Assembly (NCBI RefSeq): GCF_011386835.1 | Contig: NC_088791.1 | Location: 88,536,001-88,600,000 of the forward strand | Direction of reading: 5' to 3' | Source of the DNA: Chrysemys picta bellii | Lineage: Eukaryota | DNA: 64,000 bases | Shown: one piece after another, positions 1 through 64,000 of the stretch | Numbering within the stretch: the stretch's first letter is position 1 | How the letters are laid out: every line of letters starts with the position of its first letter | The notes under the pieces: model-generated | Database searches by the model: none | Told to the model about the DNA's origin: nothing | The model's input: the letters and a program-made list of their open reading frames with translations, nothing else | Program-made: the position numbers and the translations under genes

Positions 1-1334
1 GACTTCCAGAGACCTGAAATATCAAAATAACTGAGAGAAAATGCTATACTTATTGTCCAACTTAATTGAAATTAGAATTTCTGTTTTCATAACAACCCCA
101 GACCAAAGAGCTTGGAAAAAGTTTATAGACTTGTAGATGCTTAACCAGAAGTTTGATTAATGTATTCACAGATTTCAAGGCTAGAAGGGACAATTAAATC
201 ATCATTTGCATTCCTGTATAACACAGGCTATAGAATTTCACATAGTTTCACCTGCATAGAGTCCTAATACTTGTGTTTGCATCCAGTCTTGATCAGAAGA
301 CATAAAGAGATGGAGAATCCACCAGTTCCCTTGGTAGGTTCTTCCAATAATTTATCAGCCTCATTGTTTAAAACATGCATCTTATTTCTAATTTGAATTT
401 CTCTGGTTTTAACTTCCAGCCATTGGTTCCTGTTATCCTTTTCTCTGCTAGATTAAAGAGCATTGGTACCTGGTATTTTCTCCCCATGAAGGTTCTAATT
501 CACCATAATCAAGTCACCTTTTAGGCCTGGTCTACACTTAAAAATTGAGATTAATTTAGCTATGATGCTCAGGGCTGTGAAAAAATTTGTGCACTGATCA
601 CAGTAGTTAGGTCAACCTAATCCTGGATGGAGAGGAAGGAAGGAATGAAAAGTCATTCGGAGAGAATGAAGGAGTGAAAGGGCGTATGGCAGAGATTAGA
701 AGTACCTGAGGGAGGACTTAAAAAAAAAAAAAAGGATAGAGATTACAGTTGTAACCACTAGGAACTTTATTTTTTGGTAAAAAATTTCCCCACGTTGCTA
801 CTAGTTCAGCTTCCCTATTGGCAGCAAAGATGAGAACCCTCGTGCAGATCTGGGTACAAGTGGCTACTGGTATTTAAAGCACCCTGCCATATAACAGTAC
901 TGCCAAGACTTGTAACATTTGGTGTTTTTCTTAAAGTTCCAGCTCCTTAAATGTGTAATTATGTAAGAATTTCAGCTTTAAAACAAAGAAGGCTCTAGTG
1001 CTCATGACTTTGGAGGAAAGGATGAAAAAGTTATTTAAGTGCAGAATAAAGTTAAAAAATTATAATGCAAATAAAAAGAACCTAAGATTTTATATTTTAA
1101 ACCAATCTCAAGATTTTTTTGGGGGTGGGGGAGAACTGACTCATGATTCTTGACTGTGTGGAGTTGGTAATATTACATGTAGCTACATTTAGCCTGGACC
1201 AGGTACAAGAGAGGAAAACCAGCACATGTAGACGCTGGAAGTGCTGGTCTGAAATGGGCAGGACATATTAGGCAGTAGGAGCAGAGAAGAGAGAGATTGA
1301 AAGTGCAGGAGGCCTATTTGGTGCCTGCAATTTA

Positions 1335-1571
1335 GGCCTGGTCTGCACGAAAAAGTTAGGTTTACCCAGCTGCGTGACTTGGGGGAGTGAAAATCCACCG
1401 CCCAGTGTAGACAGTGCTAGGCCGATGGAAGAATTCTTCCGTAGACCTGGCGCCTAGGGACACGAGGTGGATTAACTACGCTGGCAGGAGAACGCCTCCT
1501 ATCGGCGCAGGCCGTGACTACACCGCCACGGTGCAGCGACGTGCTGTAGCCTTTCAGGTGTGCACAAGCCC
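1335..1571. mobile_element. Harbinger-type MITE (CpG-rich copy)
   Basis: TTA then GGCCTGGTCTGCAC...GTGCACAAGCCC, degenerate versions of the TIRs of the 27708-31512 element. Confidence 0.65.
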
Positions 1572-1674
1572 TGCCATAGCTGCCCCTCGGGCCTGGATGG
1601 ATCAAACCAAAAACACCTTCCCCTGGGGCGAAGGGCCCAAGAACCAGTGGCTCAGCTAAGCCCGGGAACGCCGG

Positions 1675-2166
1675 TGTTGGCCAAATAGGGCCCGTTTCCC
1701 CCCGGAGCTTACCTAATTACACCAAGGAGGCACGGAGAGACAAGAAGACGGGTACCAGGTCCTTTATTTGTCAGTCAGCTGAGAGGGTGCTCCCATCGGC
1801 TCATGCCAGAGGGGAGAGACACCTTACAGGGCCAAGCAGGCCCTTTTTTATAACCAGTAACAAACAACTTAGCCTTGATTCTTTTGCGTCATTACACTGA
1901 CCTATAGATAATAGGTTACACAGAATACATATATTATTTTGGGGAAGGGGATACAAGAAACATCTGTTGCGGATACATTTATCATATTGAAGGGAGAACA
2001 AGGTACATCCCTTGACCCTTTGCACTAAATACCTTGGGGAGATATGGAGAAGCAGCTGCATATACTTGTGAGCCAAATGAGCCAATTAGCAAATAGCTGA
2101 CATGGTTAAATGCATGGTTAGATACACGTCCTTAATTTTATTTAGATCTCTAGGCCTTTTCCATCA
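1675..2166 (-). repeat. ERV 3' LTR
   Basis: Direct repeat of 9813-10304. Minus-strand AATAAA at 1763-1768, with a TATAAAA box upstream of it on the minus strand. Preceded on the minus strand by the PPT. Confidence 0.97.
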
Positions 2167-2168
2167 GA

Positions 2169-2179
2169 TCTCCCCCCTT
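2169..2179 (-). promoter_or_regulatory. ERV polypurine tract
   Basis: Minus strand reads AAGGGGGGAGA-TC-TGATGG into the 3' LTR start. Confidence 0.9.
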
Positions 2180-2197
2180 AAAAGCATTTTAAGAGTC

Positions 2198-3841
2198 TTA
2201 TAGCCCTTGTTCCTCAGTTTCTACTGGTTTGTACAATATCATCATTTGTTGATATGTAACCTGACTAGCCAATCTTCGGACTACCGCAACCAAGCAAGGG
2301 GTAAAGCAAGCGAGAGTTAATAGGGTGGTTACAAAGAATATAAAAAGGAGAAAACCTTTTCGTAGCCATCCCAATTGTGGCAGCCAGGAGGTAAACCAAT
2401 CTGTGTCCCACCCACCCCAGGTCTGTACTGGGACATGGGCTATCTTTCTCATTTCCTTTGTTAACTGTTTTACTGCCTGACCATTATCTATTTGTAAGCA
2501 GCAGTTAGACTCATTTAGTTTTGCACAGAGTCCTCCTTCCTCTGCTAGCAAGTAGTCAAGAACTATGTGGTGTTGAAGAATTGCATGTCTCATTTGAGTT
2601 GATTGATCGGCCAAAAGGTCCAGTACCGCGGCTGTTTGGTTGGTTAATATTTCCAAGATAGCCTGCAGCCTAATGATTCGGTTGAGATTATAGATTGGTT
2701 CCCTGGCTCCTGTTACTAGCTCACTAGGGTTCCAGGTGGCCGGTCCATAATGTTTGATGATCCTTTCAGGGGGCCATTCCTGAGCTCCCCAAGTTTGGGA
2801 ACTCCCGGCAGTCAAAGTGGAGTCCACAAACCATTTTTCTCTAATTAAATCATCATAAACTTTAATTCCCAACCTATTTCCTTGGTTTTGAGGTAGTAAA
2901 AAGAATAGAGGCCTAATATATCCTACATAACATATTCCTGACCAGTTTGGAGGCAATCTGCGATAAGCATAGGATCCACAGATCCAATAATGACCTTTCA
3001 AGGCCCAGATTCCATTAGCAAAGGGGCCATCCCAGGTCTCGGGGTTGTCTGCAGGGCCCGGCTCCTCATAATACAAAGCGTTACCTGATTCTATGGGCCC
3101 CCCGAGAAAATTATCTACGTCCGGATTACAGTAATCACATTTCCATGCCCCAGCCCTCGCCTTCCAGACACAGTTGCAACCAAATCTTGGGCTATTGGTA
3201 CTAGACCAAAATTGTTTAAAATGTGTCACTCGGGTTCCATTAGGGTGCTGCCATGCCCACTGATACCATCGTACCACGTGGTCCTTACTAGTGGTGTTAT
3301 CTCGCTGGCAACTTAAAAAGAGGGCATCAAAGTACCCATCCAATCCTACTGCCTTACAACCATCACCCGTATGATTCCAGTAGGAACATCTTACCCAGCT
3401 ATTATTAGTCAGCTTTACATGGGTATGGTTCCAGCGTCCCTGATACTTAAAACAGTCATACGGGCGACAGTAGGGATCCCAGCAATCAAATCCGAGAGAT
3501 AAAGTCCAGTTGCACGTACTTTCTCCCACATACTTTCCTTCGCGCTTTGTTCGATTAAGGCAAAAGACACCCATTCCAGTAAAATAGAGCCGCCAAGGGT
3601 CACTATCCTCAGTCCACCGTCCCATTCCATTATGCACTATGCTTAAGTTGCTTAGCCACCATTTGGGCTGCACTGGCTGGGCTACCCAGGGCCACTCATT
3701 TAATTCTCCTGGACCGCCACATACCCAACAATTGGTAAGGTTAAAGGAATCTGCTATTATTTCCCCTAATTGCAAAAACCTATTTTTCCAACCATATGAA
3801 TCACTGAATATACATAACAGAATTACAAGGGATAGCTTCAT
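2198..3841 (-). CDS. env: Retroviral envelope glycoprotein (547 aa, open; furin site appears mutated)
   Basis: Hydrophobic signal peptide, CWVC (CxxC) motif, ERV3-like WPPERII..YGPATW and NRIIRLQA motifs, ISD-like LQHHIVLDYLLAEEGG, C-x7-CC and a C-terminal TM helix. Confidence 0.95.
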   Translation of the reverse strand: MKLSLVILLCIFSDSYGWKNRFLQLGEIIADSFNLTNCWVCGGPGELNEWPWVAQPVQPKWWLSNLSIVHNGMGRWTEDSDPWRLYFTGMGVFCLNRTKREGKYVGESTCNWTLSLGFDCWDPYCRPYDCFKYQGRWNHTHVKLTNNSWVRCSYWNHTGDGCKAVGLDGYFDALFLSCQRDNTTSKDHVVRWYQWAWQHPNGTRVTHFKQFWSSTNSPRFGCNCVWKARAGAWKCDYCNPDVDNFLGGPIESGNALYYEEPGPADNPETWDGPFANGIWALKGHYWICGSYAYRRLPPNWSGICYVGYIRPLFFLLPQNQGNRLGIKVYDDLIREKWFVDSTLTAGSSQTWGAQEWPPERIIKHYGPATWNPSELVTGAREPIYNLNRIIRLQAILEILTNQTAAVLDLLADQSTQMRHAILQHHIVLDYLLAEEGGLCAKLNESNCCLQIDNGQAVKQLTKEMRKIAHVPVQTWGGWDTDWFTSWLPQLGWLRKGFLLFIFFVTTLLTLACFTPCLVAVVRRLASQVTYQQMMILYKPVETEEQGL

Positions 3842-6800
3842 TGTCCCTTTCTTCTAAACAGTCCCTTTAGTCCCTCTAGTCCTTGGTACTCCCAGATGGA
3901 GTCTTCACCTGTGCCATCCCGGGCTTCCAGAGCCGGAGTGGACAGAGGGCTGTTGTCCTCTTCGGTTGTGTTGCTCTCCGGGTTTGGATTCAGAAACCGC
4001 TTTACTCGTGTATGATGTGTCCACTTGTCGCTCCCGAGGACCTTAACGGCGGCCTGGCTGATGAGCGATACAGTGTGCGGACCGTCCCACCGTGGCGTGA
4101 GGGGATCGCGCTTCCACTTTTTGATAAGGACTTGATCACCAATCTGGAAGGAATGCACGGGTTGATCCAAGGGAAGGGTCTGGAAAGACGCCGCGTATCG
4201 ATGTAGCTGTAACAAAACAGATTGTAGCGCAGAAACCTGTTTCCACAAGGTGTCATTCCCTACTTCCCAGTTCACATCCTCTCGGTACCCCGGGATGAGT
4301 ACTCGGGGAGGGAACCCAAAGACCAGTTCAAAGGGTGAAAGTTTCAGACCCTTACACGGGGCCCTCCGAATGCGGGTAAGGGCGAGTGGCAGAGCATCAG
4401 GCCATTTTAAACCGGACTCCATACACAGTTTAGTGAGAGTATCTTTGAGAGTTCTATTCATTCTCTCCACTTGGCCCGAGCTCTGCGGTCTCCAAGGTGT
4501 ATGCAATTTCCATTGGATACCGAGGGCCCGCAACACCTGCTGAACCACCTGAGAGATAAAATGGCTTCCCCGGTCCGACTCAATTACTTCAGGGAGATGG
4601 AAGCGGGGAAGTATTTCATGTAACAGGGCTTTAGTGACTGCCCGTGCTTGACAATGCCGTGTAGGGTAACACTCTACCCACCCAGTAAGTTGGTCAATAA
4701 AAACAAGCAAATACTTATAGCCCCTACAAGGGGGGACTTCAGCAAAGTCCACCTGCCACCTTTGAAAAGGATAGGCAGCCCAGGGCCGGCCTCCCATTGG
4801 GGCGGGGGGGCCGCACCCCTTTTGGTTTGTTTGTTGGCAAATAGAACAGTTATTAACAATTCTTTGGGCTTCCATATGCATACCCAATCCCCTAAGGGAC
4901 CGGGTAGCCAAATCGACCATAGCTCCTGATCCCAAATGTCCCTCCTTATGTAAGGATTGGAGAATTTCCTGGAGTACTGGTCTAGGTACAAAAATCTCCC
5001 CCCCTGGCAACTTCCACCACCCAGAGGGAATTTGTTGGGCCCCTGTGGCTTGCGCGTGAGACACTTCCTCTGTTGTATAGTGGGGAGCAGGGGTTTTGAC
5101 TCCTGTATTTTGGGCCCAGAGAAGCCATGTGGCTCCTCCTTGTGCGGCTTCTTTCGCGGCCTGATCAGCCAATCGATTGTATTTACGCTGTTCGGTTTCA
5201 GGGGCCCTCCCATGTGCACGCACGTGTATCACGGCGACCCGGAGGGGGAGCATCAGGGCCTCAAGTAATGACTTAATAAGGGTCCCATGGGCTATTCTTT
5301 GGCCTGAAGCCGTAATGAAGCCCCTTTCTTTCCACATGGTTCCGTGGGCATGCACCACCATATACGCGTAACGACTGTCGGTATATAAATTAATAGTTTT
5401 CCCAGTTCCCAACCGGAGAGCCTCAATAAGAGCCACCAGCTCCGCCCCCTGGGCAGATAAATTGGGGCTAAGCTTAAACTTGTACACCTCTCCACTTTTA
5501 ACTATGACGGCTGCTCCTGTAAATCGCTTCCCATCTTCTACATAACTAGATCCATCAACATATCCTTCGATATCGGGATTGGGCCAGGGCAAATCTGAGA
5601 GATCAGGGCGAGGTTTAGTCTCTTGTTGCAAGACTTCAATACAATCATGAGTGGGGCGGGCCCTACAGGGAACCTGGGGATCAGGCAGCAAGGTAGCCGG
5701 GTTGAGGGAACTAACTGTCTTGAAAGTCAGGTTAGGGGCCAACAAAAGCCCTACCTCATATCTAGTATGCCGACTAGGATTTAGATGCTTTTCCCCGGCT
5801 CCTGTTCCCAGTATCTGGGGTATCCCATGGGGCACCACAACCTCAGTGTCCCCACCCAGGGTTAATTTTTCAGCCTCCTGTACAAGGAGAGCGGTCGCAG
5901 CCACGGCTCGTAAACAAGCCGGCCAGCCTTTGGCAACCGGGTCCAATACCTTTGAGTAATAACCTATGGGTCGCCAGGTCGGTCCCGACCTTTGGCACAG
6001 GACTCCAGATGCCACCCCTCCCCTCTCGTGAACGTATAGGGTGAACGGCTTCCGGGAATCCGGGAGAGCTAAAGCGGGAGGCTGAACTAAAGCCTTTTTA
6101 AGCTCTTGAAATGCTTTTTCTTTTTCCTTGGTCCATGTCCAGTGGAGCAGACCCTCTTTAGTAAGGGACTCGTATAGTGGTCTGGCCTTCCCTCCGTAGT
6201 CAGGGATCCAAAGCCAGCAAAAACCGGTTAGTCCCAGGAAAGCCCTCAACTCTCTGGGGTTTCGGGGTCGAGGGCTCTCGAGTATAACTTGGATCCTATC
6301 TTTACCCAAGCTACGACGTCCCTGACAAAGATGATACCCGAGAAAAGTGACCTGCTGTTTAACCAATTGGGCTTTTTCCCTGGAAACCTTGTACCCCTGA
6401 GCTCCAAGAAAATTAAGGAGTTCTATAGTCTGCTCTTTACAAGCTGTCTCCCTCTCAGCACTTAAGAGCAGATCATCACAATACTGAACTATGTTGCACG
6501 AGGGGTGTCTAGCCAGGAACGGGGCAAGATCTCTTTTTAGCTGGCTGCCGAAGATCTCGGGTGCACAGGTAAGTCCCTGAGGGACAACAGTCCAGAGATA
6601 CTGAGCCTTGTAATGAGTATCTGGGTCCTCCCATTCAAAGGCAAACAATTTCTGAGACTCCTGATCAAGGGGTATAGAGAAGAAAGCATCTTTTAAATCT
6701 ATTACAGAGAACCAGCTGTGGCTCTTGGGGACTTGGCCCAAGATAGTATGAGGGTTTGGGACAACTGGATAAGGGGCCTCTATTAACTTATTAACCTGTC

Positions 6801-7527
6801 TTAGGTCCTGGACCAATCGATACTGCCCATTAGGCTTAGGCACTCCCATTATCGGAGTATTGTACGGGGAAGTGCCTTCCCTTAGCCAGCTGTACTGTAA
6901 AAACTTTTGAATTAGAGGCTTCAATCCGATCCGAGTGGTTAATTTAAGGGGGTATTGTCGAATTCGGACTGGGCGGCTTCCTTCCTTAAGGGAAATATGC
7001 ACTGGTGGAGCGTTTCGAGCCCGAGCAAAGCCTCCCTCCTCAGCCCAGACTTTAGAGTTAACCCCCGGCAGCTGGTCCCTCTCACTCTCCGGCTGCGCCG
7101 TGGGAGGATTTTCAGCACTCAGAAGGGCCATTTGATAATTAGAAGTTTGTTGTTTAGGAAGCCTAACTTCCATAGTCCCATTATTATTGAACGAGATTTC
7201 TGCCTGTAATTTAGTAAGCACATCTCGTCCTAGCAGCGCAATGGGACAGGAAGGGCTACAAACGAATTGGTGGGAAATATGATGGTCCCCTACTCTCACT
7301 AAGAGGGGAAGAGTTTTTTCCAATTTTATGTTTTGTCCCTCTATCCCTTGAACTATAGCACACCCTTGAGCCCTTGCTTGAGGAGCCTCTGCGAGGGGAA
7401 GCAAACTAAGGGTAGCCCCTGTATCAATAAGGGCTTCAATTGGGCGGCCCCCTACCTTAATTGTTACCATGGGATCCAGGCTGGCGGGCTGTGCCGCCAG
7501 AAGGGGCCGCTGGGTCCCCCGGCCTCC
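3838..7527 (-). CDS. pol: Retroviral Pro-Pol (protease, RT, RNase H, integrase), expressed by readthrough of the gag amber stop
   Basis: Stop-free frame of more than 1210 aa: DTGA protease, LVQDLR and YCDD RT, DGSS/ELVAL/TDSRY RNase H, HHCC plus D-D-35-E integrase. Same frame as gag, following TAG at 7528-7530. Confidence 0.97.
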   Translation of the reverse strand, partial: GGRGTQRPLLAAQPASLDPMVTIKVGGRPIEALIDTGATLSLLPLAEAPQARAQGCAIVQGIEGQNIKLEKTLPLLVRVGDHHISHQFVCSPSCPIALLGRDVLTKLQAEISFNNNGTMEVRLPKQQTSNYQMALLSAENPPTAQPESERDQLPGVNSKVWAEEGGFARARNAPPVHISLKEGSRPVRIRQYPLKLTTRIGLKPLIQKFLQYSWLREGTSPYNTPIMGVPKPNGQYRLVQDLRQVNKLIEAPYPVVPNPHTILGQVPKSHSWFSVIDLKDAFFSIPLDQESQKLFAFEWEDPDTHYKAQYLWTVVPQGLTCAPEIFGSQLKRDLAPFLARHPSCNIVQYCDDLLLSAERETACKEQTIELLNFLGAQGYKVSREKAQLVKQQVTFLGYHLCQGRRSLGKDRIQVILESPRPRNPRELRAFLGLTGFCWLWIPDYGGKARPLYESLTKEGLLHWTWTKEKEKAFQELKKALVQPPALALPDSRKPFTLYVHERGGVASGVLCQRSGPTWRPIGYYSKVLDPVAKGWPACLRAVAATALLVQEAEKLTLGGDTEVVVPHGIPQILGTGAGEKHLNPSRHTRYEVGLLLAPNLTFKTVSSLNPATLLPDPQVPCRARPTHDCIEVLQQETKPRPDLSDLPWPNPDIEGYVDGSSYVEDGKRFTGAAVIVKSGEVYKFKLSPNLSAQGAELVALIEALRLGTGKTINLYTDSRYAYMVVHAHGTMWKERGFITASGQRIAHGTLIKSLLEALMLPLRVAVIHVRAHGRAPETEQRKYNRLADQAAKEAAQGGATWLLWAQNTGVKTPAPHYTTEEVSHAQATGAQQIPSGWWKLPGGEIFVPRPVLQEILQSLHKEGHLGSGAMVDLATRSLRGLGMHMEAQRIVNNCSICQQTNQKGCGPPAPMGGRPWAAYPFQRWQVDFAEVPPCRGYKYLLVFIDQLTGWVECYPTRHCQARAVTKALLHEILPRFHLPEVIESDRGSHFISQVVQQVLRALGIQWKLHTPWRPQSSGQVERMNRTLKDTLTKLCMESGLKWPDALPLALTRIRRAPCKGLKLSPFELVFGFPPRVLIPGYREDVNWEVGNDTLWKQVSALQSVLLQLHRYAASFQTLPLDQPVHSFQIGDQVLIKKWKRDPLTPRWDGPHTVSLISQAAVKVLGSDKWTHHTRVKRFLNPNPESNTTEEDNSPLSTPALEARDGTGEDSIWEYQGLEGLKGLFRRKGQ

Positions 7528-7530
7528 CTA
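7443..7530 (-). promoter_or_regulatory. Gag-pol stop-codon readthrough signal (UAG, 8-nt spacer, predicted pseudoknot)
   Basis: TAG GGAGGCCG followed by complementary blocks GGGACCCAG/CTGGATCCC and GCGGCCCC/GGGGCCGC. The layout resembles the MLV readthrough element. Confidence 0.75.
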
Positions 7531-9169
7531 TACAAACGACTCTTCCGCGCCGTTGTAGAAGATGGGCGCGGGTGGGACTTTGTTTCTATATCCTTCCCCC
7601 ATGGTGTGTCGCTGGGGGCATTCGTTCTTCCAGTGGCCCTCCTCTTTACAGATAGCACATTGATTTAGTCCCAAACGGCGGCCCTTTCCCTTCCCCTGTG
7701 GTCCTGTTTGCCCCTTGCCCCCCTTTTTCTCACTTCCCTCCCTCAGGGCCATCGCTAACATGCGGGCCCCCTTTTTCTGTTCCTCATTGTCTCTGCGATC
7801 ATAGACCTTTAATGCAATCTCTAAGAGCTCCTCTATATTTTTACCCGATGCCCCGTCCAATTTCTGCAACTTTTTCCTAATATCCTCATAGGACTGCCCA
7901 ATAAAGAGGGGAATTAACACCCGCTTCCCATTGGCATCCTCCGGATTGAGGTCTGTGTATCTTTTACAGGTGTTACACAGGCGCTCATAAAAGGCGGCTG
8001 GATTCTCATTCCTTTCCTGTCGAATATTATACAACTTGGCCCAATTTGGAGTCTTTCTAATACAGCGTTTCATCCCCTGTACTATAGCTACAGCATATCT
8101 GCGATGGAGGTCTCGACCCTCCTCAGTATTATGGGCCCAATTGGGCACGGTCTCAGGGAGCTGGTTGGCTAAATCAGCTGCGCTCGCTCCCCCTCCTGCT
8201 AGCCCCTCACGGGCTTTTGAGATGACCAAGCGCCTCTCCTCCGCAGTCAGTAGGGTATTTAGAGCAATTCTCATATCGCCCCAAGTAGGATTATGGGCCG
8301 AGACCAAAGTTTCAAAGACTGCTGTTAGTGGAGCGGGGTCCTCTGTAAACGGGGGGTTCTGGTGCTTCCAGTTATATAGGTCACTTGTAGTAAAGGGGAC
8401 ATATATCATAGTGAGCGCACCTCCGGGGGCTACAGTTTCCCTTAGGGGCAGTTGGTGCACCGGGGCTACCTTTGCCGTTACAGGGCTCTTAATAAAAGTG
8501 AACCGTGTGTCCCCAGGGTTGTACTTATCTGTTAATTTCCATTCCCCCTCAGCCGTCCCGGAGCCAGTTTTGCTCCTAGTGCGGTCAGACACCGCGGAGC
8601 CTGTGGAGCTCGTAGAGGGCTCTGGAGCAGAGGAGTCCTGATCACTGAGATCCTCTCTAATACTTTCTCCTGATCTTTTCGTCGGGGTATCACTTTCAGG
8701 GGAAGGAGACTGTTCTGGCAAGACCGGAGGGCCAGGATACACTGGAGGAGGGGGCATAGGATCAGGGGCAGAAGGAATCACAACTGGTGGACAGAGTTTC
8801 TTAACAGGGGGACGACCAGGGTGCCTAACAGGGGCACGGGCCATTAAGGCCCCAATGGCCTGTGCTTTACATTTTCGCAGCCGGGGGGGTGGGATTGGCT
8901 GCAAGATCCTGCCAAATATCTATATAGGGAAACTGGTCCCAATGTCCATCCCCAGTTACAATGCCATGCACAGCTTGCACAGTTTTTAATTTAAGTGTTC
9001 CCCCAATGGGCCATTCCACCCCAAATGTCGTCCATTCCACAGTACAGAATTTTATCAGATCATCTTTACATAATACCATTACATAATCAGCCTGGCGTCT
9101 AAACGCCTTCCAATTATTTAACATACATTCCAAGGGTGTCCCAGCGTATGTGCTTTGTCCGGACCCCAT
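7528..9169 (-). pseudogene. gag: Retroviral gag with a single frameshift in a C7 run at about 8883-8889
   Basis: MGSGQS myristoylation start (ATG 9169), matrix (EW..FGV.WP..GT), proline-rich region, capsid (VPFTTSDLYNWK, MHR-like QERNENPAAFYERL) and one CCHC knuckle. Split between ORFs 8867-9184 and 7528-8904. Confidence 0.93.
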
Positions 9170-9580
9170 TATGCTTGTATTCAATTAAACCTGGTCACGG
9201 GTTCGACCGACCCCCCTTGCGATCAAGATATCCTAGTCACGGGGTTTCCCCTCGCAGGAGTCTCGGTGCGGCTAGAGTCGGTTTAAGTCCTAGACCTGGT
9301 TATCACAATTTTGGCTTCCAACATATCATTAATATGAAAAAGAACAATATCCCTGCCAAGAATAAAAGCAGGCCCTGGGACTTTTCTACGTCCCAATAAT
9401 TGTCCAGTACAGCCCACGGACTAGTGAAGTTAGTGAAATTATTCATTAGCCGCTGCCTGGTTCAGTTACCATGACCACAAAAGATTTATCCACCTACAAT
9501 ACCTTCCCACACAGGGGTTACCTAAAGGGTCCAACCTACACTGCGGGGGGCGTTATCCCTCAAACCCAAGAGGTAAACGC

Positions 9581-9589
9581 ACTTACCGC
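9581..9589 (-). promoter_or_regulatory. Probable ERV major splice donor in the leader
   Basis: Minus-strand GCG|GTAAGT between PBS and gag start. Confidence 0.6.
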
Positions 9590-9791
9590 CCGGAGTGGCC
9601 GCGTCCGGCTGTTGGACCTTCCCCTCTTCTGGTACCGTCTTATCTCCGTGTCGTTAGGAGTTCTCTTTAGAGAGGACACAGCCGCCCCGACCGATTGTGA
9701 CGACCCGAGGCCCGAGCAAACCAACAGCTCGAGGTGGCCACTCCTCGGAATCGCCTTCGGTCATCGGTCAGTGCCCTCCACAGGGAGAGAA

Positions 9792-9809
9792 GTCCCGGCG
9801 GAGTCGCCA
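9792..9809 (-). promoter_or_regulatory. Primer-binding site complementary to tRNA-Arg(UCU)
   Basis: TGGCGACTCCGCCGGGAC, 3 nt after the 5' LTR. Matches the recalled 3' end ...GTCCCGGCGGAGTCGCCA of vertebrate tRNA-Arg-TCT. Confidence 0.85.
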
Positions 9810-9812
9810 ATT

Positions 9813-10304
9813 TGTTGGCCAAATAGGGCCCGTTTCCCCCCGGAGCTTACCTAATTACACCAAGGAGGCACGGAGAGACAAGAAGACGGGTACCAGGTCC
9901 TTTATTTGTCAGTCAGCTGAGAGGGTGCTCCCATTGGCTCATGCCAGAGGAGAGACACATCTTACAGGGCCAAGCAGGCCCTTTTTTATAACCAGTAACA
10001 AACAACTTAGCCTTGATTCTTTTGCGTCATTACACTGACCTATAGATAATAGGTTACACAGAATACATATATTATTTTGGGGAAGGGGATACAAGAAACA
10101 TCTGTTGCGGATACATTTATCATATTGAAGAGAGAACAAGGTACATCCCTTGACCCTTTGCACTAAATACCTTGGGGAGATATGGAGAAGCAGCTGCATA
10201 TACTTGTGAGCCAAATGAGCCAATTAGCAAATAGCTGACATGGTTAAATGCATGGTTAGATACACATCCTTAATTTTATTTAGATCTCTAGGCCTTTTCC
10301 ATCA
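9813..10304 (-). repeat. ERV 5' LTR
   Basis: Direct repeat of 1675-2166. Minus-strand TATAAAA at 9984-9990 and AATAAA at 9901-9906. Confidence 0.97.
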
Positions 10305-11450
10305 CCGGCTGGGAAAACGGGGGCGGTGCAGGGAAAAGGCTCCCAGCAGGGCTCCAGGGGCACCGAGCACAGCCCGGGGGCAGAAGCCGCGCGAGAGCCG
10401 AGGCTGGGAGCCGGGCGGGTGACGTCATGAGGGGCGGGGCAGGTGGCTGAGGGTGAGGGGAGCTTAGAGAGGGTGACGTAGCTTGGTGACCCCGGGAGCG
10501 GGAGGGGCCATGGGCAGTCCCGCCCCCAGCCCGTCGGACCCTCTCGGCCCGCGCAGCATCGCGGCGTCGACAGAGCCGGGACACGCCCCCTCTCCGCTGT
10601 TACCGCCCCGCCCGCTGCAGCGTCACGTGGCCTCCTCTCGGGTGACTGGGCTAATGGTCGGCAGAGCCCGCTTCCCTCCCGCCGCCGCACCATAGAGCCC
10701 GAGGAGGTCTGTTTCAGACCGGCCCGAGGCGGGCGACGCTCTGGCTGCCAATTTCCGGCACCTCTAAGGCTCTCGGGCCCAACTGGAGGTTCCGGGGCGG
10801 AAGTGGCGCGCGCGTCCCGCCCGCGACCATTGAAGATGGCGGCGAGGCCGAGGAGGCGAGGAGCCGAGGGGACAGCGTAGAAACCGCCGCTCCGCAGCGA
10901 GACAGAGGAGCTCGGCTCCCGCCCTTCAGAGGGGTGAGAGGAGCAGAGCAGGCTGGGAGACAGACCGACCGCTCGCTGTGCTCCTGCGCGTCTCCTCCCC
11001 CCTCCCCGGTAGGGGGAGTGGAGCAGCCCAGGGACCTGCAGGGCCCCCGGGGGTGGGGGGTATCACGGAACTGCAGGAGAGGGAGGGGGGTTCTCCCCCC
11101 TGCCAGGCCACTTCTCCCCCCGCCTGCCGGCGCGCCCAGGCCGGCGGCTCTGCGGGGAAGGAGCCGCGATGCCGGGGAAGTTCTCAGGGGGCGGGGTAAC
11201 GGGGGGCAGGTATCGGTATCAGGCCGGTTGTGGTCAGCAGAGCAAGGGCTTGTTCCCAACCGTATCTGTGTCTCGGGCTCACTGTTGCCTCGGACCTCGT
11301 GTCCTGCAGGCCTGGAGTCTGTACAGGGAGGGGGCTTGTACCTAACTGTCCTGCACAGAGACAAGGTGAAGTTAAGGCTGCGAACACGTTAATGACCCGA
11401 GGGTCTGGTGTCCTCAGGGTGTTCGGAGCGGGATGGTGCGGGAGGTGACC
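10305..11450. promoter_or_regulatory. CpG-island promoter of WBP11
   Basis: Very GC/CpG-rich. Full CRE TGACGTCA 10420-10427, ETS CGGAAGT 10798-10804, YY1 AAGATGGCGGC 10833-10843 and GC boxes. Confidence 0.85.
10830..10933 (+). other. WBP11: Putative non-coding exon 1 of WBP11 (start approximate)
   Basis: Within the CpG island, ending at donor GG|GTGAGA (10934). The next exon has acceptor TTTTCAG| at 13600 and 51 nt of UTR before the ATG. Confidence 0.5.
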
Positions 11451-13651
11451 TCAGTATTACATACCCGAAAAATGCAGAGTTTGGGACCCTTATGTGAGAG
11501 GTATAAATCTGTTAACTCCCCACCCCATAGTATTCCTGGCTAGAGAAATAATGATCTGAGAAATCAAACTTGTGTTGCCTTAACTATCCATAAGAGATGG
11601 CTTATTTTATCAGTGAACTCAAAAGCTAGACTGCTTTTGTTGTACGCATGGCTGTTATGATGCTTTATAACCAGACAGTACAGATAAAAGCATTTTACAA
11701 ATGCTGAATTAAACCGTATATTGAATACAATCATTTCTAGCTCTTCAGTAAGGGCCCAGTCTACTCACATACTGAGGGCACCTAATGCCATCTTAGTGCA
11801 ATGCTCAGTATCTTAAAGGTAATCATGTGATTATAATGCTCATTATGTGGCAGAAGATTAAAAGTTTAATTACACATAAACTAGCCTGTCTTCATATCCA
11901 AACTTTCTAACTCCAGATAATGAAATTAGAGCACTTGCATAAAAAGAGGAAAGGTTAGTGTGGTGACAGATCTTCACAGTTTATACTAGAGACACAATTT
12001 ATGAAGAAAAATTCTAAATCCAGATGTTCAACAATGCACATTTTTGAGACTCTTCACATAAAGGAGGGCAGATGATAAACTGGTATCCCTGTGATAGAGA
12101 GGTGATTGGTATGGGATGTATGGAAACAGTGTACAGAGAGGTATACATTGTAGGCTGCAGCAGGACCACAGATCTTGTGCAGCCTTAAATTCAACTGGAT
12201 GTCATGTTTCCATTTGGATGGTGGTTTAATGGAACACACTAACTTTTGAACACTGCATTGGATTAATTCTAAAATTTCAAAGAATGTTCTAGATATCAGT
12301 GGGCAGAAGAACACTATTGATTTTGAGGAAGTTGAGAAGGGGAAAGTGGGGGACATGCAGAGCTCCTGCCATTGATTTAGTAGAGCTGCCCACATCTTCA
12401 AGTACCTCTGTAGTTGTTTACAGATTAAATAACTCGTTGATGAAGCCAACACCTTGCAACATAGCAATACTGTCTCTTCTCTGTCCATCCTCCCAATAGT
12501 GTGATGTTCACATCCTGAATGGTTTATCTCCCAGACAGAAAGAAGAGAAGTAATAAAGGGGGGAGAGTAGGGGGACACAGAGCCATGGCATGTATGCTAG
12601 TGGAGAAGTGTGGAAAGCAGGGGGAACCCTGTTATGAGGGAAGGGGGAATGTGGGACAACCCCTGGCATGGGAGTGAAATGGGAGATCACACTGAACCCC
12701 AGGTGAGGGGGAGAATGGAGGACCCTGCAGTGGGAGGATTGGATGGCACTCAGAAATCCTGTCATGAGGTTGAGAGTGTTTCAGGGAGTCCCAGAAAGAG
12801 AGAGGGATGAGATGATGGCATACAGGGAGTTGTTGCAGGGGGAGAGGGAGGAATGCAAGGAGCTCTGCCCTACAAGTCAGCTCAGGCCTAATGCCTGAAC
12901 CAGACCTAAACCCAGCTGACCAACCCTAGAGGATTGAGTCATTTTCCAACCCAACCCTGACATTTGTCCCCAAACCTGAATCAGCGCTGCTGTTCTCCTC
13001 CTGCCCCTGCTGTTGGAATTGCAGCAGCTGTGGGCCATGCTCCTGCTGTCCAGCAACTCCTGCTGCGCTGTGTGAACTGTAGAGTGAGAGGTACTTGAAC
13101 TCTTCAGCATGATCACTCTGCAGCTCACGCAGCGCAGCAAGATGGTGGTGGCCACCAGGAGCAGAGCATGCAGCCGTTGCGGTGCTGACCCCATCGCCAA
13201 GCCGACATGAGCCCAAGAGGGTCTGGTTGTTTTCACACCCGACCCGGGCCCGACACTTGTAGTTGGGCTTAGGTTGAGTAGCAGGGCTCTACTCTAATTT
13301 CAGAAGCAACAAAGTGTGCAAAACCCTAGTAAATACAAACATGATACTTTTCATTTGATTATTGAAATGAATGAGATGCAATAGTCATTTGCTGACGAAA
13401 TGGTGTGGTTGTGCGGCTTTGTATGTTTGCCTGAGTCTGCAGTGGCATTCTGCACATTCTTGAGAGCTGGGATTTAGGGAGGTGACAGACATTTGAGTTT
13501 CTGGGAAAACAAGCACTAATGTGGGGGGCGGGGGAAAGAGGAGGAACTGGAGTATTCTGACTACTACATACAGCATGTGACGTGGCTTTTTCTTTTTCAG
13601 GTGTCTTTTTTTCCCCCATTTTATTGAAGCAGTAAAAAAAAATTGGTCAAA

Positions 13652-13715
13652 ATGGGGCGGAGATCAACATCCTCCACCAAGAGTGGGAAGTTCATGAACC
13701 CTACAGACCAGGCCC
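13652..13715 (+). CDS. WBP11: WBP11 coding exon 1
   Basis: MGRRSTSSTKSGKFMNPTDQA; donor GTAAG. Confidence 0.95.
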
Positions 13716-16700
13716 GTAAGTAGTCACTAAATTTCTTGTTGTAAGAATGGTTAATTCATCTGAGATAAAAATGGGAATGAAAGCTGGTTGGGAGTCAGGT
13801 GAGATTCCACAAGCATTGTGTAGTTAGAGGAGGAAACAAGACTACACACATCTATTCCTCCTGCATTAGTGTAACTGCTAAGATTCTGATGGTCAAATAA
13901 GCATCTAGAAACAAGCACAAAGATCAACTCTCACTATCAAATAATTCAGATGGTCATGATTAGCAATGTTTTAAGTTTGTCCAAAATGTAGATTTTAAAA
14001 AAAAGTTTTTTCTATTCTAAGCATAGAATATTTCAGTTTCTAGGGTGTTAATCATTTAATTAGCATTAAATTCATATAGTCTTGTTTCAAAAAGACTCCT
14101 TACTCCAGAACTTGTTACATCAATTAGGTGGGTGTATATAGAAATATCTCTGCTTTTGGAGGAGTGGGGTTGCTAGTATGGCCATCTATCGCCTTCCTTC
14201 TTCTATAATGGGTATGAAATATGATTGTTTCTAATAAAATATCTGAGACTGTGAAAGTGGGGGTGGATAAAATTTGGCTTTTAAATCACAAGCTGTTAAG
14301 AAACAGAACTTCAGTAGTCACAAGGGAAGAGTTACGACTATATTTGCTTCTTTTTCAATTAGTCATTTCTCTCTTCTGCAGGAAAGGAGGCCCGGAAGAG
14401 GGAGCTGAAGAAGGTAAGACACTATTACCATCCCTAAGAACACCTGGCCAGCACCTTTCTAATATGCATCACATTCCCAACTGTTATGGGCTTGAGACAA
14501 TAGGTAGAATCCAGCCTTTCTGGTTGGCTTCTCAGGAGTCACTTTCTTTCTGTGGAAAATGTTGTCTGACCAAGTAATTTAAAGGAATGTTGTCAACTTA
14601 AGTCACATTTGTCTGAATTTTATTAACCTACAACTTCTACTTGTAATACCTAAAATAGAAGAAAAAAAAAAAAGAGATTTTTTTTCTCTGTTTACTTTGT
14701 TCATTTTATAGCACTTTGTGTTCCCCTGTTGTTTGTGTGGGTCTTTTCCAAAGCAACTGGGGCGGGAGAAACATTTTTAAATGTGAGGCGGAAAAAGACT
14801 AATATTACAACAATTGGCAGTTCAGGGACACAGTGTATATGGAATACCTGAAAGTACTTTAACTCAGTGGTTCTCAACCAGGGGTATACATACCCCTGGG
14901 GGTACACAGAGGTCTTCTGGGGGTACAGCAACTCATCTAGATATTTGCTTAGTTTTACAACAGGCTACAGAAAAAGTACTAGCAAAGTCAGTACAAACTA
15001 AAATTTCATAACAGACAATGACTTGTTTATATTGCTCTGTATACTATACATTGAAACGTAATTACAGTATTTATATTCCAATTGATTTATAATTATATGG
15101 TAAAAATGGGAAAGTAAGCAATTTTTCAGTAATAGTGTGCTGTGATACTTGTATTTTTATGTCTGATTTTCTAAGCAAGTAGTTTTAAGTGAGGTGAAAC
15201 TTGGGGGTACGCAAGACAAATCAGAAAGGGATACAGTAGTCTGGAAAGGTTCAGAGCCACTGCTTAACTCACTTTTAAAATGGACCTTACAGGGTGGTGT
15301 TGAGTGATTAACATTCGTAAAGCACTTTGAAAAGAATGGATGAATTTATTTCTCTTTCCTGAGGGAGTTCTTTGAGCACATTTAGAAGTCCCGGAAAGCT
15401 GAATTACAAAGAGAAATGTGATGTCATAGATTATATCTGTTCCCCTATTTATCCTAGAACAACAGCACTGTTCCTGATTTTTTTATTCTCTGACCTTCTC
15501 AGAACAAGAAGCAGCGGATGATGGTCCGAGCAGCTGTACTTAAGATGAAAGATCCCAAACAGATCATTCGGGACATGGAAAAATTGGATGAGATGGGTGA
15601 GTGGGTACCATCTGGAGGGACTTGCATTTAGGGTGAGAGGGGAGATGGAAGGATCAGATAAGATGGGAGGTGAGAATTGAGAGATGGGACAAGATGGGTT
15701 TAGGGGTTAATGGAGTGACTATGTGGGTTGTACTGTGGAAACTTTGCCAAGTACTGGGTTTTGCTTGTTAGAAGGATTGGAGAAGAAAAGGGGGTAAATG
15801 GTTCGTGGAATGGGAATAGATGGTGAACTTTTTCAAGGTAATTGGATATTGGAGAATTTTGGATGACTAGACGTTCCTATGGAAGACAAAAGGATAGGAG
15901 TGGTGCATATTGTCTCTAATGGCTGTGTAAAAGGAGACAACCCCCTTAAGGGTCTGAATCAGCTTTCCATCAGGTCTCCAGATAGTCATGTCATTGTCTC
16001 TGGAGGTTGCTATATTGAACATGTGTGCAGTATATGCAATTGGGTAATCATGGCTTCTGTTGCAAGTCTCCCCTATAATTTTCTTTTTGGAATTGTTTGT
16101 TGCCTTGGTCCTACTCTCCCGGATCAGAGTTTAACCCAGTACAGCAGCCACAACTTAATGAGAAGGTGCTGAAGGACAAGCGCAAGAAGCTGCGTGAGAC
16201 CTTTGAGCGAATTCTGCGGCTGTACGAGAAGGAGAATCCTGACATCTACAAAGAACTGCGCAAGCTGGAAGTGGAGTATGAGCAGAAGAGATCGCAGCTC
16301 AGCCAATACTTCGATGCTGTCAAGGTAACATTGTTCCAGACTTGGTCCTCAGTCCCTGCCACATTGAGTATTTTCACCAAGCTGTGCACCGTGCACGTTG
16401 GCCACCTCCTCAGTCATAGTACTTTAGCAGGGACAACATGATGAACCATCAGTATGTCCTCAGTGTTTCTGTGATGTACTATATTTTATTTCTTGGAAGG
16501 TTACAGGGAAGGATGGTTTTGGAATGGTTTTACAATGGAAGCCCTAACTATCTTGCATACCCTGGCTTGTGAGATACGTCTTTTGTAACGGGAATTAAGC
16601 TAATTTTGTTTTAAAACCCTCCTAAGTGTGTACGCATGTAATGAGTGTGTCTCAGCATTTATTTACAAGTGTTTCTGTTGTTCTGCTGTAGTATCTGAGT

Positions 16701-19700
16701 CCCTAAGCTCTGTCCCACTCAACTATAAATCCTTCCTATAATGGGTGCTTCCCAGATACTCTGAAGGACATGGTGTTCTTGCCTGCAGTATATCTTTGTT
16801 TGGGAACTAAGGGCATGTCTACACTAAAAACTTAAGTCGACCTCTATTAAGGTCGTAATTACTGTGGTGGTTCATGTCCACTGTCCCCTCCTTCAGTCAG
16901 TGGTGTGCGTCTTCACCAGGAGCGCTTCCACCAACCTAAGGCAGAGCTGGGCTTTGAGCTCCACTTGTGGCTCCCCACCAGGTGCCTGGCTGCCCCACAG
17001 GCTCCCCTCCCTGCCTCTACGTTCCCTGCTGGGAGCCTGGCTACCCCTGGCTCTCAGCCATCAGCTCCCCGCTGGAAGCGGGGTGGCTGCCTGGGCTCCG
17101 AGCGGGGAGTCAGGACCCCGGGAGCAGCCTGGCAGGGAGCCTGGGTAGCAGCTCAGCTGGGATGGGGGAGCCTGGACCCTGGCAGCAGCCCAACTCCAAG
17201 CGGGGAGCCCCCTCCTGGGCTGGGAGCAGGGATGACTATTTTGTCAATTTCATGGCTCCAGCATGGCGCCAGAAATTGACAAGAATGACAGCCAACAGCT
17301 GATGTAAATAAGACAGTATCTAGGAGGACACTGCTTGCCCTAACTGCTCCTGTATAAGCCTTATGCTTCTCGTGGCGGTGGAGTTGTCTGTGTAGTAGGG
17401 CACTTACATCGGAGGGAGCAAGATGGTAGTGTGTACACTGACATAGGTCGACATAAGCTGCCTTATGTTGACCTAACTGTTGTGTAGACCGGGGCTAAGT
17501 ATCTTAAGAGGAATATAAGCCTGATCAGGTTTTGATTATTTGAATGGGGAAATGTTTTCAGCTAGCTGAGCTCTGTGTGTTACCGTTGACCAAAGAGGCC
17601 TTAATTATTTTATGCTCGTGATCTGTTTCTCCAAATGTTCATTCAGGGGTCTAACACAGAGAGTGACATACCAGTTGGACAGGCAACCTTCTGAATAACC
17701 ATTTTTATGAGGGAAAGAACTGACTCGCTACCCTCTGTATTCTATAAAGTGAGGAGTGTGCACATGATCCTCTTCCCTTTGCCTCCTAAGAGATTAACCT
17801 GCTTGCTTTTTGTATTTCTTGCAGAATGCACAACATGTTGAAGTGGAGAGTATACCCCTGCCAGACATGCCTCATGCCCCCTCCAACATCCTTATACAGG
17901 ACATCCCCCTACCGGGGGCTCAACCACCTTCTATCCTCAAGAAAACATCAGCCTATGGGTAAGAGGGAAGTGTCATGGAGGGGTAATAAATGCTGAACAC
18001 CCATGTGTTGCAGGTGGGTGTAAGAGGTTGTTGATAGAAGTGATGTTTGGGAGAGGGGAATTGGAAGTCCTGACGGAGTGATGAATCCTAAGTTCTATAT
18101 GTATTTCCCCTCTGTTTTTGCAGTTAAAATCCTTCTTTGTGCCTTGGTCATCTCTCATACTGACTCTGATAAGTGTCTCTGGTCTTCCTGCATATCTTGT
18201 TTTGCACATTAGTCCACCTTAAGCTCCATTGCTAGAGTTCTTCTCCCACTGTTCTCACTGTGATATTTTTTGCCTTAAATACTTTCATAGGCTTCTTGTC
18301 TGCTGCTGTGTTAAATTCAAGCTTCTATTTCACGGTTGTCTACCGTTGCTTTCACGGAGGGATGGGGGAGGCTGTACCCAGAACCACCAGCGACAATGTT
18401 TTTTGCCCCATCAGGCATTGGGATCTCAACCCAGAATTCCAATGGGCGGGGGAGATTGCGGGAGCTATGGGATAGCTAGCCAGAGTGCAACACTCAGGAA
18501 GTCGAAGCTAGCCTGGATACATGGATGCACACCGCCGAATTAATATGCTTAGTGTGGCCGCATGCACTTGACTTTATACAATCTGTTGCCAAAAATTGAA
18601 TTCTGTAAATTCGGAATAATCCCGTAGTGTAGACATACCCTTAGGGTACGTCTATACCCAGCCGCTAGTTCGGCGGCTGGCAATCGAACTTCTGGGTTCA
18701 ACTTACCGCGTCTTGTCTGGACACGATAAGTCGAACCCGGAAGTGCTCGCCGTCGACTGCGGTACTCCAGCTCGGCGAGAGGAGTACCGCTGAGTCGACG
18801 GGGGAGCCTGCCTGCCGCGTGTGGACCGAGGTAAGTTCGAACTAAGGTACTTCGAACTTCAGCTACGTTATTCACGTAGCTGAAGTTGCGTACCTTAGTT
18901 CGATTTGGGGGTTTAGTGTAGACCAAGCCTAAATCTGGCCTCTCTCTCACATCCTCCTGCTCTCCCTTTCCTCTTACTGATTACTTAGCATCCTTTTATT
19001 TCTGTCAGCTTCATGGTGTCTTCATTTTGCTCCCTATGTTTGCACCAGTTCCCATGTGTCCTTACTCTTCTCCTTCTGTCTTCCTTTAAGCCTGTTTCTT
19101 CCATAAAGCTTTATCTCTAATATCCATCAGCAGTGTCTCCAAACCCTCCCACGTTTAATTGATGACCTCTTTTTTTGAGTCAGTTCATAAATTCGTTGGG
19201 CAAGGATAATGCCTTACTCTGTTTTTGTACATTTCTAATGTATTTTCATAACATTTAGTACAGGGACAGCTGGATCATTGTCTAAATGGTTGCTGTGAAG
19301 GTGATTGTGAGGAATTGGGACAGATTTTCGTGTGTATCCCCTTTATGATTTTTTTGTTAATTTCCAGCCCTCCAGTCCGGCCCATTTCTGTACTTCCACC
19401 TCCTGGACTTGGTGTTCCACGGTTACCCCCAGGTCGGAAGCCCCCTGGGCCTCCTCCAGGGCCTCCTCCACCTCAAGTCCTACAGATGTATGGCCGTAAA
19501 GTAGGCTTCACTTTAGAGATGGCCCCTTGGAGGCGAGAGGAAGAGATTTCTTACAGTCCTGACATAGGTAATAAGTTGTTCCTCCTTTGTCCCAGACCTC
19601 ATGTTATCCTTGTACTGGAGATTTACCTTGACTTCTGTCTGCTCTTCCACTGATTGTGCTACAGTGAATGAGGTGTGCACTGGCATTGCCATTATGACTT

Positions 19701-22700
19701 AACTGGGAGGGAATGTGCAGACTGGTTTCTGTAGGTTCACAGAGAATTTTTTTACTATATGAAAGATTGAAATAACTACATAGCTTGGTCAAATGATAAC
19801 TAAGATAAGATACATTTGCAAGTGTTTGAAGGGTGTTGAATCCTCTGAGATGAAGAACCTGTCTAGATGGTTATAGTTAAGTGGAATGGAATGAAATTGA
19901 ATAAAGGGGGGAAACGAGACTGGATATCAATAAGCCTTTGCTGCTAATAGGAAATTATTCTCTAGTCTATGAGATTTAACTAAGGGAAATGGTAGAAAAC
20001 CCTATCATTTGATTGAACAAAACCATCTGAAAAACTATCCTACTGGGAGACAGATAATTTTCCATTTCAGACTTCTGTGAGCAAAAGTCTCAGCTGCACG
20101 CCTCTTTAGTTTTGGAGATAGCGTCCTTCATTTAAATAGTTACGCTCCTAAACCGCTTGGGAGGTGCTGGTATGCTGCGTAATTTAAAGTCAGTTAATTT
20201 AATATTAATTACATTTACTTATCAAATGTCAAAGCTTCAAGTTATAACTTTCAAATACTTGGTTTTACACCAGTACGTTGTTGAATGGGAGAGAAATCTC
20301 CCCCCAGGGTTCATGGCTACAAGATTGTGGGATCCCGCATTTTAAAATCTCCCCAGCTGGCATCATTCAGAAAAGTTGTGCATATTCTTTCATTCCCACC
20401 CAAAGCGATTCTCATTAGCACCTGTAGGATTAGTAGCACCAAAAGGGAAACTAATTAGACCCTCCTATTTCATTTAATTCCTGCAGGACCTCCATATATT
20501 GCATAGTGAAACTAAGTTTATCAGCTTATGCACATAATGGAGTGCTATGTAGACATAACATTAGGACTTGGGGGACTAGAAAAGGCACAAAGTAGAGTGA
20601 CCAGAGAAATTCAGAAACGTAGAAATGGATAAATAGAAATGAACTGGTGAATTTTAGGGTGCAGATATTGTTCAGTAGCCAAAAAACAAGCAATGGTGAT
20701 AGCTGATTGGATTAGTAACAAAACAACCTCAAATAAGATCCCCATCCTAGAGGGTTTTTTTAACCCCCCTTTTGTTCCCCTCTCCCCATTCCTAGATAGT
20801 GAAATGAAATTACTGTCTTCTTTTAGAAATAGAACTGATTAACTCTCCACTTGGAGAGGGAGCTGAAAGGATAAATGCTAGACAATGTATGTCCTTTCCT
20901 CACTGGAATGGAGTTTGTCTGAGATGGGGGTTCTGTAACTATAGAAATAAACCTAAGACGACGTATATTCTCATTCTTCCATGTTGGTGTGCTTTGCTTC
21001 CTGATATTCTCCTCTCTCATTCTCAGGTCAGCGAGGGCATGATGATGATGCCTCCAGTACCAGTGAAGATGAAGGGTATCCTGAGGACATGGATCAAGAC
21101 AGGCATGATGACAGTAGTGATGACAGTGATAGTGACAGATCGGATGCAGACAGTGAAGGCGATGAATTCCTGCATCGTGACAATGACAATGAAAGGGAGG
21201 GTGAAGACAAGAAATCAGGTTTGTGCGGTGGGAACTCCACTTCATTATAGTCTGAAAAGTGACTGAAAATAGAACTGCATTATAGCCTGAAAAGTGACAC
21301 TCTTATTTCTGTTTGTTCTGTAGTCATGAGGCTGAAAGAAGAGCAAACTGAATTCTGTTGTGGCTCAACTAACTAAATTATTACCTAAGATCCTATTACA
21401 GAATTTTCATTACTGCTGATAAATGAGTCAGAAAGCACCCAGCTGAAATTTGAGATCCCAGGCTGAGGTTGCAACATTAGTATTCAAATTTAGCTGTCTT
21501 GTTAAAATATATACACACTTGACCTGGAGTATTGAGTCAGAAACAAGGATCTCCACAATGCAATTTTTAGTTCCATGTCAGAGTAGAACCACACTTTAAT
21601 GACTTGAGACTTTTCAAAAGAACTGTACAAGATACATAATTGAATTTCAGGCTAGTCCTATACAGAGACTACTTCACTCAGTGTAGAAGAGCATCAACCA
21701 TCCATTCAACTATATAAGTGATAGTCAGGAACAATGTATTTATTTGAAACTGATGGAAATTTTAGGTCAGCAGGATGTAATAAGGCAAATAACACCGATG
21801 TTAACATTCTTACTATTTTGAAAAGAGTCACGAGATATTTAATTTGCTATCCACATCAAATGATAACTTGTATATATTTAATCTCTCTCTTTTCCCTGTG
21901 CTTATCTCTGCAGGGCTTAGTGTGCGGTTTGCTGACATGCCTGGGAAGTCACGGAAAAAGAAAAAGAACATGAAGGAACTGACTCCACTTCAGGCCATGA
22001 TGTTGCGAATGGCAGGTGAGAACATAGGTTCCCTAGCTGGTGAACAAAATATTTAGCTTTTTAAAAAAAATATTGTTGCTTGTTTCATTTCTCAACCCTA
22101 ATGAAGATAATTTAGACTAATGAAACATTAATATTTCTGTTTTTAAGAGGAGGAAAGAGCTGGGGAGAACTTAAAACTGAGTTGCTGTTTAAGTAATTTA
22201 TCTCTTGAGGCAACTTTACTATGTTCTCAATATTCTAAAGCCTTTCAGGATTAAGATGCCCATAAAAGATGTATAAAGGCAACCTCATAACTTCATCGAT
22301 ACTGTCTTTCTCCAAACTTTAGTTCATTTTTCCTTCCTCATTCAGAACTGCACTTGTGTCCACTTGGAAGTGTCAGCTGTTTCACTTCTCTGCTCATATA
22401 AAATCACCTTTTTAAAAAAAAAGTGAAAGTTTTTTACTTTTGTATAATTCAAAGGGCTAAATCAATTTTCCACGTGTTTCCCCCCCAAATCCCCAAACCG
22501 TAGCTATGTGAAGTTATGCAAGAGACATTTCAGCCCAAAAGGAATTGTTAACTCCTGAAAATATGGGGTTATAATGAGACAGCCTTCCATGCTCCATGGT
22601 AGTGCTACCAGCGAGAGCTGTACTGTTTTCCTGTTACCTATTTTGTATAATAGCTAACTGAGGCCAGTTTCTTCTCTCCTCCCCATCACCATTTTGTGGG

Positions 22701-25700
22701 GGCGGAGATGATCCTCCATCTCAGGTTTTTCTGTAGTGCTTATAAATGTATCTTCTCTTCTGTGTCTTCAGGTCAGGAAATCCCTGAGGAGGGGCGAGAA
22801 GTGGAGGAATATTCAGAAGAGGAGGAAGAGGAGGATGAAGATGATTCTGAGTCTGAAGAGACACCACAGCAGCAACACAAGGAGGAGTCGCGTACAGAGA
22901 CTGGGTCATCTACTACACCCTCTCAGCCACAGCAACAGCAGCAACCCCCACCACAGCCTGTTCCTCCAACTCAGATACAGGCACCGCCCATGCCTGGGCC
23001 TCCCCCTCTGGGACCACCTCCTGCCCCTCCCCTGAGGCCTCCGGGACCACCTACTGGTCTTCCTCCTGGACCTCCACCAGGTGAACACTTAGCTTATTTT
23101 TGTTTAAATTAACTTGCTGCTGCTGAAAGGCGTTAGGTTCCAATCCCAGTCCTATTCCCCGACCAGCTATAGTAGCAGTGCAGGCTTCTCTTAAACTGTC
23201 TTGTGAATGTGTTTTCAACCCTTCCCAGGAAGGGGAAACATACTTAGGTGATGGAAATTTAATACCATTCTTATTCAGTAGAGGGCCTCCCTAGTGAGCC
23301 AGATGGCCAATTGGTGCCTGTTCTGATGGTGGTTTTGCAATGTAAGCACCTATTTTACCAGGAACTGGAGGGAGACAGCAACTTATTTCACATAGCTCAA
23401 TGGGGAGTGATTTGGTCACTACCTATCTGAACTAGATTGCAGAAATTAGCCTAAAATGAAAATCTCTGTAACCCGTTCTCTAGCCATCTAATTTCATTAA
23501 ATAGAATATTAGCTTTGATAGAGTTAGGACATCTAGAACAATATATAACATGAGTCCAGTGCTATTCCTGTGCACACATACAATGAATAACAAACATGAT
23601 TTTAATAAGTAAACATAAGGCATGTCCTTCAGTTCTGCTCCTCTCACCCTCCCTAAAACAAAACAAAAAAACCCCAAACCCACAACAACCCTCCACCTTT
23701 ACTGTTTCCATGAAATCAACAAAGTCTGACTTTACCAGGACAGTGGGGGAAGCAGATTCCAGAGTGAAAGGTCTTACATTGAAGTCCTTATCTTCAGTTA
23801 TTTAAATTCAGGCATTGTTGACATTTGAGAGAACAGCTAATGAGTCACTGCAGTACATGGTGGGGAGAGAGTCTCCCAGACAGCTACTAGGTGGGACTGC
23901 CGATTCCTCAAGAAACGGAAGTGCTGGTACTAGAATACAATGTCTTGGGAATGTGGTGTGATATGGAGCACTTGAATGTCTCTGTAAAAGCTGTCTGTAT
24001 AGGAGAAATAGGATTTCCCCTTTTGCCAATCTGTGATGTTGCCACAATAGAGGAAAGGACACTTTTTTTACGCAACTGTGGAATTTGATACTGCGGTATA
24101 TTAACTCATTAAATTTCCCAAAAGTTATTTATTTTATATGAGCAGTGATCTCTTCAGTGACAGTCCCTAAAATTCATGGGGCTGCCCAGGTTTAGTTCTT
24201 ATGCTTCAAGCCAAAAGCTGGTGACCACTTGGGATCAGGAAGAAAATACCCTCCATCATAATGTACTGCACAGTCAGCTACATCAAGAAGAAAGCATAAA
24301 ATCCCCACAAGTAACTGGCTTTCACAGTTGCCAAAGAGGCACTACCAGAATGGATACAACATTGGTAAAATCTGGTAATGTCATTATGACAGGATTATAG
24401 GCTTTAATGTAATCTTGACATATTTTTCAAATGGGAAATCTCTGACTCTAGTTCAGGGACCAGCTTGTCAAAGTGATTCTTTCAAATACCTGCCCACTGG
24501 AAGGATCACATCAGAATGTTGTGTTCTTGGGAATACAGCTCAACACTGGAGCCTCTGCTATAAGATAACAGAAGGGACAATTGTGGTGAGAAGAGAGAGA
24601 ACTGACTTGGTTTGACCAGCCAAGACACCACATTTTCTGGGTCTGTGCCTACACTACAAGATAGGGGTGTGATTCTCTTGCTCATGAATATGTATTTGTG
24701 CTAGCGCTCATCGAGCTAGTAGAAAATAGCGTACCTATGGAAAGGTAGGTAGTGGCAGTGGAGGCAGGGGTGAACTGTGCTGAGTATAAACCTGCCTGAA
24801 ACTGGTAGATATGTACTCAGCATGGCTCAGACATGCCTCTCCTACTCATGCTACCCTGGCTGCACTACTGTTTATACTTTCACTAGCTCAATGTGAGCAA
24901 GCATGAATATCTGTACACACAGCATAGACATAGCCTTTGTCTAAGGGGTTAAGAAACCATAAGACTAGAAGATCAGTTATGTAGAGGGTTGGCTGATATT
25001 GGTGCTGTTTGATATTACATGATGCCATGTTTTTATGGCCATGAGTTCAGTAGCTTTTGTTTTGTGTGTGTATATTTTCAGGGGCTCCTCCATTCCTGAG
25101 ACCTCCAGGATTGCCAGGTCTGCGTGGGCCTTTACCACGACTCTTACCACCAGGGCCTCCACCTGGCCGGCCCCCTGGCCCTCCACCGGGCCCACCTCCA
25201 GGACTGCCACCTGGCCCTCCCCCACGTGGACCTCCACCTCGTTTGCCACCTCCAGCACCACCAGGTAAATCTTTCTACTTCCTTATTATGTGTATTTCAT
25301 TTTAAACCTTCCCACTGGTGCCTGAGTTAGTACATGTGGTATGGGGAAACGTTCTTTCCCAGTGCTCTGGCCTCGGACAATCCCATGCTACTTATGTGCC
25401 TACATTCAGGCTACATTACTACAAGCACGGCATTGGGTGGTGTAACCAGTTCCCCTCCATTGCAGGTCTCTTGGAGTTGTTACTTTCCATTTAATATCAA
25501 TGGCTAAGTCCCTGCTGTTCTGTGCAGACTTGTACCTGGAGGTCTGAATTCCCGTTATGTCAAAGTTTGTTTTTATTGTACTATATCACAGAACTGGTCC
25601 AGATTGCCTCTTCATTGACTTCCCTGTTAGAATTCACATTATTATTTGTATTTTCTTGGGGCCTAGGAGCCATTGTGCTAGACACTGTACAAACAGAACA

Positions 25701-25830
25701 AAAGGACAGTCCCTGCAGCTGTCCACTCCTGAAGCAGGGACTATTTACACCCCACTGGTCAATGCTGCTGATAGTTCTGAAATTCTCATACACATGATGG
25801 GAGGTTGTTCCTTGTGTTCTAGCACTGGAG

Positions 25831-25877
<47 letters not shown>

Positions 25878-26547
25878 GGAATTCAAGGGAGGGGAATACA
25901 CTGGGGCCTTAACCTCCATACAAGGCCAATATCTAGAATTTCCTAAATGTGTGTGCACGTTCTTCCTGATGGAGAACAATCTGATGCTGAGGGGCCTGAA
26001 AACAATTTGTAAGATTACCTACTGCCCTACTCTAACTCGGGGGCCCTGCCTCCAATTTACGAGCTTTCTCTGGATTGTTTCCAAGTGCTGTTTCCACTTG
26101 CTCAAACTTTCTGTCCCCCTGTCCACAGGTATCCCTCCTCCTCGTCCGGGCATGTTGCGTCCACCTCTGGGACCTCCACCAGGCCTTTTCCCGCCGGCTC
26201 CCATTCCAAACCCAGGGGTGCTGAGTGCCCCACCCAGTCTGATCCAGCGCCCCAAAGCGGATGACACCAGTGGAGCTACCATTGAGAAGAAAGCCACAGC
26301 CACAATCAGTGCCAAGCCGCAAATTACCAACCCCAAAGCAGAGATCACCCGCTTTGTACCCACTGCCCTGCGAGTGCGACGTGAGAATAAGGGGGCTTCT
26401 GCTGTCTCCCAGAGAAAACATGATGATGAACCAGCTCTCCAATTAACCAAAGCAACTCCTAAGGTTGGCTCCTCTGCCCCTGTCTCTGTGCAGACTAAGG
26501 ATGATGTGTATGAAGCCTTCATGAAGGAAATGGAGGGGCTACTGTGA
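13652..26547 (+). CDS. WBP11: WW domain-binding protein 11 (splicing factor), spliced CDS 1926 nt = 641 aa
   Basis: Coding exons 13652-13715, 14382-14413, 15503-15596, 16128-16324, 17825-17958, 19368-19567, 21027-21218, 21914-22015, 22772-23080, 25082-25264, 26129-26547. All introns GT-AG with consistent phases. Starts MGRRSTSSTKSGKFMNPTDQARKEARKRELKK, contains SVRFADMPG (PP1-binding), ends KDDVYEAFMKEMEGLL. Confidence 0.97.
14382..14413 (+). CDS. WBP11: WBP11 coding exon 2
   Basis: KEARKRELKK; AG/GT flanks. Confidence 0.93.
14865..15262. mobile_element. hAT-type MITE
   Basis: CAGTGGTTCTCAACC...GGTTCAGAGCCACTG termini; degenerate TSD CTTTAACT/CTTAACTC. Confidence 0.7.
15503..15596 (+). CDS. 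WBP11: WBP11 coding exon 3
   Basis: NKKQRMMVRAAVLKMKDPKQIIRDMEKLDEM; AG/GT flanks. Confidence 0.95.
16128..16324 (+). CDS. WBP11: WBP11 coding exon 4
   Basis: EFNPVQQPQLNEKVLKDKRKKLRETFERI...YFDAVK. Confidence 0.95.
16811..17495. mobile_element. Harbinger-type MITE
   Basis: TAA|GGGCATGTCTACAC...GTGTAGACCGGGGC|TAA. Confidence 0.8.
17825..17958 (+). CDS. WBP11: WBP11 coding exon 5
   Basis: NAQHVEVESIPLPDMPHAPSNILIQDIPLPGAQPPSILKKTSAYG. Confidence 0.95.
18255..18640. mobile_element. Non-autonomous Harbinger right-end fragment
   Basis: Aligns by eye with about 31190-31512 of the full element. Ends GTAGTGTAGACATACCC|TTA. Left boundary approximate. Confidence 0.8.
18644..18929. mobile_element. 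Young palindromic Harbinger-type MITE
   Basis: TTA|GGGTACGTCTATAC...GTGTAGACCAAGCC|TAA; CpG-rich; internal hairpin 18837-18903. Confidence 0.85.
19368..19567 (+). CDS. WBP11: WBP11 coding exon 6
   Basis: PPVRPISV...GRKPPGPPPGPPPPQVLQMYGRKVGF. Confidence 0.93.
21027..21218 (+). CDS. WBP11: WBP11 coding exon 7 (acidic)
   Basis: QRGHDDDASSTSEDEGYPEDMDQD...EDKKS. Confidence 0.93.
21914..22015 (+). CDS. WBP11: WBP11 coding exon 8
   Basis: LSVRFADMPGKSRKKKKNMKELTPLQAMMLRMA. Confidence 0.95.
22772..23080 (+). CDS. WBP11: WBP11 coding exon 9
   Basis: QEIPEEGREVEEYSEEEEE...PPGPPTGLPPGPPP. Confidence 0.95.
25082..25264 (+). CDS. WBP11: WBP11 coding exon 10 (proline-rich)
   Basis: APPFLRPPGLPGLRGPLPRLLPPGPPPGRPP...APP. 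Confidence 0.95.
25831..25874. repeat. (AT)5(GT)17 microsatellite
   Basis: Read directly in the last WBP11 intron. Confidence 0.95.
26129..26547 (+). CDS. WBP11: WBP11 last coding exon
   Basis: IPPPRPGMLRPP...AKPQITNPKAEITRFVPTALRVRR...EMEGLL*. Confidence 0.96.
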
Positions 26548-27251
26548 CGTACCCTCATCCCGGTCAACCCTCCTACCTGCTCAGATCAAATCAGACTACT
26601 GTTTTGGGGAGGGGGGGAGGTGTATTTCCTGTAATAGACCCAGTCACTGAAGGAGACCACCCGTGCCCCATTTTCAGTGTGTGTGGGGAGGGGGGGTTGC
26701 GTGATGGTATATTCCACCTACCCACAGGTTAACTTACCAACAGGCTTCAGAATAGAGACCATTGCAGACAGGTTCTGGTGGGGGCCTTCCTTTCAGAGCC
26801 AGAATTGCCACTTCTGTCTCTTTTGCGGGAGGAGACTAAAATCCAGAAGTGACACTATGATGGAACCTTTCTTGGGTCTTTCTTCTATTTTGCGGGACAC
26901 TAGTACTGAAAGACGAGTATGTCTGGCACTCCCACTGGAACCTTTTCACCCCCCAAATGCTTTGGGTCGGGTGCTAGAATAAACTCCTGAGGTACTGGAA
27001 ATACGTTGGCAACATTTCATACACACACCTGGTCATTAAGTTTTTATGTTCCATTTTGGTTGTCTTTTGTAAATATTTTGTAATACTGTGTTTTTAGTTG
27101 CAGTGAGATTGATCGATCATTCCCTGCAAAGGGGTTATCAAAAAGGTATTTTGCTGCATATACTTTATGGGAGTTTTGCACTCTGTCCCCTCCAGAGTCA
27201 ACTTGTTGGGTTCCTGCTGACAGGGAAAACTTCAATGTGTCTCATGAAAAC

Positions 27252-27257
27252 AATAAA
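27252..27257 (+). terminator. Likely WBP11 polyadenylation signal (alternative AATAAA at 26978-26983; Pumilio-type TGTAAATA at 27068-27075)
   Basis: AATAAA followed by a GT/T-rich stretch at the end of an AT-rich 3' UTR. Confidence 0.55.
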
Positions 27258-28071
27258 TGTTTGATGTAGTAAAACACCTGTCTTTTTGTGATCTGGTATT
27301 TGTATTAATGCAGTTAGGGGAAAGGCTGTGCGTAGCTCCTGGGAAGGGACTATTGCACTGAACCTCATGGAAGAACTACCTGGCTAGATTTTGAATTAAG
27401 TACAATCTTTTAAAAAATGCTTTATGAAGTTGTGAGCAAACCTACTGAAACTGTGTGTCAGAACACCTGTACTTTGCTGCATCATTCATAACCCTCACTT
27501 GTAATTTATAATCCCCCTTTGCCCACCAACCTTTGCTGGTGGACCATGTCATTTTGAGACCTGAAATGTGGAGCTCGCAACAGTTAACAAGCTCCTCTGT
27601 TTATGCAGGCAAAGCTTTAACTTACATCAAGCCTAAAATACTTGATTACACTGGATGTCCCTTGGACTGATGAGAAAGCATATCAAGTTAGAAGTAGAAA
27701 CAACTTAGGCCTGGTCTACACTACGGGGTTAGGGTCGAATTTAGCAGTGTTAGGTCGATTTTAAAAATGACCGCGTCCACACAACCAACCCTGTTCCGTC
27801 AACCTAAAGGGCTCTTAAAATTGACTTATATACTCCTCCCCGTCGAGGGGAGTAGTGCTAAAATCGACCTTGCTGGGTCGAATTTGGGGTAGTGCGGATG
27901 CAAATTGATGGTATTGGCCTTCGGGAGCTGACCCAGAGTGCTCCATTGTGACCTTTCTGGACAGCACTTTGAACTCCGCTGCACTAGCGAGGTACACAGG
28001 AAAAGCCCCGGGAACTTTTGAATTTCATTTCCTGTTTGGTCAGCGTGGCGAGCTCAGCAGCACAGGTGACC

Positions 28072-29469
28072 ATGCAGTCCCAGAATCGCAAACGAGCTCC
28101 AGCATGGACTGAAAGGGAGACACTGGATCTGATTGCTGTATGGGGAGAAGAATCTGTGCAGGCAGAACTCCAATCCAAAAGAAGAAATGCAAATATATTT
28201 GCCAAAATCTCACAGGGCATGTTGGATAGAGGCTACACCAGGGACACACAGCGGTGCCGCGTGAAAGTTAAGGAGCTCAGGCAAGCCTACAAAAAGACAA
28301 AGGAGGCAAATGGTCGCTCTGGATCAGAGCCCCCACACATGCCGCTTCTATGAACAGCTGCATGCCATTCTAGAGGGGGACCCTACCACTATCCCACCAC
28401 TGTCTGTGGACACCTGCAATGGGGGAGTCTCACGGAACACGGAGGAGGATTTTGTGGATGAGGAAGAGGAGGAGAATGCACAGCAGGCAAGCGGTGAATC
28501 CGTTCTCCCTGGCAGCCAAGAACTTTTCATCACCCTGGAGCCAATACCCTCCCAAGGCAGGATCGCCGACCCTGAAGCCTGGGAAAGGCACCTCTGGTGA
28601 GTGCACATATGTAACTACAGTACAGAATTTAAAAGCAATAGTGTTCATGGTCACCTGGTTGAATTAGGGGAATTTTTGTAAAGGAACAGTAAAAGGACCC
28701 TGTTCATGCTGGGCTGTTTGCGTTTGGCTAAAAGGGATCATCCCGGGGAATAGCCACGTGGCAGGAGGAGGGGGGAAGGGATCATCCCAGAGAATAGCCA
28801 CGTGGTGGGGTGGGGGTAGGTGTGTGCTGCACATTTACCTGAATACTGCAGCCCCTCCTAAATGTGAAACCCAACCCATTGCTTGCTCTGGGAAAGGGGG
28901 GGCGCTGCAGTTTGAAAACATTCCCAAATGTTATGAAGGCATAAGAAGCCAACCCAATTTTACTTTCCCTTTTTATCTCCCCACAGGTGCAAATGTTTCT
29001 ATGCTCCTCCTATCATCTCCGTCTCCTGTTATCGCAGATTAGAAGGCAAAAAAAATGCACTTGCGATGACATGTTTTTCGAGCTGATGCAGGCCTCCTGC
29101 ACTGATAGGACACAGCTCAATGCATGGAGGCATTCAGTGGCAGAGGCCAGGAAAGAATTGAGGGAGCGCGAAGAGCGGAGGCAGGACGCAATGCTGAGGC
29201 TAATGGGGGAGCAAACGGACATGCTGAAGCGGCTGTTGAGGGAGCAAACGGACATGCTGAAGCGGCTGTTGGAGCTGCAGGAAAGCCAAGAAGAGCACAG
29301 ACCCCCGCTGCATCCGCTGTATAACCACCTACCCTTCTCTCCATGTTCCATAGCCTCCTCACCCAGATACCCAAGAACTCGGGGAGGGAGGCTCCGGGCA
29401 CCCAGCCACTCCACTCCAGAGGATGTCCCAAGTAACAGAAGGCTGTCATTCAAGCAGGTGGATTTGTAG
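28072..29469 (+). pseudogene. Harbinger Myb/SANT-like (trihelix) DNA-binding protein, two exons, frameshifted near 28335
   Basis: RKRAPAWTERETLDLIAVWGEE...RDTQRCRVKVKELRQAY...CRFYEQLHAIL. Donor GTGAGT at 28597, acceptor CCCACAG| at 28986. Confidence 0.85.
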
Positions 29470-29647
29470 TGTGGCTGCAATAAACAATGTAGCCTTGCCC
29501 TTCTCTCCTCCCCCACCCCACCTGGGTTACCTTGTCCATTATCTAATTTTTTTTTTAATTATTAAAGAATGCATGGTTTCAAAACAATAGCTACTTTATT
29601 TCGAAGGGGGGAGGGTGGTTGGCTTACAGGAGAAACACACACAACTG

Positions 29648-30907
29648 TCACACTGAAGCCTGTCCAGTCATGAAACTGGTTTTCAAAGCCTCTCTGATGC
29701 ACCGCACGCCTAGCTGTGCTCTTCTAATCTCCCTGGTGTCTGGCTGCTCATAATCGGATGCCACGCGATTTGCCTCAACCTCCCACCCCGCTATAAACGT
29801 CTCCTCCTTACTCTCTCAGATATTATGGAGCACACAGCAAGCAGTAATAACAATGGGAATGTTGGTTGTGCTGAGGTCTGACCTAGTCATCAAACAGCGC
29901 CAGTGAGCTTTTAAATGTTCAAAGGCACATTCTACCACCATTCTGCACTTGCTCAGCCTATAGTTGAACTGCTCCTCTCTACTGTCCGGGCTGCCTGTGT
30001 AAGGTTTCATGAGCCATGGGAGCAAAGGGTAGGCTGGGTCCCCAAGGATAACTATTGGCATTTCAACATCCCCAATGGTAATTTTCTGGTCTGGGAGGTA
30101 AGTCCCTTCTTGCAGCTGCTCGAACAGCCTGGAGTTCCTAAGATGCGAGCGTCATGCACGTTTCCCAGCCATCCCACGTTGATGTCGGTGAAACGTCCCT
30201 TGTGATCCACCAGTGCTTGCAGCACCATTGAGAAGTACCCCTTGCAGTTTATGTACTGGTTGGCAGGTGGTCCGGTGCCAAGATAGGGATATGTGTTCCG
30301 TCTATTGCCTCACCACAGTTAGGGAACCCCATTGCAGCAAAGCCATCCACTATGACCTGCACATTTCCCAGAGTCACTACCCTTGATAACAGAACGTCAA
30401 CGATTGCATTGGCTACTTGGATCACAGCAGCCCCCACAGTAGACTTGGCCACTCCAAATTGATACGGTAGCAGTCAGGCCTTGCAAGCTTCCACAGAGCT
30501 ATTGCTACTCGCTTCCCAACTGTCAGGGCAGCTCTCCCCTTGGTATTCTGGCGCTTCAGGGTGGGGGAAAGCAACTCACAGAGTTCCAGGAAAGTGGCCT
30601 TACGCATGCGAAAGTTTTGCAGCCACTGTGAATCATCCCATACCTGCAACACTATGTGGTCCCACCAGTCTGTGCTTGTTTGCCTGACCCAGAATTGGCA
30701 TTCCACTGTACCAACCAGCCCCAGTGCCACCATGATGTCCCAATTGCCACAGCCAGTGCTTTCAGGAATGTCTGTGTCCATGTCCTCATCAAAATCTTCC
30801 TCGTGCTGGTGTTTCTTAGCCCCGTTCTGCATATACTCAAGGATAATGCGCGAGGTGTTTACAATGCTCGCAACAGCAGCAGTGACTGTGAGCTGAGCGG
30901 GCTCCAT
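29648..30907 (-). pseudogene. Harbinger (HARBI1-like) DDE transposase with stops and frameshifts
   Basis: NFRMRKATFLELC, AIDGTHIPI, ILGDPAYPL, RMVVECAF..LK..WR and ACCVLHN fragments in different frames. Confidence 0.92.
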
Positions 30908-31934
30908 GCTTGCCGTGCTATGGCGTCTGCAGGAGAGCAGACTTGCAGCGGAAGCGGTGGATGACAACGGTTAGTACCGCACAGATTTCTGACAACTTGT
31001 AGAAATTTGCTATTGAGACTCAGCTCATTTACAAGAGCAGAGTTGCAGTGGAAGCTGTGGATGATTACGGTTAGCAGTCCTACTGCACCGTCTGCTGACA
31101 GCAGCACCCAGGACACAACAGCAGCGGTGACTGTGAGCTGAGCTGAGCGGGCTCCATGCTTGTCGTGGTATGGCATCTGCATGGGAAAAAGGCGCGAAAT
31201 GATTGTCTGCGTTGCTTTCACAGACGGAGGGTTGACTGACAACATGTACCCAAAACCACCCTCAACAATGTTTTTGCCCCATCAGGCATTGGGAGCTTAC
31301 CCCAGAATTCAAATGGGTGGCGGAGACTGCGGGAACTGTGGGATAGCTACCCACTGTGCACCACTCCGTAAGTTGATGCTAGCCACGGTAGTGAGGACAC
31401 ACTCCGCCAGCTTAATGCGCTTAGTGTGGACATACACAATCGACTGTGTAAAATCAATTTCTAAAAGTCAACTTCTATAAAATCAACCTAATTTTGTAGT
31501 GTAGACATACCCTTACAAATTTAAGATTATAAATAATAGTTTCACTGACAAGGAAACTTCTATGCAAAAATTCTGTTAAATTATGTAAAAATTGAGAATA
31601 TTGCACTAAAAATGTTAGTTAAACATTAGTGTTTCCTCACTTTTTAACAAATTGAGATTCTAAATTTAACCTTTCTTCATAAGCCAACTCTCCTTCCAGC
31701 TATACGCCATAAAACCCTGCTAGTTCCATTCACCATACTCCTCCATCTCCTTTTCCAGTGTGAACTACTGACTACCACTAGCACACATCTACATACTAAC
31801 TATATGTATTGTTACACACTCACCACATGTAGAACACAAACCTCCTGCTCCTTTAGTCCACCTGCTCGTGTTCAAGAGATAACAGTACCTTAATTTCTCT
31901 GGACCAAATGGGGACTAAACCCCACAGTATCTCA

Positions 31935-31984
31935 GGCCTGGTCTACACTACGACTTTAATTAATCCCGTAGTGTGGACATACCC
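31935..31984. mobile_element. 50-bp minimal Harbinger element (two TIRs only)
   Basis: TCA|GGCCTGGTCTACACTACG-14 nt-CGTAGTGTGGACATACCC|TCA. Confidence 0.8.
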
Positions 31985-32848
31985 TCATTGATTTTAAGGC
32001 CAGAAGACCAGCTGTGATCATCTAGGGCAGTGATACTCAGGCTGAGGCTCATAAGCTGCAAGTGGCTCTTTAATGTGTCTTTAATGTGTCTCCTGTGGCT
32101 CTTTGCAGCACATGATATTAAAACACTGTGTGATGTAATTATTAATCAGGATGCTTTTACTATGTTATTAACCAATTGTAGTTGATAAAATAATACTTGG
32201 TCAGTCATTTCACTGTGAGAATAATATATATATAAAAATAGTAAATGAAACAATAAATTCACACTACTGTGGCTCTTTTAGGTAACGATCACTAATTTGG
32301 CTCTTGAAACACAGGTTTGAGTATCAGTGATCTAGGGTGACCTGCATAATACAGACCATTGGACTTGCCTGAATTAAATCCTATTTCAAATCCAATACCT
32401 GTGGTCAAACTGCAGTGTGTGTGAATTTTATAGTTCCCCCCCCCCCAAAAAAGTCCAATCTTGATTTAAAAATTTCCAGTGACAGAGAATCCACCACAAC
32501 CTTTGGTCCAAAGACAGTGTACCATTGCATTGGATCCAGTTCACCTTATCCACCCTTTTAATATGGATTGGATATCGCACTGTACTAAACCCACTCATCT
32601 TCCTGATATTATTCAGACACCTGCTCTTTAGCAATAGGTTGGAGACTCCTTCTCTTCTAAGTATCTGGTGTAGAGACCAGTATCTCTCATACAAACTGAG
32701 GGAAAGGGGAGCTAGTATATATGCTTGGGGGTCTACCTCCTTATGCTTCCTGCTGGTTACTGCCTGTTCCTCTTCCCTCAGGGCAATACCCAAGTCAAGT
32801 AATATGAAGAGAAGAGGTGGAAAAATGCAGTGTTTTCCTGTTTGTCCA

Positions 32849-33268
32849 TGTGACGGAGCTGGGAGCAGGGCAGATTTGACCTGGGAATGTTGCAGGGGGA
32901 TTGCAGTGGGGATGTGGGACTTCCCTTGAAGGAAGCTACCTGAGCTGTAACCTGAGCCAGGAACGGGGGTGGGGAGAATTAACACCTTCTGCCCGGGAGA
33001 CTGAACAAAGGAGAGGAGCAGCGGAGGGGCTGGGAGTTTAGTTTCGGTTTGGGCTGGGTGGTGCAACGCAGGGAACCCCAAGCTGGGGTCTAAGCTCCCT
33101 GAACCTCCCAGAGGGACCTAATTGAGGGGGTCTGGTCGTACCTACACGCTCTGCTTGAGACTGTGTTCCTGTCCTTAAATAAACCTTCTGCTTTACTGGC
33201 TGGTTGAGAGTCGCAGTGAATCTCGGGAAGAGGGGTGCAGGGCCCTAACTCCCCCACAATCCGCAACA
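32849..33268 (+). mobile_element. Solo LTR (420 bp)
   Basis: TGTGACGGA...TCCGCAACA termini, 5-bp TSD GTCCA (32844-32848, 33269-33273), internal AATAAA at about 33179. Confidence 0.88.
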
Positions 33269-33644
33269 GTCCATTCTCTATGTTCTATGCTGCACAATCT
33301 ATAAGACACTAGCACTCAGCTGTCATGGGACCTCTACTGAGGCTTTTTGAGCTTTGATCCTGAGGTTACGAAAATCTGCCCTTAACTTGTGCTTACATTT
33401 TCCTCATCTGTAGACAGACTCCCTCTCTCTGGTATAGGTAGGAAGGTTGTGAGCTAATCATAAAACTAAAATCCATACTAAATTGTATAATTTAGTTGGG
33501 GAAACTGAAATTTCACCTGACAACTAGGTGTTTTTTCAGTCAGTAGGGGGAGGTTGAGTAGAGATCTGGGCAGCATTGAGATTGGGACTTAATTCTGACT
33601 TCCTTGACTTTCTAGTATTTGGTGTTAACTATGATATAGTTGAT

Positions 33645-33950
33645 AGGCCAGAAGAGACCATTATGATCATCTAGTCTAACCTCTTAATTCCCAGAGCAGA
33701 TCTTTTAGAAAAAAAATCCAATCTGGATTTAAAAATTCAGTGGTGGTGAATCCACCATGACCCTTCATAAATTGTTTTAATGGTCAATTACTTTCAATGT
33801 TAAAATTTTGTCATTCCAGTTTGAATTTGTCTAACTTCAACTTCCAGCTATTGGACTGTTATACCTTTCTCTGCTAGGTTGAACAGTCCATTATTGAATA
33901 TTTGTTTGCCATGTAGTTACCTACAGATTGTAATCAAATCACCCTTTCTC
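33645..33950 (-). mobile_element. CR1 LINE 3' fragment (a further degraded piece at about 32300-32810)
   Basis: Reverse complement of the recalled CR1 3' motif GAGGTTAGACTAGATGATC...GGCC. Boundaries approximate. Confidence 0.55.
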
Positions 33951-34577
33951 CTCCTCCTTGCCTTCGTCCCATCTATATTGAATTAGCTCACAGGACTCAT
34001 GTTATGGATGACTTTGGCAAAGTTTTAGGGTCAGCTGCTACCCTGACACCATCCTTCTGTCTTTTTCAAACAGGCTTGGGATGGGCTACGGAGGAGTTCA
34101 AGTCATCCTTTAAGCTTCGCTTAGTTAACTAAGTATCACCATAAGGCAAGTTTTCTATTCTTTTAAATATACCTCCCAATTTTTTCCAGATTTCTGCTCA
34201 AGGTAGGCCTTAAACTCACACTGGCTGGGTCAGATTCAAAGGGCTACTACTTATCCCCTTGAGCTTTCCAGCTGGTGTGGATACATATATACTTTTTTAA
34301 TAGACAACATTTTTAAACTTAACTACATCTTAGTTTTTGTCTGGGACACCGAATTAAGACTCAGTGCTTCAATTCAGGTGGTCATTTGCAAGGTGGTTAT
34401 TTCTATACAAATAACCACCTGAATTGAAGCACTGAGTCTTAATTCGGTGTTCCAGACAAAAACTGCTATCATGGGTCAGACCAGTAGTCTGCCTAATCTA
34501 GTATCCTGTCTTGTGACAGTGGTCAATGCCAGGTGCTTCTAAAGGAATGATCAGACCAGGCAATGACTCAGTGAACC

Positions 34578-35052
34578 CAGGGCCGGTGCTACCATTAAGG
34601 CGAACTAGGTGGTTGCCTAGGGTGCCAAGATTTGGGGGCGCCAAAAACCAGTGCCCCCAATTCCCCCCCCACGGCAGCTCCCCACCCCAGCTCACCTCTG
34701 CTCTGCCTCCTCCCCGAGCACGCCGCCCCCACTCTAATTCTCCTCCCCTCCCAGGCTTGCGGCGCCAAACAGCTGATTGGTGCCGCAAGCCTGGGAGGCA
34801 GGAGAAGTGGAGCAGCAACGGCGTGCTTGGGGAGGGGGCGTAGCAGAAGTGAGCTGGGGTGGGGAGCTGCCGCACGGCTCCCCGAGCCGGGGGGGCGGAG
34901 CTGCCGCGGGGGGGGGGAAACGCCTCAGGGCGGGGGGGGGAGCTGCTGCGGGAGGGGGCTCAAGGCGGGGGGGCGGGGAGCTGCCGCAGGGCTGAGGGGG
35001 GCGCAAGGTGGAAGTTTTGCCTAGGGCGCGAAACTTCCTTGCACTGGCACTG
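34578..35052. mobile_element. GC-rich hAT-type MITE
   Basis: CAGGGCCGGTGC...GCACTGGCACTG termini; 8-bp TSD AGTGAACC/AGCGAACC. Confidence 0.85.
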
Positions 35053-35224
35053 AGCGAACCATCCCATTGTCCACTCCCAGCATCTGGCAGTCAAAGGACA
35101 GTTTAGGGACATGCAGAGCATGGGCCTGCATCCCTGATTATCTTGGCTAATAGTCAATGTAGTTATCCTAAGGGACTGATCTAATTCTTTGTTCAACCCT
35201 TTCATAGTTTTGCCTTTCAAAATA

Positions 35225-35409
35225 CACCTCTACCTCAATATAACGCTGTCCTCGGGAGCCAAAAAATCTTACCGTGTTATAGGTGAAACCACGTTCAAAC
35301 TTGCTTTGATCCACCGGTGTGCGCAGCCCCGCCCCCCCTGGAGCACTGCTTTACCGCGTTGTATCTGAATTCGTGTTATATCGGGTCACGTTATATCGAG
35401 GTAGTGGTG
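35225..35409. mobile_element. Tc1/Mariner-type MITE (second copy inverted at 39315-39509)
   Basis: TA TSD with CACCTCTACC...GGTAGTGGTG termini; the two copies are homologous. Confidence 0.75.
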
Positions 35410-36167
35410 TATAATGAACACACATCTACAACCCCAAGATATCTTTACAACCACAAGAATTCTAAAATCATGAGTTATACACCCTTGAATCAAGAAATTT
35501 TAATAAATAAATGATATCTTTGTTTTATGTGCCTCTTTGTTCCTGAGCCTGTAAGGTGCAGTAAGGCCAGTTCCAATGCCTTGAGCCTAAACACCTGAAT
35601 GAATCTTAGTCTACCCTCATACTCCCAAACATTTAATATACCTAAGGCCATATCTACACTTTAAGTGTGGGTTAACTCAAGTTATGTCAGCATAGAGGCA
35701 CTACGGTTACTATGTCAAGTATCAGAGGGTAGCCGTGTTAATCTGTATCCACAAAAACAACAAGGAGTCTGGTGGCACCTTATCTGCTACAGGTTGCAAA
35801 TTGCTACAGATAGCAGTCTCACATGCCTATAGTGTGAGAGAATGCTATCTGTAGGAATTCGCTTCATCACATATATAGCAATGTTACAGGTAGCACATCC
35901 ATACAAATTGCAGTTTCTTACATGTATGTGTCAGAAACCGCTATCTTTAGGACTGTGCTACCTGCAGCAGCGACAGGTCCTACTTTGCTAAAAAAGGCCA
36001 TCTGATGTAGCTAATTCAAGCAGATAGCAGTCTCACATACCTACAGTGTGAGAAACTGCTATCTGTAGGAATTAGCTTCATCACATATATGGCAGTTACA
36101 GGTAGCATATCCCTACAGATTGCAGTTTCTTACACGTGTATGTGTGAAAATGCTATCTGTAGGACTG

Positions 36168-36725
36168 GTCTATCTTGCCTTTAGTAAGGCTTTTGATACT
36201 GTCTCCTATGACTTTCTCATAAACAAACTATGGAAATACAACCTAGATGGAGCTAAAATAAGATGGGTGCAAAACTAGTTGGAAAACAGTTCCAACAGTA
36301 GTTATCAGTGATTCACCAGGTTGAAAGGGCATAATGAGTGGGATTCTCCAGGGATCAGTTCTGGATAAGTTTCTATTCCAAATCTTAATCAATGATTGAG
36401 ATAATGGCATACAGAGTACAATTATAAAGTTTGTGAATGATAACAAGCTGCATGCACACAAAATGGGAAACGACTTCCTAGGAAGGAGTACTGCAGAAAG
36501 GGATCTGGACCACAAGCTGAATACGAGTACTCTGAAAAGGGATCTATGCAAAAAAACAGAACATCACTCTGGGATATCCGCTCTACTCTGCGCTGATTAG
36601 GCCTCAACTGGAGTATTGTGTCCAGTTATGGGCATCACATTTCAGGAAAGATGTGGACAAACTGGAGAGAGTCCAGAGAAAAGAAAAAAAAAAGTAAGGT
36701 CTAGAAAACATGACCTATGAGGGAA
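36168..36725 (+). mobile_element. CR1 LINE reverse-transcriptase fragment
   Basis: Degenerate VYLxFSKAFDTV...KL.KY.LD...IRWV and LVRPQLEYCVQ.W..HFRKDVDKLERVQR motifs. Confidence 0.88.
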
Positions 36726-36959
36726 GTAGCATCCTTTTACAAAAGCTGTTTCTTACAATCTATACGTATAAATAACGGCTACATATAGCACATTTCTACA
36801 TGTAGCAATTCCACATATATTATAGTGCAAGAAACTGCTACCTGGCTGTAGGCCTTTGCTACATCGGGTAGCAGTTTACTACAATGGCAGTTTCTTACAC
36901 TCCATTACGTATCGGTAGCACATTCCTACGCGGAGCAGTTTAATACACTACACCTGTGA

Positions 36960-37560
36960 TTTAAAAGGGCTAGCGCAGCAGCAGCGTCCGGAGCCCCAGG
37001 CCCTTTATATCAACACGGGAGCCCTGGGCGGCTCGGAAGGGCTGGATGTGGGATGCTGAGCCCCTCCAGCCCCACCCCGCCCCTTCCGCCCGAGGCCCCG
37101 CCTAGTGTCCTGACTTGCTTTCACTCCTGCTTCCCTCCTCCATGGTGTGGGGCGCCTCGGCCCCCGGAGCGAGGGGAGAAGCGGGGCGCTGCAGCCGCGG
37201 CCCACGCAGACTTGGCTGGGCTTGGAAGAGGAACTGCAGGTGCGAGGGGGCTTCGCGGGGCGGCTCCCTGCAGCGGACACCACCGCAGCAAGGAAGGGGA
37301 CGGGGCGGGGCCGGCTCGGAGAAGGGCGGGGTTGCAGCCCCGGGAGCGCAGCGCGGAGGGTGGGAGGGAATGGGGAGCGCGCTGCGGGGTGAGCTGAAGA
37401 GGGGCGGGACCGGGAGTCATCGGGCCGGTGGCTCCTTCCTGGACATGGCAGCGGTGAGCTCAGGTCTGTAAGCGCTGGGGGTGCCCTGCTCCCTCCCATC
37501 CCGCTGGGCCTTCTGCTGTGCGCCTGTGGTAAGGCACTTCAGCGTCACTGCAGGCAGCAC
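36960..37560 (+). promoter_or_regulatory. CpG island, probable promoter and first exon region of the butyrophilin-like gene
   Basis: CpG-dense with GC boxes (GGGGCGGGG), about 0.8 kb upstream of the signal-peptide exon. Confidence 0.6.
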
Positions 37561-38364
37561 CTGGCCTTTGTAGGTGACTATTACTTGTTAGAAATCCCAT
37601 CATGGGCCAGGAGCCAGGGGTGCTGGGACAGTTTGTATAGTGGGGGTGCTGGTGTAACGCGCTCAGCTCCTGGCTGTGTTCTGTCCCATCTAGTTACATG
37701 GAGAGAGATGAATGAGTTTGCTCTACAGCCTTAGCTAACAGCCAGTGGCTCTTAGCTAAGGCTGTAGTGAAAACTCATTTCATCTTTCTCTAAGTGGTCT
37801 TGGTGCCAGTAGATGGGACAGAACACCACAGCCTGTCAAGTGGTGTGGATAGAGGTCAGGGGGGTAGTCACAGGACTGGGAGCAGGGGTGTTGGATGGGG
37901 TGGGGTCCTGCAGGACCTGTTGGGGGTGAGGGTGTGTATAGGGGTTGGGGGACTGTCAGGGGACTGGGAGTGGGGGTGTGGATAAGGGGTAGGTCCTGGG
38001 TGGTGGATAAGGGGTAGGGGGTCCTGGGATGGGGCGGTTGGATGGGTCAGGGGTTCTGGGATGGGAAGTGGGAGGGGGCAAATAGGGGGTGAGGGCCAGG
38101 CTGTTTGGGGAGGCACAGCCTTCCCTACCCGGTCCTCCATACAGTTTTGCAACCCCAATGTGGCCCTCAGGCCAAAAAGTTTGCCCATCCCTGGACTAGA
38201 CTATAAACTCCTAATTCTCCCACCATAGCCTGAAAAATGTAGTTTGAACCTCATTATTTTCACCTGGCAGAAAGTGTGGTTTGATTTGTGAATGTTCTCC
38301 AGACCCATCCCCCGGAATTTTCTGAACATTGGTGTGAACTCTTCTGTTTTGTGTTTTAGGGGTT

Positions 38365-38437
38365 ATGGAACTGTCTGCCAGGAGTGGGCTCTGGGCCTTT
38401 GCCTTCTTCTGCCATGTAGGAATCCTGGTCTCCTCAG
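38365..38437 (+). CDS. BTN-like signal-peptide exon
   Basis: MELSARSGLWAFAFFCHVGILVSS; acceptor TTTTAG|38360, donor GTAAGC. Confidence 0.75.
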
Positions 38438-41400
38438 GTAAGCAGGATCTTGACCTGAATCCCAAGTCACAACCTTCTCTCTGATCTTTACCTTAGCCAC
38501 GTGGTGGGAGAAGGGGCCACTTCTACCCACGAACCATGTGAACAGAATCACAACAGCGCCACCAAGGCAGGTGGGAGGGAACGAGGAGTGAATTCACATA
38601 GAAATAGGGGTTGTTCATGAGACGGCTCTTGCACTGCTGTACGGTTTGAATGGCAGCACTGCATAAGAGCAGAAGTCCAGGGAAGAAAGGAAAAGAGGAA
38701 AATAATTTGATCCACATCATGAAGGGCAGTAGAAGAATGGAAGTGAATAATTATAGAGCACAGGCCCTTTGGGTTAAGGAGGAGGCTAATAGTAAAATTT
38801 TTGGGGTGGGATTGAAGCGATTAAAGAGTCCTGGAGGATAGGAAATCAAGGCCACTTGCTCAGGCAATTTAGAGACAAAGGGGAAAAAGGAGATGAAGTA
38901 GGGATAGCTCAGTGGTTTGAGCATTGGCCTGCTAAACCCAGGGTTGTGAGTTCAGTCTTTGAGGGGGCCACTTAGGGATCTGGGGCAAAAATCAGTACTT
39001 GGTCGTCCTAGTGAAGGCAGGGGGCTGGACTCGATGACCTTTCAAGGTCCTTTCCAGTTCTAGGAGATGGGATATCTCCATTATTTCTTGGTTGGTGAAA
39101 TAGAAGGAAGGTTTCTTAGGGCTATGGAGAGCAAAGAAGAAAGGAGCTGTAGGAGAAAGAGAGGTTGTAAACAAGCGATCCGGGGGGTGGGAGGTGATTT
39201 TTTTTTAAATGTATTTCTACCAGAATGGGAGTGGAAGGGATAATTTTCCTTGCATATATTTATTTAGGTGAAACAAACAAGCAAACAAAACCCACAAAAA
39301 CATAAAACAATATACACTTCTACCCTGATATAACGTGACCCGATATAACATGAATTTGGATATAATGCAGTAAAGCAGTGCTCTGGGGGGTGGGGCTGCG
39401 TGCTCCGGCGGATCAAAGCAAGTTCAATATAACGCGGTTTCACCTATAACGCAGTAAGATTTTTTTTTTTTTTTTGGCTCCCGAGGACAGCGTTATATTG
39501 GGATAGGTGTACTATGTTAGGCGTATCAAGTGGTGGTGTAAGATATCAAGAACTAAAGCTGATCAAACTGTTTGTCCCTAATGTAGGTCCCTTTCTGATC
39601 AGATCCATGCATCAATCCTGTTCTGTAGTAAGGTTGAAGCAAATAACGTACATGCAAACAAACTTTTGACAATTTGTTGTGTGATTGGTCGCTTAACTCA
39701 CATGCTATTGTTATTGCCTACTGATGTTGCGAATGAACTCTTTGCATGGGAGAATAATAAATGGCTGGTAAATAACCAGTAACACACCTCTACTGTGAAT
39801 TTTCCGATGAGTGCTCACTTATGTTAAAATTCATGACACTTCAGGCTTCACAAACATTTTCGCAAATGCCTGGCACTTGTTTGAGTACTCGTGATTGACT
39901 GAATTTTACCCCATGAATATAAATGGCCCAAACTCTGTGCTTTTATTCCTGAAAATCAGTAGTGAATGAATTTTCTCAATATTTCTCCATCTTTATCAAG
40001 AACCTTAATTCTTTACCAATCGCCCATTCACCTCGCACCTGGACATAGATCATAAACACACCTGGCTCAGGAATCACATGGCTTATAGTATTGTTGGATT
40101 TGGGCTATGGAGCCTTTTACTCCTAGGACATTAGTTCCAAATTGGGATGATGAGGTGGGAGTGAATTTGACAGAGGATCACCCAATAATTTTACTCCATG
40201 TATCTCCTAAATGGGACAGAGAGGACATTTCCCTGTTCACCTGTCATTGTGAGTCTCTTAAATCAAGACAGGTGCTGAATGGAGTCTCTAGGAAATGTTT
40301 GCAGATACAGGGCTCGATCCTGAGAAGTGCTATGTGCACTTGCTGGGGGATTGTCCAGTGCTCTTGGCTCCCCATTTTAGGATTGGGGCATACTGGTTAA
40401 TGTGGCTGGGTTGGAGAGACACGTTAGTGAGCAGGAAATCTGCCTGGACCATGGTAGTGGTAACAGATGGTGAGAGTTGTGAGTGGTGATGTATGGGCTG
40501 TTGACAGTGATGCTGGGTAGGGCTGGTGGTAAGCAATTCTAGTATTTTCAGGTTATTATGCCATGTTCTTTCCCAGTGCTATCAGATTTAAAAGGAGTAG
40601 CTCCCACTCTACCTGCTGGATGCTTGGGTTGCCCAGGATGCTCCTCTGCATGATTTCCCCCTGTGTACTGATGGTCATAGTCTCCTTTGTCACTCTGTTG
40701 GAGTTTAGGTTTTTGGTGATGAAGATGGTTGGTAGTAATAGCGAGGAGAACTACAGTGATGGGAATGCAGATGGTTATAATCCAGAATGTGGTGTAGGTG
40801 GGGTTTGGCGATGTTGGAACTGAATAGACAATAAGGTGCTGGTGTAATTAATACCTTTCATGATATCCCTTTCAGAAAGCTTTACCCTGAAAGGATCAGA
40901 TTCTCCAGTGATTGCCACAGTTGGCACAGATGTCATCCTTCCATGCCAACTTTCAGCTAGGACCGATGCCAAACAGATGGAAGTGAGATGGCATAGCAGT
41001 GAGATTCCTGGCCTAACACATCATTATGTAAATGGGCAGGATGCCCCGCAGAAGCAGAACTCACACTACCGGGGAAGGACAGAGCTGTTCAAGGAGGAGC
41101 TTCCCAATGGCAATGTCTCTCTACTGTTAAAGAAGGTTCAGGTGGCAGATGGAGGCAGCTATGTCTGCTTTGTTGGCAACAAATTGAATTATTTGGAAGG
41201 CCTTGTGGAGTTAAAGGTTGGAGGTAAAGTAGGCTCTTGTTGTCAATGAATTGCTTTTCTGTTTTAGCAGGTGACATGTCCTTCACTTACATGTATCCCC
41301 CGCAAACACACACACATTTTCCTCTGGCATTCTTTTGTTTCATTTCAAATCTCTGCCAGATACCTAAGCAGTTATTATCCACCTCTAGTCACCCAGATGC

Positions 41401-44400
41401 CATGGCAGCTGGCAGCAGTTACTGAGAGGCCTTGGTGACTGGCTGTGGCTACAGAGGGCCATGATGTTCCTCTGATGGATACACATTATCATAGAGCATC
41501 AATGCACATGTTAATGATACCAACATGATGAATCCTTTCCCTCCCAATGGGAACAAAGTAATGGTGTTTCCATGTCGAGTAAGCTAATATTGCTTTGTTT
41601 GCTTTGACACAGCTGTTGGCACAGGCCCCACAATCTCTGTGCACCGTTCCCAGGACCAGGCAGTGACACTCACTTGCAGTTCAGAAGAGTGGTATCCGGA
41701 ACCAGCAATACTTTGGACCGACAGGCATGGTCAAAGACAGAACTCAACTATGTCATCTGTAAAAGATGTTCAAGGTCTACACAATATTCACAGTCACGTG
41801 GATGTGAAAGATAACAAGAACCAGGTCTTGGTGTGTCAGCTCCAAAGCAACTTCTGGGACCAGACAAGACAGTCGGCGCTGCAACTTTCCAGTAAGGCTA
41901 TCCTGTTCCAAAGAGTTTGTCTGGGCAGTAGAAGACTGGGTAATGGTTTGCCGGACATAAATGGTTGGACATAAATGGTTAGGGCAGGACAGAACCACAG
42001 AAAGCAGGAGCTTTACAGTGTGCCTTCTTGGAATTTCTAGTCCCTCTGAACATCTCCTCCTCTTTATTTTCTATATAGCATTTAAAAATGCATAGTATCG
42101 TATGTTGTAGCTGGGGCTTATGGTGGATGAGGGAATCTAGATGAGATGCTTGTAGTTTGGAGGATCCCAGTAGGATTCATGGAGGATGGGGGCTTTAGAG
42201 CTGCTTGTGGAGCAGGGGTGGGCAAACTTTTTGGCCCGAGGGCCACATTGGGGTTGCAAAAGTATATGGAGGGCCGGGTAGGAAAGGCTGTGCCTCCCCC
42301 AAACAACCTGGCCCTCGCCCCCATCCGAAGCCTCCCACTTCCCGCCCCCTGACTGTCCCCCTCAGAACCCCTGACCCATCCTAACCCCACCCTGCTCCTT
42401 GTCCCCTAACCGCACCCAGGACCCCACCCCATCCAGCCCCCCCTGCTACCTCTCCCCTGACTGCCCCGACCCCTATCCACACCCCTGCTCCTTGACAGGC
42501 CCCCCGGGACCGCACGCCTATCCAACCCCCACTGTTCCCCATCCCCTGACCCCTATCCACACACCCCGTCCCCTGACTGCCCCCCCAGAATCTCGCCCCA
42601 TCCAACTGCTCCATGTCCCCTGACTGCCCCCTGGGATCCCTGCCCCTTATCCAACCCCCCGACCACCTTACCATGACGCTCAGATAAGCATGTCTGGCAG
42701 CCTCGCCTCCCGGCCGGAGCCAAACACGCTGCAGCTCTGCTCAGCAGGAGCGTGCAACCCCTCGCCCAGAGCTCTGCCTGCGCGGCGGTGTGGCTGCGGG
42801 TGAGGGGAGACAGCGGGGGAGGGGCCGGGGGCTAGCCTCCCTGGCTGGGAGCTCAAGGGCCGGGCAGGACGGTCCCGTGAGCAAGATGTGGCTCCTGGGC
42901 CATAGTTTGCCCACCTCTGGAATGGAGTGTCTTAAATGTGGACACATGGCATGAAGAATATCAGTGAGACACCCTGAGACTCCTTCCAATTTTAAAGTTA
43001 TTTTCTTCCTGAACTAACAACCCACTCCTTTCATTTCAGGTGATTTATTCCCATATGATAAACATCCATATGTAGTCACCACAGTAATATTATGTCTATC
43101 GCTCGTTATATTGGGTGTGGTTACAGGCTTCATATTCAAAACAGAGAGAGAATCCAAAGGTACGTTCCTGGTCCTTTCCCAGTGTAGAATATTCTCCATA
43201 GAGAAATGCATCCTGAGATAGAGATTAAAAGCAATAAATAGGTAGGGAATGTGTGATGGGACAGAAACATCAATAAGATACAAATGTTACTATTTTCAAC
43301 TCCTGTGACTGATTGGTTCTGCCTCTTGGCCCTGAGAATTTCCTCTGTTACATTTAGCTTTCCCGGGCTCTTATTTTTACCAACATTTTATCCTATTTTG
43401 CTGAAGTAGATCTCTGTGGGAAGGAGACCCTTTGATCATGGGAATGTAGCGTCAACTCAGGATGAGGGTATTGCGTAGGTTGGCTCAGGATGGACACATT
43501 GATGTAGGTATAATACCAGTTGATGGTCTCTTCTTTGCACATTCCTCTCTTCTCTTTTCTTCCCTCAGGAAAGCTTCAGATTGCAAAAGGTATGTAATTT
43601 GTTTTTCTAGAATGGACTCCTTTGATCTCTCTCTGCATCTTCCTCTTTTCATTACTGTTTGTCTCTCCCAGTCCCTGCTGTTCTATCATGTTCGTCTGTG
43701 TTTCTCTCTCAGGAGCCTGAGGATTTGTTCAGAAGGATAATTCTGTCTCTTCACTGATGGGTGTGCACCCCCCTCTTGGGTTGTTGAGTGAGACAGTTGG
43801 TGATTCTCCTTTTCAGTGTGGGATAACTGTTATAACTTATAACATGTTCAAGTTCACTAATGTTTTACACATGCCCTGCTGGCACACGCCCCAACCACAC
43901 ATGGAACACACAGGTATCCTGGGTATTGCTGGCTGTGACTGGATTTCTATGATCCTGTCTTTCTGATGTTAGATTTTTGGACCTGCTTTAGTGACTCCAT
44001 AGTTAAGGTTCCAAGACAGTTGTCATTATAAGCCAATTTTTGACCTTTGTCTATAATTTCCTTAAAGCAAACAAAACCCAAACTTACTTTCTTCTTGAAA
44101 TTTGGCATGTGTGATCTCATAGCATGAAGAGGTGTTTTTTATTTATAATTTTGAAAGTTTGAGGTTAATCTGAGAAGGCAGTTTGGGGAATCTGAGACTT
44201 TGATTTGAGTGATGACTGGTGTTCTAATTTTTGAAAAATCTAACTTTATGTATCTCACTGTGATCTAGAAACAGCAGATTTCTTATTCTCTAGTTTTTAG
44301 TGACCTCTATCAGACCTTAGAAAGTCCACTCAGGGGGGTGCATGTGCAAGGGGAGGATATGTACTTCTCCCCATGCTTTCTTGACTTCTCTGTTCTTCGT

Positions 44401-47400
44401 GCTCCTAAATACTCCTCCATAGGAGTTCCCCAAAAATGGGGGGCCTCCTTCTGGCATATGTCAAAGTGCTCGGTAATAGTGGGCAAAGTGCATGCTGGAT
44501 AAAGGGAGGGGGAGGACTTTGACGGCAGGGGAAATGGCAGCATGCTGAAAAAGGCATTTCTTCCAACCTGCTACCTGAGTTCCATGGAAGAGACATGGGG
44601 AGTGAAGGACTCCTTCTCTGGTTGCTTCCTGCTGCTCCCTGGTTTGGTCTCCAGAACTTCCTATCAGCTTGACAGATGTGAACATTCCATTCTGGAGAAC
44701 TTATTTAAAATATCAAATTAAAGTAATCTTTGGTCCTGTGCACTAGATCTCAACTAACTGAATTCAGTAAACTATGTTTTATCTTCCTGCCTTGTTCTGT
44801 TTTCTTGCTAGATAATACACAGGTATAGATATCTGTCTATATTAAACTCTAAGCACCTATGGACATTTTTTTTTAAGTGAGTATTTAAAGTTAAGTTTCT
44901 AAGCTCATATTTAAATAGCAAACTAAGAGGCCCAATTTTTCAAAAGTACTGACCACCCAGCAGCTCCCATTGATTTCACTGAAGCTGCTGGGTATAAATC
45001 ACTTTAGAAAGTCAGAGTCCTGTGGCACCTTTAAGACTAACAGAAGTATTGGAGCATAAGCTTTCGTGGGTGAATACCCACTTCGTCAGACATGCATCTG
45101 ACAGAGTGGGTATTTACCCACGAAAGCTTATGCTCCAATACTTCTGTTAGCCTTAAAGGTGCCACAGGACTCTCTCTGCTTTTTACAGATCCAGACTAAC
45201 ACGGCTACCCCTCTGATACTTTAGAAAGTCAGGTAATTTATTTTAGGTATTTCAGTGTGTATATAGGTGGAGTCTAAGTGTAAGTATGAACTTTTGGAGT
45301 TGGCCCTCTTTTTTTTTTTTTTTTTTTTTTTTTAAAAGGTGTCACAACCAATGAACTCCTTGTCTGGTTCATTTCAAATCTGGCAGAAGAATTCTATCTC
45401 AGTGACATACCTAACTTACCAGTTTTGAGACTGCTAGTTCTTTTTCTGTGGATTGTAAGAGGAGTGTCCCAATCTGGTTTATAGTGCAAACTCCGTTAAC
45501 TTTGGTATTCTTTCCTAACTTCCCTTGTTTCACATTTCAGAGCTATTGAAGGCCCGAAACTCAGTTGGTGAGTAACCAAAAAAAGTTACTTCAGGATCTC
45601 AGTGAAATTACCTCCTTTTTAGTCCAGCATCACATTCTGAAGGTCTGTCCTCTGCTCCGTGTACTTGAAGAACTTACCTCAGTAATGGAGGTGGACAAGC
45701 TAAATCCAGTGTCTTGCCCTCTTGCTGGAGAGGAATGATTATTCAAAGAATGGGTGGGAGGGAACTATAAAAAGGAGAGGAACTGGTGAGCCTTCCTGAA
45801 AGCTGTAGCTCAGTCATAGTCTGTCACCACTGCGTCAAATTCCTTTTTCTTATTATTGGGTTTCTTGGGGACCTGACTAGACCTCATTGCAGGGGGATAA
45901 ATCCACATGAAAGTTAGTAGTTATGCGAAATCATTGGAGTTACTCTAATTTACATTGGTGTCACTGAGAGCAGAGTTTGTGTGTGAAATTGGACAGTACC
46001 TCCCAGAGTGACCTAAAGGGAGTCTCGGCCAATCAAAGTGTGATTTTTTTTTTTTTTTTTTTCTTCCCCGCCCCCTCCCCCCCTGAAAATTGTGTTTGTA
46101 AAAACAGTCCAGTGGGATTCCATAGTTATTGTCTGTCAAGAATTTCCACAGGAAATTTGCTTAATTTACAAATAAAAAGATACCTTTTCAGCCACCAGTT
46201 ATAAAACACAATCTGGGCTCTGAAAGTCCAGCTAGGGTCTTTCCTGCAACCTGAGTGTCTCCAAATTTAAGCCATCACTGACACCTGTGCAACCCCCATT
46301 CAGTGCATTTGGCCAGGTGTAACTGAGATTTAATGAAGACTTCTGTTAATAAACTACAAGAAGGAATGGAATCTAGATAAGAGAGTTATCTGTGTGGCAC
46401 TCACAGGTAAAACTCTGCAAATCTGCAGTTATCCGCTTTATATCCGCCAACCACGTTTGCGGATCACAGATGCAGATACAAATTTTGTATGTGCGCAGAG
46501 CTTTACTCACAGGAGCAAGAAGCAGTATTTTAGTCAGTAAAGTAAGCAGATATAATTTTGGATACACTCAGGGCACAGCTCTGGTGAGTAAGAAGAAACA
46601 ATGTTTACTATAATATGTTTCTACTCTGAAAATTATTTAAGGCTATAGAGGGACCTCAGGGAATCAGGAAGACAGGTAGTGAATGTAGGGGATGCTTCTA
46701 TGAATTGGGTGATGTAGGAAGTGAAAGATCACCCATGTGTGTGTGGGTTTTTTTTTTTTTTACCCCCATGTGTCTCCATTTAACTGTACAGTGCAAATCA
46801 GATTGGATCCTAAAACAGCCCATCCCAACCTTCATATTTCATCGGATTGCCTACGTGTAAACCACACTGACCAGAAGCAAGAGGTGACAGATACTCCGGA
46901 GAGATTTGATGGATGGGCCTGCGTGCTAGGATCTGAAACCCTCAGAGCTGAGAGAGAATATTACTGGGAAGTGTATGTGGGAAATAAGACAGACTGGGAT
47001 CTTGGGGTAACAAACGGGAAGGCTAATAGGAAAGGCTGGCAAGATTTGAAGCCAGAGAATGGGTACTGGGGGATACGATTTTTTAACAATACTGATTATA
47101 TAGCCTTAGTGGATCCTCCAGTTAAACTAAGACTTGGTAAACAGTCTAAAGTAGTTGGGGTTCTCTTGGATGGTAAGGCTCAGAGGTTAAATTTCTATGA
47201 TGTTTCAGAAATGTCTCACATCTACACTTTTACCCTGAATTCCTCTCTGGATGTATACCCCTATTTCTGTCCTGGTCTGAACAAAAATGGGAAAAACAAA
47301 GACCCTCTCCAACTTTGCTTTCCCTCTCATGGCTTCTGTGACCTCATGTCTTCAACTTCCATTCCTTCATCTCCTACCCCCACATTGGAGCTCTTGGGTG

Positions 47401-47543
47401 GCAATAATGGAAAGGATGTGGCTGCAGAACACTCCAGCCTCAACAACGATGCTGCTGCCACCCTTCCATTTCTACCCCAGGCTCCTTTCGTACAGAAGCA
47501 GGAGCCAACCCCTCTATATGGCAATATGCACAAATGTGGATAG
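38365..47543 (+). CDS. Butyrophilin-like protein (signal, IgV, IgC, TM, heptad exons, B30.2/PRY-SPRY, C-terminal tail), predicted 539 aa
   Basis: Exons 38365-38437, 40876-41223, 41613-41891, 43040-43159, 43569-43589, 45541-45567, 46792-47543. All phase-1 GT-AG, total 1620 nt in frame. The 348-nt IgV and 21/27-nt small exons are typical of BTN genes. Extra small exons may be missed. Confidence 0.85.
38901..39085 (+). mobile_element. tRNA-derived SINE with CR1-like tail (tortoise PolIII/SINE type)
   Basis: A box TAGCTCAGTGG and B-box-like GAGTTCAGTC in a tRNA-like head; tail GGACTCGATGACCTTTCAAGGTCC..TTCCAGTTCT. Confidence 0.8.
40876..41223 (+). CDS. BTN-like IgV exon
   Basis: DVILPCQLS, MEVRW, YRGRTELFKEEL..GNVSL.L..V...D.GSY.CFV. 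Confidence 0.93.
41613..41891 (+). CDS. BTN-like IgC exon
   Basis: VTLTCSSEEWYPEPAILWTD...VLVCQLQS. Confidence 0.9.
42213..42919. mobile_element. hAT-type MITE (partial inverted copy at about 37830-38193)
   Basis: TIR CAGGGGTGGGCAAACT/AGTTTGCCCACCTCTG; partially conserved TSD (..TGGAG). Confidence 0.8.
43040..43159 (+). CDS. BTN-like transmembrane exon
   Basis: YVVTTVILCLSLVILGVVTGFIFKTERESK; AG/GT flanks. Confidence 0.85.
45016..45217. mobile_element. Palindromic retroposed repeat (probably Penelope-derived); copies at 57884-58102 and partial at about 35718-35781
   Basis: 67-bp inverted arms 45016-45082 and 45105-45171; 15-bp direct flanks ACTTTAGAAAGTCAG. Confidence 0.7.
46792..47543 (+). 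CDS. BTN-like B30.2 (PRY/SPRY) exon plus tail
   Basis: LDPKTAHPNL, ERFD...CVLG, YYWEVYVG....WDLGV, PENGYW, VGVLLD, FYDVS, YPYF. Confidence 0.95.
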
Positions 47544-47559
47544 GTTCTGAGTTAGTTCT

Positions 47560-50500
47560 TAGTTTTGGACTGTGGGGTTTATCCCGACTGCATTTCCTTG
47601 GGGGAATTTACATGCCCAAGTCCCAGGGGTTTAAGCCCTGCAAATCCTGCAACAAGCCCATGCCAATGGGCGACACCCCCGATGCTTGTTTAAAGTGTTG
47701 GGGGGAGGCTTACCAAGCAGACAAGTGCAGGATTTGTAAGGGGTTTTGCCCCAGAACAAAAAAGGAGCAAGATTTTCACCTCAAGCAGCTCCTTTGTGGA
47801 GGCTGCATTCAGACCACAACCTCCAGCGGCGTGGCAAGACCTGGGACTGACCTCATTGGTGCACAGTGCCCCGGTGGCAGTGGTGGAAGCAGCACCGTGG
47901 AAGGACGCTGGCAGAGGCCCCCGGCACCGCCGCTCCCCAGTGCCAAAGCCAGCGGGATTGACCCAGCACTGCTCCTACTCCTTGGCCCAGAAGCAGCACC
48001 GGAAGCAAGGGAGGGGTGGATCTCTGTCCCAGAGACCCACCTGTGATGTTGCATGCCATATGTTTTATGGAAATATGCTTGAATGTAAATATGATGTAAC
48101 TGGAATATGCTTTATGCACAAGGTCTCTTGTAAGTATCATTACAAAGCTTACGATCTACTTGGTGTGTTCATCCTATTTTTTTGGATGTATTATGTCTAT
48201 GTCTGGAGTTAAGAGAATAAACTATAAACTTGTATTACTGATGTAAACATGTTAAGTGGAAGCTATTAAGGGTGCTTCAGAATCAATGAACTGTGAAGGG
48301 GTTTGTTTACCTGCAAGCCTTCCTATGTGCATCTTCAAGCTACTAGGTAATGAAGAAGGAGGTCTTATAGTGACATGTGATCATGTCACCTGAACCAGAA
48401 TCGATCTTAAACCTGGTGCTTTTCCATTTAGAAGGAGGGGTGGGGATCTAGAGAGATGAAAAGATTCATGCCTTGTGCCAAAGCTAGAAAAGGGGGTGAA
48501 ATGGAACAAAGGGGGCTGCTAGTCATGAGAAATCCCCTAGTTACCACCTGAGCTGGAACTAACGAAGGGAAAGGATTAGGCCCAAACTAGAAAGGAGTCT
48601 GGTCTGTGAAAGAAGCTTATTGGAACATCTCTAAGGGTGAGATTTAGGTGTATTCAGTTTCTTAATGTATTAGGTTTAGACTTGCCTGCTTTGTTTTATT
48701 TTGCTTGGTAACTTACTTTTTTCTATCTGTTACTACTTTAAACCACTTAAATCCTACTTTTGATACTTAATAACATCACTTTTGTTTATTAATTAACCCA
48801 GAGTAAGTGATTAATACCTGGGGAAGCAAACAGCTGTGCATATCTTTCTATCAGTGATGTAGAGGGTGGACAATTTGAGTTTACCCTGTATAAGCTTTAT
48901 ACAGAGTAAAATGAATTTATTGGGGGTTTGGAGCCCACTGGGAGCTAGGTGTTTGGGTGCTAGAAACACAAGTACTTGCTGAGCTGTTTTCAGTTAAGTC
49001 TGCAGCTTTGGGGGGGTGGTTCAGACGCTGGGTCTGTAGTGGAGCAGGCTACCCTGTCTGGCTCAACAAGACAGGGTTCTGGAGTCCCAAGTCACCAGAG
49101 AAAATAGGCTCAGAGGTAGTTTCAGCACATCAGGTGGCAGTCCCAAGGGGGTGTCTGTGACCAAACCCATCACACCACCGGCCAGTGGGGCGTGTCCCAC
49201 AGAGGAGCATCCAGTGTCCAAGTGGTTGGAGACGGCACTGTCGACTTCGGCCTCACAGGGGGGACTGTTGAGTCCGGTGCTGTTGGACTCCATGGCCCAG
49301 GTCATCAAGGAGGTGGAATTGCCATCCATTCCAGACACCTTTGAGGCCATGAGGGACCTCATTGCCATGACAGCGCTGAGGTCGCCCACCCTTTGGGCCA
49401 AGCCTCTGTTACCGCATCACATGGCACCGTCTCAAGGCAAACTGGTGATGCTCCATCCCTCGGCTGATGGTGTCCCAGCACCACTCGGAGTCCCGGCGCT
49501 GATCACAATCACGGCACCCGTTGAACTTGCAGCACCGCTCCAGGTTGCACCAGTGCTCCCGCTCATGACTCCGATCCCCATTGGGTAGCAGGTCCTGCTC
49601 CCGACACTGGTCATCCCGGCACTGATTAGTAACCCCCCACAGATCCAGAGTGTGGCACCGCTCCCCACCCTCACGGCACCGCTCACCAGGCCAGCTCTGC
49701 TTGGCACCACCCTGGCCATCGTGGTCTTGGTCCCTGTCTTCAGGCTTGGAAACAAGGTCTAGATACTCGGAATGGGGCTGGCACTGGTTGGGCCGGGGAA
49801 GGCCTGAGGTGGGAGCCGGGCTGTGGCCGGCGCAGTGGCGGAGACCAGTGCAGTGGCCATTTTGGACCCCATGGACCCTAAAGGTTCCCGCTTGGCAACC
49901 TCTGAACAGCATGTGCAGGAGGCTTTAGCTAGTCGCCCCATCCCTAGGGGTGCCAAGGAGGTACTGTTTCTCACCCCCCACAGAACCAACCCCAGTTCCT
50001 GAGCCTGATCCAGGTTTGCCTGGCCCAGTCAGCGAGACAGGATGGGAGCTCCCTAGAGAGCAAGAGGGTCAGGAGGACCCTATTCCCCCATTGGCCTCCT
50101 TGTCTTCCTCCCCGGATGTGGCGGTTGCCAGCAGCTCTGTCTCGGGACTGTCCCCCATAGACAGCCACACCCCCAGGATCTCCTTCGCAGGGTGGTGCAA
50201 AACATGGGCCTGCAGGCCGAGGAGGTGGTGGAGTGGTCAACATCCTGGCTCTGGAAAGCCAATTGAGGGTGGTTCTACCCCTCATTAAGACTATACAGGC
50301 TAATGCTAAGACCATTTGGTAGACCCTGGCCTCCATCCCTCCCACTGTGAAGGGCGTGGAGAGAAGTATTTCATCCCATCTAAGCGGTAAGGATACCTCT
50401 TCACACACCCACAGCCTTACTCGGGGGTGGTGGCTGCAGTGAACGAGAAGAAAAGGAAGGGCAACAAGCCCCAGCACCTAAGTCCAAGGACACCAAGCGC

Positions 50501-51320
50501 CTGGACTTATTTGGGGTCAAAGTGTACTCTAAGGGGGGGTGCAACTCAGGATTGCCAACCAGCAGGCAACTCTGAGTAGATACAGCTTCAACTCCTGGAA
50601 CTCGATGCTCGAATTTAAGGTGCTGGTTCCAACTGGAGCTATAGTGGAGGAGGACAAGGCAGTGGCACAGGCCCTTTTACAGGCCTCACTGGATGCTGCA
50701 GACTCAGTGGTGCCCACCTTGTCCTCCAGTATCGCCATGAGGCATAGCTCATGGCTGCAGCCTCAGGACTCCTGCCTGAGGTTCAACAGACAATGCAGGC
50801 CTACCTTTTGATGGGGCAGGTCTGTTCGCAGAGAAGACTGACACTAGGCTCCACAGCCTAAAGGACTCCAGGGCTACCATGAAATCCTTGGGTATGCACA
50901 GCCCGGTAACCCAACGCAAACATTTCAGGCCTCAGCAGCAATCCTATCCTCCTTGGGTGAGGCAGGATTTTTATAGGAGAAAGGGTAGGAATGGCCTGGC
51001 CCTTCTAACCCCCTGTCTGAACCAGGGCTCAACTAAACCATCGTCGGGTTCCAAACAGGCCCTTTGAAGGGGTGCCCGAGGACGGTGCACCAGCCTCACT
51101 TCCGCATCCTTCCCCGTCCTTTTTGAATCATTTGTTCCACTTCTACCATGCTTGGTCCCAAATAACTTTGGACTGCTGGGTCCTCCGTATGGTGGCAGTG
51201 GGATATTCTTTCCAGTTCTGCTCCTACTCTCCCTCTTCAGGGACCCCTCTCACGAGCAACTCCTTATCCAGGAGGTGCAGGCACTCCTTGGTATGGGAGC
51301 AGTGAAGGAGGTTCCTCAGT
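47560..51320 (+). mobile_element. DIRS1-like (tyrosine-recombinase) retrotransposon 5' fragment, interrupted by a solo LTR
   Basis: Cys-rich ORF1 start MPKSQGFKPCKSC...CLKCWGE...C..C (ATG 47612), LAP2alpha-like gag segment (NQQATLSRY...SIAMRHSSWLQ) and the beginning of RT (HF..AWSQIT.DCWVL...GYSFQF). Family assignment from memory. Confidence 0.7.
48042..49174. mobile_element. Solo LTR (1133 bp) nested in the DIRS-like element
   Basis: TGTGATG...CATCACA terminal inverted repeats; 5-bp TSD CCACC (48037-48041, 49175-49179). Confidence 0.9.
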
Positions 51321-53031
51321 AGCATGTCTCCTTTCTCTACCAGCTATGCTATTTACCAGTTATTTAATATATTACAAGTCAAAATCTCCCACTCATCACA
51401 TTTCCTCCTCCCCCATATCTCCTTTAGTGTATCCCAAGTCCCTGTTTAAAAAAAAAAAAGTATTTGCTATCTTCCTAAATAGTCAGCATTTTAGAGCTAT
51501 GTAAGGGGGGAAGGAATGCATTACAAAGCTGAGGAGTACTTATGGAGAATGTCCTCCCAAACTCCTTATCTTATAGACCAACAGATCTCCAGCTTGAATG
51601 CCTCCTCTGTTCTCAGTTGCAGTAACATGACATCAGAGAGAAATGATCCCTCATAAAGGGAGGTGCCTGTCCTTTTAAGGCTTCATTACAACAAACAGAA
51701 ACTTCACGTCAAGGTGTATAGGCCACCAGTGCAAAACTGGAACACTGGTGTCATGTGCGCATTGTGAATTAACCTGCTTAACAATTGAGTTACCACAATC
51801 TGCACAAGTTTCAGTTCACAAATGGATTTAAGGTGTAGCCCTATGGAGAGTGCATTGGAAAAGTCCATCTAAAAGGTGCCCAAAGCATGGGTTATGGAAG
51901 GGAGGTCTGCATGTAAAAGGTCACAACTAGAGCTGTATGAGAATGGGATTTTCTGTTCTAGTAACAACCCATGGACTAGATTCAGATAGGAAAACAAAAT
52001 AGAACAGCCAACCAACCAGCCAAAATCACCTCAAACCAAAACTTCCTGGCCACTGCCACTATTTGGTCATCTTAATGTGGCTGGACATCTAACAATGGTT
52101 TTCTTGGGCATATAGGGAAATGGGCAGTGACGTCAATGTACTGTTTAATTCATGAAAGTTACTAATAAAACCATCAGTTTCCACCTCAAATATAGGATGG
52201 GATGCTCACCCTTGTTTGTGTTACTGAGATCTGGCTGGCTGAAACAAATAGTGATTTGGCATAGCTCTGTCCAACAGCATAGTCACTTCAAATTAATTTG
52301 CTGAAGGGCCAGGGAAGGGGAATGGCTTTACTATTTGAATTAGACCTTGGGATTAGGGGTGTTTCACTCTGAAGGTGGATTCATTGAGGTGTTTGAGAGT
52401 ACTTTGAGAGTTTCAGGACAAATTTAATTTAAGAATTACATACTATCCCCTTCTGACCCTCAGGATTTCAATCAAATCTAATTGAGTTGTTTACAGGCCC
52501 GAGGAAGTTGCAAATTATTAATCATTATTTAAAATGCATTGTGTGGTAGCATCTAAACACCTCAGTCAGGCCATGTCCCCATTGTGATAAACATATCAGA
52601 AATGACAGTCTCTTTCTCAAAGACCATTACTGTGCTCAGTAATTTCACTATCTGTGCTGCTGCTAACTTTTATATGTTGCTCTTAAACCACATATGGTAG
52701 CTTCCATAACAATGAAGATCCTCTCCCAGGTGGTTTCTGACTCAGATTTGGTTGATGGCTAATATTCATGGTGGGACTGGAAATATTGAATACAGGGGGT
52801 AACAGTGATGACATCTTTATCATGGGCAGATCATTACAACTGGGCTGAGGTTAGGGTCTCTGTTTGCTCCAACTTGAGGTGCTGCACCTGTTTAATGATT
52901 CTCTTTTAGGGTCAGATTTTGATAGCCTTACACCTGGACAAGTCCTACTGAAGTCAATTGGACTTGTATAGTTAGATATTTTTCATTTTGTCTAATGGTA
53001 TCACAAAGTGTTCCTCAGACAGATAGACCAT

Positions 53032-53272
53032 AAGGGCCTGCTCCAGGCCAATGCAGCAAGCAGGTGCTTGGGGCGGCCAACAGCAAGGGGCGGCACGTCC
53101 AACTCTTCCGCAGCAATTCGGCGGCAGGTCCCTCACTCCCTCTCGGAGCAAAGGACTAGCTGCCGAAGAACGAAGCGGCGGTAGAGCTGCTGCCGAATTG
53201 CCGCCGATCACAATCATGGCTTTTTTTTTTCCCTTCCTGCTTGGGGCGGCAAAAACGCTAGAGCCGGTCCTG
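53032..53272. mobile_element. hAT-type MITE
   Basis: 8-bp TSD TAGACCAT/TAGACCGT; termini ..AGGGCCTGCTC/GAGCCGGTCCTG. Confidence 0.8.
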
Positions 53273-54152
53273 TAGACCGTATTAGGTTCCAGAACATACA
53301 AAGGGATAATATTGTCTAGCCTTGACCAGTGTAAAACTTAACCTGGATGATTTGTTTCCAGAGTAACATACTCTTATTTGGTTATTTATTTAAAAAAAAA
53401 ACATTCCTAAAAAGATATACATGATTGCTATTGACGACAAATTGTTTACACTTCTTCTAAATAGCTGTACAATTTGCTACCAAAGAATGGCTACTGAGCT
53501 TTCCTCACAACAATGGTATTTTGACTGTATAAGTTTTAGATAGAGATATTTTCAGCCAATAAAATAAAATACATGCTAAGTGTGAAATTATACTTGGATC
53601 TTTTGGTAAGATGTTAAAAAGACATTAATTATCCCCTTTTTATTCACGTGGGTGTAAGCAACAAACTAAATACAAGTATCTCATTTATGGCAAGATTCAT
53701 GCAGGGGAGAAAAAACATTCTACTCTGTTCTTTTAATCATGCTTGAATCAATTTTATAATTAACTAAATATCCCACCACACCGATGTGGAAGGACCAGTT
53801 ATTACTTCTGCAGCCAGAAAAGCATTAAAATATTCTAGGAGATACATATTCAAAGTACACGCTGTAAAAGAAGATCCTCACGTTTACAAAGACAGGTTAA
53901 TCAATTGTCACTACTGAGGGAAATGTGGATGGAGCAAGACAGCCTCTGGGAAATGCAGGAAGGGAAGGGGGCGTGGAGGGAGGAAAGGTGAAACTAGAGG
54001 CACTACTGCCTAGCCATTGGTCAGATTCAGATCCGCATCACCATTGGTTGAACAGACCATGTTAATTTTTTAGCCAATCACAAATTACATTAGCAGTCAT
54101 ACGGACAGGATAAAAGGACAGAAATTGGGGCGCTATTACGCGGCCTGGGTAG

Positions 54153-54590
<438 letters not shown>

Positions 54591-54635
54591 AACTGACCAA
54601 GAAAGGTGAACACTTCAACTTCAGTACTAACCAAA

Positions 54636-54675
54636 GGCTCTTTTCAGAGCCACCTACTGTCTCATGAAAAGAGTT
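54636..54675 (+). terminator. Histone 3' stem-loop plus HDE (H2A)
   Basis: GGCTCTTTTCAGAGCC 54636-54651; purine-rich AAAAGAGTT downstream. Confidence 0.93.
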
Positions 54676-54743
54676 GCATGTCCTCAAACAGAAGGAGCAG
54701 CCCTGTTTGTTAAATAGAAAACTCCCCATTTAGTATGGGTCGT

Positions 54744-54777
<34 letters not shown>

Positions 54778-55775
54778 ATTTATTAGTGATTCTCTTCTCC
54801 CCCTCTCCTCCATTACTTTTCATGAGTAATGGAAGCCCCTTCGGGGGAGGGGAAACCAGGCATCAAGCCTTTGTTTTTCCAGGTTCCATAAATCTCGATG
54901 GGGCAAAACAGATTATATAGTAAACCAACGAGAAAAATAAATACTAATTCAATAGAAATAAGTGATTATGGTGAATTCTATGTTGAATCCATCCTGTTTG
55001 ACTATATAATTTTTTTTAATGTTGCTGTGACAAATAACAATTTTATCCAAGTTATCTCATCTGCCTTGGTTTTTTTATGCTCATATTTAAAGAACTGTCT
55101 CCCAAATACTGATTGGTCCATTTGAACCCAAAATAATAGTGAAACCCTAATTCCTTTAAAAGGGGGTTTCAAATTCCTTAGTTACATAGAACAGTTTTTA
55201 ACACGTTTAATTTCGAATATATATAACACATACTGTCTAACCCCATTTCCTCTGTAGTTTGGATACATTAAGGTTTGTGGGAGATTGAGGATATTGCCAG
55301 GTACTGATTGGTTAATTTGATATAACAAAAGAGATTTCGTCCCCATTTATGATTAGATGTTGCATATGAAACTGGTCTGTCGGTTCAAAAATGTCACAAA
55401 TGGAAGGAAAAAGTAACAGGAAAAATACTTTTTAAAATGGCTACTCTTGATTTAAACTCTAACCTAATATATAGTACCATTAGGAATCACTTGTAACAAC
55501 ACAAGGTAAAACCTGTGATTTATTAAAGGGATGCGCCCTTGCCAATTATGGGAGAGCTCTGCATTTGATTTAATAATAAGGGAATGTTTTCTTCTGTTTC
55601 TTTCCCTGTGTGTGTTAGCGTTATTCTATAATTTTGTTCTCAAAATTTGCATCAAGCCTTTCTATCTTGTAAGAGAGATTTGTGTGATTATTTCTATTTT
55701 AAATTGTTTCTCATTAATATAAACCCATCACTAATTGAACAATAATGTGTAATATGCAATGTTCTAGTCCTAAAG

Positions 55776-55998
55776 CAGTGGTTCTTACACTTTTGTACTG
55801 GTGACCCCTTTCACACAGCCTCTGAGTGCGACCCCCCCCCCCCTTATACATTAAAAACACTTTTTAATATATTTAACACCATTATAAATGCTGGGGGCAA
55901 AGCAGGGTTTGGGGTGGAGGCTGACAGCTCACGACCCCCCATGTACTAATCTCGTGACCCCCTGAGGGGTCCCGACCCCCAGTTTGAGAACCCCTATG
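55776..55998. mobile_element. hAT-type MITE
   Basis: CAGTGGTTCTTACAC...GTTTGAGAACCCC termini; near-TSD CCTAAAG/CCTAGAG. Confidence 0.65.
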
Positions 55999-56839
55999 AC
56001 CTAGAGCAAAGATAAAGGTCAGTGACAATTTGCCCAAGTTTGTAATGTACAAGAATGAAAAGACTTTAGCAATAGCCATGCCCTTTAGACAATGGATTAG
56101 GATTTCAAAAATTGGTTACTGGATCAGTTCAGAAACGCAGTGTTGAGTTAATGAATGTTAATATTTTCTTCATAATCTAATAAAACCTCGCCAATAATTC
56201 TTCCACCTGAAGTTACTATGACCTTGTCTATTAGGATAATGAATGTTCCTGTAACACAGGAATAAGAGAACTAGCAGCTCTGTATTGTACACAGGGCAGC
56301 ACACTACGAACTGCTCTGCTTTAACAAGTCATCCACTTTTGGGGCACAAACAGTCCCTCACGGGACTTCAATCTGCTCCTCGCATTGTTCCATGGTTTGC
56401 TAATTTAACATTTCATGTTTTAAGGAGGGTAAAAGATTTTGGTCAAAGAAGCTAATTTCTAATCCATATTCAACGCTCAGGGACGAGTTTGTGTTACTTC
56501 CTTCTCTTTGAAATCAATTTACTATGAAAACATTGATTCAAATTTCTGGCTTTGAGCCTTGATTGGGAGAAGACCCTTTAAAGAATAACATTTCATTACT
56601 TTGGAAATTTCATTGTACACGGTGCAGTTTTTATTTAGAAGGAAAAACAAAAGTTTCTCTCTCCCGAGGTCTCTCCAGGTCCAGGACTCGCGGTTTATTG
56701 ATTCTTTTAAAACTCACCTTTTGTTTCTCCAACGGGAAACTCTACTGAATGAAAATACCCTCTTTCCCCTTCCACAGGCTATAAAGTGGGGGTGATTTGG
56801 TGGCGGATATACTGCAAAAAACACACTTTTTTGACTTCC

Positions 56840-56937
56840 AAGAAACACAAACTGAACGGGAAGAAGAGTACTTTCTGGCTTGCAGCTGGGCGGGCTCTTT
56901 AACGCACCAATCACAGAGTAGCTGTTCTCTATAAATA
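56840..56937 (+). promoter_or_regulatory. Histone H1 promoter
   Basis: H1/AC box AAGAAACACA 56840, GC box 56888-56894, CCAAT 56907-56911, TATAAATA 56930-56937. Confidence 0.88.
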
Positions 56938-57000
56938 CCAGGCATCTGACCTACTCTAGCCCAATTGTTTTCTTCTGATTCGTAGGGAACGTCTGCTAGA

Positions 57001-57654
57001 ATGTCGGAAACGGCGCCTGTTGCCACTCCTGCTGTGTCCGCTCCTGGGGCAAAAACCTCTGCTAAAAAGCCGAAGAAGGCGGCAGGAGGCTCAAAAGCCC
57101 GCAAGGCTTCGGGTCCCAGCGTGACCGAGCTGATCACCAAGGCGGTGTCCGCTTCCAAGGAGCGCAAAGGGCTCTCCTTGGCCGCTCTTAAGAAGGCTCT
57201 GGCCGCCGGAGGGTACGATGTGGAGAAGAACAACAGCCGCATCAAGTTAGGACTGAAGAGCCTGGTGAGCAAAGGCACCTTGGTACAGACCAAAGGTACT
57301 GGTGCTTCTGGTTCCTTCAAACTCAACAAGAAGCCTGGCGAGATCAAGGAAAAGGTACCTAAGAAAAAGCCAGCGGCAAAGCCTAAGAAACCAGTTGCTA
57401 AGAAGCCCGCCAGCGCCGCCAAGAAACCCAAAAAAGCTGCGGCGGTGAAAAAGAGCCCGAAGAAAGCCAAGAAACCAGCGGCTTCCGCGGCTAAGAAAGC
57501 GGCCAAGAGCCCGAAAAAGGCCAAACCCGCCAAGCCTAAAAAGGCAGCTAAGAGCCCGGCTAAGGCCAAGGCGGTGAAGCCCAAGGCTGCCAAGCCCAAA
57601 CCAACCAAACCTAAAGCAGGAAAGGCTAAGAAGGCAGCGCCCAAAAAGAAGTAA
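57001..57654 (+). CDS. Histone H1 (217 aa, replication-dependent type)
   Basis: SETAP start, globular domain [12 protein letters not shown]...[13 protein letters not shown], Lys/Ala/Pro tail with SPKK motifs. Confidence 0.97.
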
Positions 57655-57703
57655 AGCGGCTTGAAAAGGAAAATAGAGTCTAACTCGTGCAAACAAACCC
57701 AAC

Positions 57704-57743
57704 GGCTCTTTTAAGAGCCACCCACCTTTTCCAAAAGAAGCTG
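57704..57743 (+). terminator. Histone 3' stem-loop plus HDE (H1)
   Basis: GGCTCTTTTAAGAGCC 57704-57719; AAAAGAAGCTG downstream. Confidence 0.93.
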
Positions 57744-59520
57744 AAACACTCGTGCATTCACCGTAACAGCAGTAACAAATCCTTTCCCCTTTGTGACGAA
57801 ATGGTGAAAGATTACAAAGTAACTTTTAAAAAGTTATTTTGTCGTTTTGAGGGAAGCTAAGAGGAAATATTTTGTGGATACTAAGTATCAGGGGGTAGCC
57901 GTGTTAGTCTGTATCTACAAAAGCAACAAGGAGTCTGGTGGCACCTTAAAGACTAACAGATTTATTTGGGCATAAGCTTTCGTGGGTAAAAACCTCACTT
58001 CCTATGCATCTGAAGTGAGGTTTTTTACCCACGAAAGCTTATGCCCAAATAAATCTGTTAGTGTTTAAGGTGCCTCCAGCCTCCTTGTTGTTTTTGTGGA
58101 TACTGTTTCTAATAGTTCCTCTTGGGAATACTTTCCCCCCTCCCCTGGTACGCTTTAAGTGGTGCTCAGGTCATTCTTTGTTCTGCCTACATACAGAGGG
58201 GGACGAGATCTAGTGTGGGGACAAAGAGTAAATGTTTGGCTTAGAAACAATTACCTGACTGGCTGCGGGAAGCAGAACTAAATTGGTGGAGGGTTTGAAA
58301 AGCCCGCGCTGTGCAAGGATTGGTCCGTCTCCCGCCCGGATTTAAAGCCGGGCATCCTGCGCTGACATACACGTTTAAAATCTGAACACGTATCTTGATG
58401 GGCGGAGGGTGCATGTGAGTCTTCCGTAGTTCTGTTTTCACCGTTGACTAATATACAGCGTGGTTAGCCTTTATCTTTTATTATTCGCTCTCGCTACCAA
58501 TAACCGCCCTAGTGCGTTAGCTATACCTTCTCCCGCTCAATACCTATGCCCGTCTAGTTAATATTAGAAGATCAAAACCGATATTGATGTAGTGAACCAT
58601 CCTGCTATTTATTAATTTAAATTATTTATTAAGAGGACATGTCGGGTAAAGAACCTTAGAATACCAAGGTTTTCAACACAGAAATTACGTATCACTGCAC
58701 AACTGACTCAATCGAAGGTCACATCCACCACACAGATGATGAAATCCCTAATACGTGCAATGCAGGCGTCCTTTCGGGAACAGTACACATTTACTGCACG
58801 GCATATGCTTTTCACTGTGATACTCTAGACACGTTTCCTCAGTCGGGATTTACAACTGTTTAGCGTGCCTTGCAAGGATATTCTTTTCAGTAGTAGTGAG
58901 AACAGCTCCCCCCAAATTTTTCTAACGCTCAAAGATGGCGAAAACAGTCTCTGTGCATTAGCTATAACTTTCAGAAAGTTATGAAACGGAGGACAATAGA
59001 ATGTTTTGTTGGGCATACATAGTATCAAGTGAAACATTCTCTAAGTTAAATCTATATTAGGAGCTCTAATCAAAGCTATAGAGATTAAAAGTATCCTGAT
59101 TTTTTTTAACCTGCTCACAAGGCTCTGGGGAGTTCCTCATATCAGGAACTGTAGGAAAATGAAATGTAGTAAGTCAAGTCAGTTTAGACTTCAAATACCT
59201 TATTCTTATCCTTACTTACCTGCTCTACAGTATTTCCACTACGATACACACTAGAGACTCAGATCAAACACAAACCTATAGCGCTAGACTTCGTGCTCCT
59301 TGGCGAGGGATGGGGGTGACTTTTAGAAGGGAAGTTGGAGTACTCTTTAAAGCAATACATTTAAACCATCCTATTTTAACCACCAAAGAAAATTAGTAAC
59401 TGAAGTAGAGCAAATAAAGCTTTAGTTTGTAGTGAAGTTCTATTTAGGGTTTGTCTGAAAAGGAACTCCTATTTTTCCTATACACTAGCTATTATGTGTA
59501 GATAGAAATAAAATAGTAAT

Positions 59521-59562
59521 ACAGCTCCTTCATTGAGAAGGTGGGTGGCTCTTAAAAGAGCC
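59521..59562 (-). terminator. Histone 3' stem-loop plus HDE (H2B)
   Basis: Minus strand GGCTCTTTTAAGAGCC (59547-59562) and AAGGAGCTG. Confidence 0.93.
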
Positions 59563-59596
59563 TTTGGGTTATAGCTGAAAAAAAAGTTTTGAAAGT

Positions 59597-60004
<408 letters not shown>

Positions 60005-60042
60005 TCAAGAACAATAACATACTGATAGCACAGCTGCCCTAG

Positions 60043-60186
60043 TATTTATAGGGAGCGTATGCAAATGAGTAGCTTTTGCTGTCTGACTTCCTATTTGATA
60101 CAAGAAACAAATGGTGTCAGCACCGGCACATTGGTCAGCTTCAGATACCATGTCACCATTGGTTGTTGGGTTTTTTTCAGCCAATC
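60043..60186 (-). promoter_or_regulatory. Histone H2B promoter
   Basis: TATAAATA 60043-60050, octamer ATTTGCAT 60059-60066 and three CCAAT boxes at 60129-60186. Confidence 0.9.
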
Positions 60187-63100
60187 AAAAAGCAATTTAC
60201 CAACAATAGTTGGAAGCAGTACTTGCAAATGTTTCACTCTAGGTGCAATCCCAAATAGCTTTTAAAACTGTAAAGCTATAGCCAAAGTCGAATTCAGTAA
60301 TGGCTTATAGCTGTTTATATTATGGGGGGGACACAAATCCCTGTAGACGCTACTCTCAGGCCCCTAGGATCATTGGAGTCTACTCCTAAATTGTAATTAA
60401 ACTAAAAAAAATATCAGGATCTTTATCTATTAAAGGTACAAATCATATAAGTGCACCCTAAATAGTGAAAAGTCATTATAAAGTTCCATATATATTTATC
60501 AATATTCTCGAGGTTAAATTAATGCAGTCTACAGATTACTTTTTAAAATTATGTTTCCATCTCTCCTCCCCCACTCTATCCTTAATACTTGCTAGTGGGA
60601 TCCAAAATTCACCTTGATTCTTTCCTTGTTTGTCATCATTAGTAATTATATGTTCTTACAGGCCAAATCTGTGGCTTCAGTTGTAGCTGCACATCCCCCT
60701 TGTAGGCTCATGAAATCACACAGTTATAACTGTGATCAGAATTTGGAGATGAGGTAGCACAAGAGCAATTAAGGAAATAATTTGGACTGTGCCGTATTCA
60801 TTATTGTTGATGATCGTTGAGAAGAAAAAACAAAACTATAAAAACAGTTTTTCAGAATGAATGATGAATTTAAAGTAGTGGCAGTTGGCTTAAAAAAATT
60901 GTAAATTGAACAAATCTGATGTGGAAATATTTGAGATGCAATAAATATGGACATCCTGTATAAGAACAATAGGTGAAGGTTAAAATTACAAAATGATACC
61001 ATAATGAGGACCACAGGGGTCTGCCTGTGTGCAACTCATTGCAGGACCAACAAGCCAGGGAATATCTGGCTCTATTGAAGTCAATGAGTTTTTGGCTTTG
61101 ACTTCAATGGGGCCAGAATTTCACCTCTCATCCTGCAAAGACAAAATGCTTAATGATATGCTTTCCTATTGACTTCTTGTGATTGAAATTAAATATATCC
61201 CATGTGCTTTCAGGATACTGGCTTAGTTAGCTCACACTTGGTATTTTCTTTTGTTTTACATGAACTGTGTGTGTCACATAAAACAAAGTTAATTTCAGGA
61301 CCTCTATATATTACTAATCAAAATGTAAATGTATTTATTGACATCTAACCAGGGTAGCTGTGATAATAAAAATAACGTGTAAATTCAACATTGAATAATA
61401 ATATTATTATGAATAAGAAAATGTAATGATTTAATACAATAATCAAAGTATCTTCAAAGAGGACATCTATATTTTTATTATGGAATTGTGGGGAGTTGAT
61501 TTTATACAAATATATATTCTTTAATGAGTCATTCTAAACCAGTTGGGTCTAGTTGGGTGTTGTTATCCTACACTTTCAAATCCAAAGGTTAGAGCTATTC
61601 CAATTTTCAGTCAAGTGCTGTAGCAATAGGTTAGTCTATTTTATCGACTTTCTCTACATTATGAATTATGCTTAAATTGCTTAATAAAACCCACTGCTGT
61701 TTGGTTCATTTGTTTACATTTAGCAAACAGAAACTGCAGTGATCTAACATTATTACTGGACTATGCAAATTTTCGTTTCTTCCACCCAAGTTTTCTAGAA
61801 AACTGTTTTTTCCTTAACCACAGTAAATGCTCATTGCCTAGAGATCATTTTTCACTTGACCAGAGCTCAAAGAGCCGGGAAGCATGTTCATGATGCAGTC
61901 ATTTAAAGGAAGCAGGGGTTTGTCAAAATCACTCACCTATAGCCTAACTCATTTCCAGCTGAACTGATTAGAAAGGGATTTTTATTACCAGTTACTGCAG
62001 TTAGGCCACACCTCAGTGCTTCTGAGGAAAATCCCACCCTAAAATCCTTAAGTGATGTTATCAAACCAATATGGAGTGAAAAATCTATTTACAAACTGAG
62101 GTTACTATTTCCATCACCTTTCTTTTTTTAAATTTATATAGTTTACAACATCTATTAGGATTTTCTAGAACTTCATCCTGAAAACATTTGTGTTTAATTT
62201 TCATATAAATAATACCATTTACTTCATAAAGCTTTTTGTTTAGTGCCTTGTTTTGAAAGAGAATTTAAAGATATATCATAAATGTGTCTGAGGAAGGCAT
62301 TATGTGGTGATACCACCCAAAATTGTAAGAAATGCTGAGAAACATAACTTCTGCCTCTTAAATTAAGGGCTGAGAAAGCTTCTGTGAAAGTTTTCTGCTG
62401 ATGCAAGGAAAACCGGAACAACAAGATTAAAAATTAGAAAATGCACAAAGAAAATGTGATGCTAACAAATTATATGACAAATATATTTTATTTTAAAAAA
62501 CAAATTTATGGGACACCCATCTCCACCTCTGGTTATATTTACTTCTATGTTTATACTGTAAACTCTTAGGAATTATATAAATAATCCATCACTATTTTGA
62601 TGATCTGTAAATATTAAATACATTTTTTAATGAAATCACTATTTTCAAAGATGAAAGACAAGTGCAATTTAACAAAGAAAACCAACACGAAAACCAAGCA
62701 AGCAAGCAAACAAACGTCCCTGGGCTCTTTATATAACCAATACTATATAATAATAAGGCAATAAATCCCCTCCCCAACTCTTTCTACTCCACTTTTTTTT
62801 AAATTACTCTTCTAGGTCACATTGTTGCAACTGGAAAAGAACAAATGGGGGAGGGGGAATCAACAACAACAACAACAAAAAAGCAGAGATAAAGAAAAGT
62901 AAAAGTGCTGTATATTTCATGACTGATTTTAAGAAAATCATTATCTGTGATTTATGGTGATCAGCAGCCAAATGCTACTCTGGGAGTGGGCCCAGTTTGC
63001 CACCCCCCTCACCTGTGGGGTGGGTTTTACCTTGTGTGACTGCCTTGCTGTGCCAAACTAGTTGGTTCATGCCCTGGGCCCATCATTGCTCCAGCAGGGC

Positions 63101-64000
63101 AGTGTGGTGGCTGGACTGATCACCCTGATCTGGAGCTCGGTCTGACACTCCTTAGCTTGGTTCTTGCTTCTAGTACAGAGTCCCCTTCTATTCCCCTATG
63201 GTTGTGATCTCTCCCTCATCTCCTCTGGGATATTTAAAAAAAATAAACAATACAGAAAATTTGAAGCGTTAGTTATTGGTCATTGGGGGTAACATACAGA
63301 GTATGGGGGTATGTTGGTGTTTTGGGGCTGGGCAGCACACATAGTATATACAGACTGCAATGTCCCCAATGAGGGGTGGGTAACCGGTGGGCGGGATCAG
63401 GAAACAGTTGATAAGCGGTGAGGGTCTAACACCCATACGGGAAGTGGAGACAGTCATGGGTATAAGTAAGCGGGCTGGGTAATGGGGATGGGGTGACCCT
63501 CACATGGCGGGATTCAGCTAGGTTTGGTGTGTTTAGGGCTCAGGGGATAGGGTCCAGCTAAACATTCTTGCAGCCTGACTATGCACAATATAGCAACTGA
63601 CATTTTTGGAAGTGAAAATGGAAACCTTCAATCACTGGCAATAGGTGGTATGTCTAGTGTTGATGCTGCTGGTAACTTTATCCCTCTGATATGTGGTCTA
63701 ATATAATGAGAAATCTATTGAGGAGTGTCCCCCTCTAAATATAATATTCACTCAGGGTCCTTTCCTACAGCAGTTTAATGGGTTGAAGCCCTGCTTCAGC
63801 CTTATAAACTTTAGATAGTGGTTTGCACATTTATAGCTATATTAGGGCAAACCCCTAACTGGAGCACAGGGGGAGGAGTCTTTGTCCATGACAATGCAGC
63901 CTTTTACATTCTAATGTACAATACAAGCTAGGGGAAGACAATAATCTGCTACTAGAAGGCAAATGACTATTCCCACACCTGTCTGAACTCCATACTTCCC

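Follow-up and report, generated by a model that had tools for sequence, protein, structure and literature searches.

The 64,000-nucleotide stretch of Chrysemys picta bellii contig NC_088791.1 analysed here (the window) contains a complete class I endogenous retrovirus. This turtle provirus is bounded by a CCGG duplication and occupies the CpG-island promoter of WBP11, with which it is arranged back to back. We consider it probable that it is 5–13 million years (My) old, is shared by related taxa, is replication-defective, and is still transcribed into RNA that includes both full-length and spliced env forms. The most likely reading is a provirus that the host tolerates and that is both decaying and transcribed.

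The anatomy of the provirus (Table 1) agrees with that given in a first-pass annotation of the sequence, which had missed that the element lies on the minus strand. The two LTRs align with six substitutions and zero gaps (1.22%), the number of differences counted previously, and the target-site duplication is perfect. Four of the six LTR differences fall within 26 nucleotides (P = 0.006), a cluster overlooked at first pass that may represent one conversion event. The role of the polypurine tract is assigned from established retroviral anatomy. The primer-binding site appears to resemble the 3' end of tRNA-Arg(UCU). The splice donor is located inside the LTR, probably in U5.

Table 1. Features of the provirus and of the surrounding WBP11 locus in the window.
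Feature	Position	Strand	Description
CpG-rich stretch, other side of insertion	1350–1674	no strand	CpG o/e 0.70 vs 0.11 further left
Target-site duplication, left copy	1671–1674	no strand	CCGG
Provirus	1675–10304	-	complete class I ERV copy, 8630 bp
3' LTR	1675–2166	-	492 bp, TG...CA ends
Polypurine tract	2169–2179	-	just upstream of 3' LTR
env ORF	2198–3841	-	547 aa from ATG; ERV3-like gamma-type Env
pro-pol ORF	3838–7527	-	1229 aa: protease, RT (YCDD), RNase H, integrase; MLV-type C-terminal domain
env splice acceptor	4206–4208	-	pyrimidine-rich tract then AG; exon start 4206; from X15
gag CA-NC frame	7528–8919	-	profile match: Gag_p30, one zinc knuckle
gag MA frame	8867–9169	-	profile match: Gag_MA p15
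Primer-binding site	9792–9809	-	3 nt past 5' LTR
5' LTR	9813–10304	-	492 bp, TG...CA ends
Splice donor AG/GTAAGC	9851/9850	-	LTR position 455/492
5' LTR signals	9990; 9906	-	TATA; poly(A) signal
Target-site duplication, right copy	10305–10308	no strand	CCGG
Host CpG-island promoter	10305–11300	+	GC 71%, CpG o/e 0.76; motifs: CRE, ETS, GC box, YY1-like
WBP11 first exon	10508 to about 10933, at minimum	+	X15 RNA contig
WBP11 coding exons	13652–26547	+	start codon exon at 13652; Pfam Wbp11 match 15494–15628; last exon to 26547
Variant rows where X15 has the window letter	3167, 3203, 3619, 5308, 5776, 7469, 7864, 8785		a different letter is present in contigs of each of the three DNA runs

Pro-pol and env are free of stop codons, as had been noted, and the catalytic motifs of pro-pol are present in the sequence. 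Env contains a signal peptide, a CXXC motif (CWVC, residues 38–41), a CX7CC motif in TM (residues 439–448), and a transmembrane stretch, and matches the TLV_coat profile. Both cysteine motifs are identical in all relatives covering them. Relative to its relatives, env has a one-codon gap near position 2488. The gag gene is divided between the overlapping MA and CA-NC frames by a single frameshift, also recognized earlier, which is located in the 8867–8919 overlap within a C-rich tract. The TAG codon at 7528–7530 ends gag and is followed by pol in the same frame, which suggests a junction of the read-through type. The arrangement of gag and pro-pol in one frame split by a stop codon is a class I trait. 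The earlier description of the provirus as nearly intact holds for its reading frames only, since the frameshift disrupts gag and, in Env, the SU/TM motif (residue 337, 2831–2833) departs from the furin consensus. The provirus is likely unable to replicate on its own.

Three unusual residues had been interpreted as CpG transitions, and all three depart from related sequences. Pol 438 is unlike all 19 relatives with a residue at that position (22 aligned), Pol 1058 is unlike seven of seven, and Env 337 is unlike 15 of 16 (17 aligned), being common to one Gopherus copy. The change at Pol 1058 was computed to be of the CpG type, and the other two are CpG-type by inspection only. Five of the 18 private Pol differences are CpG-type, against a site share of 6.9% (P = 0.006). 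Because the private changes are enriched in CpG-type substitutions, we rejected the possibility that the high CpG content of the provirus reflects protection from methylation. The YCDD motif of the reverse transcriptase is family-wide (present in all 19 relatives that span it, of 22 aligned), and was therefore not counted as a lesion.

The assignment to gamma-like class I elements, proposed at first pass, is borne out by the best RT structure matches, the Gag and integrase domains, and the Env motifs. In a comparison with solved retroviral structures that included no epsilonretrovirus, the RT/RNase H region scored 591–601 bits with MLV/XMRV-type p80 chains, 148 bits with foamy Pol, and below 95 bits with lentiviral chains. 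The provirus shares with the genus Gammaretrovirus (MLV, XMRV, REV) this p80 match, the p15 MA, the p30 CA, a single zinc knuckle, the MLVIN_C integrase C-terminal domain, the in-frame TAG between gag and pol, and the 4-bp target duplication. Its Env has the CXXC in SU and CXnCC in TM that mark gamma-type Env proteins (PMC9967133). It differs from the genus in the YCDD motif, the ERV3-type Env, the splice donor inside the LTR, and an RT only 46–47% identical to that of REV. In an RT tree of 37 rows (midpoint root, one short row left out), REV and the mammalian gammaretroviruses form a separate clade (99/97) that excludes the window sequence. The phylogeny, an analysis recommended at first pass, places the element in a turtle-only YCDD clade (100/99) with a Pelodiscus element as its sister. 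The host had been correctly guessed to be a turtle, as every named Pol match with an identity of at least 84% is from a turtle. The element has emydid-linked relatives, with 95.9% identity to an Emys Pol and 97.4% to a Chrysemys Env, and nearly all named Env matches are annotated as ERV3-like or ENR1. Exact look-ups of the window Env and of histone H1 found neither sequence in the collection searched. A scan of viral contigs with the RT region returned one matching stretch and no loci.

BET-binding integrases carry the tail motif WX7PLK(I/L)R (PMC4027182). This motif is absent from the integrase tail of the provirus, in which a tryptophan is followed by a GLKGLF stretch with other spacing and no proline; this arrangement is conserved in five of five close relatives. 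We rejected the idea that BET-type promoter targeting explains the insertion site, given that the motif is absent and that a single site reveals no preference.

Invading endogenous retroviruses have been reported in five turtle species, among them Amar.ERVi.2 of Actinemys marmorata (Wang and Han 2023, PMC10435555). In the RT alignment of the supplement to that study, Amar.ERVi.2 is the sole row with YCDD, and is identical to the window RT at 207 of the 212 columns displayed, counted by eye. The two elements are similar in length (8757 bp and 8630 bp). The provirus likely belongs, judging from this resemblance, to the Amar.ERVi.2 virus family, which according to published work is invading the genomes of pond turtles, and the near-identical RT favours the earlier suggestion that the lineage may still be active. 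As described in the parts of PMC10435555 considered, invading elements have identical LTRs, undisrupted genes (gag, pro, pol, env), and an empty allele in another individual. In contrast, the LTRs of the WBP11 provirus differ at 6 of 492 positions, its gag is frameshifted, and no empty allele is present among the rows listed. The same parts mention neither the WBP11 locus, the YCDD motif, nor the splice site in connection with Amar.ERVi.2. A literature search for YCDD, reverse transcriptase and retrovirus together had its sole match in a study of a bacterial system.

The provirus splits the CpG island of WBP11 about 200 bp from the first exon, in back-to-back orientation, a position that escaped the first-pass annotation. 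The CpG-rich stretch at 1350–1674, beyond the insertion, is likely a severed part of the island. The head-to-head partner of WBP11 in mammals is, we presume, C12orf60; the left flank within the window measures 1.67 kb only. The back-to-back orientation means that WBP11 transcripts would escape the viral splice and poly(A) signals, and this likely accounts for the tolerance of the insertion. WBP11 is described as a splicing gene linked to developmental defects in the parts of PMC13490766 and PMC7039186 considered. No link between WBP11 and turtle endogenous retroviruses was found among the 10 of 102 matches listed in a literature search.

At published turtle rates, the LTR divergence of 1.22% corresponds to about 7–13 My (95% range 2.7–28 My); the part of PMC9995274 considered contains no turtle-specific yearly rate. 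When the clustered differences are counted as one event, the estimate becomes 3.6–6.4 My (range 0.7–19 My). Contigs of three DNA runs, X1 (organism A), X2 (organism B) and X10 (organism C), were compared with the window; the rows compared comprise 40 of 391 variants, 12 of 20 indels, a minor share of the contig pieces, and 24 of 235 loose ends. An X1 contig spans the LTR-flank junction (10275–10749) without differences. In X10, a contig with the depth of the flank (19.1) extends from the flank as far as position 10276 and departs from the window at 17 of 1725 nucleotides (0.99%), a flank divergence that agrees with the LTR clock. The junction contigs carry 30 (X1) and 29 (X10) LTR letters, under the 31-letter bridging rule; with an empty allele, 26 of the 29 letters in X10 would not match. 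No cover at the junction is listed for X2, which makes the insertion likely rather than observed in the taxon that gave the RNA. No empty CCGG site occurs among the 24 of 235 loose ends listed, a negative to be weighed against the loss of rare alleles from contigs. The empty-site check by read mapping proposed at first pass thus yielded the junction in two of three DNA runs, the third being uninformative, and one informative run may be the source of the window itself. The age estimate and the junction in two organism labels 1% apart lend no support to the earlier view of a recent, possibly polymorphic insertion. The provirus is likely several million years old and common to turtle taxa rather than newly inserted, and was likely inherited by several related taxa.

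No run containing the sequence is recorded as RNA. Ten runs were guessed to be RNA, six of which contain 0.40–0.49 of the window words and four at most 0.03; X15, a run of organism B classified as RNA from its behaviour, was the only one used. Its contig over the WBP11 exon has a depth of 158 and continues beyond the stretch, and its intron bins have depths of 0.8–4.2. X15 contains a minus-strand GT-AG joint between 4206 and 9851, absent from all three DNA runs. The splice contig has 28 letters on its short side and a depth of 34.5, compared with 313 for env. X15 lacks cover at 10367–10507, which was not counted against read-through from the host promoter. The six listed provirus contigs of X15 differ from the window at 32 of 6819 nucleotides (0.47%), similar to the flank of organism B (8 of 1544, 0.52%). 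X15 retains the window letter where all three DNA runs differ at 8 of the 40 listed variant rows, and seven of the eight are synonymous. X2, X10 and X15 are all unlike the window at five listed rows, four of which are nonsynonymous; the contrast has P = 0.07 on the 7 + 5 sites tested. Since the split from organism B, the window env has acquired two nonsynonymous changes and one synonymous change in the listed rows, plus the one-codon gap. The later changes in the provirus look neutral. Judging by these sequence comparisons, the spliced env RNA of X15 likely comes from the orthologous copy.

The provirus integrated into the WBP11 CpG island, with duplication of CCGG, likely some 5–13 My ago, and its 5' LTR likely still drives transcription of both full-length RNA and spliced env RNA. 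The U3 end lies next to an open housekeeping promoter, which may help to keep the LTR active. The open pol and env frames may reflect slow turtle evolution rather than selection.

It is rather unlikely that the provirus is old and shared but silent, with the organism B RNA originating from a very close sibling provirus elsewhere. Close siblings do exist, with contigs differing from the window at 24 of 3586 (X1), 34 of 4486 (X2) and 90 of 4425 (X10) nucleotides, and an X10 contig over the gag break, 4.4% divergent, was taken as sibling-derived and excluded from the orthologue comparison. The LTR divergence (0.45–2.65%) and the RNA divergence (0.32–0.66%) have overlapping 95% ranges, which leaves room for a very close sibling locus as the origin of the RNA. 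The missing junction cover in organism B DNA and the CpG decay in Pol, which points to germline methylation of the provirus body, are in line with such a source. However, X15 keeps the window letter at the eight rows where sibling letters appear in the DNA runs, and it diverges from the window as much as the organism B flank does. A recent insertion still polymorphic in one species, the view of the first-pass annotation, is very unlikely. It would suit the few lesions, the high LTR identity, the lower age obtained with the LTR cluster as one event, and the polymorphism reported for the related Amar.ERVi.2 in Actinemys marmorata (PMC10435555), and the informative individuals are two only. Against it are the junction contigs in two organism labels, the lack of an empty site among the loose ends listed, and a third organism label in which the orthologue is likely expressed; even the low estimate amounts to millions of years. 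We give hardly any credence to an assembly error, whether repeat collapse or homopolymer slip, as the source of the similar LTRs, the frameshift in gag, or the position of the element. The frameshift does lie in a C-rich tract that no listed X1 contig covers, but the target duplication is perfect, X1 and X10 contigs join the LTR to the flank, and the X15 contig at 8713–9124, judging from its length, keeps the MA/CA frame offset of the window.

Early co-option of env is also unlikely. By analogy with HERV-T Env, an uncleaved, non-fusogenic Env from a promoter-protected locus might confer receptor interference against active relatives. The provirus resembles the ERV3 (HERV-R)-like group and HERV-T in its ERV3-like annotation, gamma-type CXXC and CXnCC motifs, open env, non-consensus cleavage motif, and probable spliced RNA. 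The open 547-residue frame with its Env motifs, the spliced env RNA (from organism B, with the locus probable), the shared insertion, and the invading relative in print (PMC10435555) are compatible with co-option. The HERV-T Env, with a mutated furin site, is described as still blocking infection and as a likely restriction factor, but furin-site mutations are also reported to lower the superinfection resistance conferred by MLV Env 100-fold (both in the part of PMC9967133 considered). The WBP11 provirus is, in contrast to the ERV3-like group and HERV-T, far younger, with pol still open and relatives still active. Because pol is equally open, an open env needs no selection at such an age, and the three listed env changes, two of them nonsynonymous, and the one-codon gap tend, on few sites, to speak against purifying selection. 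We see only a slim chance that this is a turtle env in mid-domestication, which after millions of years in the WBP11 promoter would protect, through uncleaved Env made via the LTR-internal donor, against a YCDD family still invading pond turtles, with the U3 enhancer now incorporated into the promoter of WBP11. Our preferred reading remains that of a provirus which is tolerated, decaying and transcribed.

As its family is already present in the data of PMC10435555 and young-looking turtle endogenous retroviruses are known, the element alone is ordinary. In a turtle, 1% LTR divergence represents millions of years, and readings of turtle proviruses as young therefore need turtle rates. The 8.6-kb provirus about 200 bp from the WBP11 first exon is a natural test of how an LTR and the CpG island of a housekeeping gene influence each other. 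The coexistence of an old, likely expressed copy with an active family offers a tractable setting for studying the start of env capture in a non-mammal.

The provirus is bounded by two long terminal repeats (LTRs), each 492 bp long with TG...CA ends, which differ at six sites without gaps (1.22%), and is flanked left and right by the target-site duplication CCGG. Both pro-pol, at 1229 aa, and env, at 547 aa, have open frames, and the catalytic motifs of protease, reverse transcriptase (RT), RNase H, and integrase are all there. Gag is divided over two frames, MA and CA-NC, the latter terminating at a TAG in frame with pol. This is the anatomy described in the first-pass annotation, and the three residues flagged there as odd all differ from those of relatives: Pol 438 (from 19/19 relatives having a residue there), Pol 1058 (7/7), and Env 337 (15/16). 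Pol 694 and Pol 731 are likewise unlike 20/20 and 19/19 relatives. At the SU/TM boundary, the site of Env 337, the motif falls outside the furin consensus as worded in a passage of PMC9967133. Given the break in gag and the damage to the Env cleavage motif, the provirus is likely incapable of replicating alone. The YCDD motif of RT was considered as a lesion and rejected, as it is present in all 19 relatives covering the motif. The primer-binding site is one that we take to be tRNA-Arg-like.

Features of the provirus and of the remaining window (window positions)
Feature	Position	Strand	Remarks
Provirus	10304 to 1675	minus
Primer-binding site	3 nt past 5' LTR	minus
Polypurine tract	directly ahead of 3' LTR	minus
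Decayed ORFs	28945-31281, 47408-50477		no Pfam match over cut-off; presumably resemble Harbinger-type transposon, DIRS-type retrotransposon
Short inverted-repeat elements	34332-34464, 45014-45173, 57911-58103
Butyrophilin-like gene (Ig V-set exon, PRY/SPRY exon)	40848-47543	plus	WBP11 on one side, histone cluster on the other
Histone H2A and H1	54153-60004 region	plus	Pfam
H2B-like ORF	59597-60004	plus	sequence inspection

The nearest Pol proteins are from turtles: Emys (95.9% identity), Chelydra (84–92%), Gopherus (91%), Mauremys (77–88%), Terrapene (85–88%), and Chrysemys (84%). The second tier is formed by Pelodiscus (61%), then birds and crocodilians near 50%. Env is ERV3-like; its identity is 97.4% with a protein of Chrysemys and 88.8% with one of Gopherus. 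In the comparison with solved structures, MLV/XMRV-type RT scores well above foamy and lentiviral RT. The midpoint-rooted RT tree of 37 rows, with one short row omitted and an epsilonretrovirus row absent, places the window inside a tight turtle clade (100/99) and apart from REV and the mammalian gammaretroviruses, which form a clade of their own (99/97). Tree and structure scores together make it a gamma-like class I element outside the genus Gammaretrovirus, in agreement with the gamma-like assignment made at first sight. RT branching within the turtle clade departs from host families: Terrapene pairs with Mauremys mutica (97/93), and the window groups with Emys, next Gopherus, and next Chelydra, at RT identities of 90–96%. 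The branching suggests cross-family transmission or co-circulating lineages; turtles are called transmission hubs in a passage of PMC6001957.

In the supplementary RT alignment of PMC10435555, YCDD occurs in a single row, that of Amar.ERVi.2 from Actinemys marmorata, and this row is identical to the window at 207 of the 212 shown columns by a by-eye count. In that paper an element counts as invading when its LTRs are identical, its genes intact, and its insertion polymorphic. The YCDD turtle family is thus already published as currently invading, which supports the earlier suggestion of a lineage possibly with active copies and makes the copy in the window less novel. Repeat libraries (Repbase, Dfam) or subscription journals may already name the family.

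The provirus cuts in two the CpG island of the housekeeping gene WBP11. The CpG o/e is 0.70 in the probable left part (1350–1674) and 0.76 in the right part (10305–11300); away from the island it is 0.11 and 0.29. The right part holds motifs of the CRE, ETS, YY1-like, and GC-box types. WBP11 is encoded by exons downstream of the island (start-codon exon at 13652; Pfam Wbp11 over cut-off), and the two units are divergently oriented. A contig of run X15 (organism B) spans 10508–10936 and then leaves the analysed stretch, so the WBP11 first exon extends to about 200 bp from the U3 end of the LTR. That X15 is an RNA run is our guess and does not come from its record; its WBP11 intron bins are near-empty (0.8–4.2) against 158 for the exon, whereas the DNA runs are flat there.

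The joint from 9851 to 4206 on the minus strand, with GT-AG ends, occurs in X15 and in none of the three DNA runs, and fits a consensus donor within the LTR together with an acceptor that is rich in pyrimidines and lies upstream of env. X15 contigs, which carry no strand or expression-level information, also span gag and pol with the acceptor region unspliced. The six listed X15 provirus contigs differ from the window at 32 of 6819 nt, equal to the flank divergence of organism B (8 of 1544). X15 retains the window letter at eight of the displayed variant rows (40 of 391, with DNA and RNA from different individuals), where all three DNA runs carry sibling letters, and its contig across the gag break has the same frame offset as the window, as judged from length. 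The env RNA therefore likely derives from the orthologous copy rather than from a sibling, and the common offset suggests that the gag frameshift is real and predates the split of organisms A and B.

The env splice donor at 9850–9851, known from one contig, lies inside the LTR and upstream of the primer-binding site. RNA spliced there would be without the whole leader. The major donors of most orthoretroviruses sit downstream of the primer-binding site. One passage of PMC13736810 places the donor there for the viruses that it covers. The LTR-internal donor may be a minor one. The summed X15 contig depth is 78,000–231,000 over the leader and LTR (9055–10366) against 60–340 over gag, pol, and env, and a loose end lies at 9053. 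Depth and loose end suggest an internally deleted relative, very highly transcribed and sharing LTR, leader, and gag start alone, presumably VL30-like. Deleted sibling copies are indicated by three joints: one skips about 195 nt of env (3036–3233) in 3/3 DNA runs, another skips 75 nt at the end of gag (7531–7607) in 2/3, and the third, with non-canonical ends and seen in the RNA run only, skips 125 nt of RT (6654–6780).

At the turtle neutral rates given in a passage of PMC4263362 (citing Green et al.), 8.43e-10 and 4.77e-10 per site per year, which derive from Pelodiscus and Chelonia and not from the provirus host, the LTR divergence dates to 7.3 or 12.9 My (95% range 2.7–28). Four of the six LTR differences fall within 26 nt (P = 0.006), possibly a gene conversion tract; counted as a single event, they give an age of 3.6–6.4 My. 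The cluster (1797–1822 and 9935–9960) lies where the inferred R region begins, and all five LTR transitions have A or T on the 5' LTR side. Four of 24 listed public runs were compared over 2167–12000, where the 5' LTR junction is the sole one covered. The junction contigs of X1 (organism A) and X10 (organism C) are slightly under the 31-letter bridging rule: that of X1 runs from 30 nt of LTR into the flank with no differences, and that of X10, at flank depth, stops 29 nt within the LTR, where an empty allele would mismatch 26 of 29 letters. We infer that ending about 30 letters into a repeat is the usual outcome of word-graph assembly at a branch. X2 (organism B) is uninformative, its junction being without cover among the contigs listed. 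The flank differs from the window at 1 of 1695 nt in X1, possibly the source of the window, and at 17 of 1725 nt (0.99%) in X10, in agreement with the LTR clock of 1.22%. Two junction-bearing labels and two agreeing divergences make it likely that the insertion dates back millions of years and is common to several taxa. The provirus is older than it appears, and the initial view of a recent, possibly polymorphic insertion is not supported by the LTR dates and the LTR-flank contigs of organisms A and C; the 24 listed of 235 loose ends include none from an empty site.

Most likely the virus entered promoter chromatin that was open, a tendency known for MLV according to a passage of PMC4027182; the BET-binding tail motif is absent from the window's integrase, and one integration site is no proof of promoter preference. 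Pointing away from WBP11, the provirus would leave the transcripts of that gene unharmed and was thus likely tolerated and passed on. The 5' LTR still has its TATA box and is likely kept active beside the housekeeping island. Of the rows where the window and siblings differ, 7 of 8 are synonymous, the pattern of a lineage that replicates under purifying selection. Among the window's private changes, 4 of 5 rows are nonsynonymous; together with a one-codon env gap and an enrichment of CpG changes in Pol, this is what neutral decay would give. Few sites underlie the contrast (P = 0.07, 12 sites). HERV-T provides a precedent for env being at an early stage of co-option instead, but neither selection nor function is seen in the present data, and we consider this improbable. 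The provirus adds a member to a turtle ERV family that is already in print, and it is noteworthy chiefly for where it sits, in the WBP11 promoter, for its likely expression, and for the splice donor inside its LTR.

Follow-up and report, generated by a model that had tools for sequence, protein, structure and literature searches.

In MoMLV, termination at the gag UAG is slowed by a pseudoknot located 8 nt past it, and this allows a near-cognate tRNA to be accepted. The signal is represented in Rfam by GP_knot1 (RF01073) and, according to a 2026 review (PMC13517186), in the PDB by entry 2LC8. In section 4.1 of that review, a readthrough pseudoknot is described for gammaretroviruses only, and epsilon-type cis-elements are called unclear. 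A second Rfam family, GP_knot2 (RF01092), covers the REV/SNV-type signal. As reported in PMC13517186 and PMC11262651, a three-stemmed MoMLV pseudoknot was proposed by Huang and Du; its third stem is a computed 3-pair helix inside the long loop. Extra interstem sequence is found in frameshift signals. According to PMC5009743 and PMC3835772, Visna-Maedi virus has a 7-nt loop at this place and RSV/ALV a 52-nt interstem loop with a stem 3, and both elements drive -1 frameshifting, not readthrough. The same papers (PMC3835772, PMC5009743) describe the SARS-CoV frameshift pseudoknot, which also has three stems, but with the third in the long loop, and which likewise drives frameshifting. Given the computed MoMLV stem and the Visna-Maedi and RSV/ALV elements, a topology with extra sequence between the two core stems has precedent in recoding.

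The window, the whole 64,000-nt stretch of Chrysemys picta bellii DNA that was analysed, carries on its minus strand a young full-length class I ERV (10304-1675, LTR to LTR). Its two 492-nt LTRs (5' LTR, 9813-10304; 3' LTR, 1675-2166) align free of gaps with 486 of 492 positions identical and six differences, and both outer flanks read CCGG, a 4-nt target-site duplication. An 18-mer resembling a primer-binding site (9792-9809) begins with TGG 3 nt past the LTR and may match tRNA-Arg(UCU). The matrix frame of gag (8870-9184; Pfam Gag_MA, E 9e-14) is out of frame with the rest, which encodes the capsid and one zinc knuckle (7531-8919; Gag_p30, E 1e-45; zf-CCHC). The two frames part at about 8870-8919, close to a C run; either a biological origin or an assembly error is possible. 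The pol frame is open over 1229 codons (3841-7527; Pfam protease, RT, RNase H and integrase). The env frame is open as well (2201-3853; TLV_coat, E 4e-9); it has a CWVC motif close to its start, and in the C...CC motif of its transmembrane part the cysteines are spaced by 7 residues, not 6. The Gag_p30 capsid, the single knuckle, the gag-stop-pol arrangement, the MLV-type C-terminus of integrase and the TLV_coat env all place the element in class I (gamma/epsilon-related). No second copy of the provirus was found within the 64-kb window. The flanks at 1300-1674 and 10305-11400 have a GC content of 0.59 and 0.70 and a CpG observed/expected ratio of 0.65 and 0.74, and farther away the ratio drops to 0.11 and 0.30; this CpG-island-like stretch around the provirus is possibly a host promoter. 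The window also contains inverted repeats at 34332-34464, 45014-45173 and 57911-58103; they are near-perfect, measure 57-82 nt and have short spacers, and the last two belong to one repeat family.

The gag-pol junction shows the general layout of the MoMLV signal. The UAG given in the first-pass annotation (7530-7528, minus strand) stands in frame between gag (8919-7531) and the 1229-codon pol frame (7527-3841), and it is placed between the gag knuckle and the protease DTG, as in MLV-type signals. The G-rich spacer (7527-7519, 8 nt plus a ninth G) contains six purines among its first eight bases and retains four of the six named MLV bases, namely G1, G2, G5 and C7 but not U6 and A8. The MLV spacer is 8 nt long. 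Since the extra G7519 sits between GGAGGCCG and the S1 drawn at that time, the spacer to that S1 is 9 nt; a register with 8 nt exists, starting at G7519, but is weaker (-9.5 versus -11.1 kcal/mol).

The two core stems could be recovered, although their drawing had to be changed. The S1 strands GGGACCCAG (7518-7510) and CUGGAUCCC (7479-7471) are complementary with one C·A (7514/7475), and the S2 strands GCGGCCCC (7510-7503) and GGGGCCGC (7451-7444) are complementary too. They cannot coexist as given, with eight of nine pairs in S1 and eight in S2, because the 9-pair S1 takes G7510, which S2 needs, and leaves no loop 1. S1 is therefore better drawn as six Watson-Crick pairs plus the C·A (7518-7512 with 7477-7471), with A7475 at the place of the MLV bulge A29. 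The connecting loop of 19 nt was located at 7470-7452 as claimed, and the far end of the element is 7444, not 7443. S2 is then a 7-pair stem (7510-7504/7450-7444), which could be extended to 10 pairs (7510-7501/7453-7444), and the long loop spans 7470-7451. MLV numbering transfers directly for the first 24 bases, so that by positional match A7511 takes the place of A17 and G7510 that of G18. Judged by complementarity only, the three G-C pairs at the S1 base, the single-adenine loop 1 (A7511) and the all-G-C 7-pair S2 of MoMLV are present, and the long loop with its GxUAA keeps G36, U38, A39 and A40 but not G35 (four of five). In both viruses the element codes for the N-terminal region of the protease. 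Compared with MoMLV, the turtle S1 is shorter and bears the C·A, the S2 3' strand (7450-7444) lies in a register 2 nt further downstream, and two C-G pairs are flipped. Helix energies were -11.1, -19.1 and -16.6 kcal/mol for S1, S2 and the third stem S3, and -14.9 and -19.9 kcal/mol for S1 and S2 of the MLV type; the weaker S1 with its C·A counts against the model that we prefer, as does the absence of the MLV-conserved bases U6, A8 and G35.

The main difference is found between the stems. The third perfect stem that had been noticed there stands: S3 (7500-7481, minus strand) pairs CUGGCGG (7500-7494) with CCGCCAG (7487-7481) around a 6-nt loop, with pair probabilities of 0.76-1.0. It is located between the S2 5' strand and the S1 3' strand on two 3-nt linkers. 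The MLV type of S1/S2 junction, free of unpaired bases, is thus absent: S1 and S2 are separated by 26 nt where MoMLV has none, a net difference of +24 nt. The turtle element shares the idea of a third stem with the model of Huang and Du (PMC13517186 and PMC11262651), but S3 has 7-8 pairs and a different position.

For comparison, ten intact gammaretrovirus-type junctions were obtained from 21 loci of an RT motif scan, several of them near-identical MLV-type strains. Left out were L007 and L015, whose frame is interrupted at the junction or close to it, two unrelated loci and seven in which the frame does not reach the protease motif, three of which serve as the outgroup of the tree described below. 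The viral contigs are called gammaretrovirus-type because of the tree, their Rfam matches and the agreement of L005 with the MoMLV pairing that PMC13517186 describes. A three-stem layout with a hairpin between S1 and S2 is absent from these ten junctions. The distance from the stop to the catalytic Asp is 26 residues in ten of ten and 34 here, which is 8 longer. Once 24 nt are skipped, the turtle junction matches 23 of the 28 positions that are invariant in the ten, and two of the five mismatched positions are S2 bases with complementary partners. The reading frame, the Rfam similarity described next, the matched invariant positions and the longer stop-to-Asp distance together support the reading of the junction as a putative MLV-like readthrough site with a 24-nt insertion.

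Rfam GP_knot1 matches 7530-7445 with an E-value of 0.001 and places 25 nt where the model has 3. The scores miss the gathering thresholds of both families (32.3 versus 67.7 bits for GP_knot1, 24.6 versus 80 bits for GP_knot2). All six gammaretrovirus controls reach one of the two cut-offs; L015 and L002 gave no match to either model. The long loop and the S2 3' region of the REV/SNV-type signal are very similar to those of the turtle element, but L018/L032, which passes GP_knot2, lacks the insertion.

Within the 8.6-kb provirus, a relaxed pseudoknot pattern was found only at the gag-pol junction, with three overlapping matches. Of the 8,608 natural 22-nt windows of the provirus, 12 can form a Watson-Crick stem of 7 pairs; they fall at four places, one of which is S3. 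By itself, S3 outdoes 197 of 200 shuffles, in a window picked after the stem had been seen. Nested folding of the whole junction was no better than shuffles (z 0.81, 0.12 and -0.01). It does not give S1, and a spacer that is left free becomes paired with the S2 3' strand; the program is unable to form pseudoknots and also fails to give S1 in the MLV-type control. S3 probably folds, and it may take part in recoding.

The first-pass annotation had named covariation across related ERV copies as a check. Related copies from 4 of 24 listed runs, representing three coded organisms, were placed on 7330-7640 at 80% likeness. Two of these runs, X1 and X19, may be RNA. Variants were phased by summed depths, the depth of one X3 contig being obtained by subtraction. 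The alignment contained no indels in 7394-7531. X1 record 4 has 12 listed differences in 7444-7515, none of them in the 28 visible bases of S1 and S2 and 12 in the other 44; this comparison covers 7444-7515, and 4 of the record's 16 differences are unlisted. In the same record, third codon positions are changed at 0 of 10 sites in visible S1/S2 and at 7 of 14 sites outside (Fisher p 0.01). X3 records 13 and 15, in which all differences are accounted for, support unchanged 7421-7450 and 7502-7515.

In S3, the pair 7495-7486 is G-C in this provirus copy, G·U in X19 record 9 and X7 records 20 and 22, and A-U in X1 record 4, X19 record 8, X3 record 15 and X7 record 21. An A at 7495 opposite a C at 7486 was seen in no contig that could be phased. 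A closing pair, 7493-7488, is gained in related copies, and X7 record 21 has an S3 of eight Watson-Crick pairs with a GNRA-type loop. Each phased variant retains seven or eight S3 pairs. Covariation was thus observed, but the pair 7497-7484 is broken (A·C) in the deepest related subtype. Moreover, the two sites that covary lie at CpG and are third codon positions, so two transitions easily yield the pattern, and the related copies are close kin that amount to about one independent event. For these reasons the copies lend modest support to S3 as a maintained stem.

The insertion is also present in a protein: P0001, a Mauremys gene model, shares the 8-residue insertion and also shows the four residue changes implied by the listed differences in the related copies. 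We conclude from these shared features that the insertion characterises the lineage and not one copy. In the protein searches P0001 was the single turtle protein across the junction, the others beginning at or after the first strand. All four runs contained a second, much deeper contig set that, within 7394-7531, matches from the stop codon downstream, not upstream; it is a related ERV family with another gag end, and its depth should not be read as a number of copies.

An RT tree was built from 24 rows, with 4 of 15 candidate proteins omitted because they lack the anchor motif. It groups the provirus with turtle proteins and a single crocodile protein in a starred clade of six rows (99/99). 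The nearest named proteins come from the turtles Chelydra, Gopherus, Mauremys, Chelonoidis and Emys. The provirus RT lies outside the starred 7-row gammaretrovirus clade (95/96); the deeper forks are weak. An IMG/VR search by protease alone found no relatives among 17 pattern matches. From the 451 matches of a metagenome scan, two loci (33% and 47% identity) were dropped, as their flanks have no retroviral junction.

On the protein side, the element had been proposed to lengthen the N-terminus of the protease. This holds for the reading frame only, as the inserted residues are modelled at low confidence. A monomer model of the protease region, based on a 23-sequence alignment, has a mean pLDDT of 85.6, with residues 7-14 below 50 and order from residue 20 on; it neither supports nor excludes a role for the extra residues. 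A protease cut inside the insert was considered and set aside: if pol were cut after residue 10, its catalytic Asp would come to stand at position 25, the place it has in HIV-1 protease. A proline-hydrophobic-Tyr motif is found about 10 residues before the stop in the Gag tails of five of five relatives compared (P0157-P0160 among the proteins; at about 7549-7575 in the provirus). Judged from the sequence, this is a candidate nucleocapsid/protease cut site, likelier than one inside the insert. The database gene model P0168 (1210 aa) begins Pol at the ATG at 7468-7470, which depends on base 7469, and this base differs in all X7 and X19 contigs that cover it. Such a Pol start probably arose as an artefact when a readthrough gene was annotated.

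We lean towards a model in which an MLV-type core acts at this junction and the insertion is folded aside, as S3, where the stems meet. While the ribosome pauses at UAG with the spacer inside its channel, the three basal G-C pairs of S1 would bring this stem up against the entry pore. A7511 would cross the groove of the 7-pair S2, like A17 of MLV, and S3 would project from the S1/S2 junction on its linkers. Since the inserted 24 nt would fold on themselves as a side hairpin, the two core stems could still meet. S3 would then not be the primary stimulator but a maintained accessory of the structure, which lets the insertion be tolerated and may tune efficiency. As a whole, the predicted pseudoknot likely lets a small share of ribosomes read past UAG into pol. 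Because its gag is broken further upstream, the present copy probably makes no use of the signal.

A different model makes S3 itself essential. S3 would stack on the 10-pair S2, and the resulting near-continuous 17-pair helix or three-way junction would be the barrier, with S1 docking. Nested folding of 7512-7440 does run the 10-pair S2 into S3 (z -2.41, with 5 of 200 shuffles as good), and PMC5009743 describes the interstem element of Visna-Maedi virus as essential. The last extension pair, 7501-7453, is U-A here and C-G in related copies, but both changes are synonymous transitions, and the copies that carry C-G also break the extension pair 7503-7451 (C·A). By general geometry, and by the example of CPK-1 in PMC3835772, a one-base loop 1 suits a 7-pair and not a 10-pair S2. 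We regard an essential S3 as unlikely. The insertion might instead serve the protein as a nucleocapsid/protease linker, which would make S3 a by-product of G+C-rich codons and its covariation a result of CpG decay. Indeed, both covarying sites are CpG, the insert varies freely, with X1 record 4 differing at 6 of 22 nt, and the deepest subtype has lost one S3 pair. The length of the junction stretch differs among other class I proteins too, and the fold model gives the insert low confidence. Against such a by-product speak the rarity of 7-pair stems, with four places in 8.6 kb, and the phased variants, all of which keep seven or eight pairs and never combine A7495 with C7486. A purely protein-driven insertion seems improbable to us.

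It could also be argued that there is no pseudoknot and that the RNA adopts the nested minimum-energy fold, in which case any readthrough would come from the stop-codon context only. The pairing of the spacer with the S2 3' strand dominates the nested ensemble, with pair probabilities near 0.9, but it comes from a program that cannot make pseudoknots, and the spacer is inside the ribosome while UAG is decoded (PMC13517186, section 4.5). In addition, the S1 and S2 strands are unchanged at silent sites. We consider the absence of a pseudoknot hardly credible.

A literature search that covered few subscription papers returned neither a readthrough pseudoknot that has an interstem hairpin nor any readthrough pseudoknot in turtle ERVs. 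Huang and Du are said to have treated elaborated recoding pseudoknots in 2023, which could bear on the novelty of the element. In our preferred model, with S3 as an accessory to an MLV-type core, the turtle element likely works like the MLV signal, yet it misses the Rfam threshold and the empty stem junction. A bolder proposal is that the turtle lineage uses a three-stem pseudoknot whose interstem hairpin is required for, or sets, UAG readthrough. This would be a second structural class, with an MLV core that predates gammaretroviruses and can dispense with direct S1/S2 stacking; we put it forward tentatively and hold it to be possible but doubtful. The known readthrough mechanism is unchanged unless S3 proves essential. 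The hairpin at the stem junction offers a natural test of the need for S1/S2 stacking and for an A17-type triple, and the reach of this signal would be extended if a reptile lineage that falls outside the gammaretrovirus clade has a recognisable MLV core.
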